Virus record (IMG/VR): IMGVR_UViG_3300046167_000873
Span: 64,001-128,000 of that record
Source: a virus
DNA: 64,000 nt
Strand: one strand, 5' to 3'
Shown here: positions 1 through 64,000 of the stretch, piece by piece
Layout: every line of letters starts with the position of its first letter
Position numbering within the stretch: the stretch's first letter is position 1
Program-made: the position numbers and the translations under genes
Notes under the pieces: generated by a model
Database searches by the model: none
Told to the model about the DNA's origin: nothing
What the model saw: only the letters and a program-made list of their open reading frames with translations

Positions 1-1830
1 AGCAGGTGAACAGAAAGATACACAATCTCGACGACGCTCACACAGGTTATCAACAATGTAGTTGGCTGTTTGAGTACCGTTAGCACCACCACGCGACTTA
101 CCAGTTAGTACAAGAGAGATATCATAGTCTTCAGCAGACTTAAATACGTCGTAAGCCCTGAATACCTGACCTAAAGTACATGCGGATTCACCACCATTTA
201 CATCAGATCCAAGTTGGAACGAATGATTTACTGGGGTTGTTGCGCTTGATGATACAACCAAAGCAGCAGTTGTAGTAGGTGCAGCGGTTTCATCTGATCC
301 AGCCCAAACATATCGTGAACCTTGGTTCAAGACTTCTTTGTAGTAGATAGTTTCGCCATCAATTCCTTTAGCATCAGTTGCTCGTGACAGACCTTGATAT
401 ACTTCTAATACAGTATTAGGTACACCAGAAATTTTACCATCTTCATCGACAACAACAACATGCAGCTCATCATTTGCAGCAGTGTTACCTTGCTCAGTTA
501 CATATTGAGACTGACCAGGCGCCTTCTGAACGAGATTGTAATGCTTCCAGTATCGGTTGAGTGAATCACCGCTAACTAATTCAACATTCTCAGAAAGAGC
601 AAGGTTGTCAGTAAACGTAATAGAACCTTCAGTTGAGGAAGAAGGGCCGATTGATTCAACTTCGAGGAACTGATAACCGATAGTAGTATTACCGAATCGT
701 AAAAGATCACCAACAACAAACTGATTTGTGATTGAGACGATATCAGCAGCGTCACCAGAATCGGTAGTAATAGCAGCAACACGCTCACCAACTTCAAGAT
801 CAACAGTACTGTTAATAACGATAGATGCGTTAGCTGCCGCTTGCTGTGCGATGCTAATGGTTGATTGGAAAGCAGAAGCACTATCACATACAGATATTGC
901 TAATGAATTACCAAGCTCACCAGGATACTTTGCAACATATTTAACTGCTGCATCAAAGTTCAGAGCAGCATCAGCATATGCATCGTCATTCTTAACAATG
1001 TGATTTGCAAGAACTGAATCTGTTCCAAGAGTTGTGGTATTTGCAATAGCGCTGAACGTGTAATCTTCGTCGTGGATTTCTACAATTTTGTTGCCGTCGG
1101 CAGTTAAAATGTTACTTGATAAAGTAATACGAGTATCACCGTTTCGAACAACATCAAAGTTAGTATCGCCAGTATCACCAATAGTTATTGGAGCAATACC
1201 AAGCTGTTCATCAGTGACTTGGAAATCTGTAGCAGTAGCATTAAGGACATAGTAGTCAGTAGATTCAGCCAAAGGTGATGGCAATGTACCTGTACCGCCA
1301 TCGCGCTCGAATTGAATACGTTCGCCGTTAACAAGAGTAGTTCCAAGAGCTACGTCAATGGTGTTATTACCGACATCAACTTCAGTCGTATAATCAACAG
1401 CAACACGAACTTCAGCAGTATCAACAGATGATACAGTAGTACCAGCTGCAACATCAGATGATGCTACAACACCAAAACCCTGAAGAACAGTAGTTTCAGT
1501 ATTACCAGCAACAACAAGATAGTTATAACCAAGTGCACCATAAGCGCTAACATTTACGTCGACGCCAGTAGTGTATCCTGCCCTAGAAACATAAAGGCGA
1601 TTTGCATACGCCAAAAAGTTAGATGCAGTAAACCAGGTTTCAAAGTTATCATTATCAGGCCGTCCATATTCCCTAAGCAGTTCATCCTCTGAAACAACCA
1701 GAGTTGCTTTACCGACGGGACCCCACTTAAAAACTCCTGCGGTGGCTGCGTCTGTGGTTGCAACTGCAGGGATGACGGTCGTTAAATCAATCTCTGATAC
1801 ATTAACGCCCGGACTTAATTGAAAAGGCAT
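1..1830 (-). CDS. gp18: Tail sheath protein (T4 gp18-like); 5' part, runs off the window edge
   Basis: Manual translation from ATG at 1830: MPFQLSPGVNVSEIDLTTVIPAVATTDAATAGVFKWGP...NFETWFTASNFLAYANRLYVSRA...AKYPGELGNSL, classic gp18 motifs. SD GGAG upstream. Absent from the ORF track because no stop lies in the window. Confidence 0.95.
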   Translation of the reverse strand, partial: MPFQLSPGVNVSEIDLTTVIPAVATTDAATAGVFKWGPVGKATLVVSEDELLREYGRPDNDNFETWFTASNFLAYANRLYVSRAGYTTGVDVNVSAYGALGYNYLVVAGNTETTVLQGFGVVASSDVAAGTTVSSVDTAEVRVAVDYTTEVDVGNNTIDVALGTTLVNGERIQFERDGGTGTLPSPLAESTDYYVLNATATDFQVTDEQLGIAPITIGDTGDTNFDVVRNGDTRITLSSNILTADGNKIVEIHDEDYTFSAIANTTTLGTDSVLANHIVKNDDAYADAALNFDAAVKYVAKYPGELGNSLAISVCDSASAFQSTISIAQQAAANASIVINSTVDLEVGERVAAITTDSGDAADIVSITNQFVVGDLLRFGNTTIGYQFLEVESIGPSSSTEGSITFTDNLALSENVELVSGDSLNRYWKHYNLVQKAPGQSQYVTEQGNTAANDELHVVVVDEDGKISGVPNTVLEVYQGLSRATDAKGIDGETIYYKEVLNQGSRYVWAGSDETAAPTTTAALVVSSSATTPVNHSFQLGSDVNGGESACTLGQVFRAYDVFKSAEDYDISLVLTGKSRGGANGTQTANYIVDNLCERRRDCVSFCSPA

Positions 1831-1870
1831 ATTATTCTCCCTATGAGTTATATTTTTTTTCTTAATATAT

Positions 1871-1878
1871 TATTTATA
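1871..1878 (-). promoter_or_regulatory. T4-type late promoter TATAAATA upstream of gp18
   Basis: TATTTATA on the + strand in the intergenic gap, 41 bp before the gp18 start. Confidence 0.85.
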
Positions 1879-1890
1879 ACATAGCGTATT

Positions 1891-3543
1891 TTAGAGAAGC
1901 CAACGATCATCAGAAACTGCCATCATCGGTTGTTCTTCATGCGAATCATGACCCGTTTCTATAAAACCAAACGGAACTAAGTCACGGAATATTTTTTCTT
2001 CATTTATCTCTTTAAGGTTTATCACAGTATTTATATCCGTTAATTCCTTAAAGAATTTTTGGTTAGTTAACCACCCAAACAAAACTAGACACATTACAAG
2101 ATCATCGTGGTTACCTGGTTCTGCTTCGTAAGATACTCCCTTTTTACTAAATACAGATAATTCTTGTATCGTATCAAAGTCATTAATAATTAATTGTTCT
2201 TGTTCTATAAGAAGCTTGAGCATAGAACAACCTAAAGATTTTACTGTTTTGGTCGTTCTTATACCCTTATCTGACTTACCACCAAATCCAGCCATACCAG
2301 ATATAAGTCGTTTTCCTTCACGACCATTATTCTCGGTCAGCAACATGTTCTCATATTCATATTCCTCAAATAATATACTGGCAACCTGATCGCCGATATC
2401 ATTAACTTCTACTAATATAAAGGCTTCGTTATAATACTTGCAACCATTCAATACTGCACCAGCATAATCAATAGGAGTAATCATATTATTTTTATATGTA
2501 CAGACTTGACGATATGGCATTTGAGTCGTATCTATAATGACGAATGCAGAGTAGTCTAAACCTTTACCGCGGCTTACGTCTACGATACCAATATAATTGT
2601 GACCTTGTTTAGGTTCTTCGTAGATAGTAACACCACCTACTTCTTTAATAGGTTGCTGGTAAACAAGCTGTTTAAGTTTTGCACCGGAGATTAATGTGCC
2701 TGAACTGCCCAAAAATTCACACTCCATTTCCTGTGCAAATTTCTCAGTATCGAAGTCCATAGATTCGAGAGCGTCTTGCTTCCATGCTTCATCTCTTCCA
2801 GGTACGTCGTACCACATTACCTTAACGAATTCGTATCCATTCTTACTAGTTCTAGCACCCTCACATGTTTTATAAAAATGGTTTAATCCATTAGGTGTAG
2901 ATGTTAAAAGGATTTTGGTAGTTTTACCTGACGAAATCGTTGGATAAACAGAAGCAAAAAATACGTCCCAGTTTTCGACGAATGCAGTCTCATCAATATA
3001 TAGAAAAGATACAGACTTACCACGAATTGCAGAAGATGATGTTGCTGCTGCCAATACTTTACAGCCGTTTTCAAACTCTACTGATCCTTTGTTCCATTCG
3101 ACGACACCTTGTTGCAACCACTTTGGAAGGGCTTCATAAGCCACTTTAATACGATCGAGAATTTCTCTCGCAGCATCCCCTTTGTTCGCAAGAAGAGCAA
3201 CAAGCTTATGATCATTAAACAATACGTAATGAAGGATAAGGCATACAGCAGTCGTTGTCTTACCAGCTTGGCGGGACGTAACAACACAGGTTCTTCTGCT
3301 GCTTGTTGTTTTGTCGATGATGTCTTTTTGGTAGTCATATAATTCTATCGGGATGAGTCCATGATCTACATGTACAATCTGTATATATTTTTCTGCAAAA
3401 TATATTGGATCGGCTGCACACTTCACATACTCTTGGACCATTTCTTCGGTCCACTCGATTTGTACTCCCTTTCTTTTAAGGTTTACATTACCTAAATATG
3501 ATCTATACTCTTCTATATCTTTTATATCTTCTTTATCAGTCAT
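1891..3543 (-). CDS. gp17: Terminase large subunit
   Basis: YLGNVNLK, SRQAGKTT Walker A, YIDETAF Walker B, STPNGLNHF, nuclease DVSRG...HDDLVM. Confidence 0.97.
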   Translation of the reverse strand: MTDKEDIKDIEEYRSYLGNVNLKRKGVQIEWTEEMVQEYVKCAADPIYFAEKYIQIVHVDHGLIPIELYDYQKDIIDKTTSSRRTCVVTSRQAGKTTTAVCLILHYVLFNDHKLVALLANKGDAAREILDRIKVAYEALPKWLQQGVVEWNKGSVEFENGCKVLAAATSSSAIRGKSVSFLYIDETAFVENWDVFFASVYPTISSGKTTKILLTSTPNGLNHFYKTCEGARTSKNGYEFVKVMWYDVPGRDEAWKQDALESMDFDTEKFAQEMECEFLGSSGTLISGAKLKQLVYQQPIKEVGGVTIYEEPKQGHNYIGIVDVSRGKGLDYSAFVIIDTTQMPYRQVCTYKNNMITPIDYAGAVLNGCKYYNEAFILVEVNDIGDQVASILFEEYEYENMLLTENNGREGKRLISGMAGFGGKSDKGIRTTKTVKSLGCSMLKLLIEQEQLIINDFDTIQELSVFSKKGVSYEAEPGNHDDLVMCLVLFGWLTNQKFFKELTDINTVINLKEINEEKIFRDLVPFGFIETGHDSHEEQPMMAVSDDRWLL

Positions 3544-3973
3544 CTTTTTTCTTATCGTTTATAATTTTAAGCAAATCGCTGGTTGTGCCCACATGAAGAT
3601 GATTGTTAGTTATTTCTTTGGGGCCTTCAGGTGCCTCGCCAGTTAATTTCTGTTTTTTCTGGTGGGAATCTAAAAGGTCTTTATTCAAATCACCCATTGT
3701 CTTAAGCATGTTAGCTAGTACTTCATATGCTCGAGGGTGTTGCGATTGATCGGCTACATTTAAAAGTTCATCAATAGATCGATGTCCCTTTTCAATTAAG
3801 TCATACATATTTTGCCGAACATATGCTGCATCCGTTTCAATTTCGTTGCCTGGATTTTGGTGAAGGCTAGGACGATATGTTGTAGGTAAAGGTGCATTAT
3901 CATCTTCTATATCAATGATTGTCGTTTCCTTTACTGTTTTCATACCAAGACTATCACTTATTTTATCATTCAT
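3536..3973 (-). CDS. gp16: Terminase small subunit
   Basis: HPRAYEV motif, C-terminal NNHLHVGTTSDL, position upstream of gp17. Confidence 0.92.
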   Translation of the reverse strand: MNDKISDSLGMKTVKETTIIDIEDDNAPLPTTYRPSLHQNPGNEIETDAAYVRQNMYDLIEKGHRSIDELLNVADQSQHPRAYEVLANMLKTMGDLNKDLLDSHQKKQKLTGEAPEGPKEITNNHLHVGTTSDLLKIINDKKKDD

Positions 3974-3988
3974 TCAATTGTGCCCTTG

Positions 3989-5086
3989 TTATGCGGGTGG
4001 ATATGGTGATTGCGATGTTTGTGCAATACCAAAATTATCTTCGCTTGCAATTTCATTCTTATCAAGTGATTGTAAATCTGGAATAGATATTGTGACGGTT
4101 GGCGTAGAAGTATAACCGCTCCCACCATTTGTAACTATAATTTCTTCTACGTCATCTGTAGATCCAATTGTTGCTGTTGCAACCGAGTTAGCTCCACCAC
4201 CACCAGTAATAGTAACAGTAGCAGCAGAATATCCATAACCAGGTTCTGTAACTATAATATTGGTTACTTCACCATCTGCTATAACTGCAACCGCCGTAGC
4301 TTGTTTTGAATTTAATGACGTATAAACTGTAGGTTGATTGTTAGCAAGCAATCCAGGTTGTAAAATCAATTTCGCAGCTGGATCAAGTTCTCCAATACTT
4401 TCAAAGATATCATCAAACGTAGAAGAATCAAATATTTGTGTGTTTGCTAGTTTAATAACTTTTTGTTGGTATATTGGTCCAAACATTTGACATTTCATGG
4501 TAAAATCAAGATTCCATATTTGAATCCTACGCTCTTCGTATCCGCCTTCATATGATTCATCAAGACTAACAGCATTTAAAGTTAAAGGAACATCTAATGT
4601 AATATCAGGTGTTTCTATTAACTGTACAGTGCTTGTCCATTCTGGTGTAAAGTAAGGAACAATTTGTTCTACAATTCTAGTGCCATCTACTGAATTCTTT
4701 ACGAATACAGATAAATTAAATGTTATATCATAAGGTACAGGCATATATTGATAATATCTTTTATCTTTATTATTGTCTATATCTTCAATTGTATATTTGT
4801 TAATTGTTGATAGTTTTCTTTCTGGGGCATAATTAAACCCGGTTATTTCAAAACCCATTCTTGGAACAACCATTGCAAACTGTTGCCCTTGAGGATCATA
4901 ACCATCAGTTAAACCTTGAATCCTTGCTAGCTGCTTATCTCTAGGTCCATATGTTAATGGTATTTTAAGGACGTCTTTTACGTTACCAGAAGAATCTTCT
5001 CGGTTGATCCATACGTCATTAAATAACGTACCAAATAAAATAACATACTTACGTAAAGTGTCGTGAAAATATGTACGGCCGAACAT
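3989..5086 (-). CDS. gp15: Tail sheath stabiliser/tail terminator with C-terminal beta-repeat insertion
   Basis: FGTLFND, IPLTYGP, PVPYDITFNL, IVEQIVPYFTP motifs; synteny. Confidence 0.92.
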   Translation of the reverse strand: MFGRTYFHDTLRKYVILFGTLFNDVWINREDSSGNVKDVLKIPLTYGPRDKQLARIQGLTDGYDPQGQQFAMVVPRMGFEITGFNYAPERKLSTINKYTIEDIDNNKDKRYYQYMPVPYDITFNLSVFVKNSVDGTRIVEQIVPYFTPEWTSTVQLIETPDITLDVPLTLNAVSLDESYEGGYEERRIQIWNLDFTMKCQMFGPIYQQKVIKLANTQIFDSSTFDDIFESIGELDPAAKLILQPGLLANNQPTVYTSLNSKQATAVAVIADGEVTNIIVTEPGYGYSAATVTITGGGGANSVATATIGSTDDVEEIIVTNGGSGYTSTPTVTISIPDLQSLDKNEIASEDNFGIAQTSQSPYPPA

Positions 5087-5815
5087 TTAGTATTCTCCCC
5101 CTTCACTGAAAGGATCTTGTTCAGACCAATCAATAAAATCAGACATTAATTGCAGTGATGCATTATCACTAAACGGATCATCTGGATTCCAATCACTTGA
5201 AACTCCAACAGGTCTTCCCGTATTAGCATCTATAATGACATTGTTGTTTGCATCTCTCATTAATCCATCTAGCTCATCAGGTGCTTGACTATACTTCGCT
5301 TGAAGTGCGTCAATTTCAGGAACACCTGTACTTAATTTTTCGCTTGAATATTCAAACATCTCACAGCGTAAATCGTGAACTTGCAAAGAACCCATTTGAT
5401 AGAATACAGATTCATGCTCTGCAAATTTAATAACATAGACTTTACCAGTTAAAGGCATAAAAATAAGATCGCCTTCACGTGGTCGTGGTGCATCTATATA
5501 ATCGCCAATAGTTTCTTGGTAAACTCGATTTGCAATAGTGAATGTAATTTCATCACGGATTTGGATATTGAATCGACTTAAGAAATGCCCTTCTCCTTCA
5601 AATCCTTCAACATTCTTGATATACATCTCAACGAAATAAGAACTTTCATACGATGATGTAGCATCTTCATTATAAGGAGTATCATAGTCATTAATTTTTC
5701 TTGGGCAATACCAAACATCGTGGCCATATATTTTAATAGACTCGATGACCAGATCTTCGATAAGACTCTGTTCTGCCGTGTTTTGAAAATTGTCAAAATA
5801 AACTGACGTGGCCAT
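5087..5815 (-). CDS. gp14: Neck protein
   Basis: EQSLIEDLVIESIKIYG, PREGDLIF, FYQMG...LRCEMFEYSSE. Confidence 0.93.
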   Translation of the reverse strand: MATSVYFDNFQNTAEQSLIEDLVIESIKIYGHDVWYCPRKINDYDTPYNEDATSSYESSYFVEMYIKNVEGFEGEGHFLSRFNIQIRDEITFTIANRVYQETIGDYIDAPRPREGDLIFMPLTGKVYVIKFAEHESVFYQMGSLQVHDLRCEMFEYSSEKLSTGVPEIDALQAKYSQAPDELDGLMRDANNNVIIDANTGRPVGVSSDWNPDDPFSDNASLQLMSDFIDWSEQDPFSEGGEY

Positions 5816-5893
5816 GTACATTCCCTATGTTCTATAGTACAATTCTTTTGTAGAGCAAAATGTTATTATTAAAGAGATTATAAAAGTGTATTT

Positions 5894-6637
5894 TCAACCG
5901 ATCATATCACTGACGGGTAAGCTGTAACTATTAATCATCTCATCTTCCAAGCGTTTAATCTCTTGATCGGCATCTTCATACAATTGTCGACCATTGAACT
6001 GAACACCACCAGGTAATTGCATACCTTCAAACTTAGATAGGTTGCTTCCCCATTGTCGTTTGATCTGTTGTGAAACATAATGCTGTAACCAACGATCTGC
6101 CCATACATCCGTATAAACAGCTGGATCAACAAGCTCGTAACATTCGAAGACTAAATATTCACCTTCTGTCAAGTCTCCTCTTCCTTCATCAATATGTAAG
6201 CGATTACGATGACGGTTATATCTTATTTGTGGTTTACCAACAAGCATCTCCTGAACAAAAGCAAGATGTTCCATTGTCATATAATAATCAATTAATGCTA
6301 CATTGGTTAATGTATATAAATCATTGAGAGCAATTTGATAACGGATATTAAAAATATCACCTGAAGATGTACTTGGATCGCCAACAGGAAACATCTTAAC
6401 AACGCCAATAATATTTTCTGGCAAATCTATATATGAATTGGCAACAGTGTCTGCCGTTACTAGGTGCTTAAAGTATATTTTCTCTGTACCGTCAAAGTGA
6501 TAGTCCCAATAAAAACGCAACGATTGGTCTATTCGATCTTCGACTTGCATATCATCAACGTTAATTTCAATAACTGGTTTTCCTAGAGAACGTAAACAAA
6601 ACTCTTTAAATTCGTCTCTATTTTGTGGAACTGCCAT
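5894..6637 (-). CDS. gp13: Neck protein
   Basis: CLRSLGKPVIEINVDDMQVEDRID, IKRQWGSNLSKFEGMQLPGGV. Confidence 0.95.
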   Translation of the reverse strand: MAVPQNRDEFKEFCLRSLGKPVIEINVDDMQVEDRIDQSLRFYWDYHFDGTEKIYFKHLVTADTVANSYIDLPENIIGVVKMFPVGDPSTSSGDIFNIRYQIALNDLYTLTNVALIDYYMTMEHLAFVQEMLVGKPQIRYNRHRNRLHIDEGRGDLTEGEYLVFECYELVDPAVYTDVWADRWLQHYVSQQIKRQWGSNLSKFEGMQLPGGVQFNGRQLYEDADQEIKRLEDEMINSYSLPVSDMIG

Positions 6638-6649
6638 TTAAATTACCCC

Positions 6650-7003
6650 TTAAACTGAAGTGACGCCGGCTTTTACGAATATTTTTCCTTCCAATACCCT
6701 TTCGACGAAAGTAGTATTTGCTGATGTTGTTGAAATAACGACGTCATAGACGTATCTATCATTCCAATCTAATGCAGCTGTTTGTTCATTTGTCAAAGAT
6801 ATAGTAATAAGGCCATTATTTGCTGGAGCAACAATTTCTGTGTCAAAGCTCACACTCGTTGTAGAGTTATATCTTTTCTTTAATTCAGCATTGACAGTAT
6901 AAGATTCTAAATCTTTGTATGTGACACCATCAGTATCATAAACATAAAATGAATGTGACAAATCAGCGTTCTGCTCAACTGTCAAATCTTCGTTCCTGGC
7001 CAT
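6650..7003 (-). CDS. Ig-like virion protein (BppU/fibre-adaptor-like)
   Basis: ISLTNEQTAAL...YVYDVVI...RVLEGKIFV pattern, typical of the small gene upstream of gp13 in T4-like phages. Confidence 0.6.
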   Translation of the reverse strand: MARNEDLTVEQNADLSHSFYVYDTDGVTYKDLESYTVNAELKKRYNSTTSVSFDTEIVAPANNGLITISLTNEQTAALDWNDRYVYDVVISTTSANTTFVERVLEGKIFVKAGVTSV

Positions 7004-7035
7004 GTGATTTCCTAGCAATAAAATTCTTATGATTT

Positions 7036-7043
7036 TATTTATA
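7036..7043 (-). promoter_or_regulatory. Late promoter TATAAATA
   Basis: Exact motif in the intergenic gap upstream of the neck operon. Confidence 0.8.
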
Positions 7044-7054
7044 TAGGCTTGGTT

Positions 7055-7666
7055 TTAGATATTATAGGGATCGGCAAAGTTCATAGCTATATTCAACCTT
7101 TCTTCTTCACTTTTATTGGTTTCAACGCTATGTGATAACCACGCAGGAAATACAATCAATTCGTATTCTTTAGGCACATACACCATTGAACTTTTAAATT
7201 GATTATGAAGGTAAGGCGTTTCCATATAATTAGGAAGCATCGAATGTACACCAAACGAAAAGTTTTCGTGGCGACTAAACCTAATTCCACCTTGATCTGG
7301 TTTTTGTTTTAAATAATATACCGCAGCAAGAACTGCACCAGGGTGAGTATGGTCACAATTGTAATCGCCGTTCATATTCGAATTAAACCAGCCATAAGAC
7401 ATCATAAGATTCTCATTCATGAGAAAATATCTACGGCACAATTCGTTAATGTGTTTTTCTGCAACTTGGTACATATTATCAAGTGCAGGATTTATTTTTC
7501 TATCCGCACCTCTTTGCCAACCGCCTACATTAGAACGAATGATACCATCAGGATCTTCTTTACGAACTTGTTTGCAATGTTCAATGATAGCAAGGTTATC
7601 AACCTCTTCTGATAAATCAAAAGTATGAATTGCATCGTGCCATAGTTCGATTTTATTGCCTGACAT
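7055..7666 (-). CDS. Putative 2OG-Fe(II) oxygenase (TIGR02466-like)
   Basis: N..HTHPGAVLAAVYY, LIVFPAWLSHSV, RLNIAMN. Confidence 0.85.
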   Translation of the reverse strand: MSGNKIELWHDAIHTFDLSEEVDNLAIIEHCKQVRKEDPDGIIRSNVGGWQRGADRKINPALDNMYQVAEKHINELCRRYFLMNENLMMSYGWFNSNMNGDYNCDHTHPGAVLAAVYYLKQKPDQGGIRFSRHENFSFGVHSMLPNYMETPYLHNQFKSSMVYVPKEYELIVFPAWLSHSVETNKSEEERLNIAMNFADPYNI

Positions 7667-8318
7667 ATCTATGCCCTAATACTAAGTCAGTAGGAGCAAA
7701 TGGCACACTTAAACTAATTCGATCAGTTAATGATTCGATACAATGGTATTGTTTATACGGAATATACAGACAATCACCAGGATGCAACTCGTCTTCTATT
7801 AAGATGTTTTGTGACAAATCAAAGTCCCGCTTCATATTAAATTCTTCTGGGTGTATACTTAACTCTTCTGTGTGTATAAAATGACCTGCTTTATTGCCAT
7901 ATACTATAACTTTACTTACACCATCTAATTGAAATATGAGGTTAGTACAATTATCAAAATGTGGTGCAAAACCACCACCCTGAGCCTTAGAAATATATAG
8001 GTGACTACCTACAATTGGCTGTTCATCTTGTGCAGAAAAAATATCTCTAATCAATTCAATTAATTGATATGATTGGGAGTCTTTGATATCAATTTCCCAA
8101 TTAGTAATTACGAGCGAATGATTTTCTTCGTCAAAAGCTTTTCGTGCTTCTTCTCCAAATAGTCTATTTGATGACTGCATACCTGGATGTAATTTATCTA
8201 TCGCATCCATAACAACTGAAGGATCTATGTGCATATTATGCATTTTTCTAATAATTGCAGGATGATCGTTATACTCCATTTCAGCTCTTAATGCATATAA
8301 AAAAGAAGTTTCAATCAT
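7653..8318 (-). CDS. JmjC/cupin-4 (ribosomal oxygenase-like) hydroxylase
   Basis: GFAPHFD (HxD), QLDGVSK, LHPGDCLYIPYKQYH, RISLS. Confidence 0.85.
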   Translation of the reverse strand: MIETSFLYALRAEMEYNDHPAIIRKMHNMHIDPSVVMDAIDKLHPGMQSSNRLFGEEARKAFDEENHSLVITNWEIDIKDSQSYQLIELIRDIFSAQDEQPIVGSHLYISKAQGGGFAPHFDNCTNLIFQLDGVSKVIVYGNKAGHFIHTEELSIHPEEFNMKRDFDLSQNILIEDELHPGDCLYIPYKQYHCIESLTDRISLSVPFAPTDLVLGHRYVRQ

Positions 8319-9058
8319 AATATTGTGTGCTCATTTTTACTTGGTCGCATAAACATTTTTCGATACCATTGTTTAGCTGTAGATGGTGTACTTCTTTCTT
8401 TGTGAAGATCAATTTTATCAGCAATTCTACATGTAGATGTTATATTACCTTTTTGTAAAGGTATTATATGAAATAACGGTGTTCCAGCTTTAATCATAAA
8501 CCGCCCTTTTACAATAGGTGCAGCAATCATATTCATAGTATTAAATCCTTTGCTAGTATCAATAATGCCAGGATAGATATGAATCTTTCTTGCAATGTTG
8601 CCGTGATAATATGCTGGCATTAATGCAAATGAAAGATCAGTTGACTCAACCGCCCAGGGTGTTGTAAAATGCATTGCTTTTGGTCTTATGAGTTCAGAAT
8701 ATATAGGTAGCCTTGCAGGTATATCTGGGGATAATCCGTTACCTGCTGCTACAATTGGACAATGTTTTTTTAACGCTTCGTCTACAGGTGTAGACCTCTG
8801 ATTAACAGGGTCTGGATCACCATAATAAACCATGGTGCTTTTATCTGATGCGAATACATGTATATCCGTCCATGCTGGCATTATCCAACCGGTGTCTCTA
8901 TAGTCGGCCATTCCTGGACAAACAGTAAAACTGTCTTTTCCGTCTTTTTCTTTTTGAACATTTGATATGTTTTCAGTTTTTGAAGCAAGAGTAATAGGAT
9001 ACCAATGGATAACACCCATGTCTGATTTATCAATAAACTGAACATTAAAATCTGTCAT
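8315..9058 (-). CDS. Conserved phage protein with dUTPase-like beta-clip features (DUF6065-like)
   Basis: CPGMADY..GWIMPAW, PGIIDT, IKAGTPLFHIIP motifs; this family often sits beside oxygenases in aquatic T4-like phages. Confidence 0.6.
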   Translation of the reverse strand: MTDFNVQFIDKSDMGVIHWYPITLASKTENISNVQKEKDGKDSFTVCPGMADYRDTGWIMPAWTDIHVFASDKSTMVYYGDPDPVNQRSTPVDEALKKHCPIVAAGNGLSPDIPARLPIYSELIRPKAMHFTTPWAVESTDLSFALMPAYYHGNIARKIHIYPGIIDTSKGFNTMNMIAAPIVKGRFMIKAGTPLFHIIPLQKGNITSTCRIADKIDLHKERSTPSTAKQWYRKMFMRPSKNEHTIL

Positions 9059-9666
9059 TGTATTTGCCCTTTACCACGCACCCAAAAAACAAGAGTTTTT
9101 CTTATACCCTCACTGACAGGAGTAACACAATGGTGCATTGACGAATCAAATAAAATAACATCACCTTTATTCAAGGTAATATCTGTTGCCCTATTTTGAT
9201 CACCACCCGAAAGATCGATTTTAAGATCACCACCTTTATAGTCACTAGGATCTGATAACATCAAAACGCCTGATATCATACGATCCATTGGAACATAACC
9301 ATGCAAAGAACTATCACGATGCCAACCGTAATATGCATCATCTGAACCGTGGTATATAGTATATTGAAGATTTTCTATATGATCGATATTATACAAGAAT
9401 AAGTCGTAATTAGCTTGACTTACAATGCTAGCAAGTTTTTCAAAAATGAAACCGGTGTTTTCATCTATTGGAAGCCACCCGGTTTTTGTGATGCGTGTGT
9501 TAGGGTCTACTGAGCCTTCTTGCCCATCACCAACCTTAGCATCATCGAATTCTATAATCTTTTCGAAAAAAGTAATTCTATCAATTTCTTCTGCGTCGAA
9601 AGCGCCTTGAATCGTACCGTGCCGCTGCAACGGTACAGTAGGCAAAAGTTTTTGCACTGGGAACAT
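9055..9666 (-). CDS. 2OG-Fe(II) oxygenase, prolyl-4-hydroxylase/PKHD-like
   Basis: YGWHRD (HxD), DYKGGDL, HCVTPVSEGIRKTLVFW (distal His and Arg). Confidence 0.9.
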   Translation of the reverse strand: MFPVQKLLPTVPLQRHGTIQGAFDAEEIDRITFFEKIIEFDDAKVGDGQEGSVDPNTRITKTGWLPIDENTGFIFEKLASIVSQANYDLFLYNIDHIENLQYTIYHGSDDAYYGWHRDSSLHGYVPMDRMISGVLMLSDPSDYKGGDLKIDLSGGDQNRATDITLNKGDVILFDSSMHHCVTPVSEGIRKTLVFWVRGKGQIQ

Positions 9667-9709
9667 AATAATCCACCTTAAAAATTAACATTATAACATA
9701 CGATAAAAT

Positions 9710-11653
9710 CTATGTGTACTTTATATTTATAAACCCACCAGAGCCGACTGTTGCAGTTGCCTGTTTAGTTGCAGTACTTCCAGTTGATGGAATACCTCTT
9801 GGATCCCAAACAGTTGTTTGAGATGATGGGCCTGTTATAGGACCAAATCCACTTGCATTGGCGCCGGGTGCAGTAATAACCCCTGCGGTTCCTAAATTAA
9901 CGGTAGTTGGTGTTCCAGGTTGCCCTGATGTAAATCCTGACGAAAAGCTGTATGGTTGTACTGTAAACGCAGGAGTTACATTAAATCCACTTGTTGGCTT
10001 TTGACCAGTAACTCCATAAGAATAAGGCTGATTATAAGAATATTGCTGAGGCTTTTGCCCAGTTGTAGCAAACGTGTAAGGTTGTGTATAAGAATACGGC
10101 TGTGGCTTTGATCCAGTTGTAGCAAACGAATATGGCTGTACCAGAAAACCACTTGCAGGTTTTTGACCAGTTGTTGCAAATGGATACGGCGTTAATCTAA
10201 AGACACTTGTTACAGGTTTTGTTCCAGTCGTACCATACGAATATGGTTGCGAAAAGAATACACTTGTTACAGGTTTTGTTCCAGTTGTTGCAAACGAATA
10301 TGGTTGCACTCTAGTACCGCTTACTGGTTTAGTACCACCAGCTTGAAACGGATACGGTTGATTATATGAATATTGTACTTGCTTAGTACCGCCTGCTTGA
10401 AACGGATAAGGCTGTGAAAAGTATCCAGAAGCAGGAAAAGTACCAACAGCTTGAAAAGGATATGGCGCAATCCGAAAACCAGCGTTTGGTGTTTGCCCTT
10501 GAGTTGGTGTAATACCAGCAGCGGTATAATTATATGGCTGTTGATTGTCAACTGGCTTTTGGCCAGTCAAGACTCTCCATCCAGATCTTGCTGTTCCATA
10601 TGGGAATGGCTTCGCTCCCCACTTACTACCTTGAGCCGTATATGTATAAGGCGACGATGATGGTTGATTTGGGCCAGAGGGGTTTCCCTGCAGCGAGGCA
10701 CACTGCGGGATTGGTCTTCGGTTCGTTGAAAAAACACCGTCGGCGTTGATTGTGCATTGAGTTTGCGCAGTCCTTACTTTGAAACCACTTCCTGGGACCG
10801 GATATTGATATTTGTACGAAGTAAAACTAAAAGTACTGAAATCCGTATAAGAATATGGCTGACCATAAGGATAGGATGAAAATGTTGTAAATGGCTTTTG
10901 GCCAGTAGTTTGATACGCATAACCTACATTATATGGATATGGTGATTGAAAACCATAAGATTGCGGTGTAGAACCGAATGTACCGTATGTATAAAACCCA
11001 GTATATGAATATAAAGCCTGTTTAGAGCCGGTTGTTGCAAATGAATATGGCTGCGAACTGAATACACCAGTAACTGGCTTTGTTCCAGTCGTACCATATG
11101 TATATGGTTGATTGTAACCATATGGTTGTTGCTTAGTACCACCTGCCTGAAAAGGATATGGTTGATTATATGAATATTGTACTTGTTTAGTACCAGGCGC
11201 CTGAAAAGGATATGGTTGATTATATGAATATTGCTGTGGTGTTTGCCCTTGAGTAGTATATGGATATGGTGCTTGAAAACCATAAGGTTGTTGCTTAGTA
11301 CCACCTGCTTGAAACGGATAAGGCGTTAACCTAAAAACTCCAGTTACAGGTTTTGTACCAGGTGCTTGAAAAGGATATGGAGTTAACCTAAAAACATTAG
11401 TTACAGGTTTAGTACCACTGACAGTAAATGGATAAGGTGATTGATAACCGTATGGCTGATTATAAGAATACGGTTGTTGTTTAGTACCAGATGAATAGGT
11501 ATTAAAACCGCCAGTAGAAGATCCTCCTTGCAAAGAAACTTCTAATAATTTTCTTCCATAGGGTAAAGATATTTGACCAGGAGTTGTGCGGGTTACATCA
11601 AATGTATCAGCCCATGTCCTATTTAAAAAACCCTTTCCACCGCCAGCTGGCAT
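9710..11653 (-). CDS. Pro/Tyr/Gln/Thr/Gly repeat protein; putative fibre-tip appendage/adhesin
   Basis: 647 aa. About 20 units of G(T/Q/S)K...PY(P/S/T)(F/Y)xxx in two arms around a C-x17-C core. Gly-rich termini (SLQGG...; GSGGFINIKY). SD AAGGAG. Lies directly downstream of a fibre gene. Confidence 0.75.
   Translation of the reverse strand: MPAGGGKGFLNRTWADTFDVTRTTPGQISLPYGRKLLEVSLQGGSSTGGFNTYSSGTKQQPYSYNQPYGYQSPYPFTVSGTKPVTNVFRLTPYPFQAPGTKPVTGVFRLTPYPFQAGGTKQQPYGFQAPYPYTTQGQTPQQYSYNQPYPFQAPGTKQVQYSYNQPYPFQAGGTKQQPYGYNQPYTYGTTGTKPVTGVFSSQPYSFATTGSKQALYSYTGFYTYGTFGSTPQSYGFQSPYPYNVGYAYQTTGQKPFTTFSSYPYGQPYSYTDFSTFSFTSYKYQYPVPGSGFKVRTAQTQCTINADGVFSTNRRPIPQCASLQGNPSGPNQPSSSPYTYTAQGSKWGAKPFPYGTARSGWRVLTGQKPVDNQQPYNYTAAGITPTQGQTPNAGFRIAPYPFQAVGTFPASGYFSQPYPFQAGGTKQVQYSYNQPYPFQAGGTKPVSGTRVQPYSFATTGTKPVTSVFFSQPYSYGTTGTKPVTSVFRLTPYPFATTGQKPASGFLVQPYSFATTGSKPQPYSYTQPYTFATTGQKPQQYSYNQPYSYGVTGQKPTSGFNVTPAFTVQPYSFSSGFTSGQPGTPTTVNLGTAGVITAPGANASGFGPITGPSSQTTVWDPRGIPSTGSTATKQATATVGSGGFINIKYT
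9724..9731 (-). promoter_or_regulatory. Candidate late promoter TATAAATA for the oxygenase cluster
   Basis: Exact motif 58 bp upstream of the 9666 start; it lies within the last codons of the repeat gene, so it could be coincidental. Confidence 0.55.
9935..10498 (-). repeat. C-terminal arm: tandem 54/57-bp (18/19-aa) coding repeats
   Basis: e.g. GTKQVQYSYNQPYPFQAG, GTKPVTSVFRLTPYPFATT, GSKPQPYSYTQPYTFATT. Confidence 0.9.
10904..11488 (-). repeat. N-terminal arm: tandem 54/57-bp (18/19-aa) coding repeats
   Basis: e.g. GTKPVTNVFRLTPYPFQAP, GTKPVTGVFRLTPYPFQAG, GTKQVQYSYNQPYPFQAG. Confidence 0.9.
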
Positions 11654-11662
11654 ACTTACTCC

Positions 11663-13007
11663 TTATTGTGCAAATCCAGCATTACGGAAACTCAAGCTAC
11701 CGTATATCTGTCCACTTATATTTATAAAGCTATATATGTCTATTCCAGAACTAGGAGGTGGTTCAATACCATCTGACCAAAAAACTTTATCTGCTTCACC
11801 TGATCCTGGCCACGTGCAAGATCTAGCAGTTCCATTATTGTTAATGACTAATGTAAACGTTGTAGATCCGCCGGCTGCGGTTGCAGCATAATTAGAAAAG
11901 TCAATCGAGTATGAAGCGGTTGGTGTAAATGTGTGTACTGACCCACTATTAACATCAAGTGTGTACGCAGTACCAGAACCGCCTGCAACAACCTTTTCTT
12001 GAAAACAATCATTAGCTGTAATTCTTGCTGCATTAACACCATTGTTATTAACTTCAATTCTTTCTGTTCCACCAGTTACAACTCTAAATTGATCTGCTGC
12101 ATGAAATTGCGCGTAAGTATTAGTATCACCAATGTGAACAATAGCATTACCAAGATTAACATTAGCTGTTGCTGTAACATTAGGAGCAGTAATGAGACCA
12201 GAGCCTGATACAGTAATATTAGAAGTCGTTGCTAAAGTAGACGTAAGAGTTAATCCTCGGCCTGTAATATCACCAGAAGTATTAACATCAAATACTTGTG
12301 ACATTGTAACGTCACCGTCAATTGCAACTGTAGCCGCTGCACCTGAAAAATAACGTAAACCAGATGAGTCAAGAATAAGTGCTTGTTTATTGAAATCTGA
12401 GTTACCAGCTGAAGAAACAAATGCGTCGGCAACACCTGATTTTGGCCTAACTGCATATCCAAGTGCAATACCACCTGATGATGCCATTGATCCAACAGTC
12501 GCTATTTTATTAGCACCAGTATAATTGCCTGCTAGCATTAATGCGCCAGAGGTTGATGTTGCATCACCTGCGGTAATTACACCTGAGGATGATCCAGTCG
12601 CAACAGTAATATCAGTATTAAATGTTGTTGTTGACGTAGATTCATCAATGAACATTACATTTACATTGGAACTAGGTGTCACCAAGATTAATAATAAAAT
12701 CTTTAGATGTACCGTTATCTGTAATAGTAACTCCGCTAGGAGTAAAACCAAACTTTGCACGATCATTAGACAAAAAGCTTGATGTGCCGCTAGTGGTATT
12801 ACCATCATCAATTCTAATTACAGATTGAGCAGAAGTTGCAGCAGTAACATCAAGTGCGTACGCAGGATTTGATCTGTTAATACCAACCCTATCGGTAGAA
12901 GAATTGACAAATAAAGTGTCTGTATCAACTGCTACGTTTCCACCAACATCTAAGCCGCCAGTGATTTTTAAACCATCAAGCGCATCGAATTTTTGTGAAG
13001 TTGCCAT
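11663..13007 (-). CDS. Tail fibre protein split by a +1 frameshift near 12675
   Basis: The 5' ORF (VDTDTLFVNSSTDRVGIN) ends at GGT GAC ACC TAG. The fibre-like sequence continues in the next frame (PSSNVNVMFID...GDTNTYAQF...VFWSDGIEP...IDIYSF). The first ~45 aa of the 382-aa ORF look like shadow sequence. Confidence 0.75.
11719..11726 (-). promoter_or_regulatory. Candidate late promoter TATAAATA upstream of the repeat-protein gene
   Basis: Exact motif 66 bp upstream of the 11653 start, inside the 3' end of the fibre gene. Confidence 0.5.
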
Positions 13008-13019
13008 ATCTCTCTCTTG

Positions 13020-13436
13020 TTATAACTTAAAGATTCCAGAAGAACTCCATATGATGTCGACATTGCTGCCGTCTGGAGTAATTGGTAAACCATTAATATT
13101 TGTATCCATCCATGCAACTAATCTTGATGTGTTAGCATCAGCAGTATCAATCCATAATAATAGAGCTTCTGCATCAATCGATGTATTTGCTACGTCAGTA
13201 AATAAAACATCATCAGCATCTAAAACACCGTTTATACACGTAACATTTGTTAAATCAGCAGTTTCTAAAATACCTAAATCTGTATTTGATAAATCAGAAT
13301 AAAATTCATCAGTAGATCTAAATTCTGTTGTACCAGAATCTACGAGCGTAACTTTTACGCTTCCTGCAGTAAGAGAACTATCGGTAGCGCTTGTTAATAC
13401 AGCTTCTTTGTATTTATCATATATTACGTTTGCCAT
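13020..13436 (-). CDS. Conserved phage virion-associated protein
   Basis: MANVIYDKYKE...LPITPDGSNVDIIWSSSGIFKL, a widespread phage family found beside tail genes. Confidence 0.6.
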   Translation of the reverse strand: MANVIYDKYKEAVLTSATDSSLTAGSVKVTLVDSGTTEFRSTDEFYSDLSNTDLGILETADLTNVTCINGVLDADDVLFTDVANTSIDAEALLLWIDTADANTSRLVAWMDTNINGLPITPDGSNVDIIWSSSGIFKL

Positions 13437-13437
13437 A

Positions 13438-16400
13438 TTATACTCTCGTCTCTATCTTCAGGACCTTAAATCGGTGAACATCCGTAACTGATGCAGCGGA
13501 ACAAGTTGCTTGTAAATCAATATGCGTTGTGTTAGCAGCAAGAACAGGTACAATACTAACTGTGCCTATATTCGAATCAACTTCACCGTATCGTGTATAG
13601 TATATATCTTTGTTATCAGTCACGATAATATTAACTTCTACAGCATAACCAGAATCCGCATCGTTAAGGTTTTCGCCGTGAACAAAATACTTAAATCCTT
13701 GTGTTTGACCAACTTCGAAGCTATCAATTACTGTAGCAGCAGTCGTTGTAACATCACCACCTGTACCTGTAAATGCAACACCATTTGCTTCAAGAGATGA
13801 TACCTCAAGATTTAAGATGACTGCTGTATTAGATACAAATAAGTTTTCAAATATAGTATTACCAGAGAGTGTCAATCCATCAGGTAAAGATGCACTATCA
13901 TCAACAACAAGATTATCTACTGTCAGCGTATTTGTACTTGGGTTGAATGTAAAGGTAGTGTCACCTCTAGCATCTTGATAACCAGATGTTGCTCCAGCAA
14001 AAACGACTGGTTGGTTAGCGTTAGTCGTTGAGGTATGCATCTGAATAGTATTTGATTGAGCAGCAGTACCTGAAATATTAGAGCTAATTTCAGCAGGCAA
14101 TCGAGCATCGTTAACTGTTCCAGTTGTAAGAGCAGTTGCATTTAGATTCGTTAGAGATGCACCATTACCTGTGAACGTAGTTGCACCAACATCACCAGTA
14201 ACTGTAATACCAGTAGATATTGTTTCTAGTTTAGTAGTTCCGTAATGACTTAACAATACAGAACCAGTACTACCATCAGCTCTAACATAATCTGTTACAC
14301 CGCCAGTAGAATCGTCTGACTGTATTGCAACATCTTGATCATTGCCAAACTGTCGAATCAATAAACTGCTTTGTAAAGCATCGATGTTGTTGCCGGTTCC
14401 AGAAGCTTTTATCGATAGATCAACTGTAGTACCAAACGTTAATATTTGACCATCATCAAATCGCAATGCGTCTGCTGATTTGTCCCACTCAACATTCCCA
14501 AGAGTACCTAAAATCGTAATATCGTTTTCAAACTGTGATGTACTAGAAACAAGTAACGTATCAGTATCTGTTTCGCCAGTTACATTAATACCGGTTGCAG
14601 TAGTTTCTATTTTAATATTACCTGCGTGAGTAACTTCAACTGCGCCAGCTGCAACACCTCGAATATAATTAGTTCCTGCAGTATCTTCAAGTACGATGTT
14701 GTTACCTTGGAGAACTAATGATCCAGAACCGCTTTCAGTTATAACACTAGCAGAACCGTCGTTATACAACTGCATCGTTGTGCCGAGTTGTATAATTTCA
14801 TTATCGCCAACAGTAACGCCATCAGCAACGAGTGTTCCTGTGACTGTAGCACCTGTTGCAGATGTTTCGAATTTAACATTTCCTGCATGAGTTACAGCAA
14901 CTGAAGCTCCCGCTGTACCTAAGATATAATCATTACCTGCAGTATCTTCTAAGACAAGATTGTTAGCTTGAAGACGAAGGCTACCAGGACCATTTTCTTT
15001 GATGATTGAATCGCCAGCTACTTCATGGAAGATTTGTAAATCATTTGAAGTTCCGAATGTGGCTTTTATGTCATCATTAAAGTTTAGTAGATCTTCTGAT
15101 GAATCCCAATGTAATGCATCAACAGTAGTACCATCGAAGAATGCATCATCTTCAAACAACGCAGTTGATCGTACTCTTAATGTATTTGTATTGGCATCAT
15201 TTACAATCTGAAGACCAGCATCGTTGATAGTCATTTCAACTGTGTTGGCATTCGGTGAATAGTATTCAACCCGATCACCATCAATTGCTGAAATATATCG
15301 AGTGTCATCGGATGCAGTCAACAGTAGATTAGTTGATCTAACAATTAAGCTACCAGTACCTTGCTCATCAACGTAAGAAGCAGAACCGGTGTGGTAGATT
15401 CTTAAATCTTCATCAGTACCAAATGCTGCATAAACATCATCTTCAAAACTTAGTGTATTATTTGAAGATTCCCAAACAAGGCTATCTGCATCTAGTCCAG
15501 CTGATCCATCAAAGTAAGCATCTTCTTGAACTCGTAAAGTAACAGTATTTGCTTCACCGTATACTTCGATACCAGCAGTGTTTGTTTGTAGCTTAGATAT
15601 ATTGTTGTGGTAAAGAGTAACTTCACCTGATGTATTAGCAACGATTAAACTAGTTGTTCCTGTATCGTCAGTGACTCTGAAGTTGTCCTCAACGCGCATG
15701 AATAAATCGTTGGTGGTTTCTGTTACAAAACTATCTGTTCCATCAGTGACGATTGTGAAGTTGTGAGCCGCAGCATAATCTGCTCCACCCATTTCAATAG
15801 GTTGGTTATTGTATGTAACAATACCACCATTTGCAACCAACTCACCAGTGACTTCAACACCATGTGTATTTGTTTGTAGCCGTTCAACACCTTCGTAGTA
15901 AAGACGTACCGTACTATTATCTGCTACATTAGCAGTCATATACAGTTCTGAACCAGATTCTGATTTAATTTCTACAGTATCAGTAATAACATTAAGATCA
16001 GTTCTTGCCCGAATGTCTTGGTTGTCGGTATTAGAATATGCTCTACCAGCTGCTGTATAGAACATCTCCCAGTCATCGCTATCACCGAATGTGGCTTTGA
16101 CTGAATCACGATAATTCCATACTTCGCTTGTTGCATCCCAATGAACACTGTTTGAGTTTAAAGTATCATTGTCAAAGTTTGCATCTTGACGTACGCGCAG
16201 TGTAGTTGTATTTGCTTCGCCAAAGACTTCAACACCAGGTACTTCGCCTGCTTGAGTGCCAGTCGTTTCGAGACGTGCATCGCCGTTGTTATAAAGAACA
16301 ACTTCGCTTGATCCGTCGTTATTAGCAGTAATAAAATTTGTTGTACCTGGTTCGTCAGTAAGATTAAAACCTTCATGAACAAAGATATTTAAATCTCTAT

Positions 16401-17349
16401 CGCCAGATATAATAATACCGTCTGTGCCGTCAGTGTAAAGTTGGAAATTGTATGTTGCTATATCCTCACCACCATTATAGGGGTATGTGCCACCCATAAG
16501 GATTTTATTATTATCAAAGATAACAGCATCATCTTGTATAATGGTGTCACCATGTACAACTACACCATATGTATTAGTTGACAGTCGTACATCACCTTCG
16601 TAGTAAAGCTTAACAGTACTATTATCAGCAACATCGGCAGTAATATAAAGTTCTGCACCTGTCTCTGATTTAACTTCTATATTGTCAGTAATAAAATTAG
16701 TATCTGTTACAGCTCGAATATCTAAGTTATCTGTATTAGCATACATTCTACCAGTATCGTAGAACATTTCAAGTTGTCCAGTACCACCAAATATTTCCGT
16801 GCCAGTTGCACCACCAAATGTAGCGCGCACGTTATCATTAAAGTTTAGTTGGTTATTGGAACTTTGCCAATGCATTTGAGGGTTTGTATTTGTTCCTGCA
16901 GGACCATCGCCTACAAACAAGACATCGTATCGTGCCTCAATGTTATTCTCTACGATCAATCCGTATGTTGAATCAACATAAACTTCTACAGTTTCGTCTG
17001 TAAACGTTGTGTTAGTTGTTACATAAAGCGTATCAGATACAAAATCATTAGAAGAAAAATCAAAAGTACCACCACGCAATCCACCATACAAACCATTTGC
17101 ATAAGCGTTTATTGAAGGATCACGACCATCGTTAAACACAACAACTGCGTTAGCTGCAAACTGACCAAAAAGTGTCGCATTACCATAAGTTAAAGAACCG
17201 CCTGGAAGACCGTTCGCAGTCATCATAGAGGTCTGAGCACCAGTAGTATCACCGCGGGTAATCAGTATAAGCTCGTTTGTTTTGTTTAACCAATCGCTAA
17301 ATGTCTGCGTGCTTGGTTGTATCTCGTTAAATCCGGAGAGAAGTGCCAT
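13438..17349 (-). CDS. Long tail fibre / fibritin-anchored fibre protein with internal repeats
   Basis: N-terminal TFSDWLNKTNELI; repeated W...LNFNDNV(R/K)ATFG...DL.IF modules; acidic and beta-rich. Confidence 0.75.
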   Translation of the reverse strand: MALLSGFNEIQPSTQTFSDWLNKTNELILITRGDTTGAQTSMMTANGLPGGSLTYGNATLFGQFAANAVVVFNDGRDPSINAYANGLYGGLRGGTFDFSSNDFVSDTLYVTTNTTFTDETVEVYVDSTYGLIVENNIEARYDVLFVGDGPAGTNTNPQMHWQSSNNQLNFNDNVRATFGGATGTEIFGGTGQLEMFYDTGRMYANTDNLDIRAVTDTNFITDNIEVKSETGAELYITADVADNSTVKLYYEGDVRLSTNTYGVVVHGDTIIQDDAVIFDNNKILMGGTYPYNGGEDIATYNFQLYTDGTDGIIISGDRDLNIFVHEGFNLTDEPGTTNFITANNDGSSEVVLYNNGDARLETTGTQAGEVPGVEVFGEANTTTLRVRQDANFDNDTLNSNSVHWDATSEVWNYRDSVKATFGDSDDWEMFYTAAGRAYSNTDNQDIRARTDLNVITDTVEIKSESGSELYMTANVADNSTVRLYYEGVERLQTNTHGVEVTGELVANGGIVTYNNQPIEMGGADYAAAHNFTIVTDGTDSFVTETTNDLFMRVEDNFRVTDDTGTTSLIVANTSGEVTLYHNNISKLQTNTAGIEVYGEANTVTLRVQEDAYFDGSAGLDADSLVWESSNNTLSFEDDVYAAFGTDEDLRIYHTGSASYVDEQGTGSLIVRSTNLLLTASDDTRYISAIDGDRVEYYSPNANTVEMTINDAGLQIVNDANTNTLRVRSTALFEDDAFFDGTTVDALHWDSSEDLLNFNDDIKATFGTSNDLQIFHEVAGDSIIKENGPGSLRLQANNLVLEDTAGNDYILGTAGASVAVTHAGNVKFETSATGATVTGTLVADGVTVGDNEIIQLGTTMQLYNDGSASVITESGSGSLVLQGNNIVLEDTAGTNYIRGVAAGAVEVTHAGNIKIETTATGINVTGETDTDTLLVSSTSQFENDITILGTLGNVEWDKSADALRFDDGQILTFGTTVDLSIKASGTGNNIDALQSSLLIRQFGNDQDVAIQSDDSTGGVTDYVRADGSTGSVLLSHYGTTKLETISTGITVTGDVGATTFTGNGASLTNLNATALTTGTVNDARLPAEISSNISGTAAQSNTIQMHTSTTNANQPVVFAGATSGYQDARGDTTFTFNPSTNTLTVDNLVVDDSASLPDGLTLSGNTIFENLFVSNTAVILNLEVSSLEANGVAFTGTGGDVTTTAATVIDSFEVGQTQGFKYFVHGENLNDADSGYAVEVNIIVTDNKDIYYTRYGEVDSNIGTVSIVPVLAANTTHIDLQATCSAASVTDVHRFKVLKIETRV

Positions 17350-17559
17350 TTAACTTATCCTGCTATTAAGTTCTAGGAGTAGATCTTTGATTGCTGTTAC
17401 ATCATTCTTTACACTAGCAAATTCTTTTTCTAGTGTAACCACTTGCGATTCTAATTTCTTTTGATTTTCAGCGGAGCGTCTAGCTGACTTATATCTTTCA
17501 AGTGCAGCTATATCTTTATTTATAACAGCTCCATCGTTCTGCTTCACGAAGTTATCCAT
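17350..17559 (-). CDS. Small coiled-coil virion-associated protein
   Basis: GAVINKD..AL.RYK followed by a heptad-rich tail; tightly coupled to neighbours. Confidence 0.65.
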   Translation of the reverse strand: MDNFVKQNDGAVINKDIAALERYKSARRSAENQKKLESQVVTLEKEFASVKNDVTAIKDLLLELNSRIS

Positions 17560-20339
17560 TAAGCTGAAACTCCAATTACTCTATAATCATTTACTTTTGG
17601 CACAACGTTTGCTTTGTCTGAGAGCAACACGATCTTAATCGCTGCCTTATCAAACGTATCATATATTTGGCCGGAATATCCAAAGTATCGAGTGACTTCA
17701 AAATTCTGAGGATTTCTAAAACCTGTGTTTTCATCTTCTAAAACGTCTAACCTAAATCCTTCACCAATCATATTAGTATTAGAAATTGGTTGCTGTAACA
17801 CAATTTCACCAGAAGCCGAATTAGCAGACTCAATACTATATAACTGATAGTTTGTTGGGAACAATGTGCTCCACAATTTAATTACTTGATTTTGTGATAG
17901 GTCATCAATTTGAGATGTATTTGCGCTTGCTGTATCAATTGTAATCGTCGCACTATTTTCAACTGTTGTTATTTCGCCATCAGTAGTATATTCTGTCTGA
18001 GGGAAGAACGGCATTTGATACTCAACTTCATGGTAAGAAGTTCGTATATCTTTATCGTCAAATATACCTTCGCCACCGATTTGCAACATCTTAGTCCATT
18101 GCTTATCATCAAAAGAATCTTCATCAATTGAATTATAAACACGTGCATAGAACTCAATAGCAGTTCCAGGCGGTGTATGAACATTTGCAATAACCCTAAG
18201 ATCTTCTGCTCGGTTTTCTTCGTCAAACTGAAGTGGCTTACCAATCATCTTAGATTCAGCATTACCAGATTCACCGTCACGCGTTAATGACTTGTATTCA
18301 CCTCTATTGTCAGCGTTAACATTAAATCGGTGCATTGTAAGTTGAAGAGTATCTGTCCTAAACTCAGGAGCACAGAATGACTTAATGTCATCTCCTTGGT
18401 AAGTATAATTTAGCTGGAATGTTGCAGACTTATTAGAGTTGTTTGCAAGACCAACTTCTTTTACTTCTAATGACCTCGATAAAACTTCACTCGCATATCC
18501 TCTTACGTGGTTAGGAGCATTCAAGAACATTAAATTGTCGTCTGTCTGCAAAGAAAACGTATTTGAAGAGTCTACAAAAACTGAGAAGTTATAAGCAGTA
18601 TCAACATCAAACATAGGTGGAATGTTACCGTTAAAGTTACACCTAAAGGTTGATACAGGCAAAGAACCAACACCTACAATTTCAGCTGAGTTAAACGATT
18701 CAATACCGATAATAGTATCACCCGCTTCAAATGCAAATGAATTATCAACAGCATATTGAGTTGGATTAACCGATGAATTGTTTAACCGCAATATATTGCT
18801 AATCACATTATAGTCATCACATTCAGCAACGACCGTATGTTGTACTGAACCAGTCATGTTAAATAGCGCTGGTTCTTCAACAACAACTGTTGTTGCTGTA
18901 GGTGTGAATATTGTTGTATCAACAGTAAATACCTGCGTATTCTCTTCGTTAGTCGAATCAATAACAACTAGCTTGTCGCCGTTAATTAAACTAGCATATG
19001 ATACTGAACCGTCATTTGTTAGAGTATTTTTAGATCTTACAATTGAAGCACTTCCTGCAAATGCAGTAACTTGCTTATAGACGATTTCACCTGGAGCCCA
19101 ACGAGATGTTGTATTTGTTACACTTAAAAACTCGTAGTCTTCAAGACACATATCAACAGTCTGATCTTCAAGATCGTATTGATTAATATGTACATCAAAC
19201 TTTAAATCTTTATTTTTGTCAGGTGCCCACTCAAGCTCTCCAAGAGGACCAGTACTTAATGGGTTTTTAGTAAATGAGCGTGGTGGATATACGTCGCCAA
19301 TATGCTCTTTTGTTGAACCACTAGAACGCGTCTCTGTCTTATCGCCATCAACAAGAAGTAAATCACCTTTTGTATTTGACCATAAGACATAATCAGCATC
19401 TTGAATTGTAACGCAGAATGCATAGAATCTATCAGTTGCTACACGAATAGGGTTTTCAAAAGTAAATATTGTTTCTACCTGAGCAACAGGTGATGCTTGT
19501 ATTTCTGACCATGACTTTGAACTTACTCCACCTAAAAGAATTTCAGTGGTATTTGGAGTTCCATCGTCTTTACAAGTCATAAGCTTAACAGAGACTTTTG
19601 GATTCTTAATACCTGAAGTATTAATGTCTCGTCGTGGTTTTTTCCTAAAGTATAAAGTGACGTCTGTAATGTCAACACAGTCAGAGTTTTTTACGACCTT
19701 AGAATCGATAAAGAATGTTTGATATTCATTACCAGTACCTACAGCAGGTAGTGTCGGCTTATCTTTACCTGGTTCAGGAATATCTCCAGGGACAAGTGGT
19801 GGTTGGACAGTAACAGTCTTAACGGTGTCATCAGAATCAGGACTAATAAAGGCTGAGTATTCAACAATTCTGATTCGTTCACGGTTCTTATCGTCCTCAC
19901 GTGATCGTGCCCCAAGGTTATCCCAATATTCGCTGTAATCAGGTAACCTAGCGTTAATAGGAGAACCGAGATGAGGTGGTGTAAACGTATTGATAGCTGA
20001 GTAGCTCGCAGCATCTGAACCAAAGGCTCTTACTTCAAATTGAAGATCGCCCTTATAATCAGTTTTTAAATACTTCCTATTTCTAACTTCATCGTTAGGC
20101 AATAAGTTACATAGAACACACTCATTTATAGGGCGCGTCCACTGTGTAATATCTTCAAACTGCTGCCCAGGATTATTATCAAGCATCACCTTATATCGAG
20201 TATTTGGCTTTAAATTACCAAAATTATATTTGATATATCCTGGTGACCTACGTAATACATAATCTTTAGGTTGATAGAAAAAATTATCATCAGGCTTCTT
20301 TAACCTATTTGAACTAAATGGTATAATTTTCTTTGACAT
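17559..20339 (-). CDS. VrlC/DUF4815 C-terminal-like structural protein
   Basis: YQTFFID, ITDVTLYFRKKP, DLKFDV, AEDLRV, FDKAAIKIVLLS...VPKVNDYRVI. Confidence 0.7.
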   Translation of the reverse strand: MSKKIIPFSSNRLKKPDDNFFYQPKDYVLRRSPGYIKYNFGNLKPNTRYKVMLDNNPGQQFEDITQWTRPINECVLCNLLPNDEVRNRKYLKTDYKGDLQFEVRAFGSDAASYSAINTFTPPHLGSPINARLPDYSEYWDNLGARSREDDKNRERIRIVEYSAFISPDSDDTVKTVTVQPPLVPGDIPEPGKDKPTLPAVGTGNEYQTFFIDSKVVKNSDCVDITDVTLYFRKKPRRDINTSGIKNPKVSVKLMTCKDDGTPNTTEILLGGVSSKSWSEIQASPVAQVETIFTFENPIRVATDRFYAFCVTIQDADYVLWSNTKGDLLLVDGDKTETRSSGSTKEHIGDVYPPRSFTKNPLSTGPLGELEWAPDKNKDLKFDVHINQYDLEDQTVDMCLEDYEFLSVTNTTSRWAPGEIVYKQVTAFAGSASIVRSKNTLTNDGSVSYASLINGDKLVVIDSTNEENTQVFTVDTTIFTPTATTVVVEEPALFNMTGSVQHTVVAECDDYNVISNILRLNNSSVNPTQYAVDNSFAFEAGDTIIGIESFNSAEIVGVGSLPVSTFRCNFNGNIPPMFDVDTAYNFSVFVDSSNTFSLQTDDNLMFLNAPNHVRGYASEVLSRSLEVKEVGLANNSNKSATFQLNYTYQGDDIKSFCAPEFRTDTLQLTMHRFNVNADNRGEYKSLTRDGESGNAESKMIGKPLQFDEENRAEDLRVIANVHTPPGTAIEFYARVYNSIDEDSFDDKQWTKMLQIGGEGIFDDKDIRTSYHEVEYQMPFFPQTEYTTDGEITTVENSATITIDTASANTSQIDDLSQNQVIKLWSTLFPTNYQLYSIESANSASGEIVLQQPISNTNMIGEGFRLDVLEDENTGFRNPQNFEVTRYFGYSGQIYDTFDKAAIKIVLLSDKANVVPKVNDYRVIGVSA

Positions 20340-20354
20340 TATTCTATCAATCCT

Positions 20355-23300
20355 TTATCGAAGTTTTAGAGCGCGGTCATATTTCTTAAACCTTGTTCCG
20401 CCGGTTGTTGGCTTCTTAACTGGTTCTGGCTCTTTGAACACAGTAGGTACAGAAGGTACTGGGATATTTATTCTTGTTGGTATCCGCGTCCTGACCGGTT
20501 GAATAACTACCTGCTCTATTGGTGGTGGAGGAGGTGGCGGAGACTTAATCGGTACTGGCGGACTAGCCGGTTGTGTTGTTACCCGATCAGGTACTTTTAC
20601 CCTAATAGGATTCTTAATAATAGTATTAAGAAGATTAAAGGTTACCTGAGGCCCACGAACTGGTGTTGGCAGTAATAACAGGTGGTGGCGTTGGAACCTT
20701 AATAACCTTACGTACACCGCCAGTTGCTGCCGGAGAGAATGCTAACTCATCTTGCTCGATTTCACATTCAGGATCTACACCAATAACACAACCATCATCA
20801 CCGATTACGATAGGTGGTTCTGGTTCACATACCTCAATCTCTGGTTCAGGTTCCACAACTTTAACTGGGCACCGATCAGGGTTAGCTTTAGCAGAAGCTA
20901 GTTTGATCGAACAATTACCTCTAGAATCCTGTTTACCTGTGTACTGATAAACATATAGCAATCCATCTTTGCAGTAGTCTTTATTAAATGTACCAGCAGA
21001 AGGACATGGATTAACTGGATCTGGTTCAGGCGCTGGAGGAATAATAATACATCGACTACTATTTGTCTGTCGTGATCCAACTACTGTTTTACAGTTACCA
21101 TCTTCAACATATGTTACATAGTCGTTACCAACACATCGTGCGTACAAGAACTTACCTTTAGGTGGGCAAGGAGGAGTTGTGTTGATTGTCGTAGAACCTG
21201 CATCATAAACAGGATCAACGATGCTTGTAGCAGGATAGCAAACTTCATAATTAAATACTTTGCCCCACTTCAATGCTCGGACTGTAATGTAACGGCCTTT
21301 TGACTCATCGTATGGAATCGTTATCTTACCAGCACCTCGATAAGCTTTATAAGTCTTATTAGGTAAACCTGGTATATTCGTCATAATCTTCGAACTATTA
21401 GATAACGAAGTAAACCATGGATTTGTTTGAAAAGGAATTGCAGAATTGCTACCATTTCTCACGTCGTAAAACTTCTGATAAATCTTAAATGCTTCAGCAC
21501 CACCTAAACTTTCAGCAGTTTCAACTGAACTTGACCAAATCACGTTACCCTTTTCTATGACAGAGCCAGATCTGGGTGGTGTGCTTGTTTGAAGAACTTC
21601 AAATCCAATACCTGCGACACCGGAACTTGGAATATAGAATTTTATATCAATATTCCGTGCTGTACCATCATTTCTATCTGTTCCAGTAAATGTAGTCTCT
21701 TCCCACACACCTTGAGCCTTTATAAATGTCCCAATATTTTCTGAAGAAAATCGAGTATTTTGGCTTCTTACAAACTGGCAAACAGTTTGAATTTCAGGTT
21801 CAGGTGGTTGTTCAATATATGGACCATATGTTGCATTCTTTTGACTTAACAACCTGAATCGCTGAGCAGGATAAACAATCTTACCACCAGTTACTTGGTC
21901 GGGATTGCAAGGTTCTAGGCTTAGAACAGATGTTGTCTTTTGTGGATACAAATTATATTCATAAATTGATGCAGCAAACTCTTGATTCTGAGTATCAGAT
22001 CGATTAAAGTTTTCAAAGTTATCAGCATAGAATCCGTACTTGAATTTTTCAAGAGTTGAATCAATTGAACTCGGAAAACTTAAGGTTCTTGTTTCGTTTT
22101 CCAATTCAGATAGGTTTTGGTTATATTCTAAAGATATAATCCTACGCTCAAGCTCAGCAATCTGAGCCATCGTATAACCTTGTGTTTGGTCATCGAGCTT
22201 TTCAATTGAACAAGTATACTTTGTCAGTTTTGTTCGTGATGCTCTTGTTGATATAACACCATTTAATGTTATCTCTCGAAGCTCATTTGATAGAACAAGA
22301 GGTAAACTAGGATACGGTGCAACATCAATCTTATATAGCTGTAAGCGGTTTGCATTGCTCTTAATATTGAGGTCACGAGTACCGATATTGAAAACAAACT
22401 CACCTTCGTTTGTAAGAGCGATCACGTCAGTGCGGCCGTCATACGACGTTAAATCATATGTAAGATCACCTTGTGGTATTGGGAAAGCGTAACCAGCGAT
22501 CGCTGAGAAGCTCTCAACATCACTTGGATCAGTACTTGCAGCTGCAGGTGTTGTTGCACTCGTTGCAGTAGGATCGCAATAAGGTCTAAAGTCTAAACAA
22601 TCCCTCAACAGAACTTCATAGTTTTCAGAAGTTCTAATATGGTAAGGAATCTCTAATGTATTGACATTAGTTGTTAGCCCTGATAAAGGAACCTCGTCGT
22701 TGATTGTATATGAGTCAACAGTTTTAACACCTTTAGAATCAGAAGGCACAAAGTGATCGAGCTCAACCAATATTGTTGCAGCTAAAGTTGATGGAGTTCC
22801 TTCTTCACGATACAGCTTACTTAAACCCCAGAATCCATCTTTTTGACCATCTTCAACATAAAATTCTTGAGTAATTTTAGCAGCTGTTGTATCTGTTCCG
22901 TTATAAACTTCTCTTAACCTAAAGACACCTGGTAAACCAAGCGACTTTGGAAATGCACCGGTCGTTGATATTTTCACAAAACGATTACGGTTTGCAGTAA
23001 TTGGTGTTGATGAAACATTCTTTGCTTTGACGTTATAGGTAACAGCCAGAGTAACAGATGTCGTAGTTATAGGTTGACCTGCACCGAGGTTAATTGTCAT
23101 CGACGTGCGATCACTATTAACTGTAGCATTTGCTGTTGTTCGAGAACCTAAGTTGATTGGAATATTCTTTGGGAATACCCTTCGCATTGGTTCAGCACTA
23201 AATGCAAATGAACCCGAAGGCTTTCGAATTGTAATTCTGTCTTGAGAATCTACACTTAAGACTTGTACAACATCGCCAGAGTTATTCTTGATCCAATCAC

Positions 23301-25764
23301 CAGAAACTAAGTTATCTGAGAATAGAGGAGTACCTACTGTTGCATCTAATACTTCAACTGAACTATTGCTTTGTCCGGCGTCTTGAACTAAAGTAATACC
23401 AGTTGCAAAATCACCGACCGTTATTTCATCCTCTGGAACAATGATTAAAGTGCCTTCTTCGCTATCAGTAAGTTCACCGATATAATTAAAGATATTACCA
23501 GCTGGCAATCCTGATATTGAAATATCACCACCTGAACTTACTGATTGGTTGACACTCGTTGTGCCATAGACATAGTTAATGCTGTCGCCTGAACCTGTCG
23601 TATTTGCAAATGCTTCACCGGTTGTAACTGGTGAACGCCCAGTGGGTACAACAAGGCTCGTTGTTTGAGATTGAAACAACTCAGCAAACCGAGTATATGT
23701 TGAAGGTGAATATTGGTCTTCTTCACCGGTTTCAGTAATTTTTCGAAGTACATCACTACCACTTGTTAATACAATATCAGCGATGCCATCTTCTGAACCA
23801 CCAGAGCTTGGGACGTAGATAGAACGAATATCTCTAAAGGATGCACGGTCTAATTGGATATCAAAAATGTATACACGATAAACTGCATCATTTGTACCGT
23901 GATTGCCTGATTCAAGAAATACCGATCTTATCTTTGCAGTACCAATCTGATCGCCACTAATTCTTGCTGCACTTACTGCAGTATTGGTCGCGTAGTTATC
24001 GTAATACTTAACACCTTCATCTGTTCCAGTCTGTGCTTTATATAAGTTAATTGTCTGGCCAGATTTAAATACGTGTGTACCTGCTAATTGGTTAACACGA
24101 ATATAAGAACCGTAAATCAAGTCTTGTTCTTGGTTTATTTTGATTGATATATTCTTTGACTTTTCAACTTTCTTTGCATAGTTGCGTTCAGTCTTGACAC
24201 GATAACCATTAATGTATGCGTGACCAGGATCTATAACATAAACGAAGTGAGTATCTGAATTTGCAATATCGCTTGTAGATCGTATAGTCAATTTAAATTG
24301 ATCTAGTGCATAGTTACCACTCTCTTCAAATGTACGTCTTGCAATCATGTCATTGATTTTATTGTACTGAGTAGTTTTAAACTGTGCGTATGGTCGACCT
24401 TCACTAAACTTAACTAAACTGAAGAACTCAGCGTCAGCTTCTTGTTCAGCAATTGTTTTTACAGAGAGCTGAGGAGTAAGCTGTAAACGGTTTGCACCAG
24501 GAGCTGAGAAGTTTGTAAAGTCATTTGAATTATCATAAAGAGTAGCATCTGTAAATACGTTAACGACCCCTTCTAATGTTGTAAATCCAACAGCAACATC
24601 ACTCGGCGTATTTGAATACTTGTCAACAAAAGCAAATTGGGCATCAACGTTTAAGAAGTATCCTTTCTGATATATTTTTCCTTCAGAAACTTGGATACCA
24701 TAACCAACACCAACTGGGTTAACATAACCGTCAGCAGTAGACGCAACAGTTAATTGCGTAAGGAAGGTTTGTGCTTCTAAATCTAAACTGTTGAGATTCA
24801 GTGTTGAGGCTGTTGTTGATCCAACAGTAACATACGGTATAGTTGTATAACCAGAACCACCCCTTGTTATTTCAGCACTCGATATTGAACCGCCTCGTGT
24901 TGTTTGAATAAGGCCCGTTGCACCTGAACCAATAATCTGAGTAACACTTACTTCTTCGTTGTTACCAGATGTCTGGTTAATAAGAACTGTGTTTTCTTCG
25001 ATATCATCCCATTTGCTTGAATCAGGAGCAGGAACCAAGTCACTGTTGACTGGTTTAACTGGTACAATAAGTGTTCCAGTATCTTCATCGACTGTGGGAG
25101 TATCATAAATCTGTACGCGCAACGTTGGAGTAATAAGATCATCTACAAGAATATCGTTAATAGTAAATGATTCAATGTCAGATGTATTTCCTGAAACGAC
25201 GTTGGCAATCTTAAGTGCACTAACAACATAAACGATATCAGCGTTTGAGAAACCAGCAGATGCGCCACCTGGCACAACATTAATATCGTAGACAATATCT
25301 TGGTTACTAAATATTTTAACAGATTCGCCTTCAGCAAACTTTGAATATTGATCATCAATGCCATTATCTTGGTATTCAACATATAATGTGTTTAAGTTGA
25401 TACCGTCACCTTGGAAACCAGCAGTTCCTCGGGAAACCCTAGCAGTTATTCCAGTACTTTGACCCCTTGCAAACAGACCAATATACTCATTAACATCAAC
25501 TGCTCCACCAGTACTTGACCTATCAAGTACTTTAATAAAAGGCATTTCATCCTTAAAGGTGAACTGACAGCCTGATAATATAGTGCCAGCTTTTAATATG
25601 TTATCGCCAAATTCTTCAATTTGATTTTGCAGCATCGTCTGCAGCTGGTTCATCTCTCTTACTTGAACCGCAGTTGATGGCTTGAAAAGAACTTTATAAT
25701 AATTCTTATCAGAATCGTAATCGTCGAAATATGGAGATACGGAAAAATTAGTTGTTAACGGCAT
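20355..25764 (-). CDS. Large VrlC/DUF4815-like structural protein; Pro-rich C-terminus apparently frameshifted near 20670
   Basis: SPYFDDYD..KNYYKVLFKP...VQVREMNQLQTMLQNQI, APGANRL, ARRTFEESGNY, FKYGFYADNF. The Pro-rich text continues in ORF 20355-20717. Confidence 0.8.
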
Positions 25765-25768
25765 CGAT

Positions 25769-28011
25769 TTAGAACTCCAAAATTACTCTTATTTCTTCTG
25801 TTTGATCTTGCTGGCGTGAAATAGGTACGTCATTTTGTATATATATGACGGCTCCTTCGTTAGGATCTAAATCACCGTATGATAAATCTAAAATATCTGC
25901 ATTTACTCCGGAGACCACACTCGCGAATGTTGCGCCAGATGATCGGCCAGTAATAATTGCTGATTGTCCTGCAGATGCTGTTACAAAATCGCCTACAACA
26001 CGAGTAAGGTTTAACTGATCATCATTCCAAGAGTGAATGTATCCAGTTGTTTCTTCGCCTGTTGCAGCATCTACTTGAAAAACCTGTTCATCAAGTTGAA
26101 ATACACCTTGAGTCACATTACCTTGTATCTTAAACAGCTGATTAAAATCTTCAAATTGGAACTGTGCACTGAATGTTCCTATTCTACTATTTATATCAAT
26201 TGACTGAACGTTTCCTGTGGCTCTTGAAGTCAAACCATAAATGAGCTCACCAGTCTTAAACTTAGGAACTACTTTGTTACCAAGAAATGATGTATAGTTT
26301 GTTGGTGTTCCAACTGGTTTAGGTGGTGCATTATTATCAACAACACATGTAGCCAATTCTTTTGTTTGATATGCAATGATGCTGTAATCACCACCGGGTT
26401 CTAAGAATGGAATAGTATCTTGTAAAATGATTGCTGTTGTATTACTGCCAGCACCAACCGTACCTAGATATTTACCAGTACCAGTCACGGATTGCATATA
26501 GATATTTTCACCAGGAGTTAAGAATGTATCGAAGGATGAATCTCCTGATTGCAATACTAAAGACTTACCATCATCTTGTACTGTATTTGCAGTAAATGTA
26601 CCTTCTATTTTTATTTTCTTAAACTGAACAACATCTTCGCCTTCAATAAATTCAGTTGTTGCTTCAGTAAAATAGAATTGTGTGTTTGAGAAAACAGGAT
26701 CACGAATAACACCAAACTGCGAGAATGTATTTTCTGGAGAGACTAAGTCAGATTCTGAACTGTTGAAGTTAGCAACAATGCTCATCTTAGATGCACCTAA
26801 CTCAACAATGTTGTTTGCCCCATGGCCTCCCTGTGGAGGTATGATGGCTCTTAAATCAGAAGGTATAATAGTAACTGGTTCGCCATTAATTTCATCAGAA
26901 ATCAATGGAGGAATCTTGGCGGTAGCAAACTTATAATCTGCACCAGTATCAAACATTTCAACACGAATAATACTATTAGATGCATTACTATCTACGATTG
27001 CTCGAGCAAATGCTTTTTCGTTTCTGTACCATCGCCGATAATTCTTACTTCTGGGAAAATATCATATGATGATGTATTGTCAAGCGGCGTAGTAAATTGA
27101 TCTTCAACATAGATAACTACGCCAACACCTGTTACAACATCAGACCTTAATATCCGTCTATATTGACCGGCACCTACTCCTGATGTAATATAGATGATGC
27201 AGTTCTTGTAGAAATCAATAATTTGTCGTCCACCAACAACTCTATACCATTGGTTAACATTTGCTTCACCAGCAACACTAGTCAGTGTTTGACCTGATGC
27301 AATTAATGCACCGTTCTCAGCAATATCTGGTGTAATTCTATTAAAGTCATTATCTGAAAAATCAGCTGAGATATAGTTGTTATGGTTTTTGCCTTCATCA
27401 AGAACGCGAATAACATCAATAGCACCAGGTTTTGAGTTGCTTTGAATTGTAGTATTAGCAGTAATTGGAATGAGCTTTTGTGTAGCAAACTTATTGAAGG
27501 TTGTAGAATCTATGCTGTACAGGTATTTCCACTGATAACCATCGTTTGTTTCGTAGTAATCATCACCTGATACAAAAAGATTCTCATCATATCGTGCATC
27601 TTGGAATAAAGGCTTAACAGTTGATGGAGCGCCATTGTTGTTATACAAACACTTATAAACGTGTTTAAACGCATCTTCATCAACAACAGTATAGAAGTTC
27701 TTTTCAAAAAGATTAACTTCAGTATCATCGTACATCGTGAATATCGTACCAGCTTCCCAATCATTGCGATTAACAACAAAGTTAAAATCCCTTTCGTCAA
27801 GTTTCTTGCCTATGATCATATTTCGAAACGCACCGATATTCATTTTTTGAGTGGTTTCAATAGGCGCTGAAATTTCATCAAGCGTAGAACCATCAGTGAC
27901 ATGATCACCAATAAATGAATAATAAACAGTATTAGCCGGTTCAGTAATCGATTCTATAAACTGATCGATCATGTGAGTTTTAAATTCAGCTGGTACTAGT
28001 GACTTAGCCAT
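25769..28011 (-). CDS. gp8: Baseplate wedge subunit (gp8-like), split by a frameshift at the A-run 27014-27018
   Basis: N-part: VYKCLYNNNGAPSTVKP, DGYQWKYLYSI. C-part: AIIPPQGGHG...ELGA, IYIQNDVPISR...EEIRVILEF. A -1 shift joins them as TKKAFARAIVDSNASNSIIRVEMFDTG. Confidence 0.85.
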
Positions 28012-28029
28012 TATTGTCTCTTATATTAT

Positions 28030-30846
28030 TTACGATATTGTGATTGGATAGAAAGTGTTTTCATTTACAAACAATCCAAATTGCTTAATGTTATATTCTG
28101 TACTTGTTCCGGTAGCCGTAATATTAACATTTTCTTCTTGTGTTCCAACATAACCACCGAATGGTTTGCTGCCGGCAACGTGTAGTATTTCAATAAGCGT
28201 CTGCTTATACTTATCGAATGGTAAAGCAGTCAATACCTGATAAGAATATTCTTGATAAAAATTGTTATCTTGAAGATACTTATCTGTTGATAAAAACGAC
28301 TTTTTACTTGGCCAACTACCTTCACCAATTCCTTGCTTACCAAGATAGCCATATGCACTTACTGATCTATTTGAATCTTCACTTGATATAAGAGTAAGTA
28401 CTTCTCCATCTGTAACAACACCGTTGACAAAGCGCTTACCAAAATATCCAAATCCAGAATTAAGAATTCTAAGATCGGTAACGAATCCTTCACCTGAGAA
28501 TGCTTCAGATAGAATATCAGAATTAAGACCAACACGATTCATCATTCGTGTTTCATCAACAACATATACAGATGCAGATACACCTGAGTTTTCACCGGTG
28601 ATTATGTCGTTCCTTCTAAAATCGCGCTCAGTATAAATGTGGCTGTTATCTGTAATATCAGATGATACATTTAATCTTACTGCCCATATCTCACCAGTAA
28701 GAGGCTTATGTTTTAATATCCTTGCTCTTGCAAGAGGATCACCGGTTGGTGTTGTGATAATCTCATTAATACGGAATGCTTTTAATTGAGGTTCTCTTCG
28801 GTATCTAAAATATAGGTCGTATCTTTCCATATGATAATCACGTGGTTCAAATACAACATAATAAGGTGACCGTGAATAGCCTTGACCTGGATCAGTAACA
28901 ACAATAGATTTTAATGAACCTATTTCAACAGCTTCATCTGATATATTTAAAAAGTCGCTAAGTAATGTATTTGCAAATTCTGTAGGTCCAGTTCCTTCTG
29001 AAATATATTGAATCTCAGAATTAGCTGTGTCCCATATAGATGTATTTGCAAGAGTATCAAAGTCGTCGATAACCATCTCTGCTCCACCAGGAAATACCTT
29101 TGGCAAATCATCAATGATTTCTACTGAATCCCAATCTCTTAAAGATTGTTCTTCTTCATATTCAAATACATCGAACTTAGCAACCGTATTAAAACCAAAC
29201 TGGTCAATTGAGCCAGATGTCATTCCAGTATTAGCGTTATATGTATTCGCGTTATTAAATATGTAGTTGTCAGCCTGAAGCTCACCTTCGACACCTACGA
29301 CACCTGCATACGCGTTAGAGACATTGGTTAATGTGAATGCAGTTCTAGATATTGTTTCTTGTCTAAACAATGGTTGATCGTTACGAGGCCAACCAACATT
29401 GCGCACTACGTTAGCATACTTAAGACCATTGACTGTACTAACGTATGTGTTTGAGACTTCAATTTCAGTATACCTTAAAAAGTTTTTTGGATCTTCTTGA
29501 TAAAGTATGTCGCCAGCTACAAGACTAAATTGGTCTTCATTTGAATATTCAATTGTAAATTTATCGTCCCATGCAATAACGTTAGCTTCTGCTTTTGCAT
29601 CAATGACTGCTGAAGTAGTTTCTTGATTTACAGGAATTTCAATTGAATTATTAGAGGCATAAAATGTTGGAATACTATTTCCAAAGAGTGATCTTCCGTC
29701 GACAATGATTTCTCCATTTGAATTTCGTGGATAATCAGTGCCATTGTAGTTTAATGTAATGACGTTATTCTCAGAACTACTATAAACAATATGACCTTCA
29801 AATTCTACGTTTCCAGCAGGATCATCGTTTGTTCGTACTTCAACAATTTCATTTAAATTAAGTGAAAATGCAACATCTGATACATCGGTGTTCGTAATAT
29901 CTACTTTAATTGTCACAAGATCCTGTTCGATCTTGTCAAAAACATATGATGGATCGTGGTTATAGAAATACTTGTCGTCATTAAAAACAATATCATTTAA
30001 TTGTATGACTTTATCTGAACCAATAATCTCTGCTTGGTTTGTATAACCCCAACCACCATCAATAAGAGTAAAGTTAACAACGCCAATATAGTCTGCTGTT
30101 TTACTAACGACTGCTTTTGCTTTTTTACCTTTTCCATCCGAAACATAAACTTGCTCTCCTGATGAAAAGTTAGGAGAACTAAATGTAATTTCAAATGCTG
30201 ATAAAGACCCATCAATTCTTGCTGAGTAGTTATCCGTCAATAATTGTGTAGATATTCTTTCACCGGTTTTAAAGTTACCAGTAACATCTGTAATATATAG
30301 AACTTCAATATATTGATTATCTTTCTTAACACGAACTAGCCGTTCTGCAAATGCACTTGTTGTAGAAACACTACCAAAGACTTGTTCGCCTACAAAATTA
30401 ATGTTATTCTTATTAGGCTTAAGCTCAAGGTATTGTGTGTCTAACCAAGTGTTATCACTAAGTTTAAATAAGTCATCAGCAGGATAATAAACACGAGCTT
30501 CTAGACCGTAAATAAGTTTAAAGAAAAGGTCAACAGCTCTTTCTGTTCCTTTAGCACGATAGAAGTCTAACGCGTTTTTAATGAATAGCTGTTTATTCGT
30601 TGCTGTATTAAATTGAACGTTAGGCAAATACTTGTTTTTAAAATCAATAATAAATTCATCGATTGTTTTATCGATGTCACGATACTCAGGCAAATTACGT
30701 GTATGGTATGCTACTTGATTTTGTTGTTCCATCCACTCATAATACGCCTGTATGAAGGCAATAAACTTATCACCTTCTTCGCGATAGAGCTCTGGAAACT
30801 GTGACTCCAGTAAAGCACTAATATTCTTTTCAATTTCTATAGCCAT
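28030..30846 (-). CDS. gp7: Baseplate wedge protein (gp7-like)
   Basis: FIQAYYEWME, DFYRAKGTERAVDLFFKLIYG, LQDNNFYQEYSY, LHVAG. Confidence 0.8.
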   Translation of the reverse strand: MAIEIEKNISALLESQFPELYREEGDKFIAFIQAYYEWMEQQNQVAYHTRNLPEYRDIDKTIDEFIIDFKNKYLPNVQFNTATNKQLFIKNALDFYRAKGTERAVDLFFKLIYGLEARVYYPADDLFKLSDNTWLDTQYLELKPNKNNINFVGEQVFGSVSTTSAFAERLVRVKKDNQYIEVLYITDVTGNFKTGERISTQLLTDNYSARIDGSLSAFEITFSSPNFSSGEQVYVSDGKGKKAKAVVSKTADYIGVVNFTLIDGGWGYTNQAEIIGSDKVIQLNDIVFNDDKYFYNHDPSYVFDKIEQDLVTIKVDITNTDVSDVAFSLNLNEIVEVRTNDDPAGNVEFEGHIVYSSSENNVITLNYNGTDYPRNSNGEIIVDGRSLFGNSIPTFYASNNSIEIPVNQETTSAVIDAKAEANVIAWDDKFTIEYSNEDQFSLVAGDILYQEDPKNFLRYTEIEVSNTYVSTVNGLKYANVVRNVGWPRNDQPLFRQETISRTAFTLTNVSNAYAGVVGVEGELQADNYIFNNANTYNANTGMTSGSIDQFGFNTVAKFDVFEYEEEQSLRDWDSVEIIDDLPKVFPGGAEMVIDDFDTLANTSIWDTANSEIQYISEGTGPTEFANTLLSDFLNISDEAVEIGSLKSIVVTDPGQGYSRSPYYVVFEPRDYHMERYDLYFRYRREPQLKAFRINEIITTPTGDPLARARILKHKPLTGEIWAVRLNVSSDITDNSHIYTERDFRRNDIITGENSGVSASVYVVDETRMMNRVGLNSDILSEAFSGEGFVTDLRILNSGFGYFGKRFVNGVVTDGEVLTLISSEDSNRSVSAYGYLGKQGIGEGSWPSKKSFLSTDKYLQDNNFYQEYSYQVLTALPFDKYKQTLIEILHVAGSKPFGGYVGTQEENVNITATGTSTEYNIKQFGLFVNENTFYPITIS

Positions 30847-32657
30847 TAGATTCTTACTTGTTGTACGTTAATTTGAACATCCGAATCAAGTACTCTTAAT
30901 ATGCTCGTCTGTTGCGACTCAATATCTCTATCTTCTGGTGTAATTGAGAATGTAAGGACACCACCTTCAACTGCTTGGAATGATACATTAGAAAGAATAA
31001 TCACGCCAGTAGCATAATTAACTTCACCGGCTTGTGCAATTGCTACGTGACGATCACCTTCTTCTCTAACTATAACCATGTTGCCTTCGCCGTCATCCTC
31101 AAAGAAACATTCACTATCTTGGAATGTAAACGGAGAACTTGAAACGGCAGCTATGTCGTAAGAAAAATGTGATTTTCTTCCTTGACCAATATCACGTCTA
31201 ATAGGAATATTAAATGCAATCCTATAGTTATTTGATCCGTTAATATCAACAGTTAAAAACTTAGTAGCAAGTACATCAGTATCATTACTCACAATTGATT
31301 GTTGAGAATTATCGATTGCTGAAACGAGTTTACTGTAACGAAGTGTTTTGCCAAAGCCATTAATTTCAGATTCGTTATAACTTTGAATAGAAGATAAAAC
31401 CAAGCTTCGTATATCATCGATATTTAATGATGTTTGGTTAATGTTATATTTAACTGTTGTTCGTATACTAACGTATGTATAGTCAGGTTTAACGAAGACT
31501 GGATCAATAGACAAAGGACTTCTTGGTTTAATAAAAGAATTGTACTTTGTTTTAAATGAAGCTGGTAAGTCATCACTGTTCTTTAAATCAACCGCAACAA
31601 TAACCTTACCATAAAGAGGTGGATCAAATAGTTCTCCACCATATGCAACAACATCGTTAATTTCTGAGAAGTTTGCTTTCAATAAAGTACTATAGTCACT
31701 TGAGGTTACAACACGTTCTTGAGTTGTAAAGGCTCTTGGTGCATTTAACTTAATTGAATTTAAAGATTCTGGTAAAGATCCACCAGACGCAGCAGTATGA
31801 GTTTCAACACTTAAAACAGTTGCTGTATCAATTGAATCGTTTGGAGTAAATCTCTTGATTCCATTTGGCAACTCACCATTACACGTTCTATATTCTATAT
31901 TGACGATTGAATTATCTTTTGGTGGTCTTCCAATGACTCCATCACCAAAGAATATCTCGTAAGTATCCCCTTCAGATGGTTGAATAAAGAAGACCTGTGA
32001 TTGTGCATCAAGACCAAACAGAGTATCTCTTTTAAGATATTGTAAAACAGTTGAACCATTATCTTCAATAACAGTAACAATTAAGCTGTTTGTATCAATT
32101 GTTTTGTTACTTGCAATATACTTAACTGGGTTTTTAGCATTCACAACAAACGTGTCAAGAATATAATCACCTTCATAGAGCAAAACATCTTCAGCTTTAA
32201 AGTTTGCTTGTGCAGGTGCTCCAGGTGTGCCTGTAGTAATGCTTTTAGCAAGTATGTTTTCTGATGTTACGAAGGTAAAGTTTCTATTTCCTTCGGTTCC
32301 TGTAAATGATGTTCCTCGTGGAATTAATACAGTTGCATCATCAGAAGTATCTCTGAGATAAACATCAACGCTTGCAATCGCCGATCGAAATGACCTCGGA
32401 AGATAATTAAGTTCTTTTGCATGAGAGATAATGCTGTCTCTTAGTATAGCAGAATCAAGGAACATCTCGTTTGCTACCATGTTTAGATAAAATGCATTGA
32501 GGTTTGTGTTGTATGCAAGAATATCTAAAAGAACATTAATGTTTGAGGCTTCAAAATCGTAATCTTGAAAGATAGCCTGAGACTTTAAATACGACTTAAG
32601 ATTCTCTTTAACCGTATTAAAATCAAGTGTCGATAAATCGTTACTTACGTTTGCCAT
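30846..32657 (-). CDS. gp6: Baseplate wedge subunit
   Basis: LDFNTVKENLKSYL, DYDFEASNINVLLDILAYNT, FGDGVIG, QERVVTSSDY. Confidence 0.95.
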   Translation of the reverse strand: MANVSNDLSTLDFNTVKENLKSYLKSQAIFQDYDFEASNINVLLDILAYNTNLNAFYLNMVANEMFLDSAILRDSIISHAKELNYLPRSFRSAIASVDVYLRDTSDDATVLIPRGTSFTGTEGNRNFTFVTSENILAKSITTGTPGAPAQANFKAEDVLLYEGDYILDTFVVNAKNPVKYIASNKTIDTNSLIVTVIEDNGSTVLQYLKRDTLFGLDAQSQVFFIQPSEGDTYEIFFGDGVIGRPPKDNSIVNIEYRTCNGELPNGIKRFTPNDSIDTATVLSVETHTAASGGSLPESLNSIKLNAPRAFTTQERVVTSSDYSTLLKANFSEINDVVAYGGELFDPPLYGKVIVAVDLKNSDDLPASFKTKYNSFIKPRSPLSIDPVFVKPDYTYVSIRTTVKYNINQTSLNIDDIRSLVLSSIQSYNESEINGFGKTLRYSKLVSAIDNSQQSIVSNDTDVLATKFLTVDINGSNNYRIAFNIPIRRDIGQGRKSHFSYDIAAVSSSPFTFQDSECFFEDDGEGNMVIVREEGDRHVAIAQAGEVNYATGVIILSNVSFQAVEGGVLTFSITPEDRDIESQQTSILRVLDSDVQINVQQVRI

Positions 32658-32658
32658 G

Positions 32659-33093
32659 TTATCTTACTCTGTAGAGTGTTAGTTCTAGGTTAGCGACTTG
32701 GTTTGATGTTACAATTGCAAATTCTATATTAACGACAATAGCATTTTCATCGGGCTGTGAATCTACTGTGCAATCTATAACTCTCACTCTCGGTTCATGT
32801 GTTTCTATTGCATTATAGATTTCTTCTTTTATTTCTTCTTCGATATGACTATCGAATTGCTCAAAAACAAATCTACTTAAGCGTGTACCGAACTCAGGAT
32901 TGCGTAATCTTTCATACTTATTCGTCAATAAAAGGTTACGTAATGCTTGCTTTACAGATTCGACATTTACTTTTCTGGTAATCTGACCCGTATTAGGGTT
33001 AGGTAAAAATGATTTGTTTAAATCACTATACTTGTCAGCGAGTGCACCAGACTGTCTATATTCATCGTTTTCTTTGGCTATTCTAATGCCCAT
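32659..33093 (-). CDS. gp25: Baseplate wedge subunit / sheath initiator
   Basis: SVKQALRNLLLT..YER...PEFG, HEPRV. Confidence 0.93.
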   Translation of the reverse strand: MGIRIAKENDEYRQSGALADKYSDLNKSFLPNPNTGQITRKVNVESVKQALRNLLLTNKYERLRNPEFGTRLSRFVFEQFDSHIEEEIKEEIYNAIETHEPRVRVIDCTVDSQPDENAIVVNIEFAIVTSNQVANLELTLYRVR

Positions 33094-33117
33094 GAGAATA
33101 TTCCGTGTTTATAGTTT

Positions 33118-33125
33118 TATTTATA
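33118..33125 (-). promoter_or_regulatory. Late promoter TATAAATA upstream of gp25
   Basis: Exact intergenic motif. Confidence 0.85.
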
Positions 33126-33142
33126 CAACTTTAAGTGTAGCG

Positions 33143-35080
33143 TTAATACAACTTTAAGTATAACCTTAATTTTTCTATTTCTGAATTTAAGTCTGCGATC
33201 ATTGCTTGCTGTTCTTGTATTGCCTTGATCAACCGGGTCTCAACAGTTCCCAAACCAGAAACCTGTTTGAATCCATCTTCGCCTTCGCTAACCAGATCAG
33301 ACCAAGCTGTCTGCTCAAGTTCTTGTGCAATGAATCCCTCACCAGAACCTACTGTAGCATCTTTCCAGTCCCAACGCGCAGGACGTAAAGACATAATGTT
33401 GTCTATCTCTGACTCGTGGTCAACTATATTTTCTTTAAGTCGTATATCAGAGTTAGATGCAAAAGTTGGAGCGCTCGCTGAAGCTGCCTTTATTGTACCT
33501 GCTAGAGCATTCCCTCGGTAGAACTGAATAATGTTTGCAGAAGCTGTACCGTCTTGTCTGTTAATGGCTAATACAGTGTCACCGGTAGCTTCAAAAAGAC
33601 CTCGACCGTTGTTCAACAATGCAACACCCGCGTCGCCTGTACCAAAAGACGACGATGTCTTAGATACCAGGAGATTGCCTGAGGCGTCGATACGCATTCG
33701 CTCTCCGCTATTAGTTTCGAACCTCATGTGATTAGTGCCGTGGGCATACACAACCTTACCAACTGTATCGCTGGCGCTATCTCCAAACAACAGTTGACAG
33801 TTATCGTCATTAGTAGAAACTAAAGAAAGTAGAGTTGCTCCTGATCCGCTTAGAGTCAGAAGCCTAGAAGGACTATCAGTGCCAATACCTACGTTGCCAT
33901 CGCCGTCAAGAGTCATTCTATTTACGCTATCTGTAAAATCAAATAAATGAAACTTATCAGCGCTAGCATCAACATACCAAGCATAGGAACCTTGATTATT
34001 TGTTGCTTTAAAGGCGGCAACATTGTCTGTGCCTTCTACCTCTATTCTTGCAATTCCTGTTTTGTAAACGTGTAGCAGTTCTTCAGGAGATGATATACCA
34101 ATGCCCACTTGCCCATCGGAGCCAATGCGCATGGATTCGTCTGTCGCATTTCTATAGAACACAGTATCAGACGATGAGCCACCTGCTGCTGCGAAAAACG
34201 ATAGTTCACGAGTAGTTGTGTCCTTGGTGAAAATTGCTTTACGAGTGTTGGAGCTTGGGCCGCCTAGGACGATAGAGATAGGGCCTACGTCTGTGTTAGT
34301 TCCTGTAGATACTTCAAGTTTTTCTATAGGATTATCTGTACCAATGCCCATGTTTCCTGTGGAGTCAATGGTTACCCTATCGTTATTTCCGCCAGTTGCA
34401 AAAGTTAAGTTTTGGCTGAAAGTGTCACTAGTGATTTTAGCTGCTGTTATTCCGTCCGACCTAAATCGCAAAGCCGCGGCTGAAGGAGAATCTATCGCTA
34501 CTGTAACTGCGCCATTAGCGGTTCTAACGTCAAGCAGCGCAGTTGGATCTTCAGTGCCAATTCCAATATTTCCATCAGGCGTTACAACAAATCTTTCCTG
34601 AATAGTACCGGTATCATCATTTGTTTCAAGTACAATTTTCATTGGTACTTCGTTTGATGCAGCGGTATTGGCTACACCATCGACTTTAAATCTAATCGCA
34701 GAAGAAGGTTGGAAGTCTTCACCATCATGACCCCAGCAATAGATGCCACCTGCGATATCTCCATCTTCTACTGCCTCTGTGTTTGCTTGGCTGCCACGGG
34801 CTTTTCTTTGGGATATAACACCACCGCCGTTTGAGTCGCCAGAAAAAGTGATCATGTTTGGATTATCGGCATGTGGGGTAGTTCGATCAGTAATAATACT
34901 AATGACTGCGTCAGAGTTTGTTCCAAGGTTTAACTTACTGCTTGAACCAAAAGTTGCAGTTGGAATACTCGCATCAGGAACTGGAATATTATTAACGGTA
35001 TTTGCATATTCTTCTAATTCACCAATTACTTGATTGGATCTCGTTAGAATATCATTAATTGCATCATCGATATCAGACAT
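33143..35080 (-). CDS. Tail fibre/spike with C-terminal peptidase S74 intramolecular chaperone
   Basis: Repeated GNxGIGT..P units; SDIRLKENI cleavage motif, GFIAQELE, LIKAIQEQQ coiled coil. Confidence 0.9.
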   Translation of the reverse strand: MSDIDDAINDILTRSNQVIGELEEYANTVNNIPVPDASIPTATFGSSSKLNLGTNSDAVISIITDRTTPHADNPNMITFSGDSNGGGVISQRKARGSQANTEAVEDGDIAGGIYCWGHDGEDFQPSSAIRFKVDGVANTAASNEVPMKIVLETNDDTGTIQERFVVTPDGNIGIGTEDPTALLDVRTANGAVTVAIDSPSAAALRFRSDGITAAKITSDTFSQNLTFATGGNNDRVTIDSTGNMGIGTDNPIEKLEVSTGTNTDVGPISIVLGGPSSNTRKAIFTKDTTTRELSFFAAAGGSSSDTVFYRNATDESMRIGSDGQVGIGISSPEELLHVYKTGIARIEVEGTDNVAAFKATNNQGSYAWYVDASADKFHLFDFTDSVNRMTLDGDGNVGIGTDSPSRLLTLSGSGATLLSLVSTNDDNCQLLFGDSASDTVGKVVYAHGTNHMRFETNSGERMRIDASGNLLVSKTSSSFGTGDAGVALLNNGRGLFEATGDTVLAINRQDGTASANIIQFYRGNALAGTIKAASASAPTFASNSDIRLKENIVDHESEIDNIMSLRPARWDWKDATVGSGEGFIAQELEQTAWSDLVSEGEDGFKQVSGLGTVETRLIKAIQEQQAMIADLNSEIEKLRLYLKLY

Positions 35081-35089
35081 TATTTTTCC

Positions 35090-35671
35090 TTAAATGTTTG
35101 GCAGACCGTCAACTGTATTTTCGACATTATCAAGTGTCCCTCCAACCTCTGATACATCATCGACGACACCTTGTATTTCATCAGTTACGTCTGTAATACC
35201 GGCCTTTTCTAATATATCATCTTTTATTGTTTCTGCTTTTGCAAGCGCTTTGTTTGCTTGATCAATCAATTCATTTTCAATATCTCTCATTGCGCTTAAA
35301 ACTGCTTGCTCAGTACAAAACTGTAATCTATCAACCGCTGATGTAACAGAACTTGCAAGACCAGCTAAAGCACCTGCAAGTTGTGCAAGCTCAATTGCTT
35401 GTTTTGCCATAAGTTCTACTTGCGCAGCAATTGGTCCACCTACAACCTTTGAAGCCCAAGTAAGAATATCTAAAGGATCAGTTGGCAAGTCTACAAGAGG
35501 CGCCCATTGACTTGCGATATTAGTAATAGACTCTGTCTTTTGTTCTATAACACTGGTGATATCCTTTACCGCAGTATCAACATATCCCTGGATTGCCTGA
35601 CAGCTCGTGGCCGCATCGATATCTTCAGTTAGTTCTTCTATGTACGCAGTACTTTCGTTTACACTCGCCAT
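35090..35671 (-). CDS. Alpha-helical hypothetical protein downstream of gp5
   Basis: 193-aa acidic helical ORF, co-oriented and tightly spaced. Confidence 0.6.
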   Translation of the reverse strand: MASVNESTAYIEELTEDIDAATSCQAIQGYVDTAVKDITSVIEQKTESITNIASQWAPLVDLPTDPLDILTWASKVVGGPIAAQVELMAKQAIELAQLAGALAGLASSVTSAVDRLQFCTEQAVLSAMRDIENELIDQANKALAKAETIKDDILEKAGITDVTDEIQGVVDDVSEVGGTLDNVENTVDGLPNI

Positions 35672-35682
35672 TCTTATGCGCC

Positions 35683-37197
35683 CTACGTGATTGCTGTTAC
35701 GATACCGGCTATGACAGTAACTACCTTACCATCTGCCGAAGTAAATGAGCCTGATGCACCTTTTGTTGTTCCTAGGTTACCATCAACTTTAATGCCGCCG
35801 TCTACGTAAATACCAGCATTAATAACTAAACCGCCTTTTGCTTCTATCTTTTGAAACCCCTCAACAACAATATTACTGTCTTCTTTTACTGACATATAAT
35901 GTTGTTGTTGAATAGTTGTTATTTGTGCACCACCAACAATTGTCTTTTGGTTATTAGCAACTGTCAATATAAAATTATTCTTGTCCTCAATCGGAGCAGG
36001 TGTTAATCTGTACTCATTTGCCGGATCTACACCAACACTCAATACATAGTTATTGCCAGTTGTTTGTATTGTGTTATTAGATACATCTAAATATAGGTTA
36101 TTGCTGTCAATTGCACCTGTTTGATAGTTGTCCCTACCGTTATTATTTTTTCGATTATCAGGTGTTTGATCCCAACCAATTGTCCAGTGTGCAGTGTTAC
36201 CTATCTTTTGGGTTGACGTGTTTGCAACTTCTACGTTGTGATCTCTTAAAAGCAATTGATTCTTATCTTTAACAACGACCTCAAAAGAAGAGTCCATTGT
36301 CTTTTTGCTACGGCGACCTAAGTAATCGTCTTCGGTAACTCCACCTGCTGTTACATAAGAATAACCAGATGGTCCAAAATCAGGCCACGTAGTTTTATCC
36401 TTGTCACCTGATGATCTTGTATCGCCGTCAAAGAATGGTGATGGACCATTTGATATCTCTTCGTAACAACCACTGCGATGCCAAATATGTATTCTTTCAT
36501 GCTTAGGTGTATCATCTATTTCTATTGCATGACCAGATTTAGTCGTGTACGTTGTGTTATATGGATATTCTGTTGAGTATGCCGTAGGGAATTCATCAAC
36601 TGGTGATTTTTTCTTTGGGTCATCTTTCCACAAAGTACTAACACTGTATGGTTCTTTTGGAAGTGTTTGACCAGATCCACCACGCTCTTTCTCGTCATCA
36701 AAGAAATAACCTTTTGCAAGAGAGCTTACATCATGAAACTTAAAGTTCTCTTCAGGTGGTTCTCTTAGATCTTGAAGCATCGATTGTGGATCACTACCAG
36801 GTTCAGGATACATCGACACCTTATGGTATGTTCCAAAGATCATTGGAATATTTGCTTCGTGGCCGTCTAAATAAAAGCCAAAGCAATAAGTCCCTACTGC
36901 GATACCAGTCGGTGATAAGCCAACAGCATCAATCCAATCAGGTACAAATGTTTCTTCATCATATTCTAGTTCGTTAATTTTCTTCCAAGATAAGCTTGCC
37001 GATTGGATTGCAGACATCGGATATGCCCACAAAAGATCTTCATCTTCTAAACCAAATGTTTCTTTTTTAAGACCTAACTCACCAGTTTGATCGTGGATAA
37101 CACGTATTTTAACTCGGCCTAATCTTTCCTCGTCTTTTATATCTACAACTCTGGCCATAAACCAGTGAAAAGAATCTCCGAGATTATAATATGACAT
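35683..37197 (-). CDS. gp5: Baseplate central spike (gp5-like, OB-fold; no lysozyme domain evident)
   Basis: WFMARVVD..D...LGRVKIRV, GFYLDG..ANIPMIFG, EYPYN...TKSGHAIEIDDTP.HERIH..HRSG. Confidence 0.9.
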   Translation of the reverse strand: MSYYNLGDSFHWFMARVVDIKDEERLGRVKIRVIHDQTGELGLKKETFGLEDEDLLWAYPMSAIQSASLSWKKINELEYDEETFVPDWIDAVGLSPTGIAVGTYCFGFYLDGHEANIPMIFGTYHKVSMYPEPGSDPQSMLQDLREPPEENFKFHDVSSLAKGYFFDDEKERGGSGQTLPKEPYSVSTLWKDDPKKKSPVDEFPTAYSTEYPYNTTYTTKSGHAIEIDDTPKHERIHIWHRSGCYEEISNGPSPFFDGDTRSSGDKDKTTWPDFGPSGYSYVTAGGVTEDDYLGRRSKKTMDSSFEVVVKDKNQLLLRDHNVEVANTSTQKIGNTAHWTIGWDQTPDNRKNNNGRDNYQTGAIDSNNLYLDVSNNTIQTTGNNYVLSVGVDPANEYRLTPAPIEDKNNFILTVANNQKTIVGGAQITTIQQQHYMSVKEDSNIVVEGFQKIEAKGGLVINAGIYVDGGIKVDGNLGTTKGASGSFTSADGKVVTVIAGIVTAIT

Positions 37198-37208
37198 CTA
37201 TCTCTCCA

Positions 37209-38484
37209 TTATCCTAATGATTTACCAAACTGATCTGGCTTTCGTAACTCATAGACCATTGTATGCACAAATTCATTTGCTTCATTTTTATCACAGCGAT
37301 GTTTTAACGCTGTTATCATATAGTTGTTTCGAGAATATTTCTACTTTCTTAGGTGCTCTTCCTGATAGACCTGATATTTCTGGAAGATTTAATTGCACAA
37401 TATCGCCTACCTTTATATCTGTATTACCATAGACTCTAATTCGTACACCTTGCTGTGTCATTCTTTCAATAAACGGTCTTTGATAGTGTAGGTTTTTGTT
37501 GTGCTCCATTTCAGGCCGTAAACTATCTGTAACTGCCATACGGGTTACACTTGGTAATTGCTGTGTAAACGCATTAAAATCAGGACTATTTAAATCAATG
37601 CCTTGATCAATTGCTGTATAGCTACCATGATCTGATATATTGATATATTCTTCAGTATTAAAATATGTACCACGAAAAATATCAAACTCGCGATACTGAT
37701 TTCTCATTGCACCTTTTTTTGTTTTTTCTGCTTGTTGGCCCTGACTCATTACTTCATAAGATAGTATTTCCCATGCATTAACATTTAGTTTAAAGTCAGC
37801 TTTGTTACCTGTTCGATACTCGTACTTCTTTCCGGCCGCACCAGCTTTACGATCAGCGATTAATTTTTCAATCGTCTGGAAATGATAACCTTGATTGTCT
37901 TCATAAAAAACAAAAACACTTGACAGGTATTTTTGTGATACGGCTCTTTCTTTAATAACGTCAATAATCTGAAAAGGTCTCTTGTTATTTACAACGTAAT
38001 CAAAGTGGCCTTTTGTTTGCTCAAGTGTTACTAAAGGTGTTCCTGCTGACATATCAACGTTTAACAATGTAGCAAGTGCAATATCGTACTTCATGTCAGT
38101 ATATCTTTTTGTAAACGACATTGAAGAGTTCTTGAGAAAATCCTTTGTGACACAACGTAAAACATATGAACGAAGATTTGCCATATCGTTTGTCTTCATG
38201 TTTTGAATGGCGTTGATCATAAAGTTATATGTAATAGCACCTCTCGATGGTGTTTGGATTGTTACTTCTATTGTTTCTTCACCACCGAGAGGATAATTAT
38301 TAATTAACTCAATACCGTCAGTAATATAAAAGTCTGCCGTTACGGTGTAGTTATCAAGGTCTTCATAAATATCAAAGCTTGATACTTGCGCATATATATT
38401 GAGCTCGTCGGCACCACTAAACTTTTTAAGTGATACCTTTTTACCAACAATAATAACCTTGCCCGCATCGTATACATTACTCAT
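37209..38484 (-). CDS. Baseplate hub / tail protein (gp27-like); C-terminus frameshifted near 37328
   Basis: IYEDL, LGGEETI, FVFYEDNQGYHFQTIE, VYGNTDIKVGDIV. The natural end NYMITALKH...FGKSLG* lies in another frame with its stop at 37209. Confidence 0.7.
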
Positions 38485-39356
38485 TATTTTAGTACTTCCG
38501 TTAGACTAAGGTTTATATCATCTGCGTAATAGTTTTCAACAAGACTTAGGTCTCTCTTTTTCTCGTTTAAATCTTCTTCGTATGAGTAATAACTATATTG
38601 ACTATAATAGACTTCCTCATCGACAGGTATGCATTGTTGCAAAAGAATATATGAATCAAAGTCTATTTCAACCTCTACACCAGATTTCTTACCAACAAGC
38701 GTATAGTTACTTAATCTTTCAAAAGATCCATTAATGTTTTTCAGTATGATACCTGTTGAATTTGCACTAGATACCGTAGCTGTCTGATCAAGATTATTTT
38801 TAATGTAAACATTTTCATTGTCATCAAATGTTATTGATTGCTCTGAAGTGAATGATAAAGAGATAATGCGGTTTGTTGTGACATATAAATCTTCTTTAGA
38901 TCGAGAGTAACCAACAACTCCGGTTGGTGAAACAATAGGCTGCCAATATTTCTTTTGATTACCAGGTAACGCTTGATAAGCACTTAGCGCTAAAATATTA
39001 TCAATATATGCAGCATAGTTTGTTTTATACGTCAATATACTTTTTTGTGCTTCTTCGATTGATCCATATTTCTTTTTAATAAAGCTTGTAAAATCAGTGC
39101 TGTTTAGTGGAGTACCGTAATAAGGATCTACGATATCATTTGCGAGATAGATTAACCAATCAAAATCGACGTCATTATAATAGTCATGTGCAAGGTGTTG
39201 TATGTTATCATCTTCTTTCATCGTGTATTCATAAAAGGCTTCATAGAATCCCTTTACGTTTGAGTTAAAATCAACACGCTTTAAGATATTAACACCTACA
39301 GTTCCACGGTAATCTATGAGTGGAAATTTACGGAAATACTCTTCTCTATTTGACAT
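38484..39356 (-). CDS. gp53: Baseplate wedge protein
   Basis: YFRKFPLIDY, LAHDYY...DWLIYLANDIVDPY, YEEDLNEKKR. Confidence 0.88.
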   Translation of the reverse strand: MSNREEYFRKFPLIDYRGTVGVNILKRVDFNSNVKGFYEAFYEYTMKEDDNIQHLAHDYYNDVDFDWLIYLANDIVDPYYGTPLNSTDFTSFIKKKYGSIEEAQKSILTYKTNYAAYIDNILALSAYQALPGNQKKYWQPIVSPTGVVGYSRSKEDLYVTTNRIISLSFTSEQSITFDDNENVYIKNNLDQTATVSSANSTGIILKNINGSFERLSNYTLVGKKSGVEVEIDFDSYILLQQCIPVDEEVYYSQYSYYSYEEDLNEKKRDLSLVENYYADDINLSLTEVLK

Positions 39357-39357
39357 T

Positions 39358-40566
39358 TTATTGTCCGTCGTAATTTTCAACTTCTTGGAAGTTTAAGCCT
39401 AAGTTAATTGATACTGGATTTCCATCAACAAAATAAGCACTCGATCCTTCAGCAGAAAAGTTAATATTGAGTTGACTTACCATTGATCTTTTAAATGTAC
39501 CATACATCCATGTATCACCATCGCCGTTGACTTTAGGCTTTACTAAAAATGGATATTCTAGGTAACCGTTTAAATCTTGAGGAATTGTAAATGCACGAAG
39601 AACTGAAAGAATAGCTTTTATCATATTAGCATCTTCTTGTGATCGTGGCACCATTTTCCAATTCCATTGAAACTGGCGTAAATCCATACCTTTAAAGAAT
39701 ACCGATGGGTGTGGGTTTGGTATACCGCCTATAAGTTGACCAGCAAGACCACCAGCAACAGGATCTACAGATTCTAAACCAGTAAATGCCGCTCTTCCTG
39801 CAACCTTTGATACAGCACCATCCCCGAGAGCATCCTTTACTCTGCCGACAATATTATCACGATCGCTAGCAGTTCCGGCTGCACTTGGTTCTATCATTTT
39901 AAGTAATTGACCATGAACACCAGTATCAGCATCATCTAATCTAATGCTAGATGTAAATGAAAAGTTTTCAGGTAGAGGTAAATGAATATTGGTATACCCA
40001 CCAACTGATCCTGGAGCAAATGGATTTGTTCGGCTATACTTTGCAAATTGTAATGTTATCCAAACAGGTGCATAAGTATCGAGATCATTAGGAAACTGAA
40101 GACCAGCATAACTTAAATCGAGCATATCTAAATCTTCTAGAACAGCACCAAGAATATCTGATTTGTTTCTCTTAATAACTTCATCAGCGCTCTTTCTTTT
40201 GGTGAGTGGTCTATTCTTTGAGTTTGCTACACTATTCCTAAATTTATTTTCTACGTTGTGTATTGCATTCTTATCTTGTATTACTTTAGGAATTATACTG
40301 CCAATAAACTCTCTAGAATTCTTACGAACAGCTCCAGCAGATTCTAGGTTTTGTGAAATACTTGCACCGATTTCCATGGTCGATCGAGCAGTGTTATTAA
40401 TATTAGACAGTGCAGTTGAAACACTACCATTAATTTTACCAGGTGTCGCTGTAATAGACACTCCGGTATTTGTAATCGCGCCTATTTGGGTTTTTTCAAT
40501 AAAAGAAAGCTTTTGACTCAACTGCCCGGTATCTGGTCCGATTTGTTTTAGTTTAGTATCAGTCAT
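39358..40566 (-). CDS. gp48: Baseplate tail-tube cap
   Basis: LQFPND, IHLPLP, NPHPSVFFKGMDLRQFQWNWKMVPRS..DA, LNFQE. Confidence 0.85.
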   Translation of the reverse strand: MTDTKLKQIGPDTGQLSQKLSFIEKTQIGAITNTGVSITATPGKINGSVSTALSNINNTARSTMEIGASISQNLESAGAVRKNSREFIGSIIPKVIQDKNAIHNVENKFRNSVANSKNRPLTKRKSADEVIKRNKSDILGAVLEDLDMLDLSYAGLQFPNDLDTYAPVWITLQFAKYSRTNPFAPGSVGGYTNIHLPLPENFSFTSSIRLDDADTGVHGQLLKMIEPSAAGTASDRDNIVGRVKDALGDGAVSKVAGRAAFTGLESVDPVAGGLAGQLIGGIPNPHPSVFFKGMDLRQFQWNWKMVPRSQEDANMIKAILSVLRAFTIPQDLNGYLEYPFLVKPKVNGDGDTWMYGTFKRSMVSQLNINFSAEGSSAYFVDGNPVSINLGLNFQEVENYDGQ

Positions 40567-40575
40567 TGATATCCC

Positions 40576-40583
40576 TATAAATA
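40576..40583 (+). promoter_or_regulatory. Late promoter TATAAATA for the plus-strand operon
   Basis: Exact motif 6 bp before the gp4 ATG at the divergent junction. Confidence 0.8.
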
Positions 40584-40589
40584 GCTACT

Positions 40590-41027
40590 ATGAAAACATA
40601 CAAAGGTTATTTTAAACCCGAAAACTGCCAAAAATATAAAGGTGATCCTTCTAACATTATTTATAGAAGTCGCTGGGAGCTCGTTTTTATGCGTTATTGT
40701 GATAAGCACCCAGATATCTTAAAGTGGTCAAGCGAAGAAATTATTATACCTTATAAGTCTCCAATTGATGGAAGGTATCACCGATATTACCCTGACTTTT
40801 ATATAAAGAAAAAGAATCGCCAAGGAAAAATCGAAGAGGTGGTTATTGAGATTAAGCCAAACGCTCAAACAAAAGAACCAAAACCACAAAAGAAGCTCAC
40901 TAAACGTTATTTATCTGAGGTGCAAACTTGGGGTATAAATAAATCTAAGTGGATAGCTGCAAATAAATATTGTAAAGAAAAGGGATGGGAATTCACAATA
41001 ATGACCGAAAAGGAATTAGGGTTATAA
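40590..41027 (+). CDS. gp4: Head completion nuclease (TnsA-like)
   Basis: YKGYFKPEN..KYKGDP..IIYRSRWE, HRYYPDF, EIKP, NKSKW.AA. Confidence 0.95.
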   Translation: MKTYKGYFKPENCQKYKGDPSNIIYRSRWELVFMRYCDKHPDILKWSSEEIIIPYKSPIDGRYHRYYPDFYIKKKNRQGKIEEVVIEIKPNAQTKEPKPQKKLTKRYLSEVQTWGINKSKWIAANKYCKEKGWEFTIMTEKELGL

Positions 41028-41642
41028 ATGGCACGCAGAGAATCTAAATATCTGTTTCAACAGATATCAAAAGAAGGCGAAGCTGTCGGTATTAAGCCAG
41101 GATCGATCGACTCTAGAGATTGGTTTAGAGACCGAGCAATGGATATTACTAGAGTTAACGCACAAAGGCTTATGACAAACAAGGCATCGATGTATCCAAA
41201 TCTCACTGAGATGGATGCTGGCAGAATGTATATGTTTTTCTATGATCCTAAGCACAAAGACAAACTACCGTTCTATGATCGATTTCCGCTCATTTTTATG
41301 ATGGAAAAATATACCGATGGGTTTCTTGGTATGAACATGCACTATTTGCCATTGGTTTATAGGGCAAGATTGATGGATCATTTATATGATATTGAGCGCA
41401 ATGATACTCAAAGAGATAGTAAAAAGCTTGCACTTAGCTATGGTTTATTGAGAGCTGCTTCGAAATATAAATATTTCACCCCCACAGTAAAGCGTTATCT
41501 TACTGGCCATGTAAGGTCAAGGTTCTTGTATATCCCAGCAGAACAATGGGATATTGCTCTTATGTTGCCAACAGAGAGATTCAAGAAAGCGAGAAAAGGT
41601 ACTGTGTGGAAAGATTCTCGTAAGAAAATTAACCAGAGATAA
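41028..41642 (+). CDS. gp2: DNA end protector protein
   Basis: GRMYMFFYDPKHKDKLPFYDRFPLI, GMNMHYLP, LPTERF. Confidence 0.95.
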   Translation: MARRESKYLFQQISKEGEAVGIKPGSIDSRDWFRDRAMDITRVNAQRLMTNKASMYPNLTEMDAGRMYMFFYDPKHKDKLPFYDRFPLIFMMEKYTDGFLGMNMHYLPLVYRARLMDHLYDIERNDTQRDSKKLALSYGLLRAASKYKYFTPTVKRYLTGHVRSRFLYIPAEQWDIALMLPTERFKKARKGTVWKDSRKKINQR

Positions 41643-41647
41643 AACAC

Positions 41648-42175
41648 ATGCCATTGAACATCAATGAATTTAAAAGCTCGTTCAGTGAAAGTTTACCAAT
41701 AACACACTATGAAATGATCGTCAATCCACCTGGCAATGCCGGAGGTGGTCAAGAAATCAATCTTAGAACAGAAAGTATTATGTTGCCTGGTGTTTCTTTT
41801 TTCAGTGTTGATAATTATTCTGCGTACGGTAATGGTTTGATGTACAACATACCATACCGTTATAGCCCTCAAGAAATCTCAGTCGTCCATACTATAGACG
41901 AAGATGCTAATATGATTTCTATTTTTAGGGATTGGACGAATAAAATTATTGACTTAAATGGAGATGATAAGTTCGGCGCAAAGTATTTCAAAGATTATGT
42001 CGTTGAAGGGCAGATTATTGTCTTCAATAGACAGTTACAAAGTGCCACTAAAAAGATAAAGCTTTTTGATTTATACCCAATATCTGTAGAACCTATCAAT
42101 ATGAGTTGGGGACAAAATGATGATATAGCAAAATTAGCTGTATCGTATCGATTTACAAGATATGAAATGAATTAA
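41648..42175 (+). CDS. Tail tube-like / tube initiator protein (gp54/gp19 family)
   Basis: ESIMLPG, FRDWTNKI, YFKDYV, LYPISV..INMSW. Confidence 0.75.
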   Translation: MPLNINEFKSSFSESLPITHYEMIVNPPGNAGGGQEINLRTESIMLPGVSFFSVDNYSAYGNGLMYNIPYRYSPQEISVVHTIDEDANMISIFRDWTNKIIDLNGDDKFGAKYFKDYVVEGQIIVFNRQLQSATKKIKLFDLYPISVEPINMSWGQNDDIAKLAVSYRFTRYEMN

Positions 42176-42190
42176 TAATGGAGAAAAATT

Positions 42191-42898
42191 ATGTTACCTA
42201 AGATATCACAACCGTTATATGAAATTAATCAACCTTCGACCGGTGATATTCTTCAAGTTCGGCCGTTCCTTGTTAAAGAAGAAAAGATACTACTAGGAGC
42301 AAAAGAATCTGGTGATGGCAATGACATTTATATGGCGATTAAGCAGATCGTTAATAACTGTGTCACGAATGAAGGGTTTGACGTTAACGATATCCCAATT
42401 GTAGATATGAACTATATTTTTATTAAATTGAGAGCATTATCTGTAAGTCCAATTGTAAAGTTTAAAGTCCAAGATAGTACTGATAATATCGAGTATGAAC
42501 TTGAAATGGATTTAACTGAAGTAGAAATAAAGACTGACGAAGATCATAGCATGAAAATAGATATTGATGATCAGATTGGCATTATGATGAAGTATCCTAC
42601 TCCGTCACTTTCAGAAAAAGTAAAAGATATTGAAACAGAGGTTGAATTAACAACGGCAACAATTGAAGATTCGATAGATTATATTTGGGATGCTGATGAT
42701 GTTTATCCATGGAGAGATGTTGTTCAAAAAGAAAGAACAAAGTTTTTAGATGAATTACCTATTGAGATCTATAAGAAAATACAGTCTTTTTACAATACAG
42801 CTCCGAGGATTGAGCATGTTGTAACATATGAAAATAGTGAAGGTACGGAGAAGCGCGTTGTGTTTCGGGATTTGAACGATTTTTTTACGCTAGCCTGA
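42191..42898 (+). CDS. gp26: Baseplate hub assembly chaperone
   Basis: MLPKI..P.YE...PSTG..VRPFLVKEEKILL, YIFIKLRALSV, MKYP, LNDFF. Confidence 0.9.
   Translation: MLPKISQPLYEINQPSTGDILQVRPFLVKEEKILLGAKESGDGNDIYMAIKQIVNNCVTNEGFDVNDIPIVDMNYIFIKLRALSVSPIVKFKVQDSTDNIEYELEMDLTEVEIKTDEDHSMKIDIDDQIGIMMKYPTPSLSEKVKDIETEVELTTATIEDSIDYIWDADDVYPWRDVVQKERTKFLDELPIEIYKKIQSFYNTAPRIEHVVTYENSEGTEKRVVFRDLNDFFTLA
42880..42886 (+). promoter_or_regulatory. Candidate -1 slippery heptamer T TTT TTT
   Basis: GAT TTT TTT ACG CTA GCC TGA; the -1 frame is open and in frame with ORF 42910-43098. Confidence 0.6.
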
Positions 42899-43098
42899 GT
42901 TATATCAATTTGTATAACCATTACAAAATATTATTTGACATAACTCAGTATCACAAATTATCGATGACGGATATCAATGAAATGATTCCATACGAAAGAG
43001 AAATCTACGTCGATATGATCGTTGAAAAAATGAACACAGAAAAACAAGAACAGCTTGGTGGTGGTGGAGCAGGAGTTCCAATCGAAACCATGCTATAG
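42886..43098 (+). CDS. gp51-like hub assembly ORF; probably the C-terminal extension of gp26 by frameshift
   Basis: QYHKLSMTDINEMIPYEREIYV motif; the annotated start is a TTG with no clear SD. Confidence 0.7.
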   Translation, partial: YASLSYINLYNHYKILFDITQYHKLSMTDINEMIPYEREIYVDMIVEKMNTEKQEQLGGGGAGVPIETML

Positions 43099-43107
43099 GA
43101 AAAAAAC

Positions 43108-45615
43108 ATGTCAGCAGCGTCAGTAGCAAAGATCTATAAAAGATTAGAGAAATTAAAAACAACATCAAGAGGCGTTGGCAAAGCTGGCGGTGATGTCCAT
43201 AAAGCTGCCAGTGGTTCAGTCAGATCTATTACCAATATTATTAAAGGTGGTACATTAGGTGCTGTAGGTACCAGTTTATTGACTGGTCCAGATGTTCAAC
43301 AACAAACTAACTTTGCTGCACCTTTTTCTGTTGACTATACTAATCAAGCATCGAGGGTCATTGAAGACCCGATTATTGATGTACCGAATATAGTAGCTGC
43401 AGTTGAATCTGAAGAAATAGATCAAACTCTACCAGAAGCACCAGAAAAAATTGATTTAACAACAACCGAAGAAATACCAGTTGTAGCTGAGGTTGATCCT
43501 AAAATTGTTGTTGAGAATTATTTTAATAATGAATTAAAACCAATTCCTATTGAAGCGTCGCTACCAGCAAGCGTTTCATTTTCTGCAGAATCGCCTGAAT
43601 TCCAAGCACTTCAAACTGATGTCCAAAAACTGAATGGTTTATTGAATACAATCGGTGTTCGAATGAATACCGTTGAAGAAGCAATTGAATCTGCTGTACT
43701 TCAAAACCAAAAAACACTTAGAGATAATGAAAGGCGCAGAGACGAATCAGATGTAGAAGAAAGACCACAACCACAACAGCAGCAAAAACAACCTGGCGCA
43801 CTAAGTAAAGCTGGTGATTTTATTGGTGCTGCACTTGGAGCACAACTCGCAAGATATACTCTACCCGCTATTGCATTACTTGGCGCTTCACTTGCTAGTT
43901 CTGCTGAATCTGCGTTTGAAGATGATAGTGAAGAAGCACTTGTCGAAGAGATGGATACAATTGATTCGATGCACGAGAACTATGTAAAAGCAACTGTTGG
44001 TGTTATGGCTGCAAAGTCGACAGGCGCACTTAAAACAATTGCTGTAGGTTCTGCAATAGGAATAAGTCAGCTCAATGAAAAAGTTCCAAATGTAAAGACT
44101 GCTGTAAGCGCTCCTATGAAAAGAGCTACCCAAGCAATTGTAACAAAATCAGCACCTGTAACCACAGCAGTTAATTCGGCTTTAAAGTCTATTAAAGATA
44201 TTCGGCCTAATCCAGTCATGACTAAAGTTGTAGCTGGTTTAAAAGCATTATCTCAATTTATTACTTCTTTTGCTAAGAGTGTCGCAACTCCTTTATTGTC
44301 TAGTGCTTCTCGCTTATTAACACCCGTTGCTGATGTTGCAGGAAAGGTCTTAAAAAGCGTGCTTGCAAAACCAGTTAATTGGTATGTAGGTATAGAGGCA
44401 TTATTTTTGGCAATATCAATGGGTGATGCATACCTAATAAACCCATCGCCAGAAGCAGAAAAAGCATTTCACAAAGAGACCAAAACAGCAATCAATAAGC
44501 TCATTGATATCATGGGTGGTACATATATTGCTACGATGATTGGTGTTGCAATTGGTGGATCACTCGGCACTTTAGTATTACCAGTATTTGGTACTGTAGC
44601 AGGAACAATAATTGGTGCAATATTTGGCATAATGCTTGGTGAGACTGTTTTTCAAATACTGCCGATCGATTCCATTGTCAATGCTACATACGATTATTTT
44701 ATAAGGGGTGATAAAACAGCGTTTAATTCCCTTGGCAATAAAATGCTAAATCATGTTAAAAAAGAGCTTGCTGGATATGCGGACAGTTTGATTGAGACCG
44801 TCGATATAGTAACAGGTGGTGGTATTGAATTAGCCACGACTGAAGATATCTTATCTGAGTATGGTGATTTGACTCCAGTAAAATTACTCGACCAGGCTAT
44901 GTCTGGTGTTGGTACTGATGAGAATGCAATTGCATACGCGTTTAAAGATATAAAGACTGAAGCACAAAGAGTTGCTATAAATGAAGCATACAAAGCTGAG
45001 ACTGGATTAGATCTAGATGTACAGCTAAAAAGTGAATTAAGCTCGTCTGAATATACAAAACTTGAACAGCAAATTAGCAAACAATTACAGAGACCAGTTC
45101 GAAGTGTACAAATCAACAATATAGAAACGGATATTGTAGAATCGAATATTGTACCGGCAGAGGTTGCACCAAACCAACAATCGCTTGTTCAACCAGTACG
45201 CACTGATGCTACTGTAACATCATTAACAAAACCTAATATAACCACAAGTGGAAACATATTAGAAGTTATGACAGCGCCTCAGGGAGTTGTGGTGCCGCCT
45301 GCACAAGAAACAGAACAGATTATTTCAAACATCTTAAATGAATCTACGGTGGTACAAGAAAAAATTGTTGATAATATGAACGTAACCAATATTAACACAG
45401 CAACGATAAGAAGCATACCAGATATTAGAATGGCTACTGTTGAACAAAAAGCTGGAGAAGGTGCTATTATTCCTATTATAGTTCAACCAAAAATAAGTCA
45501 ACAACAATTTCAAAATCCGCTAGGATCAACATCTGGTCAATCGCAAATTGATACAGCAAGATCTGGATATAGAACAAGCGATGAATTCTTATCAAACTCA
45601 TCGCTTCAGACTTAG
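43108..45615 (+). CDS. Tape-measure/baseplate-hub-like protein with glycine-zipper TM segment and annexin-like repeat
   Basis: Follows gp26/gp51. Long helical, Ala-rich. Contains GVAIGGSLGTLVLPVFGTVAGTIIGAIFG and AMSGVGTDE...QR..I..AY....G.DL...LKSELS. Confidence 0.65.
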   Translation: MSAASVAKIYKRLEKLKTTSRGVGKAGGDVHKAASGSVRSITNIIKGGTLGAVGTSLLTGPDVQQQTNFAAPFSVDYTNQASRVIEDPIIDVPNIVAAVESEEIDQTLPEAPEKIDLTTTEEIPVVAEVDPKIVVENYFNNELKPIPIEASLPASVSFSAESPEFQALQTDVQKLNGLLNTIGVRMNTVEEAIESAVLQNQKTLRDNERRRDESDVEERPQPQQQQKQPGALSKAGDFIGAALGAQLARYTLPAIALLGASLASSAESAFEDDSEEALVEEMDTIDSMHENYVKATVGVMAAKSTGALKTIAVGSAIGISQLNEKVPNVKTAVSAPMKRATQAIVTKSAPVTTAVNSALKSIKDIRPNPVMTKVVAGLKALSQFITSFAKSVATPLLSSASRLLTPVADVAGKVLKSVLAKPVNWYVGIEALFLAISMGDAYLINPSPEAEKAFHKETKTAINKLIDIMGGTYIATMIGVAIGGSLGTLVLPVFGTVAGTIIGAIFGIMLGETVFQILPIDSIVNATYDYFIRGDKTAFNSLGNKMLNHVKKELAGYADSLIETVDIVTGGGIELATTEDILSEYGDLTPVKLLDQAMSGVGTDENAIAYAFKDIKTEAQRVAINEAYKAETGLDLDVQLKSELSSSEYTKLEQQISKQLQRPVRSVQINNIETDIVESNIVPAEVAPNQQSLVQPVRTDATVTSLTKPNITTSGNILEVMTAPQGVVVPPAQETEQIISNILNESTVVQEKIVDNMNVTNINTATIRSIPDIRMATVEQKAGEGAIIPIIVQPKISQQQFQNPLGSTSGQSQIDTARSGYRTSDEFLSNSSLQT

Positions 45616-45827
45616 GACTTTAGGACTCTTGCAATTTCTTCTTGAGTAAACTCACCCCATGTCTGATCGCCTGATGCTGCACGCTTCCATAAAGACTTAA
45701 GCTCTTGTAGCGTCCATGATTCTTTACCGGTACCTTGAAGTATATCATCAAGAAGGCGGACGCAATAGGCCTCAGTGTAAACTGCTGAACGCGCTAGTCG
45801 CTGCCAGTTCATTTTTTGGACATCCAT
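45612..45827 (-). CDS. Hypothetical protein
   Basis: ORF with SD AGGAG. Confidence 0.6.
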   Translation of the reverse strand: MDVQKMNWQRLARSAVYTEAYCVRLLDDILQGTGKESWTLQELKSLWKRAASGDQTWGEFTQEEIARVLKS

Positions 45828-45850
45828 ATTTTTCTCCTATTGACAGACTT

Positions 45851-45875
45851 AAAAAGCCCCTTAAATAAAAGGGGC
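45851..45875 (-). terminator. Rho-independent terminator
   Basis: GCCCCTT-loop-AAGGGGC followed by TTTTT on the minus strand. Confidence 0.7.
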
Positions 45876-46076
45876 GAGAGATGAAAGCTTAGGCTTTTTT
45901 AATTGCTTTAAGAATTCTCCAAGATCAGACCATCCTTGTTGCTTATGAATAGCGGTTAACCATTCGTGCATCGCCTCGTTTTCCTTTTTAAGATTTTCCA
46001 TCTTTGCGTTGTACTCAATCTCTACTGCTGAACGCACCATTCGACGTGCTTCTTTAATTTCTTTTTCAATATTCAT
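45861..46076 (-). CDS. Hypothetical protein
   Basis: Coupled ORF (TAATG overlap). Confidence 0.55.
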   Translation of the reverse strand: MNIEKEIKEARRMVRSAVEIEYNAKMENLKKENEAMHEWLTAIHKQQGWSDLGEFLKQLKKPKLSSLAPFI

Positions 46077-46300
46077 TATGACACCTCAGAAAAAGCTTGA
46101 ATTTCACGATACTCACCACCAACAGGCCAAACATAAAACTTCATATTAATACTATGGCTATTCAATATGCCAACTTCAGGATTAGCTTGAAGCCATTCTT
46201 GTACATCTTCAAGCCACTTAACGTTAGCAGCATATTCTAGATCTTGCTTGATCTCTTTAGGTGTAAGCCGTTTTTGATCGCGGGCTTCAGACCACAACAT
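46076..46300 (-). CDS. Hypothetical protein
   Basis: Coupled ORF with SD GGAGG. Confidence 0.6.
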   Translation of the reverse strand: MLWSEARDQKRLTPKEIKQDLEYAANVKWLEDVQEWLQANPEVGILNSHSINMKFYVWPVGGEYREIQAFSEVS

Positions 46301-46656
46301 TACGCTGCCTCCTTAACTTCAGTGAATCCAAAAGGATCTACCATGTAAGACGTATTTGTAGTTTCGTCTACAATGATATCACCGACAGAGATTGAATGCA
46401 TTTTATGCAACACATTCATTGAACCTTTGCACACATTTCCAATATGAAATACCTCATCAAGATCGTTGGCTTCAACAGTAGCAACACGCTTAAACAGTGG
46501 CATCATGTCAGCAGTAAACTTTTCTGAACCGAAACATTTGACATCTCGTTGGATGCGAATCTCAAGATCAAAGCTTCCATGATCACCACCCCAACCGACA
46601 TTGTTGAGTACGTCTATAGCTTCTTTTGAAATTTTGTTCTGCCAAATTGAATACAT
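46300..46656 (-). CDS. YodL-like domain protein
   Basis: LDEVFHIGN...MHSISVGDIIV...YMVDPFGF; true start is the ATG at 46656 after the cassette leader. Confidence 0.65.
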   Translation of the reverse strand: MYSIWQNKISKEAIDVLNNVGWGGDHGSFDLEIRIQRDVKCFGSEKFTADMMPLFKRVATVEANDLDEVFHIGNVCKGSMNVLHKMHSISVGDIIVDETTNTSYMVDPFGFTEVKEAA

Positions 46657-46697
46657 AATCTTCTCTCTTTTTAAGTGGTTGCTCAATTGATGAAACC

Positions 46698-46726
46698 ATT
46701 ATAGTACAGTTCTTTTGAAAAGTAAA
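46698..46726 (-). promoter_or_regulatory. Early promoter cassette 1 (TTTACT-N17-TATAAT)
   Basis: T4-early-like GTTTAC -35, 17-bp spacer, A-rich UP tract, shared leader. Confidence 0.85.
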
Positions 46727-46740
46727 CACTTTTTTTTAAA

Positions 46741-46766
46741 AAAAAGAGAGCTTTTGCTCTCTTTTT
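46741..46766. terminator. Terminator downstream of gp32 (symmetrical)
   Basis: AAAAAGAGAGC-TTTT-GCTCTCTTTTT perfect hairpin. Confidence 0.85.
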
Positions 46767-46781
46767 CTTGGTTCTTCTTGG

Positions 46782-47771
46782 TTAGAATGGAATGTTATCT
46801 CCTTCCGAAGAAGTTTTATCTTCCCAATTCTTAAAGAAGTCTAGGTCATCATCATCGTCAGAGGCTTGCGGCGCTTCAGGTGCAGGCGCTTTAAAGTCTT
46901 CAGTTGGTGGTGTCCATGCAGCTTCAGTAGCAGGTTCAGGTGTAGGTGTAGCAACAGGTGCTTCCCAATCTGAATCTTGATTTGCTGGTGTTGGGCTTTT
47001 AAGATCTAAAACCCAGTCAAGCTTATCTTTAAGATCATCGTACGACTTAAAGTTGCTTTCAGCATTAATCTCTTCAAGAGAATATTGCTTCTTCCAGATG
47101 TTCTCAAGAACCTGATCGTCGTTATGAAGAGCTGAAGATGAATCGAAGTAAGACTTATCGTATGTCATAAAGTTATTTGAACCTTTATAGATACGCAACC
47201 TAAAGTTAGCACCTTCCCAAAAATCAAATGGGTTAATTGCTTCGTCTTCTTCAAACTCTGGATGCATCTTATCATTGATCATACTAAAGATACTAGGACC
47301 ATACTCAAACAGAAAAACACGGCCTTCATTTTCTTTGTTTGCAGGATCTTTGATAACAAGAATATTAGAAACATATTTGTTGCTGCGCTTTTGACGACGA
47401 GCTTGATTACGAGCAGGTCCGTCGTTATCATCGCTGCTGTCCCATAAAGCTTTATTCATTTCAGATACTGGATCGGGTTGGTTAATGGTTGCTCGCGAGC
47501 GTTCAATATACCAACGCTTTTGGCCACCCACTATATTATTGAAACTGTGAGTCCAGTACTTTGTGAAAGGTACATCTTCGTTTTCTGGTGCTGGCAAAAA
47601 TCGAATAATGGCAGAACCGTTATCTGATTCATCACGCTTAAGTTTCCAATAGCGTGGGTCAGGTTCATATTCTTTCTTTGCTGGTCGAGAATTACCAGAT
47701 GCTATATTGGCTTTATCTGCAAGTGCACCGAATTGGCTCTTGCGGTTGGCTTTTAATTGACTAAAGTCCAT
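46782..47771 (-). CDS. gp32: Single-stranded DNA binding protein
   Basis: DPRYWK, GSAIIRFLPAP, NILVIKDPANKENEGRVFLF, FDFWEGANF, acidic tail. Confidence 0.96.
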   Translation of the reverse strand: MDFSQLKANRKSQFGALADKANIASGNSRPAKKEYEPDPRYWKLKRDESDNGSAIIRFLPAPENEDVPFTKYWTHSFNNIVGGQKRWYIERSRATINQPDPVSEMNKALWDSSDDNDGPARNQARRQKRSNKYVSNILVIKDPANKENEGRVFLFEYGPSIFSMINDKMHPEFEEDEAINPFDFWEGANFRLRIYKGSNNFMTYDKSYFDSSSALHNDDQVLENIWKKQYSLEEINAESNFKSYDDLKDKLDWVLDLKSPTPANQDSDWEAPVATPTPEPATEAAWTPPTEDFKAPAPEAPQASDDDDDLDFFKNWEDKTSSEGDNIPF

Positions 47772-47811
47772 ATGTATATCCTTTTTAACTATTTTGAAAT
47801 ATTTTTTTAAA

Positions 47812-47842
47812 TGTTTTTAAAGGCCGACAAACAGCGTCGGCC
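47812..47842 (-). promoter_or_regulatory. gene-32 leader hairpin/pseudoknot
   Basis: mRNA GGCCGAC-GCUGUUU-GUCGGCC-UUUAA-AAACA; loop UGUUU can pair with AAACA. Confidence 0.65.
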
Positions 47843-47845
47843 ATA

Positions 47846-47853
47846 TATTTATA
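47846..47853 (-). promoter_or_regulatory. Late promoter TATAAATA upstream of gp32
   Basis: Exact intergenic motif. Confidence 0.75.
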
Positions 47854-47857
47854 CCAC

Positions 47858-48058
47858 TTAGGAGTTAGCGAGGCTATAGAAGCTTCGTGTTTCACCTTTA
47901 GAGTTAGTTCGCTGAGTAGTTACAATATTATTACCTGCGGAGCGCAAGTGTGTAATTACTGCAGTTGGGTTGGCAACACGAAATCGTGCAGCAATTTGCT
48001 TTGCAGTCATTGAAGCACCTGATTGCATAGCTGAAAGAACTCGTTGACCTTGTGACAT
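47858..48058 (-). CDS. Small winged-HTH DNA-binding protein
   Basis: MTAKQIAARFRVANPTAVITHLRSAG HTH pattern; SD GGAG. Confidence 0.7.
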   Translation of the reverse strand: MSQGQRVLSAMQSGASMTAKQIAARFRVANPTAVITHLRSAGNNIVTTQRTNSKGETRSFYSLANS

Positions 48059-48121
48059 AATGTTTCTCCAAATTTAAGTTTAGGTTTTGATTATTTTAAA
48101 TGGATAATCAACCATTGTTGC

Positions 48122-48150
48122 ATCCTACACATGTGTGTAGAATTTGTACA
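48122..48150 (-). promoter_or_regulatory. Promoter, TGTACA-N17-TAGGAT variant
   Basis: Same spacing as the other cassettes; intergenic. Confidence 0.55.
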
Positions 48151-48158
48151 ATACTATT

Positions 48159-48752
48159 TTAAAAAAGTTGCTTTAAGATAGTGTTGTACTCTTCTTTGTC
48201 GTACCGTGAATTTAAGAACTCACCATACTTCAAAAGACTTTTCTTTATCTTTGGCCAGATGATTTCATCTGCGATAGTCTTATCCCAATAATTAAAAATA
48301 TTGAGAGTACCATTCAGTATACACAACGTTTCAGCAGATACTTTCTTCTGTTGGAACATTTTAAATATCTTAGGGTATTCTCCTTGTCTAACCACGAGAG
48401 CATCATCTAATGAATCACACTGCTTAACCTCATTGCAAAAATGGTACTTAAGACCCATTAGATTCTTCTTAGTATGTTTCCACGCTGTCTGTGTTGGGGC
48501 ATCACAGAGATTGCCAATCCATACGTCTGGATTATCACGTAAAACACTTGCAAGAAATATTTCAAAGTCATCAACATTACCTTTAAACTTCATGGCAAGT
48601 TTATGAAACTGATAACGATCCTTACGTGTTTCGAAACTTGATGCTGTTAACTTGACTTTACCACCATATCGAAAATAGCTATAGCTATCATTTTTAAAAT
48701 GTATTTTGACAGCCATGTATTTCTTGTAAGCTTCAAATGCATCCATTATCAA
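48159..48752 (-). CDS. gp59: Helicase loader
   Basis: AYKKYMAVKIHF...YSYFRYGGK...SFETRKDRYQF.KL, ETLCIL. Confidence 0.9.
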   Translation of the reverse strand: MIMDAFEAYKKYMAVKIHFKNDSYSYFRYGGKVKLTASSFETRKDRYQFHKLAMKFKGNVDDFEIFLASVLRDNPDVWIGNLCDAPTQTAWKHTKKNLMGLKYHFCNEVKQCDSLDDALVVRQGEYPKIFKMFQQKKVSAETLCILNGTLNIFNYWDKTIADEIIWPKIKKSLLKYGEFLNSRYDKEEYNTILKQLF

Positions 48753-48994
48753 ATCGGTAACCTCGGCATTTTATTCAAGTAATTTAAATCTTCTGCTTCT
48801 TGTTGAAGCTTTGCTTTTAGTACAACATTCTTCTTAATGTATTTCGCTATTGACTCAATTTCAACATCATTTTTCTCGCAGTAAACAATAATTGCAGACA
48901 TATAGTCGCCATTATTAGATTTTGCAATATCATCTATTTCACTAAAGATTCGTTGCAACAGTATTGCTTCCGAATCATCTATTAATTCTGGCAC
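48749..48994 (-). CDS. gp33: Late transcription coactivator
   Basis: YMSAIIVYCEKNDVEIE...LKAKLQQEAEDLNYL...RLPI. Confidence 0.9.
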   Translation of the reverse strand: MPELIDDSEAILLQRIFSEIDDIAKSNNGDYMSAIIVYCEKNDVEIESIAKYIKKNVVLKAKLQQEAEDLNYLNKMPRLPI

Positions 48995-48996
48995 AA

Positions 48997-49302
48997 TCAG
49001 ACGCCGAAAAAGTCAGCCGGTACAACTTGACCAACCAAAAGATTTTTTAGTGTTGGCTTTGTCTGCCGTGAGAGCCACCGTTCTTCAAGATTAGCATCGG
49101 CTTTTACCGCAAGTATTACAAGCTGATTCTTAGTGTATACACTCAAATCTTCTTGGGTAATAACAATAGTACTTGATTCTTGTGGTTCATCACCTTCTAC
49201 AACTCCGCTGCTGTTATCTCGAGCCATGACGAACAAGATGGCCAGTATAGCCAGTCCGACGACGAGTAGTACTAATTCTAAAGTTTGTTCAGCAAGATCC
49301 AT
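48997..49302 (-). CDS. Membrane-anchored hypothetical protein
   Basis: N-terminal hydrophobic helix; SD GGAG. Confidence 0.6.
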   Translation of the reverse strand: MDLAEQTLELVLLVVGLAILAILFVMARDNSSGVVEGDEPQESSTIVITQEDLSVYTKNQLVILAVKADANLEERWLSRQTKPTLKNLLVGQVVPADFFGV

Positions 49303-49416
49303 ATGGTTTTCTCCGTTGTGTGTTGTGTATTAAAGAGTCAATAAAATGCCAATGATAATCCAAAGCGTAATGCGTAGTTCCATATCCATGATTTTGTCCT
49401 CCCTATCGTTGATGTT

Positions 49417-49453
49417 AAAAAAAGGCGGCTTTCGTCAAAGACTAATCACCGCC
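49417..49453 (-). terminator. Probable terminator after the DUF932 gene
   Basis: GGCGG...CCGCC stem followed by a T-run on the minus strand. Confidence 0.55.
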
Positions 49454-49459
49454 AAAGGG

Positions 49460-50461
49460 TTACGCCGCTTCGGCGTACTCGCAAGCCAGACCAAGGGCTT
49501 CGATATTTGTGTTCTTGTTGGCACCATACCATGTTGACTGCAGACGTGTATCTGCGCTGTTGCCTAATGTGTGGTTAGTCATATAAGTTACAGCGTTATA
49601 TGCTGCCCACCATGATCCACGACCAAGATCTGCACCAGGTTGTGTATCAATTACTTCAAGAGCATTAACTGCATTTCGTGAAAGCACGTTTTCACCTTTA
49701 CGAATTTTGTTCATCATCTCTTCAAACGAAACAACATCGTTTTTTGTTGTCTTAGGAAAGACTCGAGCGAAGTACTCAGTCAGCTTCTCTTGAGAGAATC
49801 GCTTAGAACTTAAGAACTCAGATGCTTCTCGATATGTTTCCATGTGCTTTGAAGCAGCATCGAGTGCAGCCTTTACTTTCTCAACATCAAACTCTTGACG
49901 GTGATTCACTGAGATACCGAGTTCAGCTTTACCACTAAGAGCGAGTGAGAGAGTATTGTTGCACACAACACGAGTTGGTGTAAACCGTACATCAACACCA
50001 CGACCATAATTATGTGGATTAGAAAGCAGCATATAGGATTCTACTTCGTCTTTACCACCGAACAGTGAAAAGGTTTCATTGACTTTTGCCAAGCCCCAAA
50101 TGATTTTGCCTTCTTTCAAAGAACCAGCAGTGTGCATAGTCATACCACCTGCTTTTACATAATCATCGAAGAAGTTAAACGCGTCTTCGTTTTGTACTGG
50201 AATCCACTGATCACCAACAACATCAAGTACTTTGTTATCAGAAGAACGCACTAACGCTTTCTTGCCAGGTACCGTAATTGTTTCATCACCGACATTAGTT
50301 TGCAGTGGGAATCGCTCAACTGACCAATCAAGACCGGCAGCTTCCATGATTTCTTGAGGTGTTAGATTATCACCAACCCTTACACCAAGACCGTGCCAAG
50401 GAAGATCACCTGCGTAGGCCATCTGAGCTTGACCGTTAATAATTTCCAATTCGTGACTCAT
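49460..50461 (-). CDS. DUF932 family protein (TIGR03299-like)
   Basis: PWHGLG, AGLDWSV, VQNEDAF.FF, TAGSL, TPTRVVCNNTL, WWAAYNAVT. Confidence 0.9.
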   Translation of the reverse strand: MSHELEIINGQAQMAYAGDLPWHGLGVRVGDNLTPQEIMEAAGLDWSVERFPLQTNVGDETITVPGKKALVRSSDNKVLDVVGDQWIPVQNEDAFNFFDDYVKAGGMTMHTAGSLKEGKIIWGLAKVNETFSLFGGKDEVESYMLLSNPHNYGRGVDVRFTPTRVVCNNTLSLALSGKAELGISVNHRQEFDVEKVKAALDAASKHMETYREASEFLSSKRFSQEKLTEYFARVFPKTTKNDVVSFEEMMNKIRKGENVLSRNAVNALEVIDTQPGADLGRGSWWAAYNAVTYMTNHTLGNSADTRLQSTWYGANKNTNIEALGLACEYAEAA

Positions 50462-50526
50462 AATATTACCCTTTATTAATTTAAGTTTTAACGCTTTTTA
50501 ACTTCATGTTCTCACATGATGAAGAC

Positions 50527-50555
50527 ATTCTATATAGACTAACTTACCTTGTACA
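50527..50555 (-). promoter_or_regulatory. Early promoter cassette 2 (TGTACA-N17-TAGAAT)
   Basis: 17-bp spacer, A-tract upstream, shared CATCA...TGAAGTTAA leader. Confidence 0.75.
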
Positions 50556-50582
50556 CATTTTTTTTAACAAATATCTTCTCCT

Positions 50583-50801
50583 TCATTCTTCCGAAAATGT
50601 TACGTTAGGTGGTACTTGCTTACCTATGGCAGTCCAGTAATCTCGACACCATATTCGTGTCTTGAGTATCTGTAGTCGGGTCATCTCTTTGATGACAGGG
50701 TCTAGTTCATTCTGAAACAAGCGGTCTAACTCTTTAGTAATCGCATTCTCAAATATGTGGTATGGATGACGTCCATTACTGAACCCTAGTATCTCACTCA
50801 T
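50583..50801 (-). CDS. Hypothetical protein
   Basis: Coupled ORF (ATGA overlap). Confidence 0.55.
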   Translation of the reverse strand: MSEILGFSNGRHPYHIFENAITKELDRLFQNELDPVIKEMTRLQILKTRIWCRDYWTAIGKQVPPNVTFSEE

Positions 50802-51082
50802 CTTTTAAAATTCCTCAAGATATGATTATCGATTGCTGCATCCAGTTTAGGATCTAGATCAAGACCTTTGATCTCGAGTTTGCGACCAAACTCCATGGCA
50901 TATGAAACGACATAACTTTTCATTCTCTCACGCCACTCAATTTCTGCAAGTGAATCCAACATGGCGTTTCTTTTTTCTATGTCCTCTTGTATCTCCTTTT
51001 TGGCATCAGGAGAGTGTTTCATGAGGACTTCCACCATGCTTTGTAACTGTGTGATTTTACTTTCAAGTAGGTTCATATTCAT
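50798..51082 (-). CDS. Hypothetical protein
   Basis: Likely start MNMNLLESK at 51082, overlapping the upstream stop. Confidence 0.6.
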   Translation of the reverse strand: MNMNLLESKITQLQSMVEVLMKHSPDAKKEIQEDIEKRNAMLDSLAEIEWRERMKSYVVSYAMEFGRKLEIKGLDLDPKLDAAIDNHILRNFKR

Positions 51083-51243
51083 TTCCAAGCTTCCCATCTT
51101 GTTGTATGAGTAGTGCACTCAATAAACTTGATAAGAACGTCATCTACCTGCACTAAACGTTCTACTATGGATAACCACAAGTCATGCTTTGTCTTGCATT
51201 CGTGGATTGGTATTGCTAACTCACCGCTCTTAATTAATGTCAT
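51079..51243 (-). CDS. Small hypothetical protein (54 aa)
   Basis: Manual translation MTLIKSGELAIPIHECKTKHDLW...WEAWK; ATGA-coupled at both ends. Confidence 0.5.
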   Translation of the reverse strand: MTLIKSGELAIPIHECKTKHDLWLSIVERLVQVDDVLIKFIECTTHTTRWEAWK

Positions 51244-51428
51244 AATTTATATTTTCCTCTCCACATCTCACTAAAAAATAAATCAATCGATTCGCCTGTG
51301 TGTACTACCATTGCCATGAAATCTACGCCATATCTTTTTTCTATGACAACCTTGCTACCTGCATTAGGATGCACTTTAAAAGGATGCACGTAATAGTACT
51401 CACCAACTTTAACATCTTGAGGACTCAC
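51240..51428 (-). CDS. Hypothetical protein
   Basis: Coupled ORF. Confidence 0.5.
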   Translation of the reverse strand: MSPQDVKVGEYYYVHPFKVHPNAGSKVVIEKRYGVDFMAMVVHTGESIDLFFSEMWRGKYKL

Positions 51429-51682
51429 GCGTATTCCTTTATGATGGCAGTTGCTAACATAAACAAAGATACTACGTTAAGAATAATAAGTGCGCGATCT
51501 TTCCACATGATGCTGACCCACAACCATAGAGCTACACCAAAGAATCCAACAACCAAATCAAAATCACGATACTCAACACCCGCAGCTCTAAAAGCCAGGG
51601 AAGTTAGAATCAATATGGATGCTAGCCATTTAACGTACCAATCAAAATTGTTTGGGTACCACTTAGAATCAGGCTTGCTCAT
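51425..51682 (-). CDS. Small 3-TM membrane protein (DUF6552-like)
   Basis: DWYVKWLAS..., WLWVSIMWKDRALIILN. Confidence 0.7.
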   Translation of the reverse strand: MSKPDSKWYPNNFDWYVKWLASILILTSLAFRAAGVEYRDFDLVVGFFGVALWLWVSIMWKDRALIILNVVSLFMLATAIIKEYA

Positions 51683-51955
51683 TTAATTTGACCCATAATT
51701 CTACGGTACTGGTGACGTGCGATATAGAACAAGTCATCAGCCTGATACTCGTCAAGGTTGTGTTGATTGATGGCGTACTGGTTGCTTGAGTCTTCATAAT
51801 ATGTCTTATATATTGATCTATAAGATAGTTATTTGTTCATAATATAAGACATTATGGTCTAAAAGCACTATAACGTCCAGAGCTTCAGTCCACGTGTACG
51901 CGCCTCTTTTAAGATTTACTGCTGTAGTAACAGCAGCTAACATATCATCTGTCAT
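51679..51955 (-). pseudogene. Interrupted small ORF (frameshift or 43-bp insertion)
   Basis: MTDDML...LYYEQITIL* continues in the +1 frame as YYEDSSNQY...MGQIK*; ATGA-coupled to both neighbours. Confidence 0.5.
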
Positions 51956-52104
51956 TCTTCCTCCTCAATCCATGCCTGTATGTAATTATTCGAAAACATA
52001 GTTTCCGCGATACGATTAGCGGCCTGCCAGTCAATAGCCTGAATCGTTATCCTGCCTAGTGTGCCTTCGGTGGTGTGTATCAGATCAATAGTATAAGTTT
52101 TCAT
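51952..52104 (-). CDS. Small hypothetical protein (50 aa)
   Basis: Manual translation MKTYTIDLIHTTEG...WIEEEE; SD GGAG. Confidence 0.5.
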   Translation of the reverse strand: MKTYTIDLIHTTEGTLGRITIQAIDWQAANRIAETMFSNNYIQAWIEEEE

Positions 52105-52110
52105 GATTCA

Positions 52111-52257
52111 TCAAACTCCATCTTCTTGTATTTCATAAGACACCCAGCGCCAGTCCAACATAAACTCACCATGGCTCTGCGCGTCACTCTGGCAGTCATA
52201 GGGGCCTTCTGGATCTAGCTCCCCTCCGTCTCGGTCAAACATTACCACCCAGTACAT
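52111..52257 (-). CDS. Small hypothetical protein
   Basis: Likely start MYWVV after SD GAGGAG. Confidence 0.55.
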   Translation of the reverse strand: MYWVVMFDRDGGELDPEGPYDCQSDAQSHGEFMLDWRWVSYEIQEDGV

Positions 52258-52297
52258 TATTCGTTCTCCTCTACAGGCATTGCTAGTGCCTAGTTCG

Positions 52298-52519
52298 TTA
52301 GCAGCCTTGGTCGTGATCCTTCTTGGCCTCGTCCCAAGCCACATCACACATCTCAGCGATAATGTCGGCCTGCAGGGAGTCAGTTACGTCGTTAGTGCCG
52401 AGTGTTGCTTTAACAACAATTGAAAAAGGGTCTAACTGTCCGTCCTTATTGTGCCAGTAGACCACGTATTTAGCGTCCTGACCGTAAAAGATGAAACTCT
52501 TAATTAGTCCTTGCTTCAT
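52298..52519 (-). CDS. Early hypothetical protein
   Basis: ATG directly after the cassette leader. Confidence 0.6.
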   Translation of the reverse strand: MKQGLIKSFIFYGQDAKYVVYWHNKDGQLDPFSIVVKATLGTNDVTDSLQADIIAEMCDVAWDEAKKDHDQGC

Positions 52520-52554
52520 AATATTTTGTCTCTTCAATTAAAGTTGATGAAACC

Positions 52555-52583
52555 ATTCTACAATAGTTTTTTTGAGAAGTAAA
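52555..52583 (-). promoter_or_regulatory. Early promoter cassette 3 (TTTACT-N17-TAGAAT)
   Basis: Near-identical to cassettes 4 and 5. Confidence 0.85.
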
Positions 52584-52593
52584 CACATTTTAT

Positions 52594-52803
52594 TCACTCT
52601 CCCTCCAACTCTCCTACTCTTTCAAACTTTGGATCTTCTTGTTGTGTTACCTTCCACACCACACCTTCCGAGATAAACACTGTACCGCGGTAGTCATTAT
52701 CACGTAGCTGCTTCGATAACTTAGATTTGCGGCTATGCAAATTTAGATCCGCCTTTCCAATTCGCTGTGATTCTTCAAGCAACTTCTCTAGTTGTTTAAT
52801 CAT
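52594..52803 (-). CDS. Hypothetical protein
   Basis: Likely start MIKQLEK. Confidence 0.5.
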   Translation of the reverse strand: MIKQLEKLLEESQRIGKADLNLHSRKSKLSKQLRDNDYRGTVFISEGVVWKVTQQEDPKFERVGELEGE

Positions 52804-52805
52804 TA

Positions 52806-53054
52806 TTAATCCGCCCATTCACTGTAAGTCATCAACGTTCCAAACTTTTTGAGTAATCCTTTTTCGACAGCTTTCATTTCTATGTCACGCATCTTTTTTT
52901 CACAATCCCTCACCACCTTGGCAGACGGTGTCATACTTGTACCATTTTTACGTATTGTAGGGAAATTTGATGAATCATTACGATAGTAAACTCTTGCCTC
53001 TCCAAGCATTCTACTACGATAACATAGCTCATAGAGAATTTCTTTTTTCTTCAT
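52806..53054 (-). CDS. Hypothetical protein
   Basis: ORF with SD AAGGA. Confidence 0.55.
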   Translation of the reverse strand: MKKKEILYELCYRSRMLGEARVYYRNDSSNFPTIRKNGTSMTPSAKVVRDCEKKMRDIEMKAVEKGLLKKFGTLMTYSEWAD

Positions 53055-53061
53055 AGTATGT

Positions 53062-53397
53062 TTATCCTTCTTTCTCTAGATCCCAAACACCACGTCTGTC
53101 TTTGGCATCAGGCAGTCTATTGCGAATTACCCAGGTATGTCCATTCTTTTCAGCCTCTTGAAATATCATTGCTGTTATAAAGAATCCGCCAATCACTAGA
53201 AGATGACCGCCTACGCTGTAGATGCCATAATAGATAGTATAACCTGCCCATGCAGTAAAAATTGCAGACCACATTACACTGAGATAAAACATCAGAATAA
53301 ACTGAGTGTACGGGCTGGGTATATGCCGCAAAGGATTGATCTTTAGATCGAAGAAAAAGTTATATAAATCGTAAATCCAAAATCCTACTTTCTTCAT
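53062..53397 (-). CDS. Membrane protein, hypothetical
   Basis: FFDLKINPLRHIP followed by two hydrophobic helices. Confidence 0.65.
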   Translation of the reverse strand: MKKVGFWIYDLYNFFFDLKINPLRHIPSPYTQFILMFYLSVMWSAIFTAWAGYTIYYGIYSVGGHLLVIGGFFITAMIFQEAEKNGHTWVIRNRLPDAKDRRGVWDLEKEG

Positions 53398-53861
53398 TAT
53401 TGGTTTTCTCCATTTAACCACTTTTGTGCTTGTTCAGGCGTGAGACGATATCGTCTAATGCCGTTATCGGTTCTGTACAAATCCCATTGGTCCTGATCTT
53501 CCCAGTTCTTCAACTTGGAATCGTCGTTAGTTGTAAGGATGTATTGTACGTGCGGGAATACTTCAGGACAAGAAAGCGTCACCCAATCGAATGGATCAAT
53601 TTTGACGATGTCGTCTTCAGTAAACGTCCAACTGGCCACAATTATAGGCTGGTGCCACTTTTGATATTGCTCTGCGGTGAGGTGATACCGTGGAATACCA
53701 CCACCATTATCACTTTCACTGATCCGGTGCAATCGCCATTCATCTTCATCTTCCCAGTTATGATTATCCGCCCTTTTCTCTATACACATATGAGGCGAGC
53801 AGTCGGATGACATCGCGACGAACTCAAAGTGGGGTTTGTTTGGGGTTTCTGTTTTACTCAT
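53397..53861 (-). CDS. Hypothetical protein with two NWED.D.W...RY.LT.EQ repeats
   Basis: Internal duplication visible in the translation. Confidence 0.65.
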   Translation of the reverse strand: MSKTETPNKPHFEFVAMSSDCSPHMCIEKRADNHNWEDEDEWRLHRISESDNGGGIPRYHLTAEQYQKWHQPIIVASWTFTEDDIVKIDPFDWVTLSCPEVFPHVQYILTTNDDSKLKNWEDQDQWDLYRTDNGIRRYRLTPEQAQKWLNGENQ

Positions 53862-54091
53862 TGAGGTTTCTCCTGTTTGGTACGGAACTTTTCCCATTGC
53901 TCGGCAGTGAGATGATACCGTCTATACCCACCGGACGTCGTGGTCGAAAGACCGAGGTCTTGCCATTCGTCTTCATCTTCCCAGTTTAAGACCGAGCCAG
54001 ACCTTTTTTCCACTCTAATACTAAAAGGCGGCTCTGGCTTATCCCACGAAAACACTACAAAGTTGTCATCAAAGTTGTCATCATCATTCAT
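53858..54091 (-). CDS. Hypothetical protein with one NWEDEDEW...RYHLTAEQ repeat
   Basis: Paralogue of the adjacent gene. Confidence 0.65.
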   Translation of the reverse strand: MNDDDNFDDNFVVFSWDKPEPPFSIRVEKRSGSVLNWEDEDEWQDLGLSTTTSGGYRRYHLTAEQWEKFRTKQEKPQ

Positions 54092-54311
54092 TTAAATCTC
54101 TCCTTAGTTCTTCAGTCCACTCTTCGAGTTGTCCTAGATCTATACCGTATTGAGCTTTAAACGCTGCGCCCGGCGTCATATTCTGGAATTTGCCATCGGC
54201 AGCCTGTATTGATTCTCTCGAATTCAGCTCAAATATCTTGGTAAGATATTTTATCTCCCACATTGTTGAGAGCATTTGATCTTTAATTAAAGTTAAATCT
54301 TGGGATTTCAT
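54084..54311 (-). CDS. Hypothetical protein
   Basis: Coupled ORF. Confidence 0.55.
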   Translation of the reverse strand: MKSQDLTLIKDQMLSTMWEIKYLTKIFELNSRESIQAADGKFQNMTPGAAFKAQYGIDLGQLEEWTEELRRDLNE

Positions 54312-54475
54312 TTCTTGTTCCTCGTTTTACACTTGCCGCTCATACACATCGGGCAGTAGTGCTTTCTATCTTCGTGCTCAAAACCATACGCTATTATAAC
54401 ACTACATCCGTCACAGAGCAAGGCTCCTCTACCGCCATTAAACTTGACTTGTGCAATCTTATACTTGCTCGCCAT
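54308..54475 (-). CDS. Small Cys-rich (Zn-finger-like) protein
   Basis: VKFNGGRGALLCDGC...HYCPMC. Confidence 0.6.
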   Translation of the reverse strand: MASKYKIAQVKFNGGRGALLCDGCSVIIAYGFEHEDRKHYCPMCMSGKCKTRNKK

Positions 54476-54684
54476 TAGGCTATGATCCACTCGTGGTCTT
54501 CTTCACTCGGCCACAATGTAAGTGTTTCTACACGACGTTTTTCTGCATAGTCATGTGTGTACCACGTACCACCTTCAACTGACCAATTCTGAACATCACA
54601 AAATATCTGTCCATCTTCTTTGAATACTTCGACACTAGCTTCTACTTCAAGGAGGCCGGTTTCGTGAATTACATTAAAAACCAT
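54475..54684 (-). CDS. Early hypothetical protein (paralogue family A)
   Basis: ATG after the cassette leader. Confidence 0.6.
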   Translation of the reverse strand: MVFNVIHETGLLEVEASVEVFKEDGQIFCDVQNWSVEGGTWYTHDYAEKRRVETLTLWPSEEDHEWIIA

Positions 54685-54731
54685 AATATTTTCTCTCTTC
54701 AATTAAGTGGTTAACTTCATTTGATGTAACC

Positions 54732-54760
54732 ATTCTACGATAGTTTTTTTAACAAGTAAA
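54732..54760 (-). promoter_or_regulatory. Early promoter cassette 4 (TTTACT-N17-TAGAAT)
   Basis: GTGTTTACTTGTTAAAAAAACTATCGTAGAATGGTTACATCAAATGAAGTTAACCA. Confidence 0.88.
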
Positions 54761-54767
54761 CACTTTT

Positions 54768-54998
54768 TTAAATTTCTCGAGGCAACGGCATCCAATGAGT
54801 AAACTTCTCATCCCATGCAAAACTATCCTTGAAAATATTGTACGTGTCACCGTACGCCCCATTACATAAATGGTAGGTTTTACCATTCATATCGATTATC
54901 TCTCCGACAACGATTAGCGGCCGATTTTCATCGAATATCTTTATTAGCACGATGTTCTGATCACGCGGGGTTTTTGCGTTAATAAGTTCCATGCTCAT
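54768..54998 (-). CDS. DUF551-like protein
   Basis: C-terminal THWMPLP motif. Confidence 0.65.
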   Translation of the reverse strand: MSMELINAKTPRDQNIVLIKIFDENRPLIVVGEIIDMNGKTYHLCNGAYGDTYNIFKDSFAWDEKFTHWMPLPREI

Positions 54999-55002
54999 CT
55001 CC

Positions 55003-55239
55003 TTAGTTAGCGCCTACGCTAATTCGATTTTCAAAGCGAGTGAGCATTAAGAACTCTTGTGCTTTGATGCCAAAGTTTTGAAGCTCTGAAGTGTGGTAAC
55101 CGCCAGGCGAATACACTTTAACGGTGTCTTCACTATCCATCAGCTGCATCGTCACTTCATGCTGAATAGGATCGATACCATTTAGCTTTGCACCAACTTG
55201 AGCAATAACCCAACCATCTTGCATTTTAAATTCACTCAT
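55003..55239 (-). CDS. Hypothetical protein
   Basis: SD AGGAG. Confidence 0.55.
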   Translation of the reverse strand: MSEFKMQDGWVIAQVGAKLNGIDPIQHEVTMQLMDSEDTVKVYSPGGYHTSELQNFGIKAQEFLMLTRFENRISVGAN

Positions 55240-55252
55240 AGGTAGTTCTCCT

Positions 55253-55417
55253 TTAGTTTGTGTTATTCATGCACAGTAGATCAGTTTTTAACTCAGCTAA
55301 ATAAGCTAGAGTTTCTTCAGTGATCGTATCTGGGCGGACGCTGTTGACATAGTTGATACAGTCAATTGCAGTTTTAAGTGCAGTCAATTTCTCTTGCGGA
55401 TTAGAAATCTCCTTCAT
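55253..55417 (-). CDS. Small hypothetical protein (54 aa)
   Basis: Manual translation MKEISNPQEKLTALKTAIDC...; fills the gap between neighbours. Confidence 0.45.
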   Translation of the reverse strand: MKEISNPQEKLTALKTAIDCINYVNSVRPDTITEETLAYLAELKTDLLCMNNTN

Positions 55418-55649
55418 GATTTAAACGCCTCTTTACGTAATCAATGTCGTATTCAATAGTCGACCATAAAACATTTTTATCTGTTACCTGCCTATTAACT
55501 TTGGTAAATCCAGCCGGTATAACCTCAGGCTGTTCTATACCATCGCATAATATAAGTTCTGCAAGTTCATTGATTTCACGCTTTGCATCAGCACATGTAA
55601 CGCGAGAATGTAGCTGACGCAATTTTTCATAGATCTCTAGTTGATTCAT
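55401..55649 (-). CDS. Hypothetical protein
   Basis: SD GGAG. Confidence 0.55.
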   Translation of the reverse strand: MNQLEIYEKLRQLHSRVTCADAKREINELAELILCDGIEQPEVIPAGFTKVNRQVTDKNVLWSTIEYDIDYVKRRLNHEGDF

Positions 55650-55651
55650 AA

Positions 55652-55852
55652 TTACTCCGCAAATCCTGATTCATACTCTTCTTCAGCTAGTTCACACAGA
55701 AGCGCGTAAAGAGCATCTGAAGGAGCGGCCTTCATTTCTTGGCCTTCTAACCACCACTTCATAACTTCACTAGCATCTTCTCGCGCAGGATCAACCCACA
55801 CATTAGCAGAAACTTCAATAACGCCTTGTTCCAAAATAACTTCTAATTGCAT
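55652..55852 (-). CDS. Early hypothetical protein (paralogue family A)
   Basis: ATG after the cassette leader. Confidence 0.6.
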   Translation of the reverse strand: MQLEVILEQGVIEVSANVWVDPAREDASEVMKWWLEGQEMKAAPSDALYALLCELAEEEYESGFAE

Positions 55853-55898
55853 AATATTTTCTCGCTTCAATCAATGGTTAACTTCATTTGATGTAACC

Positions 55899-55927
55899 AT
55901 TCTACAATAGTTTTTTTAACAAGTAAA
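55899..55927 (-). promoter_or_regulatory. Early promoter cassette 5 (TTTACT-N17-TAGAAT)
   Basis: One mismatch to cassette 4 over about 55 bp. Confidence 0.88.
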
Positions 55928-55974
55928 CACTTATTTGTCAAAAAAGATGATGATCCCGATGCATGACTGTGGCC

Positions 55975-56280
55975 CTAGCCCCAATGCAATTTAGCGTTGC
56001 TAAGGTCATGGGCTGACCAGCCCAACCCACTACACAAAAACGTATCAGCGGCGTCAGCCCAATTCATTCTGCCTAGAGTAGAACCTAGCTTCACCTCGAC
56101 ACCATCCTTGTGCGCGGACCAGGCGCGTCGCTCATTCCACTCACCAGCATCGATCACATCGGATCGCTCAAGCGTCCAACCGTTCTCGTTGATTAGGTCG
56201 AGCAGAAACCCCTTGGAGCCGACAAAAGAACTGCGACGGCCGTGGAGAGTTCCATGTATTCGGTTACCTGACTTAGCCAC
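55975..56280 (-). CDS. Hypothetical protein
   Basis: GTG start with SD AGGGG; looks more GC-rich than the flanks. Confidence 0.55.
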   Translation of the reverse strand: MAKSGNRIHGTLHGRRSSFVGSKGFLLDLINENGWTLERSDVIDAGEWNERRAWSAHKDGVEVKLGSTLGRMNWADAADTFLCSGLGWSAHDLSNAKLHWG

Positions 56281-56312
56281 AATCTTCCCCTTAGAGTTGA
56301 ATTTCAGTAAAA

Positions 56313-56510
56313 TTAGAACGGATATCTACCGTCAAATGTAGCAGTGAGCTCGTAGTCTACGCTTTCGGTGTAATCAAACAACGCATTAAGAGTACACACG
56401 TAATCTAAAGTACTGAGGGGTTCCTCATAAGCGTGATGTGTTTTTTGCAGTGAACGTATCTCAGCTACAAGCTTATCATATGCTGCTGCTTTCATTTCTA
56501 AATCGGTCAT
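56313..56510 (-). CDS. Early hypothetical protein
   Basis: ATG after the cassette leader. Confidence 0.6.
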   Translation of the reverse strand: MTDLEMKAAAYDKLVAEIRSLQKTHHAYEEPLSTLDYVCTLNALFDYTESVDYELTATFDGRYPF

Positions 56511-56552
56511 AATATTTTCTCGCTTCAATGGTTAACTTCATTTGATGGAACA

Positions 56553-56581
56553 ATTGTAAAATAGTTTTTTTCAAAAGTAAA
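56553..56581 (-). promoter_or_regulatory. Early promoter cassette 6 (TTTACT-N17-TACAAT)
   Basis: Shared leader CATCAAATGAAGTTAACCATTGAAGCGAGAAAATATTATG. Confidence 0.85.
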
Positions 56582-56584
56582 CAA

Positions 56585-56761
56585 TTATTTTTTAGCTCTA
56601 GCAAGAGAACAAAGTTGATCATGCTCCTTTCGTGACAGATCGCTAACAGGCATGGGTCGTCCATCCATGCTCCATTCTAATACTGCATCGCCACTATCAT
56701 TAACCTCAACAGTTGCGAAGACTATATCTGGGCCAAAGTCTGTTGTAACTCGTATAATCAT
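56585..56761 (-). CDS. Small hypothetical protein (paralogue family A, 58 aa)
   Basis: Manual translation MIIRVTTDFGPDIVFATVEV...EWSMDG...LCSLARAKK; coupled to the exonuclease stop. Confidence 0.55.
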   Translation of the reverse strand: MIIRVTTDFGPDIVFATVEVNDSGDAVLEWSMDGRPMPVSDLSRKEHDQLCSLARAKK

Positions 56762-57438
56762 CCTAATTTACCTTTGTGATAAAGATCGAAAAAATGCTCG
56801 GTGATTGGTTTCCAGTTGCTCAACGGTTCGTTGAATACAAGGGAACCTTCGCCATGGTTGACAGCCATGAGAATTACAAGTTGTTCAATATCGATATCGT
56901 AATGCTCTTTTACCATCTGAGCATACGCAGCACCTTGCATAAAATAAGATTTAATTTCACCTGCTGATTTAAACCTTTTTGATGTCTTATAATCAAGTAT
57001 CGTATTTTTACCTTGATACTTGCAAATAAGATCAGATGTGCCTGCAGTTTTTAACTTATCTGAATACATCTGAAGCTCAACGCCATAGACAGTATCTACG
57101 TGTTCATCAAGATATGGTTTGATGACCTTAAACGTTTCAGATGCAATTGGATTCGGTGGTTTTTCTGGAGTTCTGCCTAGGACATAGTCTTCAGCAATAT
57201 TGTGAACAGCAGTACCAGCTCGTGATGCTGTACCGGCAATCTTATTTGCTTTCTCATAACCAACTCGCTTTCTCCAAGCTTGAATTGATTTTCTGCTTAA
57301 GACACCGAGAGCTGATGTAACTGAAACATACTTGTTACCTGATTCATTTACATACAGCCTCGGGCCATCACCTTTTCCATCAATTCTATTGAGTCGCACT
57401 GGTTCCAGTAATTTAAATTCTGCTTCAAACTTATCCAT
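56758..57438 (-). CDS. PD-(D/E)XK exonuclease (Cas4/RecB-like)
   Basis: YVSVTSAL, GTAVH...E, AGTSD, ILDYKTS, YFMQGAAYA. Confidence 0.9.
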   Translation of the reverse strand: MDKFEAEFKLLEPVRLNRIDGKGDGPRLYVNESGNKYVSVTSALGVLSRKSIQAWRKRVGYEKANKIAGTASRAGTAVHNIAEDYVLGRTPEKPPNPIASETFKVIKPYLDEHVDTVYGVELQMYSDKLKTAGTSDLICKYQGKNTILDYKTSKRFKSAGEIKSYFMQGAAYAQMVKEHYDIDIEQLVILMAVNHGEGSLVFNEPLSNWKPITEHFFDLYHKGKLG

Positions 57439-57468
57439 GGTATTTCCATCTTCAATTGTGTATTGAAC

Positions 57469-57497
57469 ATTCTATCATAGAATTGTAGGTTTGTACA
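57469..57497 (-). promoter_or_regulatory. Promoter TGTACA-N17-TAGAAT
   Basis: Intergenic, 17-bp spacer, AATTGAAGA leader shared with the cassettes. Confidence 0.65.
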
Positions 57498-58271
57498 TCA
57501 TGCAACAGATTTTATACTAATGATCGAGTTACGATCTAGCAATTCGCTTTCTGCAATGATATATTCCCTTACAAATCCTGACCTCACAATATCATCGATA
57601 CCAAATTCTATCTGAGTCATCGATGGTACATTATTAAATACCTTCATTGCTGTCATCAGACCAGATTCTTGGTTATATCGAGAACTTGTAAGATCATCTT
57701 GTAATACATCGCCGCATAATAGAATTCGACTATTTTCACCGACTCGAGTGAGTACTGTCTTTAATTCCATATACGATAAATTTTGTGCTTCATCCAAAAT
57801 GATAATGCTATTATCAAATGTGGTTCCCCTTAGGAATGAAGTAGATTGGAATTCTACAAGACCTTTCTGCTTGAGGATGTCATATGCATCGCCTCTGGAA
57901 AATAATTCACTGCAGATAGAACTGTATGGGGCCTCATAATTCGCCAACTTTTCTGACTCTTTACCTGGAAGGAAGCCAATGTCTTTTGTTGGTTGTGCGG
58001 ATCGAATTATGGTAATCTTATCATATCCTGATTCTGTATATTCAAAGAGATCATAAAGAGAAAGATATAGGGATAAGAAGGTTTTCCCGGTTCCTGGAGA
58101 ACCGTGGAGAATGAGATGTTGACCATCGTCATATGCATCAAAAGTAAGCTTTTGATTATTTGTTTTTGGGTGGATAGTGTTTAATTTCATGCCTCTCTGG
58201 GGTACTCGATCGGACTCATCTAACACACCTTGCCTGCGAAGTGCCCGTCTTTTTCTTTTTGAAAGTGCCAT
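57498..58271 (-). CDS. phoH: PhoH family ATPase
   Basis: GSPGTGKT, GFLPG, FLRGTTF, LDEAQN, TRVGENS, DIVRSG. Confidence 0.95.
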   Translation of the reverse strand: MALSKRKRRALRRQGVLDESDRVPQRGMKLNTIHPKTNNQKLTFDAYDDGQHLILHGSPGTGKTFLSLYLSLYDLFEYTESGYDKITIIRSAQPTKDIGFLPGKESEKLANYEAPYSSICSELFSRGDAYDILKQKGLVEFQSTSFLRGTTFDNSIIILDEAQNLSYMELKTVLTRVGENSRILLCGDVLQDDLTSSRYNQESGLMTAMKVFNNVPSMTQIEFGIDDIVRSGFVREYIIAESELLDRNSIISIKSVA

Positions 58272-58337
58272 GTAAAACCCTTTTTGTTATGAATTAAGTT
58301 AACGACTAATAATATAGGGTTTAGTTTTCCTCCTTTT

Positions 58338-58571
58338 TTAGAATGTGTTTATATTTTCTCCTCGGCCTGAGGCCTTCTTAATTGATTTAAGAACATCACG
58401 GAATCCTTCATCAGGTTTCATAGTGCCACTATCTCTTACAAGACCTTGGCCGCCTGAGATGACTTGGGTGAGTTCTGGATTGGCTTGTTTGAATTCATCA
58501 AGCTGTGACATACGTAATATGTAGTCCTCAACTTCGCCTGATTCTATATGTTTAAAAGTATATGTTGGCAT
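58338..58571 (-). CDS. FmdB-like regulatory protein (Cys-less variant)
   Basis: MPTYTF...GE, KPDEGFRDVLKSIKK. Confidence 0.7.
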   Translation of the reverse strand: MPTYTFKHIESGEVEDYILRMSQLDEFKQANPELTQVISGGQGLVRDSGTMKPDEGFRDVLKSIKKASGRGENINTF

Positions 58572-58575
58572 GGAC

Positions 58576-58770
58576 TTATTTATCCTTAACAACATCTTTA
58601 AAACGATAATATTCGTCCATCCAGGTATGAGTAATTGCTTTACCTGTCATGGAACGGCCAGTATTCATACCTTGAGCTTGAACGCCTCTCAATGGCCCTT
58701 TACGGGCACCACCATCTGAAAATACTTTATCATACTCACGATGGATCTTATCTTTACGTGTTTTGCTCAT
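58576..58770 (-). CDS. Hypothetical protein
   Basis: Coupled ORF. Confidence 0.55.
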   Translation of the reverse strand: MSKTRKDKIHREYDKVFSDGGARKGPLRGVQAQGMNTGRSMTGKAITHTWMDEYYRFKDVVKDK

Positions 58771-59189
58771 TTGAATAACTCCGGTAATGCCTCACTAACA
58801 GTCTTTAAAGTAATTCCTTTAATTGGTTTATTATCTTTAATGTCTAAAAGGAATTTAGCATCATCTCCATTAAGTGACTCTAACAGTTCAATAAACAAAC
58901 TTTCCCTTCGGTTCCGCTTAACAGCGTTTTGTGGATGATCAAAGAAATACTTTAGTTTCCTATATTCACGGTATAACCCGCCGTGATCATCGATCATATC
59001 TTCAGCCTCTTTATAAGGAGGCGAACCTTCAGGCAAACTAAATTTAATCCTATCATCGTATATTGTTTTTAAGATAACCATAGCGGCTGGAATACTACGA
59101 AGACCTTGTAGCTTTGTTATCTTTTCTTTACGTGAACCAATTTCTCCTATTTCTTTGAGGAGGACCGATAGTTTTTTCAGTTGTGGCAT
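58767..59189 (-). CDS. Conserved T4-like protein (DUF6433-like)
   Basis: LPEGSPPYK, RRESLFIELLESL...DA; downstream of rnh. Confidence 0.75.
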   Translation of the reverse strand: MPQLKKLSVLLKEIGEIGSRKEKITKLQGLRSIPAAMVILKTIYDDRIKFSLPEGSPPYKEAEDMIDDHGGLYREYRKLKYFFDHPQNAVKRNRRESLFIELLESLNGDDAKFLLDIKDNKPIKGITLKTVSEALPELFK

Positions 59190-59190
59190 T

Positions 59191-60048
59191 TTAAAACTCC
59201 ATTATGACATCTGTTAGATTTTTTAGTTTGTGTTTAATAAAGTAATTGAAAAGTTTATTACGTGGTTTGTTGTCCTGTTCTTTCAATTGCTGAAGCGATT
59301 CTGCCTTTATCCTTGCTGGGACATTATCTAAGTCTATCATCATTTTGTTTCTAGCGTAATTACGCTTAAGTTCATCATTCATTCCATTCCAATCTTCGGT
59401 TGAAAGTATCTCATCAACTTTGGTTTGGCGGAGTTGCTTCTGACGCTTATCTACATTAACAAATGTATCATCATCAGATAAGAAATTAGGAACGCCATCA
59501 CCAGAATCACCACGAAGAATATGCGTTGCAAGATATAGGTTAGCGTCCTTACAATCAATCCACTTTTTCTGAACTGGACTATATTGCTTGACGTTACTAT
59601 ATTTTTGGAGTTGTTGGAAATCTTTATCGCTTGAAAGAATTAAAATAGGATCACCACCAAGCTCTCGCCCATATTCTTGAACGATACTTGCAATAATATC
59701 ATCTGCTTCTGCTTTTTCTATAAGAATAGTAGGATAAGGAAAGAATTCATAAATTTCTTCACGAATCTTATTCAGAATTCTGTAGACTTCATTCCAGTCA
59801 AATTGTGATTTTGTGCGGGCAGTTGCACGAGATGCTTTATAGTAGGGGTAAATTTCTTTTCGCCAGTTAGACGAAGAATCGCATGCAATAACTAATTGAC
59901 CAAATTCTTTTTCAAATTGATTTTTCGAAAGACGAATAGAATTAAGAATGGTATGGCGCACTAAATCTTCGTGAATCACACCATTAAAGTTTTTTGCTTC
60001 GGCCATAATACTAGCAATAGCTACATGATTAAAGTCTAAAATTATCAT
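59191..60048 (-). CDS. rnh: RNase H / 5'-3' exonuclease
   Basis: ACDS..NWRKEIYPYYKA.R, EADD, ILSSDKDFQQLQ, GDSGDGVPNFLS. Confidence 0.95.
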   Translation of the reverse strand: MIILDFNHVAIASIMAEAKNFNGVIHEDLVRHTILNSIRLSKNQFEKEFGQLVIACDSSSNWRKEIYPYYKASRATARTKSQFDWNEVYRILNKIREEIYEFFPYPTILIEKAEADDIIASIVQEYGRELGGDPILILSSDKDFQQLQKYSNVKQYSPVQKKWIDCKDANLYLATHILRGDSGDGVPNFLSDDDTFVNVDKRQKQLRQTKVDEILSTEDWNGMNDELKRNYARNKMMIDLDNVPARIKAESLQQLKEQDNKPRNKLFNYFIKHKLKNLTDVIMEF

Positions 60049-60082
60049 TAAAAAATCTCCATCATAATGATATATATACTAT

Positions 60083-60403
60083 TTAAAAATCAAACTCAAG
60101 CTGTTCTTCAGAGCTTTCTTGATACTTTAACGATAGATTATACATCGTCCTTGATAAATCTTGAATAGGGTGATGTAGCTTCTCTGCTTTATACATAACT
60201 GATTTAATCGCCTCATATGCCATTGATATATCTATGATGTAGTCGTCTGATGTAACGTCATATCCATCTTCTATGAGAGTGAATACAACATCATCAAAAA
60301 TATCATCGCAGTACATCTCTATTCTATTTACAATTTCAAGAATATCTTCGCCGCTAGATTCTGTGGGTTTATTTACCCCAGGGAATTGTATAATTTCACC
60401 CAT
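60083..60403 (-). CDS. Conserved hypothetical protein
   Basis: IIQFP N-terminus, EAIKS...HHPIQ; upstream of rnh. Confidence 0.65.
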   Translation of the reverse strand: MGEIIQFPGVNKPTESSGEDILEIVNRIEMYCDDIFDDVVFTLIEDGYDVTSDDYIIDISMAYEAIKSVMYKAEKLHHPIQDLSRTMYNLSLKYQESSEEQLEFDF

Positions 60404-61406
60404 TTGTTGTTGAGTAACTAAACATGGTTGATGGATCTACCTCAAAAGTTCTTGATTCTACGGTAGGATATCTATCACTCAATAATTGTAAAACGGCATT
60501 CCATTCATTTGCACGTGTTGGCCAACCATAAAACAAATTAGCGTATGACGCGGCTGATGCAGTTCTGGGCTTGATTACGTCGTAATTAGTTATGACACCA
60601 TCTAACATATTATAAAACGTACTAGCGTGTGCTGAGACGTCCTCATGCCATTGATACATCTCGGTCCAGTTTGCAGCTGTTTCGTAGAGAGCACCATAAT
60701 TAGGATGAACGCAAATATTACCAGCAGCCATTGCTTCCATGAGACATAAACATGACGTCTCTTGCCAAGTTGATGGGTATGCAAAGATGTGTGAATTTTG
60801 TAACGCAGTTCTAATTTCACTATTACTTACAGTTCCATGATTTGTGACAGTTGGCAGTGATTCCAGTTTATCAAATACCATCTTATAATTTTCATCATTT
60901 TTGCCCCATCCATAAAGCTCAAATGAAGAGTAAACATCGAGAGTGATATTATCATGCTTTTCAAGAAGTTTCTCATAGACAGCAGCTAAAATATTAAGTC
61001 CACGATGCGGAGTACTATGATAGATTAAATTAATTGTGTCTGTTGGTTTTTCCTTAGGCTCAATTGGTTGAATAGCATTTTGCAATACAAGACACTTAGA
61101 CCACGGAATATTAAACCTATTAATATATCCTTGGGCTTGCCAATTAGAAACGAAGACAAACATGTGAAACTGATGAATACTATCTGCAAACAAGTTATTT
61201 TCTGGATCCTCTGGTAAATCATGGGCCCAAAAGATTCTAATCTTTTCTTCATCAAGTTCACGAACACGGCTTGATACTATTTGAAAGTCTTCAAGCCTTT
61301 CTTTAGGTATTACATCAAGTAATGCGTAATTGAGTAGTTCAGTACCACCTAATGAATTTTCATTTGTGTCATTTCTTTTAAATTCGCCGTCATAAATCTC
61401 AGCCAT
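60396..61406 (-). CDS. GT-B (GT4-like) glycosyltransferase
   Basis: GGTEL, YHSTPHRGL, FAYPSTWQETSCLCLMEAMAAG (EX7E). Confidence 0.88.
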   Translation of the reverse strand: MAEIYDGEFKRNDTNENSLGGTELLNYALLDVIPKERLEDFQIVSSRVRELDEEKIRIFWAHDLPEDPENNLFADSIHQFHMFVFVSNWQAQGYINRFNIPWSKCLVLQNAIQPIEPKEKPTDTINLIYHSTPHRGLNILAAVYEKLLEKHDNITLDVYSSFELYGWGKNDENYKMVFDKLESLPTVTNHGTVSNSEIRTALQNSHIFAYPSTWQETSCLCLMEAMAAGNICVHPNYGALYETAANWTEMYQWHEDVSAHASTFYNMLDGVITNYDVIKPRTASAASYANLFYGWPTRANEWNAVLQLLSDRYPTVESRTFEVDPSTMFSYSTTNG

Positions 61407-61409
61407 AAC

Positions 61410-61598
61410 TTATTTTCCTATCATCGTGTCACGATCTTTTTTAATGTTTGATTCTCGAACAGAGCGAACATCTGCAAGATTACCTTTCTTACTTTTATTG
61501 TCTAAAGAAAAAAGGCAGTATATATAACCTGGTTTGCCAGCCTGTGCTATGGGATGCACAATTTCGTTTGTTTTTTTAACGCGCCAAATATCTAACAT
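61410..61598 (-). CDS. Hypothetical protein
   Basis: SD GGAG. Confidence 0.55.
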   Translation of the reverse strand: MLDIWRVKKTNEIVHPIAQAGKPGYIYCLFSLDNKSKKGNLADVRSVRESNIKKDRDTMIGK

Positions 61599-61613
61599 AA
61601 TAAATCTCCAAAT

Positions 61614-61838
61614 TTAATTCATTTCAAGGTGAAGAATAGGATCATATACAAATTCATCATTAATGTACACAATCGGTGTTCCATGATCTACGTGCTCAGC
61701 ATGGTCTTTCATAAAATCATCGTAAGATAAATCTTCGTTTATTACTTGTTCTTTAAATGGCAATTTTTTCCATTGTAAATATTCTTTGACTGTATTGCAC
61801 GCACCACAATCTTTTTGAGATATAACTAGTATTTTCAT
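61614..61838 (-). CDS. Glutaredoxin
   Basis: CGAC, TPIVYIN. Confidence 0.8.
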   Translation of the reverse strand: MKILVISQKDCGACNTVKEYLQWKKLPFKEQVINEDLSYDDFMKDHAEHVDHGTPIVYINDEFVYDPILHLEMN

Positions 61839-62368
61839 TTTTGAAAATCCTCACTTTCTATATATTCTTTCCAATCTGGCCTGTTCTCGCCATTGATAAT
61901 CACATATGGAAAATTTAAATATTGTTTTTCTTCAACAGATTCATCTACAAAAAAATCTTTTATGAACTTAGACGTAGGACCAACATCATCGTCTATTCTT
62001 ACGACTTTATAGATTATCTCTTTTTCTCGCAAATACTCTTCAGTTTCTTTGCATCCTTTACAATTAGGTATTGATATTAAAGCAATAACATCAGATAATC
62101 TTCTGTGATACCAGCCTTTAGATTCTTCTATGTGTGTTTCTACACAACCATTTTCATAGTACGCAATAAAATCAGCAATGTATTTTCCATCAACATATAC
62201 GGCTGGTGTGCCTTTTATATTTGAAAATATACACTCTGCTTCTGGTACAGGAAGATCCCCATCAGGAGCAACACGATACGTTTTGTATTGTATATTATTC
62301 TGCTGGAAATATTTTTCTAGCTCAAGAGAAAATAGATCAAATGGTTGTATCAACATTGTTACTTTCAT
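61835..62368 (-). CDS. Tandem glutaredoxin-like protein
   Basis: N-domain TPAVYVDG without CxxC; C-domain CKGC...FPYVIING. Confidence 0.7.
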   Translation of the reverse strand: MKVTMLIQPFDLFSLELEKYFQQNNIQYKTYRVAPDGDLPVPEAECIFSNIKGTPAVYVDGKYIADFIAYYENGCVETHIEESKGWYHRRLSDVIALISIPNCKGCKETEEYLREKEIIYKVVRIDDDVGPTSKFIKDFFVDESVEEKQYLNFPYVIINGENRPDWKEYIESEDFQK

Positions 62369-62790
62369 AATTTCGTTAAATGCCTACCGTTAATTTTTCC
62401 ACCAATAAAATCATTATAATATTCTTCACTAATGATTGCTTCGCTATCTACTTGATGCTTTAATTCATAGTAATTACATTGTGTTCTTGTGTAACACAAT
62501 TCTAATACAGACCTTTTAAATTGTAAACATCCATATTCTTCGATATCTGCTTTTAGTGAGTTGCTCGATCCATAATAATCTTTCCAGTCTGTCTCAACAA
62601 TCTTTTTTCTTTTGCGAGTCTTACCTTTGAGCGGCGGGAGTTTGCGTGTAGCGAAGAAGAATTTTTTACCAATGTATTTTCGACCAGTTTCGATATGTTC
62701 AATTAGGTATACCATTCCGGTATACTCTTCAATATCTGCTGACTCCAGGGGTTTTCCGTTCAGCATCCAAGGGTTTTCGTATGTTGACAT
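62365..62790 (-). CDS. GIY-YIG family nuclease
   Basis: GMVYLI...GRKYIGKK, DWKDYYGS, YYE, YYN. Confidence 0.85.
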   Translation of the reverse strand: MSTYENPWMLNGKPLESADIEEYTGMVYLIEHIETGRKYIGKKFFFATRKLPPLKGKTRKRKKIVETDWKDYYGSSNSLKADIEEYGCLQFKRSVLELCYTRTQCNYYELKHQVDSEAIISEEYYNDFIGGKINGRHLTKL

Positions 62791-63223
62791 ATTTTATAAT
62801 TACGTCCGCTTCTTCAAAGAGATGTTTTGTAAACTCGAAGCTCTCGTTCCACTTCGGTATGGTAAAACTTCCCTCATCAATAATGACTTCTTTGATGCCA
62901 ACCTGTATAATACCTTTTGCACATTCACTACAAATAGGAAGACCATACGCATAAAGTTTAGCACCGGCTAATGATATACCATTCAAACAAGCATTGTAGA
63001 TACAATTCTTTTCTGCATGTACTACATATTTATACTTAACTTCACGGTCTTCATAACGCTCTTCATCATCTGAAATACTACGAGGAAAGCCGTTGTATCC
63101 AGTAGATAAGACTTGGTGGTTATCACCAACGGCTACACAACCAATTTGCTTAGATGGATCTTTTGACCACTGCGAAACTTCCCTGGCCATCTCCATAAAA
63201 CGTATATCCCATTTATCCATCAT
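62729..63223 (-). CDS. cd: dCMP deaminase
   Basis: WSKDPS, TGYNGFPR, HAEKN, PICSEC. Confidence 0.93.
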   Translation of the reverse strand: MMDKWDIRFMEMAREVSQWSKDPSKQIGCVAVGDNHQVLSTGYNGFPRSISDDEERYEDREVKYKYVVHAEKNCIYNACLNGISLAGAKLYAYGLPICSECAKGIIQVGIKEVIIDEGSFTIPKWNESFEFTKHLFEEADVIIKYVNIRKPLDAERKTPGVSRY

Positions 63224-63226
63224 AAT

Positions 63227-63754
63227 TTAATGCTCTTTAATATACCAACTCGCAATTGTAAATCTAAAATAATCTGCCTTATAAGAATATGTAGCAGCAC
63301 AATGATTCATTTCACCATCAAACGCAACAATCCTTCCTGGTCTATAGTTGCATACATGTCTTACTTCATCTGAATGGCTATCCCAAAACTTAAGTTCACC
63401 ACCCCATGCGCTATCCCATTGCATGTTAACCATGTATAAACAAGTGACTAACTGGTTTTTTCTATCGCCAAATTGATCACGGTGTGCTCTGTTAACAGCA
63501 CCTGGTACTCCACAATTGATGACTGTTTGTACGAGCTGATGATGTTCAATATCTTCTTTAAACACATTCCTAAAATAGCCGTCTAATAAACCTGCTATAT
63601 GCGAATCATTAACAACCTTATGGAGAAAAATATCTTGGGTGTATGTGTCATCTTTCCACCCAAGATGATAGTTCTCTTGCATGCAATGTTCGAACAATTT
63701 ATGACGATGATCCATACTCAAAACATTATCATGAATTTTTACCTTCACCTTCAA
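63227..63754 (-). CDS. 2OG-Fe(II) oxygenase
   Basis: AHRD, WDSAWGGELKF, YRPGRIVAFDG...HCA, RFTIA. Confidence 0.85.
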   Translation of the reverse strand: MKVKVKIHDNVLSMDHRHKLFEHCMQENYHLGWKDDTYTQDIFLHKVVNDSHIAGLLDGYFRNVFKEDIEHHQLVQTVINCGVPGAVNRAHRDQFGDRKNQLVTCLYMVNMQWDSAWGGELKFWDSHSDEVRHVCNYRPGRIVAFDGEMNHCAATYSYKADYFRFTIASWYIKEH

Positions 63755-63906
63755 TCATCTTCTATATCTTCATCCATATCTGAAAGCAACGCACTACACA
63801 TTGGACAATATAATATTTCTAGTTCTTCAGTTTCGTAATTTGTCTGCTTGACAATAACATCGCTTTTAATTTCACACGACAGACAATTAATTGTTTTCTT
63901 ATACAT
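63751..63906 (-). CDS. Small Zn-ribbon protein (51 aa)
   Basis: Manual translation MYKKTINCLSCEIK...YCPMCSALLSDMDEDIEDD. Confidence 0.7.
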   Translation of the reverse strand: MYKKTINCLSCEIKSDVIVKQTNYETEELEILYCPMCSALLSDMDEDIEDD

Positions 63907-63915
63907 TATTATACC

Positions 63916-63999
63916 CTAAAATGAAAAATCTTTAAACGTATCATCATCAAGATCCTTTTTAATACCACCAATTATATATGATGTAATTTCTGTTTCTTG
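63916..63999 (-). CDS. nrdB: Ribonucleotide reductase class Ia beta subunit, 3' end
   Basis: QETEITSYIIGGIKKDLDDDTFKDFSF*, matching the NrdB C-terminal tail. Confidence 0.85.
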   Translation of the reverse strand, partial: QETEITSYIIGGIKKDLDDDTFKDFSF

Positions 64000-64000
64000 T

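Follow-up and report, generated by a model that had tools for sequence, protein, structure and literature searches.

The window, a 64-kb stretch of DNA from an uncultured marine T4-like phage, carries on its minus strand a repeat gene followed by four overlapping enzyme genes, located between fibre genes and gp13. The first gene encodes a 647-aa repeat protein (9710..11653; minus strand, as for all genes below), the candidate substrate, which was defined by its ORF, its repeat-unit count and an HMM of its N-terminal domain. After a gap of 43 nt come a 203-aa P4H-like, PKHD-type Fe(II)/2OG oxygenase (9055..9666; PF13640), a 247-aa divergent DUF6065-family protein with a predicted dUTPase/dCTP-deaminase fold (8315..9058; phrog_7084, PF19541 paralogy and a structural model), a 221-aa single-domain JmjC oxygenase of the ribosomal-oxygenase type (7653..8318; PF08007) and a 203-aa 2OG oxygenase of the TIGR02466/PF13759 family (7055..7666), with successive enzyme genes overlapping by 4, 4 and 14 nt. 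The fibre genes upstream have phrog tail-fibre matches, and downstream come an LtfC-like gene and gp13-gp17. These coordinates and overlaps bear out the layout described in the initial annotation, namely a repeat gene and then four overlapping genes within the late block that runs from the fibre genes to gp13, and the family names given there (P4H-like, DUF6065/dUTPase-fold-like, JmjC and TIGR02466-like) are each upheld by a family match, paralogy or a fold model. Sequence alignments show that all three oxygenases have kept their metal-binding and catalytic residues. No cultured phage carrying the full cassette was found, and the module is apparently undescribed.

A motif search placed three copies of TATAAATA on the minus strand around these genes: one 58 nt before the start of the P4H-like gene, within the last codons of the repeat gene (9724..9731), one 66 nt before the start of the repeat gene, within the preceding fibre gene (11719..11726), and one, just past the end of the enzyme block, in the intergenic DNA ahead of the LtfC-like gene (7036..7043). 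The last of these is probably where a new late transcription unit begins. For the other two, the distances of 58 and 66 nt reported earlier are exact, but the late-promoter argument drawn from them is weak, as no conservation of the motif was seen upstream of orthologous genes (3/57 and 2/32 versus a background of 5.5%). Both copies fall in codons for a C-terminal F-I-N-I motif of the protein encoded just before, and TATAAATA is only approximately twofold enriched in the window (14 copies versus 7.7 expected).

The repeat protein is rich in Pro, Tyr, Gln and Thr and contains 78 prolines and approximately 21 units of 18-19 aa, each of which has one G-[TSQ]-K. An N-terminal clamp (aa 1-55) is followed by an N-arm of about ten units of 18-19 aa (aa 56-250), a central knob with two Cys residues (aa 251-363), a C-arm with about 11 (aa 364-570) and a C-terminal clamp ending in GGFINIKYT. 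The dozens of PY/PF, KP and QP sites previously claimed for this protein are indeed present, with QPY occurring 19 times, YPF nine times and KPV seven times among the proline contexts. The repeats do not offer the X-Pro-Gly substrate of the collagen-type prolyl 4-hydroxylase system, as Gly follows 6% of the repeat-core prolines here, versus 25-47% in many relatives, and the proline context is not conserved. The HMM of the N-terminal domain matched 42 ORFs in related loci, all of which share the same type of C-terminus. The gene occurs in one to four tandem copies and the repeat units are wholly different between phages; what persists despite this change is that Pro occurs along with Tyr/Phe and that the enzyme gene lies nearby. 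Charged residues are nearly missing from the repeat cores, with a K+R fraction that does not exceed 0.029 in 17 members. Two proteins stand apart, that of this phage (K, 0.041) and that of its closest relative, L002 (R, 0.055). They alone have a basic residue in each repeat unit, and a JmjC gene likewise occurs in no other cassette locus.

No match to Pfam was found for the repeat protein. Its nearest Atlas clusters are Gly_rich_2 (score 0.81-0.82, a lead only), and the glycine-rich proteins that share its N-terminal domain align with PF21722 Gly_rich_2-positive neighbours in hhalign with 94% probability and an E-value of 9e-8, over only 32 columns. The N-terminal strand-plus-Gly-run and the C-terminal GG-x-V-x-I strand resemble the domain of the PF21722 minor tail and tail-fibre proteins, whose classical members also adjoin P4H-like genes (cyanophage-type loci, S-SSM5); unlike them, the repeat protein has two arms of Pro/Tyr units where the glycine-rich core would stand. 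It may be a divergent relative of the phage glycine-rich-domain tail and fibre proteins, in which the two terminal pieces probably form a joint clamp and two Pro/aromatic-repeat arms would run out to the small Cys-containing knob.

The same phage genome encodes a collagen-like protein (genome coordinates 59811-60956), 13 kb from the cassette. It has 49 uninterrupted G-X-Y triplets, in which the Y position is occupied by 13 Pro and 10 Lys residues, and Pro and Lys at this position are what prolyl and lysyl hydroxylases classically modify in the collagens of animals and of mimivirus. This composition, along with the frequent adjacency of distant P4H-like genes to PF21722 glycine-rich tail proteins, is consistent with enzymes that tailor another phage structural protein, be it the collagen-like protein or the neighbouring fibre proteins. 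We regard such a target as very improbable, however, as the collagen-like gene is not next to the cassette and the conserved partner of the enzymes is instead the repeat or glycine-rich protein with the shared N-terminal domain; the neighbours have long Gly runs and no regular triplet pattern.

The P4H-like protein matches PF13640 with 51.4 bits (cut-off 27, E 2.3e-13), and its best solved relatives in the PDB are the PKHD hydroxylases Sbal_3634 and PiuC. Its HxD...H triad (H116, D118 and H179) and 2OG-binding arginine (R189) are invariant in 16 orthologs, and the same metal and 2OG ligands are found in the PKHD-type hydroxylases (PiuC/YbiX, Tpa1/OGFOD1), which are among its closest relatives. 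A prolyl-3,4-dihydroxylase-like oxygenase has been found in purified virions of the cyanophage S-SCSM2R (PMC12801897).

The DUF6065-like protein has no Pfam match of its own at E <= 0.1, and the PF19541 model has no match anywhere in this phage's genome. True PF19541 members encoded in the same cassettes match it at 1e-5 to 1e-12, making it a detectable paralog; it also matches phrog_7084, and its nearest Atlas clusters are viral DUF6065 (0.96-0.97). An AF2 model generated from a 71-sequence alignment (pLDDT 86.6) yielded 22 top VIA matches that are all dUTPases or dCTP deaminases (Z 9.4-5.3), with unrelated folds following at Z <=4.7, and this model supports assignment of a dUTPase/dCTP-deaminase superfamily fold. 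Among the catalytic motifs I-V of trimeric dUTPases, motif III has a counterpart in an almost fully conserved G-I-(I/V)-D (G164, D167), and motifs II and V are not recognisable by eye; the true DUF6065 paralogs retain a dUTPase motif-III-like GLVDTDKY. A 2OG oxygenase lies within approximately 2.2 kb upstream of the DUF6065-like gene in 45 of 49 loci, and is directly adjacent in most of L022-L050. Homologs in Alphaproteobacteria stand alone, and as DUF6065 adjoins ribonucleotide reductase in HF1-type haloviruses such as HF1 and in cyanophage S-RIM4, the family may handle nucleotides rather than tailor proteins.

These ribonucleotide reductase neighbours, the dUTPase/dCTP-deaminase fold, the GLVDTDKY of the paralogs and a weak match of the P4H-like protein to PF09859 'Oxygenase-NA' (E 0.01) would all fit a block, or a P4H-DUF6065 core, that is unconnected to the repeat protein and whose product is a new or altered nucleotide, nucleotide-sugar or DNA base, following the pattern of oxygenase, uridine-nucleotide-binding protein and glycosyltransferase seen for base J or T4 glucosyl-hmC. 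We consider this quite improbable, as it does not explain why the block is so tightly linked to the repeat protein, the block is located in the late structural operon and outside the DNA-metabolism module, and the GT60 glycosyltransferases discussed below are known as polypeptide transferases (PMC6939170).

The JmjC protein matches PF08007 JmjC_2 (43.4 bits, cut-off 22, E 3e-11). Its nearest solved relatives are NO66, YxbC, YcfD and FIH. Its HxD...H triad (H120, D122 and H192) aligns to NO66, and it has the same metal and 2OG ligands as the ribosomal oxygenases YcfD, NO66 and MINA53, which are its closest relatives in sequence. Unlike these enzymes the phage protein has no extra domains: it stops at the JmjC domain after 221 aa, versus 373-489 aa for the solved ribosomal oxygenases, and the C-terminal dimerisation and winged-helix domains are absent. 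The TIGR02466 protein scores 77.5 bits, above the cut-off of 62.5, over residues 12-198 of 203 and matches PF13759 at 2e-18; its metal ligands are present, and its solved relatives, 3bvc and 2rg4, are of unknown function. Linkage of JmjC and TIGR02466 genes to the repeat protein was observed in two genomes only, and these are related to each other.

To assess co-occurrence of these genes across viral genomes, loci were collected via the DUF6065-like protein, via the N-terminal domain of the repeat protein, and via the P4H motif alone (80 loci). All 20 T4-like loci found with the DUF6065-like protein (L002-L021) have a P4H gene 0.75-2.2 kb upstream, which is preceded in 14 loci by a repeat protein that shares the N-terminal domain and by a truncated Pro/Tyr-rich ORF in two, the remaining four having too little upstream DNA to judge. 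Searching from the substrate side, a P4H gene was located within 2 kb of the N-terminal domain in 20/20 informative loci (21 in total), 13 of which are contigs new relative to the earlier locus set. From the enzyme side, nine of the ten closest P4H orthologs have a fibre-like neighbour within 3 kb, the tenth locus being only 2.5 kb long, and the corresponding counts for the more distant tiers are 10/23 and 10/43. Counted per ORF, 8.5% are fibre-like near a P4H-like gene versus 2.9% far away (Fisher p = 0.015). Three gene orders were found, repeat-P4H-DUF6065-DUF6065', P4H-P4H'-x-repeat and repeat-DUF6065-P4H, and most relatives add a second DUF6065 gene. Co-occurrence and synteny, the comparison by which the initial annotation had proposed to check its reading, thus gave a positive result from both directions and supports a functional link, which is strong between the repeat protein and both the P4H-like oxygenase and the DUF6065-type proteins. 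The supporting loci are not fully independent, as they come mostly from T4-like phages with conserved gene order.

The nearest characterised PKHD and ROX-type JmjC relatives have ribosomal proteins and translation factors as their substrates. As the best solved relatives of the phage enzymes are PKHD hydroxylases and the ribosomal oxygenases NO66, YcfD and MINA53, the oxygenases could be host-directed auxiliary genes that hydroxylate parts of the host's translation machinery (ribosomal proteins, EF-Tu) or other proteins of the host and tune translation in infection, their location reflecting a region beside the fibre genes that collects accessory genes. In keeping with this, 2OG oxygenases are scattered over cyanophage genomes and routinely classed as auxiliary metabolic genes, a homolog in Roseobacter phage CRP-810 is located among DNA-metabolism genes, and 47 of the 76 motif-ascertained P4H-like genes are without a fibre-like neighbour. 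Because the distant P4H-like genes often lack such a neighbour, reassignment to virion tailoring cannot extend to every phage 2OG oxygenase. We nevertheless think a host target unlikely for the enzymes of this cassette, as the closest orthologs co-occur with the repeat protein in both directions, at nearly every informative locus, in three gene orders and with changing companions, the genes are co-oriented and overlapping inside the late structural block, and the short JmjC protein is without the additional domains of the ribosomal oxygenases. Repeat proteins, DUF6065 and GT60 are not known as genomic partners of the ribosomal-oxygenase or PKHD families. As the repeat protein and the first oxygenase were never found apart in the related viral contigs, some "metabolic" phage oxygenases may decorate the virion.

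The proposal that the product is hydroxylated and perhaps glycosylated fits many relatives, in which a PF11397/GT60 glycosyltransferase follows the cassette (E 5e-33), but not this phage's own 150.9-kb contig (83% complete), on which no GT60 was detectable. GT60 includes Gnt1, a HyPro-specific GlcNAc transferase that modifies Skp1 once the prolyl hydroxylase PhyA has acted (PMC6939170). The related phage cassettes pair the same enzymes as the Skp1 pathway of Dictyostelium and Toxoplasma, a PhyA-type P4H with a Gnt1-type GT60 (PMC6939170, PMC3515798), and the order of action is presumably also the same, with the oxygenase preceding the GT60. The Skp1 pathway modifies a single proline of a cytoplasmic eukaryotic regulator, whereas the target in the phages would be dozens of prolines in structural repeats, and no GT60 was detected here.

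Taken together, our analysis supports in part the view that the locus combines a substrate with its tailoring enzymes: linkage of the repeat, P4H-like and DUF6065 genes argues for it, while the linkage of the JmjC and TIGR02466 genes extends to two genomes and the promoter argument adds little. On balance, we see an even chance that the five genes constitute a module, conserved among aquatic T4-like phages, for tailoring a structural protein. In such a module, the P4H-like oxygenase would be produced from the same late, translationally coupled block as the repeat protein and would hydroxylate the repeat prolines, with the DUF6065-type protein of predicted dUTPase fold as an obligatory, possibly uridine-nucleotide-binding, companion; in most relatives GT60 would then glycosylate the hydroxyproline, by analogy with the action of Gnt1 on Skp1. 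The JmjC and TIGR02466 oxygenases of this phage and L002 may stand in for GT60, the repeat units having presumably gained Lys here and Arg in L002 alongside loss of GT60, and may hydroxylate the basic residue of the unit. We infer each of these chemical steps, and incorporation into the virion, from the observed co-occurrence and gene order, the active sites and the folds. More tentatively, and with considerable doubt, the product could be a hairpin fibre whose repeats are multiply hydroxylated by a dedicated P4H-like enzyme and O-glycosylated by GT60 in most lineages, with JmjC and TIGR02466 paired with the unit Lys here, such that enzyme set and repeats would co-evolve as a programmable surface chemistry.

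Comparable arrangements are found in other viruses. Eriksson and colleagues reportedly described, in 1999, a prolyl 4-hydroxylase of Chlorella virus PBCV-1 for which virus-encoded proline-rich repeat proteins can serve as substrates. Like this phage, PBCV-1 encodes a P4H-type 2OG oxygenase as well as short Pro-repeat proteins; it differs in being a eukaryotic giant virus whose enzyme and substrates do not form one cassette, in having PAPK-type rather than Pro/Tyr repeats, and in having no DUF6065, JmjC, TIGR02466 or GT60 partner. The collagen-like proteins of mimivirus are modified by the virus-encoded lysyl hydroxylase/glycosyltransferase L230 and the P4H L593, and here too viral hydroxylases, sometimes with glycosyltransferases, tailor the virus's own repetitive fibre proteins, although mimivirus uses true G-X-Y collagen with the lysyl-hydroxylase (LH) and collagen P4H families, whereas our locus encodes a non-collagen Pro/Tyr repeat in a tailed bacteriophage. 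Freeman and colleagues are said to have reported in 2023 that mycobacteriophage virions are glycosylated by phage-encoded glycosyltransferases. In outline, that system likewise has enzymes encoded beside structural genes that modify virion proteins post-translationally; as outlined there, the sugars are added directly to capsid and tail-tube C-termini, without an oxygenase step or a repeat substrate.

Many Fe(II)/2OG oxygenases of marine T4-like phages have unknown substrates and are usually listed as auxiliary metabolic genes. For one conserved subgroup, our results provide a concrete and testable alternative, in which the substrate is the adjacent repetitive fibre-like protein, and they give the uncharacterised DUF6065 family its first functional context. 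If this alternative is correct, phage adsorption structures can bear hydroxyproline and, in the relatives, a hydroxyproline-linked sugar, a chemistry known so far from eukaryotes and giant viruses, and the latter would be the first bacteriophage hydroxyproline glycoprotein. The pairing of enzyme and repeat would also provide a compact means of producing hydroxylated repeat proteins in bacteria. Part of the 2OG-oxygenase load of marine phages would then represent virion tailoring rather than host metabolism, and "AMG" counts in viromes would be inflated by structural tailoring genes.

The window derives from a 150.9-kb contig of a T4-like myovirus with an estimated completeness of 83%, whose gp13 shares 63% identity with gp13 of Stenotrophomonas phage DLP_6 and 41-53% identity with those of Caulobacter, Sinorhizobium, Methylophilales, Pelagibacter, and cyanobacterial T4-like phages. 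The initial annotation had described a repeat protein gene followed by four enzyme genes, and both the gene layout and the family matches bear this observation out. All genes of the region lie on the minus strand and, in transcription order, comprise a fibre protein gene (13438-17349; 1303 aa), small and fibre-like ORFs down to 11663, the repeat protein gene (9710-11653; 647 aa), the P4H-like (9055-9666; 203 aa), DUF6065-like (8315-9058; 247 aa), JmjC (7653-8318; 221 aa), and TIGR02466 (7055-7666; 203 aa) genes, an LtfC-like gene (6650-7018; 122 aa), and gp13, gp14, gp15, gp16, and gp17. The P4H-like gene starts 43 nt past the end of the repeat gene, and the four enzyme genes overlap one another by 4, 4, and 14 nt. 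The LtfC-like protein that comes after the enzyme block (PF23926, phrog_3304) is of the tail-fibre-assembly type; its TTG start as listed is probably wrong, with an ATG about 15 nt downstream. The fibre gene directly upstream of the repeat gene (11663-13007, minus) is divided between two ORFs, 12672-13007 (111 aa) and 11663-12811, which overlap in different frames. A single 340-aa ORF (4271-5293) in L002, the viral locus most closely related to the window, matches the first ORF at its N-terminus and the second at its C-terminus; the split could reflect a frameshift, a programmed shift, or two separate genes. Neither megablast nor tblastn detected the region or its repeat and DUF6065-like proteins in 50,697 phage records, and no close relatives were found in IMG/VR.

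The P4H-like protein matched PF13640 (2e-13), its nearest solved structures being the PKHD-type hydroxylases Sbal_3634 and PiuC, and residues H116, D118, H179, and R189 were invariant in 16 orthologs. The JmjC protein, a bare JmjC domain of 221 aa, matched PF08007 (3e-11) and could be aligned to NO66, YxbC, YcfD, and FIH with retention of H120, D122, and H192, while the TIGR02466 protein scored 77.5 bits against a cut-off of 62.5 and resembled two solved proteins, both without an assigned function. The DUF6065-like protein, a divergent paralog of the true PF19541 DUF6065 proteins found in related cassettes, had no match in a Pfam search. As a first AF2 model built from 9 sequences (pLDDT 61) was too weak, an AlphaFold model from a 71-sequence alignment (pLDDT 86.6) was used instead; its best 22 structural matches comprised dUTPases and dCTP deaminases exclusively (Z 9.4-5.3), below which scores dropped and the folds were unrelated. 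Together, the family matches, aligned metal ligands, and structural matches establish that the four labels first given to these enzymes (P4H-like, DUF6065/dUTPase-fold-like, JmjC, and TIGR02466-like) were correct. Prediction of a complex between the P4H-like and DUF6065-like proteins scored 0.00, which speaks neither for nor against an interaction.

The repeat protein is rich in Pro (12%), Tyr (10%), Gln (10%), Thr (14%), and Gly (12%). An N-terminal segment (aa 1-55) precedes a first arm of approximately ten units of 18-19 aa, each of which opens with G-[TSQ]-K and contains QPY/YPF; a central segment outside the repeats that has two Cys, approximately 11 further units, and a C-terminal segment ending in GGFINIKYT complete the protein. 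An HMM of the N-terminal segment matched 42 ORFs in related viral loci, and a C-terminal strand of the same type was present in 42/42. Between these conserved ends the units differ wholly from phage to phage (NPYVPGNANY, NGPQNFNAPT, PATYNAQN, and NYPSRAVPDQPAYSVTT), and in some family members they are replaced by glycine-rich cores. The N-terminus of the glycine-rich members aligned with PF21722 Gly_rich_2 proteins, a phage minor tail or tail-fibre family according to cluster names, at 94% probability over only 32 columns, and a search of a 5.8-billion-protein set with the N-terminal region found nothing. We read the repeat protein as a derived member of the Gly_rich_2 superfamily whose two terminal pieces would meet and whose two repeat arms would project. 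Four tandem paralogous copies precede a single P4H/DUF6065 set at L010:5610-8407 and L058:5590-10504, two related viral loci, the latter on a 263-kb contig.

Co-occurrence of the repeat protein and the P4H enzyme was analyzed from three starting points, namely the DUF6065-like protein, the N-terminal domain of the repeat protein, and a P4H sequence motif. The DUF6065-like query returned 49 viral loci, 20 of which were T4-like (L002-L021) with a P4H ortholog 0.75-2.2 kb upstream of the DUF6065-like gene; the gene before P4H encoded a repeat protein with the N-terminal domain in 14/20 and a truncated Pro/Tyr-rich ORF in 2/20, the upstream sequence being too short to judge in the remaining 4/20. 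The usual order was fibres, repeat protein (one to four tandem copies), P4H, DUF6065, DUF6065-like, often a PF11397 (GT60) glycosyltransferase, and gp13, and L002 shared the gene order of the window, including JmjC, TIGR02466, and LtfC. With the N-terminal domain as the query, 21 loci were recovered, 20 of them informative, and a P4H gene lay within 2 kb in 20/20; 13 of these 20 were contigs absent from the DUF6065-like set. Seven loci with glycine-rich cores had a reversed order (two P4H-type genes, one unknown gene, and the N-domain protein) and no DUF6065.

The P4H motif alone recovered 80 loci. An N-domain, Pro/Tyr-rich, or Gly-rich protein lay within 3 kb in nine of ten orthologs in the closest tier (E <= 1e-55 against the ortholog HMM), the tenth locus comprising just 2.5 kb of sequence, while such a neighbour accompanied 10/23 and then 10/43 loci in the more distant tiers, where it was mostly a PF21722 protein. 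Fibre-like ORFs occurred at 8.5% near the P4H gene versus 2.9% farther off (p = 0.015). The cultured cyanophage S-SSM5 shows the same layout, with a fibre gene followed by a positional homolog of 138 aa, then a Gly_rich_2 protein, and finally a 2OG oxygenase cluster. Oxygenase clusters independent of a repeat or fibre substrate, which the initial annotation had named as evidence that would refute its proposal, were not seen among close orthologs but do occur among distant family members. The proposal of a substrate encoded together with its tailoring enzymes is partly supported: the pairing holds for close P4H orthologs, and the fibre-type neighbour is often missing from the distant tiers. Most of the supporting loci share T4-like synteny and are thus non-independent; the existence of three gene orders, the variation in companions, and a mutual identity of 31-47% among the P4H orthologs argue that selection retains the pairing of repeat protein and P4H. 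A complete cassette (P4H, DUF6065, DUF6065-like, and GT60) was also present on L205 (DOMR01000007.1), a 4.4-kb contig in a Chitinophagaceae MAG, the contig most likely being phage sequence assigned to a bacterial genome during binning.

Outside this cassette, a motif search for the divergent DUF6065-like subfamily gave zero matches in 185,579 species genomes. True DUF6065 was found at 80 loci, mostly alphaproteobacterial, where it had neither an oxygenase partner nor a neighbour that was clearly conserved. In two unrelated virus groups, HF1-type haloviruses and cyanophage S-RIM4, DUF6065 homologs with 25-40% identity to the phage-cassette paralog adjoin ribonucleotide reductase genes (halovirus HF1, L286:6911-7795; S-RIM4, L287:6995-7789), a neighbourhood that hints at a nucleotide-related activity of the family. 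As true DUF6065 paralogs also keep a dUTPase motif-III-like GLVDTDKY, the role of DUF6065 may lie in the binding of a nucleotide (possibly UDP or a UDP-sugar) instead of in protein chemistry. A literature search found no paper mentioning DUF6065. In a second cassette type (L022-L050), which lacks the Pro/Tyr protein, Gly/Thr-rich fibre genes flank a DUF6065-like gene that is paired with genes for a TIGR02466-type oxygenase and a methyltransferase. Here the methyltransferase domain forms the C-terminal part of a 540-aa protein, and two unknown proteins of approximately 250 aa and a weakly DUF401-like 346-aa protein are further members, as at L042:6256-11737, which is flanked by Gly/Thr/Asn-rich fibre genes.

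In many relatives the cassette is followed by the GT60 gene (E 5e-33), for whose product a search of solved structures found no relative; at L005:10653-12224, a related viral locus, GT60 and class-I methyltransferase domains are fused in a single 523-aa protein that closes the cassette. Gnt1, the UDP-GlcNAc:hydroxyproline transferase of the Skp1 pathway, belongs to GT60 and can act only after the prolyl hydroxylase PhyA (PMC6939170). The related phage cassettes likewise have a P4H-type gene and then GT60, here behind a Pro-rich repeat protein, and by this analogy there is a strong hint that hydroxyproline would be glycosylated in the GT60-bearing relatives. The 83% complete contig of the window has neither a detectable GT60 nor a canonical DUF6065, and JmjC and TIGR02466 stand in their place. 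Arg, His, or Lys residues are the hydroxylation sites of such JmjC enzymes. Among the cassette loci, JmjC was present only in the window and L002. The repeat cores of 17 family members are almost uncharged (K+R 0-0.029), whereas each unit carries a single Lys in the window (K 0.041) and a single Arg in L002 (R 0.055), a pattern that suggests, from two related genomes, these Lys and Arg residues as possible JmjC targets. A candidate alternative substrate for the hydroxylases is a 381-aa collagen-like protein encoded by the same phage 3-4 kb before the window start (genome 59811-60956, minus), whose 49 G-X-Y triplets run without interruption and which includes 13 Pro and 10 Y-position Lys. A large tailoring-type cluster is also found in a cultured phage, cyanophage Syn9 (L285, record 32965-43144), in which two putative tryptophan halogenases precede twelve overlapping genes for proteins of approximately 200 aa, among them the JmjC homolog gp49 and annotated 2OG oxygenases.

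The initial annotation had placed TATAAATA motifs upstream of the enzyme cluster and of the repeat gene. Both copies fall within F-I-N-I codons of the preceding genes, and as the motif occurs in relatives at background rate and without conservation, we rejected them as conserved late promoters. A third copy at 7036-7043, the only intergenic one in the 6650-7043 stretch, lies ahead of the LtfC-like gene and probably begins the next late unit. Sigma-70 and terminator scans found nothing exceeding shuffled sequences. From its position, we infer that the cassette is expressed late.

Phage P4H and 2OG oxygenase genes are usually regarded as auxiliary metabolic genes. Virus-encoded P4H and Pro-rich repeats occur together in chlorella virus PBCV-1, mimivirus collagen is hydroxylated and glycosylated, and mycobacteriophage virions are glycosylated by phage enzymes. 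The literature we searched did not describe any hydroxylase-based tailoring cassette acting on a structural protein of a tailed phage, nor did it offer anything relevant on PiuC function or phage prolyl hydroxylation of virions. A prolyl-dihydroxylase-like protein has been detected in the virion proteome of cyanophage S-SCSM2R (PMC12801897). The support for a tailoring cassette is drawn entirely from comparative genomics, and on this basis the proposal that the P4H-like enzyme, with a DUF6065-type partner, modifies the adjacent repeat protein appears evenly balanced, while the full picture of multi-site hydroxylation, glycosylation in relatives, and a JmjC enzyme acting on Lys or Arg would be a considerably more doubtful extension of it.

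Follow-up and report, generated by a model that had tools for sequence, protein, structure and literature searches.

The tip of the T4 long tail fibre is formed by gp37, in which a collar (D10) is followed by a needle (D11), and the base is split between residues 811-881 and 1010-1026 (PMC6957217). The stem of the needle runs out through residues 882-931, passes around the tip, and comes back through residues 960-1009. The needle is a trimer held by seven His-bound irons, and the whole long fibre measures 145 nm (PMC6957217). In T-even-type phages such as Salmonella phage S16, the adhesin gp38 (PDB 6F45) has an attachment domain of three helices with three Trp, together with a beta-helix and a sandwich of polyglycine II type, and docks through its Trp residues (PMC6851490). 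In gp24 of Pam3, a TNF-like sandwich extends into polyglycine loops (PMC9608196).

The window, i.e., the whole stretch of 64,000 nucleotides analysed here, is part of a 150,920-bp contig of an uncultured marine T4-like myophage, which also carries baseplate, fibre, neck (gp13-15), terminase, and replication genes. Its terminase is less than 60% identical to that of every GenBank phage, the best being that of Sinorhizobium phage phiM12. DNA of the contig is present in seawater runs, and no RNA run was found to hold it among the runs listed. Between a tail-fibre gene and four oxygenase-type genes on the minus strand lies an open reading frame for a repeat protein of 647 aa (Table 1); the frame is real and has a ribosome-binding site. 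The chain of this protein very probably folds back on itself, so that a small base domain would bear a slender, self-pairing stalk of considerable length. The same amino acid sequence recurs unchanged in four assemblies made independently, one of them full-length and three partial. Contigs from three runs span the gene without indels or joints, and the gene is real rather than an artefact of assembly. In run X7, a strain that differs by 74 substitutions over 2.5 kb is gap-free across most of the gene. No paralogue of the protein was found elsewhere in its genome.

Table 1. Positions in the window of the repeat gene, its parts, and its neighbours
Feature	Coordinates	Strand	Basis or remark
Whole gene, 647-aa fold-back repeat protein	9710..11653	(-)	ORF and sequence
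N cap (aa 1-55): aromatic leader (F9, W14) and three beta strands	11489..11653	(-)	Alignment, AlphaFold
Outer 24-aa unit of N arm, Y type (aa 56-79)	11417..11488	(-)	Faces F-type aa 550-573
N (outgoing) arm, aa 80-244; its nine units read F,F,Y,Y,Y,Y,F,Y,Y	10922..11416	(-)	Sequence
Irregular core and tip, aa 245-385	10499..10921	(-)	Sequence
Codon of C300	10754-10756	(-)	In core/tip
Codon of C318	10700-10702	(-)	In core/tip
C (returning) arm, aa 386-549; from the outside, its nine units read Y,Y,F,F,F,F,Y,F,F	10007..10498	(-)	Sequence
Outer 24-aa unit of C arm, F type (aa 550-573)	9935..10006	(-)	Sequence
C cap (aa 574-647), ending in a conserved G-F/Y-I-N-I-K-Y strand	9710..9934	(-)	Alignment, AlphaFold
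T4-type late promoter TATAAATA	9724..9731	(-)	Within F-I-N-I codons of the repeat gene's last strand
Tail-fibre gene, upstream, 447 aa intact	11663..13007	(-)	Likely docking partner
2OG-Fe(II) oxygenase, prolyl-hydroxylase-like (PF13640)	9055..9666	(-)	
phrog_7084 protein, JmjC oxygenase (PF08007), 2OG-FeII_Oxy_5 (PF13759)	7055..9058	(-)	

A preliminary description of this DNA divided each arm (aa 80-244 and 386-549) into nine units of 18-19 aa flanked by 24-aa units, and re-splitting at the G-x-K anchor returned the same division. It was also right that C300 and C318 are the sole cysteines of the protein. The absence of Asp and Glu from the repeats holds for the window protein but not as a general feature, as acidic residues are common in other lineages. 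If the arms are laid antiparallel, the first halves of all nine facing pairs are of opposite types, as had been claimed (permutation p 0.012), and 10/10 pairs are opposite once the outer 24-aa units are added (p 0.008). Since the unit-type labels were picked after the data had been seen, the test was repeated label-free, with BLOSUM scores used to see whether the similarity of facing halves falls below that of shuffled pairs; for the first halves of the window protein this gave p 0.013. The code proposed for the second halves stands in part. All seven FQA halves face non-FQA halves, with 7/8 pairs opposite (p 0.07; label-free p 0.016), but the code does not extend beyond the window lineage: it holds only in the window protein and two relatives (L001 and L062), with FQA halves opposed to xxT halves, and the label-free test found no second-half signal in L052, L056, and L060.

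Shifted antiparallel registers of the window protein are about 60% opposite at best, and its best parallel register is 8/10 opposite. The unit-start sums are constant at 612-614 despite unit lengths of 18 or 19; thus, cumulative arm length is matched as well. At the DNA level, direct repeats are common to both arms. No inverted DNA repeat was found in the repeat gene, which rules out an inverted DNA duplication as the source of the mirror pattern. The Pro content of 13% is unusual for regular beta ribbons and counts against a hairpin. Taken alone, complementarity in the window is suggestive and constitutes modest evidence.

Relatives had to be sought by context. No homologue came from word-based searches, whether the query was the protein, its C cap, or a family alignment; among GenBank phages, the 647-aa protein, one distant relative, and the fibre end had no match, nor did the repeat protein in Pfam, PHROG, and PDB sequence searches. 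Among 1.84 billion proteins, phmmer returned four matches to the repeat protein, one of which (P0011) was rejected as a composition artefact; a genome-collection match (L055) was likewise discarded as spurious. P0011 (L010:6967-11406) is an unrelated phage protein of 1479 aa with long 19-aa Gly-x-Gln-Pro repeats, and its gene adjoins glycosyltransferase and tape-measure genes. Relatives were found via the neighbour genes on either side, namely, the oxygenase gene behind the repeat gene and, in the fibre gene ahead of it, the stretch for the conserved C-terminal domain. Around 20 distinct alleles, from 487 to 973 aa, occupy the same gene slot, and all of them have the N cap and the C cap in common with wholly different sequence in between. 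In every relative with flanking DNA, the locus lies between fibre genes and neck genes. Most members of the family are absent from the protein collection searched, and no family model exists for them, so that they pass unnoticed. A further allele, L018:4772-7288, is a frameshifted assembly whose N arm seems to be of a QGVQK type and whose C arm seems to be of an RY-NN type; its arms may use separate alphabets, like those of L020. At L019:324-533, the same N cap is followed by Gly/Pro/Arg-rich sequence and an early stop, possibly a different type of insert or a chimeric contig.

Several relatives use the same repeat alphabet as the window protein, and in these Y/F complementarity is kept, as the preliminary description anticipated. 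L062, which is 69% identical to the window protein, has 9/9 facing pairs opposite; relative to the window, its pair 7 is swapped in both arms, and so is one second-half pair. In L052 and L056 (669 aa), one arm reads F,F,Y,Y,F,F,Y,Y,F and the other has the opposite type at every place (10/10 each, p 0.004, although p-values across relatives are not independent, for the proteins share ancestry). L060 (594 aa) has seven units per arm, i.e., two fewer per side than the window, and 8/8 pairs are opposite. The lone C arm of L009 was seen first, and the N-arm order that it required was later found in L060. The expectation that units would be gained or lost in both arms together is thus borne out by the 9+9 and 7+7 forms. 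It is not universal, however: in the allele at L063:2757-4649, a C-arm unit near the tip is missing and the N arm is unchanged. The deletion site in L063 has almost no microhomology and no long exact repeat, which counts against matched arms; L064, a sister contig, breaks off shortly before the deletion. In L031, the C arm is four units short through a 222-nt loss at a 26-nt exact repeat, and the rest has only three mismatches to the balanced L056; L031 is therefore most likely a collapsed assembly and was set aside as an unequal-arm counter-example. L001 is shorter because of a scaffold gap. Cysteines at the tip are confined to the repeat lineage of the window, where there are two or four, and none occur in seven other relatives. 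L052, L056, and L060 carry four. The pairs are nested: 300/318 in the window, and 308/336 and 310/328 in L052.

Other members of the family have different repeat alphabets, without cysteines and with acidic residues. In L023 (973 aa, 17-aa units), an aromatic residue faces a non-aromatic one at unit position 5 in 20/20 pairs of a single gapless register (p 1.5e-5; label-free 4e-5; second halves 2e-5), and the best parallel register gives 14/20. In L020 (782 aa), Q-type halves face V-type halves in 17 of 18 pairs (p 3e-4; label-free 4e-4), against 11/18 for the best parallel register. L027 and L039 have 8+8 and 6+6 units, with lengths matched between arms. L033 and L050 look complementary by label and are matched in unit length; the label-free test was not significant for either (p 0.6 and 0.9). 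Thus, the rule common to the family is complementarity and not any one motif. A parallel register is excluded by the long relatives together with the joined termini, and not by the window alone. Antiparallel self-complementary pairing of the arms, which the preliminary description had proposed as a hairpin with a knob-and-hole register code, is supported by the compensating swaps and the matched gains and losses, and appears highly probable.

The register itself needed correction. It had been placed at i+j near 629, and this was not borne out: first halves pair with first halves, and a register scan favours 624-626, the sole clean register. In that scan, five same-alphabet proteins were pooled, and unit position was compared with facing position at twelve offsets. 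A single offset had no aromatic-aromatic, Pro-Pro, or basic-basic facing pairs; at this same offset, i+j of 624-626 in the window protein, aromatics are opposite Gly, Ala, or Ser in 39% of cases, more than at any other of the twelve. Tyr13 then lies across from the Gly at the start of each unit, Tyr7 in Y units across from Gly7 in F units, and the FQA Gln across from a small residue. Aromatics pack over glycine in antiparallel strands, a pattern with which the Tyr-over-Gly register that we infer from the sequences would agree. Neither AlphaFold run modelled the arms with confidence, their pLDDT being about 25-35; the single-sequence run on the whole protein had a pLDDT of 34.

With an 18-sequence alignment, only the ends of the chain folded, with strands in residues 17-53 and 572-646, those of the N cap being 18-22, 26-30, and 36-42. 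The pLDDT of the cap blocks was 50-72 in most. In a structure search with this model, single small domains of beta-sandwich or jelly-roll type could be superposed on 80-105 of its residues, drawn from positions 9-647, with Z up to 7.5 and an rmsd of about 3 A. The best matches, by which a gp12-type collar fold was judged as well, were generic beta-sandwiches of Z under 8 with no one family prominent; jelly-roll-type matches such as APRIL (Z 5.7) and C1q (Z 5.7) were among many. Because the matched residues exceed what the C cap can supply, both caps are needed in the one domain. The chain ends adjoin in the model, and the chain thus needs a return path. That the base is built from both termini therefore agrees with the AlphaFold model and the fold search; the Gly-rich, gp38-type base that had been envisaged does not, a jelly-roll-type beta-sandwich appearing in its place. 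An AlphaFold complex of aa 1-135 with aa 496-647 reached a median of 0.29 against a mark of 0.32 and does not enter the evidence. Foldseek found no match at E 0.001 or better in PDB and BFVD, and Pam3 gp24, ALK, and gp37 were absent from the fold matches listed.

As for the origin of the base, Atlas features weakly suggest the PF21722 family for the caps (0.82); the Atlas structure rows were set aside, as the underlying model had a pLDDT of 0.42. Glycine-rich-domain proteins also make up many of the weak BFVD matches (E 0.6-2), and in L028, where the fibre end is a distant relative, the slot behind it is filled by a true PF21722 gene. Pfam gave no PF21722 hit above cut-off for the whole protein, the caps, or the relatives, and profile comparison of the caps with the L028 protein gave no alignment. 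With low to moderate confidence, the base may descend from the beta part of PF21722 glycine-rich-domain proteins; at the same low to moderate level, the giant hairpin may have replaced the polyglycine loops of such an ancestor.

The first 55 and last 75 residues are thus modelled, with moderate confidence, as interlocking into one small jelly-roll-type beta-sandwich, in one loop of which some 520 residues would be inserted. On the strength of the covariation, about 250 residues would run outward, turn at the Cys-bearing core, and return, pairing antiparallel with the outgoing arm. Each unit of 18-19 residues would form two short strand segments, with prolines presumably breaking the strand every half unit. 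As Tyr would face Gly or a small residue and an aromatic never another aromatic, a Y unit would fit an F unit only, and the order of Y and F would set a single register and block slippage in a repetitive chain. Recombination between the direct DNA repeats common to both arms may add, drop, or swap units, and selection would retain those versions whose arms still match; the matched changes are observed. At 3.4 A for each of 250 residues, we estimate that the stalk would be at most about 85 nm long when fully extended and shorter if coiled. By analogy with gp38, its Tyr/Thr/Lys-rich surface or tip would most likely be what touches the glycans of the host surface first, and docking on the C-terminal domain of the upstream fibre would fall to the conserved aromatic leader. 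In its simplest form, the stalk would be a single chain pairing with itself.

The conserved C-terminal domain of the fibre gene directly precedes the repeat gene in all relatives. In the window, an extra base at 12679/12680 splits the 447-aa fibre gene into two open reading frames; it is absent from L003 and three other runs, and is most likely an assembly error. In the fibre gene, L003 and runs X1 and X3 differ from the window by six substitutions clustered at 12786-12795; they change two codons and mark a small recombined or variable patch. Further away, at 20635-21100, a 1709-aa baseplate/fibre protein ends in repeats rich in Cys and Pro that look like small disulfide modules. On the other side of the repeat gene, the late promoter at its end is placed to drive the downstream oxygenase genes. 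It is kept in 14 of the 18 loci that hold the gene end; in two of the 14 it is shifted, in one case to just past the stop. A second late promoter, also TATAAATA, occurs at 11719-11726 in the F-I-N-I codons ending the fibre gene and is kept in the closest relatives only.

Wherever a locus extends downstream, the repeat gene is followed by a 2OG-Fe(II) oxygenase-type gene. The phrog_7084, JmjC, and 2OG-FeII_Oxy_5 genes, putative modifiers of the fibre, are kept in several, not all, relatives; others have an added DUF6065 gene or retain the first oxygenase alone. We regard the block at 7055-9666 as a candidate virion-protein hydroxylation system. With the late promoter ahead of them, the oxygenases would be late genes, which fits modification of a Pro/Tyr-rich protein during assembly.

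The pairing could also be shared among chains. Covariation is equal for within-chain and between-chain pairs, so that three chains might run out and back in a six-stranded needle, with some pairs between chains and three bases seated on a trimeric fibre. Tail fibres are usually trimers, the same nested topology is found in gp37 (PMC6957217), and TNF-like bases occur in trimeric Pam3 gp24 (PMC9608196). We nonetheless consider such a needle unlikely, because the arms of the window lineage are without His, hence without iron sites to tie three chains, because no trimer-forming helical segment is evident, and because the strict one-to-one Tyr-Gly code would suggest a self-contained two-strand ribbon. 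A domain-swapped antiparallel dimer, the N arm of one chain pairing with the C arm of the other in a rod of double length with a base at each end, fits all of the covariation results equally well. It is quite improbable, given that the irregular core lacks complementarity over its full length, that nested Cys pairs suit a closed turn, and that fold-back within one chain would be kinetically favoured. The single-chain form of the pairing is thus preferred, and we hold it to be fairly probable.

Low pLDDT in the arms, a Tyr/Pro/Gln/Gly-rich composition, and the modest statistics of the window, where one parallel register reaches 8/10, would all agree with arms that are disordered, of polyproline-II low-complexity type, or a parallel solenoid, the mirror pattern being due to duplication or chance. 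Duplication, however, would make facing units alike and not opposite, and there is no inverted DNA repeat. Moreover, repeat alphabets that are mutually unalignable obey complementarity, and parallel registers reach only 14/20 in L023 and 11/18 in L020. The relatives have already largely refuted this reading, and we find it scarcely credible. The hairpin might on the other hand be real and yet serve as a neck or capsid whisker, a spacer, a sensor, or a scaffold for oxygenase decoration rather than a receptor-seeking tip; the neck genes are 3-5 kb downstream, and at every locus an oxygenase gene with a conserved late promoter stands behind the repeat gene. Such a role is very improbable, for the same fibre C-terminal domain is directly ahead in all relatives, more distant phages fill the slot with Gly-rich-domain proteins, and a hypervariable middle between conserved caps is typical of adhesins. 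A virion role at the fibre tip is accordingly quite likely. The reading as a whole, in which a fibre-tip appendage with a split base carries one self-pairing antiparallel hairpin with a register code, is on balance probable.

Long protein fibres are, to our knowledge, coiled coils, collagen helices, or trimeric beta-helices and spirals. If the proposed structure is correct, it would add a new fibre type, with 250-400 residues per arm self-paired by a readable unit code. Its design rules would be simple, i.e., Tyr over Gly, opposite unit types, and matched length, and it would be to proteins what the stem-loop is to nucleic acids, as well as a programmable building block. Such a fibre would also account for the hypervariability of one tail-fibre slot in uncultured marine T4-like phages. 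Marine phages have 2OG-Fe(II) oxygenase genes that are unexplained, and through the linked late-promoter oxygenases the repeat protein would become a concrete candidate for their substrate. The chances are about even that it represents a new class of fibrous protein, a one-chain, two-stranded antiparallel beta ribbon with a length of tens of nanometres, a binary unit code in several alphabets on a common base domain, a length that paired changes of units can adjust, and possible maturation by dedicated, late-expressed oxygenases.

No coded fold-back fibre design was found among solved structures or in the literature searched, which covered few subscription papers; the nested topology and the probable role have precedents. 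In SMC and Rad50 proteins, antiparallel coiled-coil arms separate ends that form one domain, and Rad50 has cysteines at the apex. The joined chain ends with a long self-pairing arm between them are alike by analogy, not homology; SMC and Rad50 are alpha-helical, have ATPase heads and a chromosome function, and lack a binary unit code. In PF21722 proteins, Pam3 gp24, and the TNF-like/glycine-rich domain of ALK (PMC9608196), a small TNF-like or jelly-roll sandwich, which the base of the window protein may resemble, has strands that extend into long distal loops; the cap motifs of PF21722 look alike, and the distant relative L028 has such a protein in the same slot. The window protein differs in having a single giant insert in place of a polyglycine lattice, and kinship is a lead only.

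Like gp38, the window protein is encoded by a separate gene directly behind the fibre gene and has a conserved aromatic N terminus and a hypervariable distal part; unlike gp38, it has a complementary repeat insert of 520 residues and no polyglycine runs. A polyglycine II sandwich is not indicated, there being no Gly run longer than three and 1-11% Gly in the arms across relatives. Nor was a three-helix, three-Trp N terminus found: the 17-residue leader has one invariant Trp (W14), and no helices were modelled. With T4 gp37 it would share a split base, an inserted out-and-back stem, and a distal fibre role. The gp37 stem, however, has about 50 residues per arm, as opposed to about 250 in the window protein (about 400 in L023), and the gp37 needle is part of the fibre chain itself and is without interchangeable complementary repeats. 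His is absent from the window protein and from the arms of L062, L056, L060, L020, L023, and L033, and no Pfam, PHROG, or PDB sequence match pointed to homology with the collar and needle of gp37/gp12. The window protein would work like a gp37-type fold-back in a gp38-type gene slot, and it belongs to neither group.
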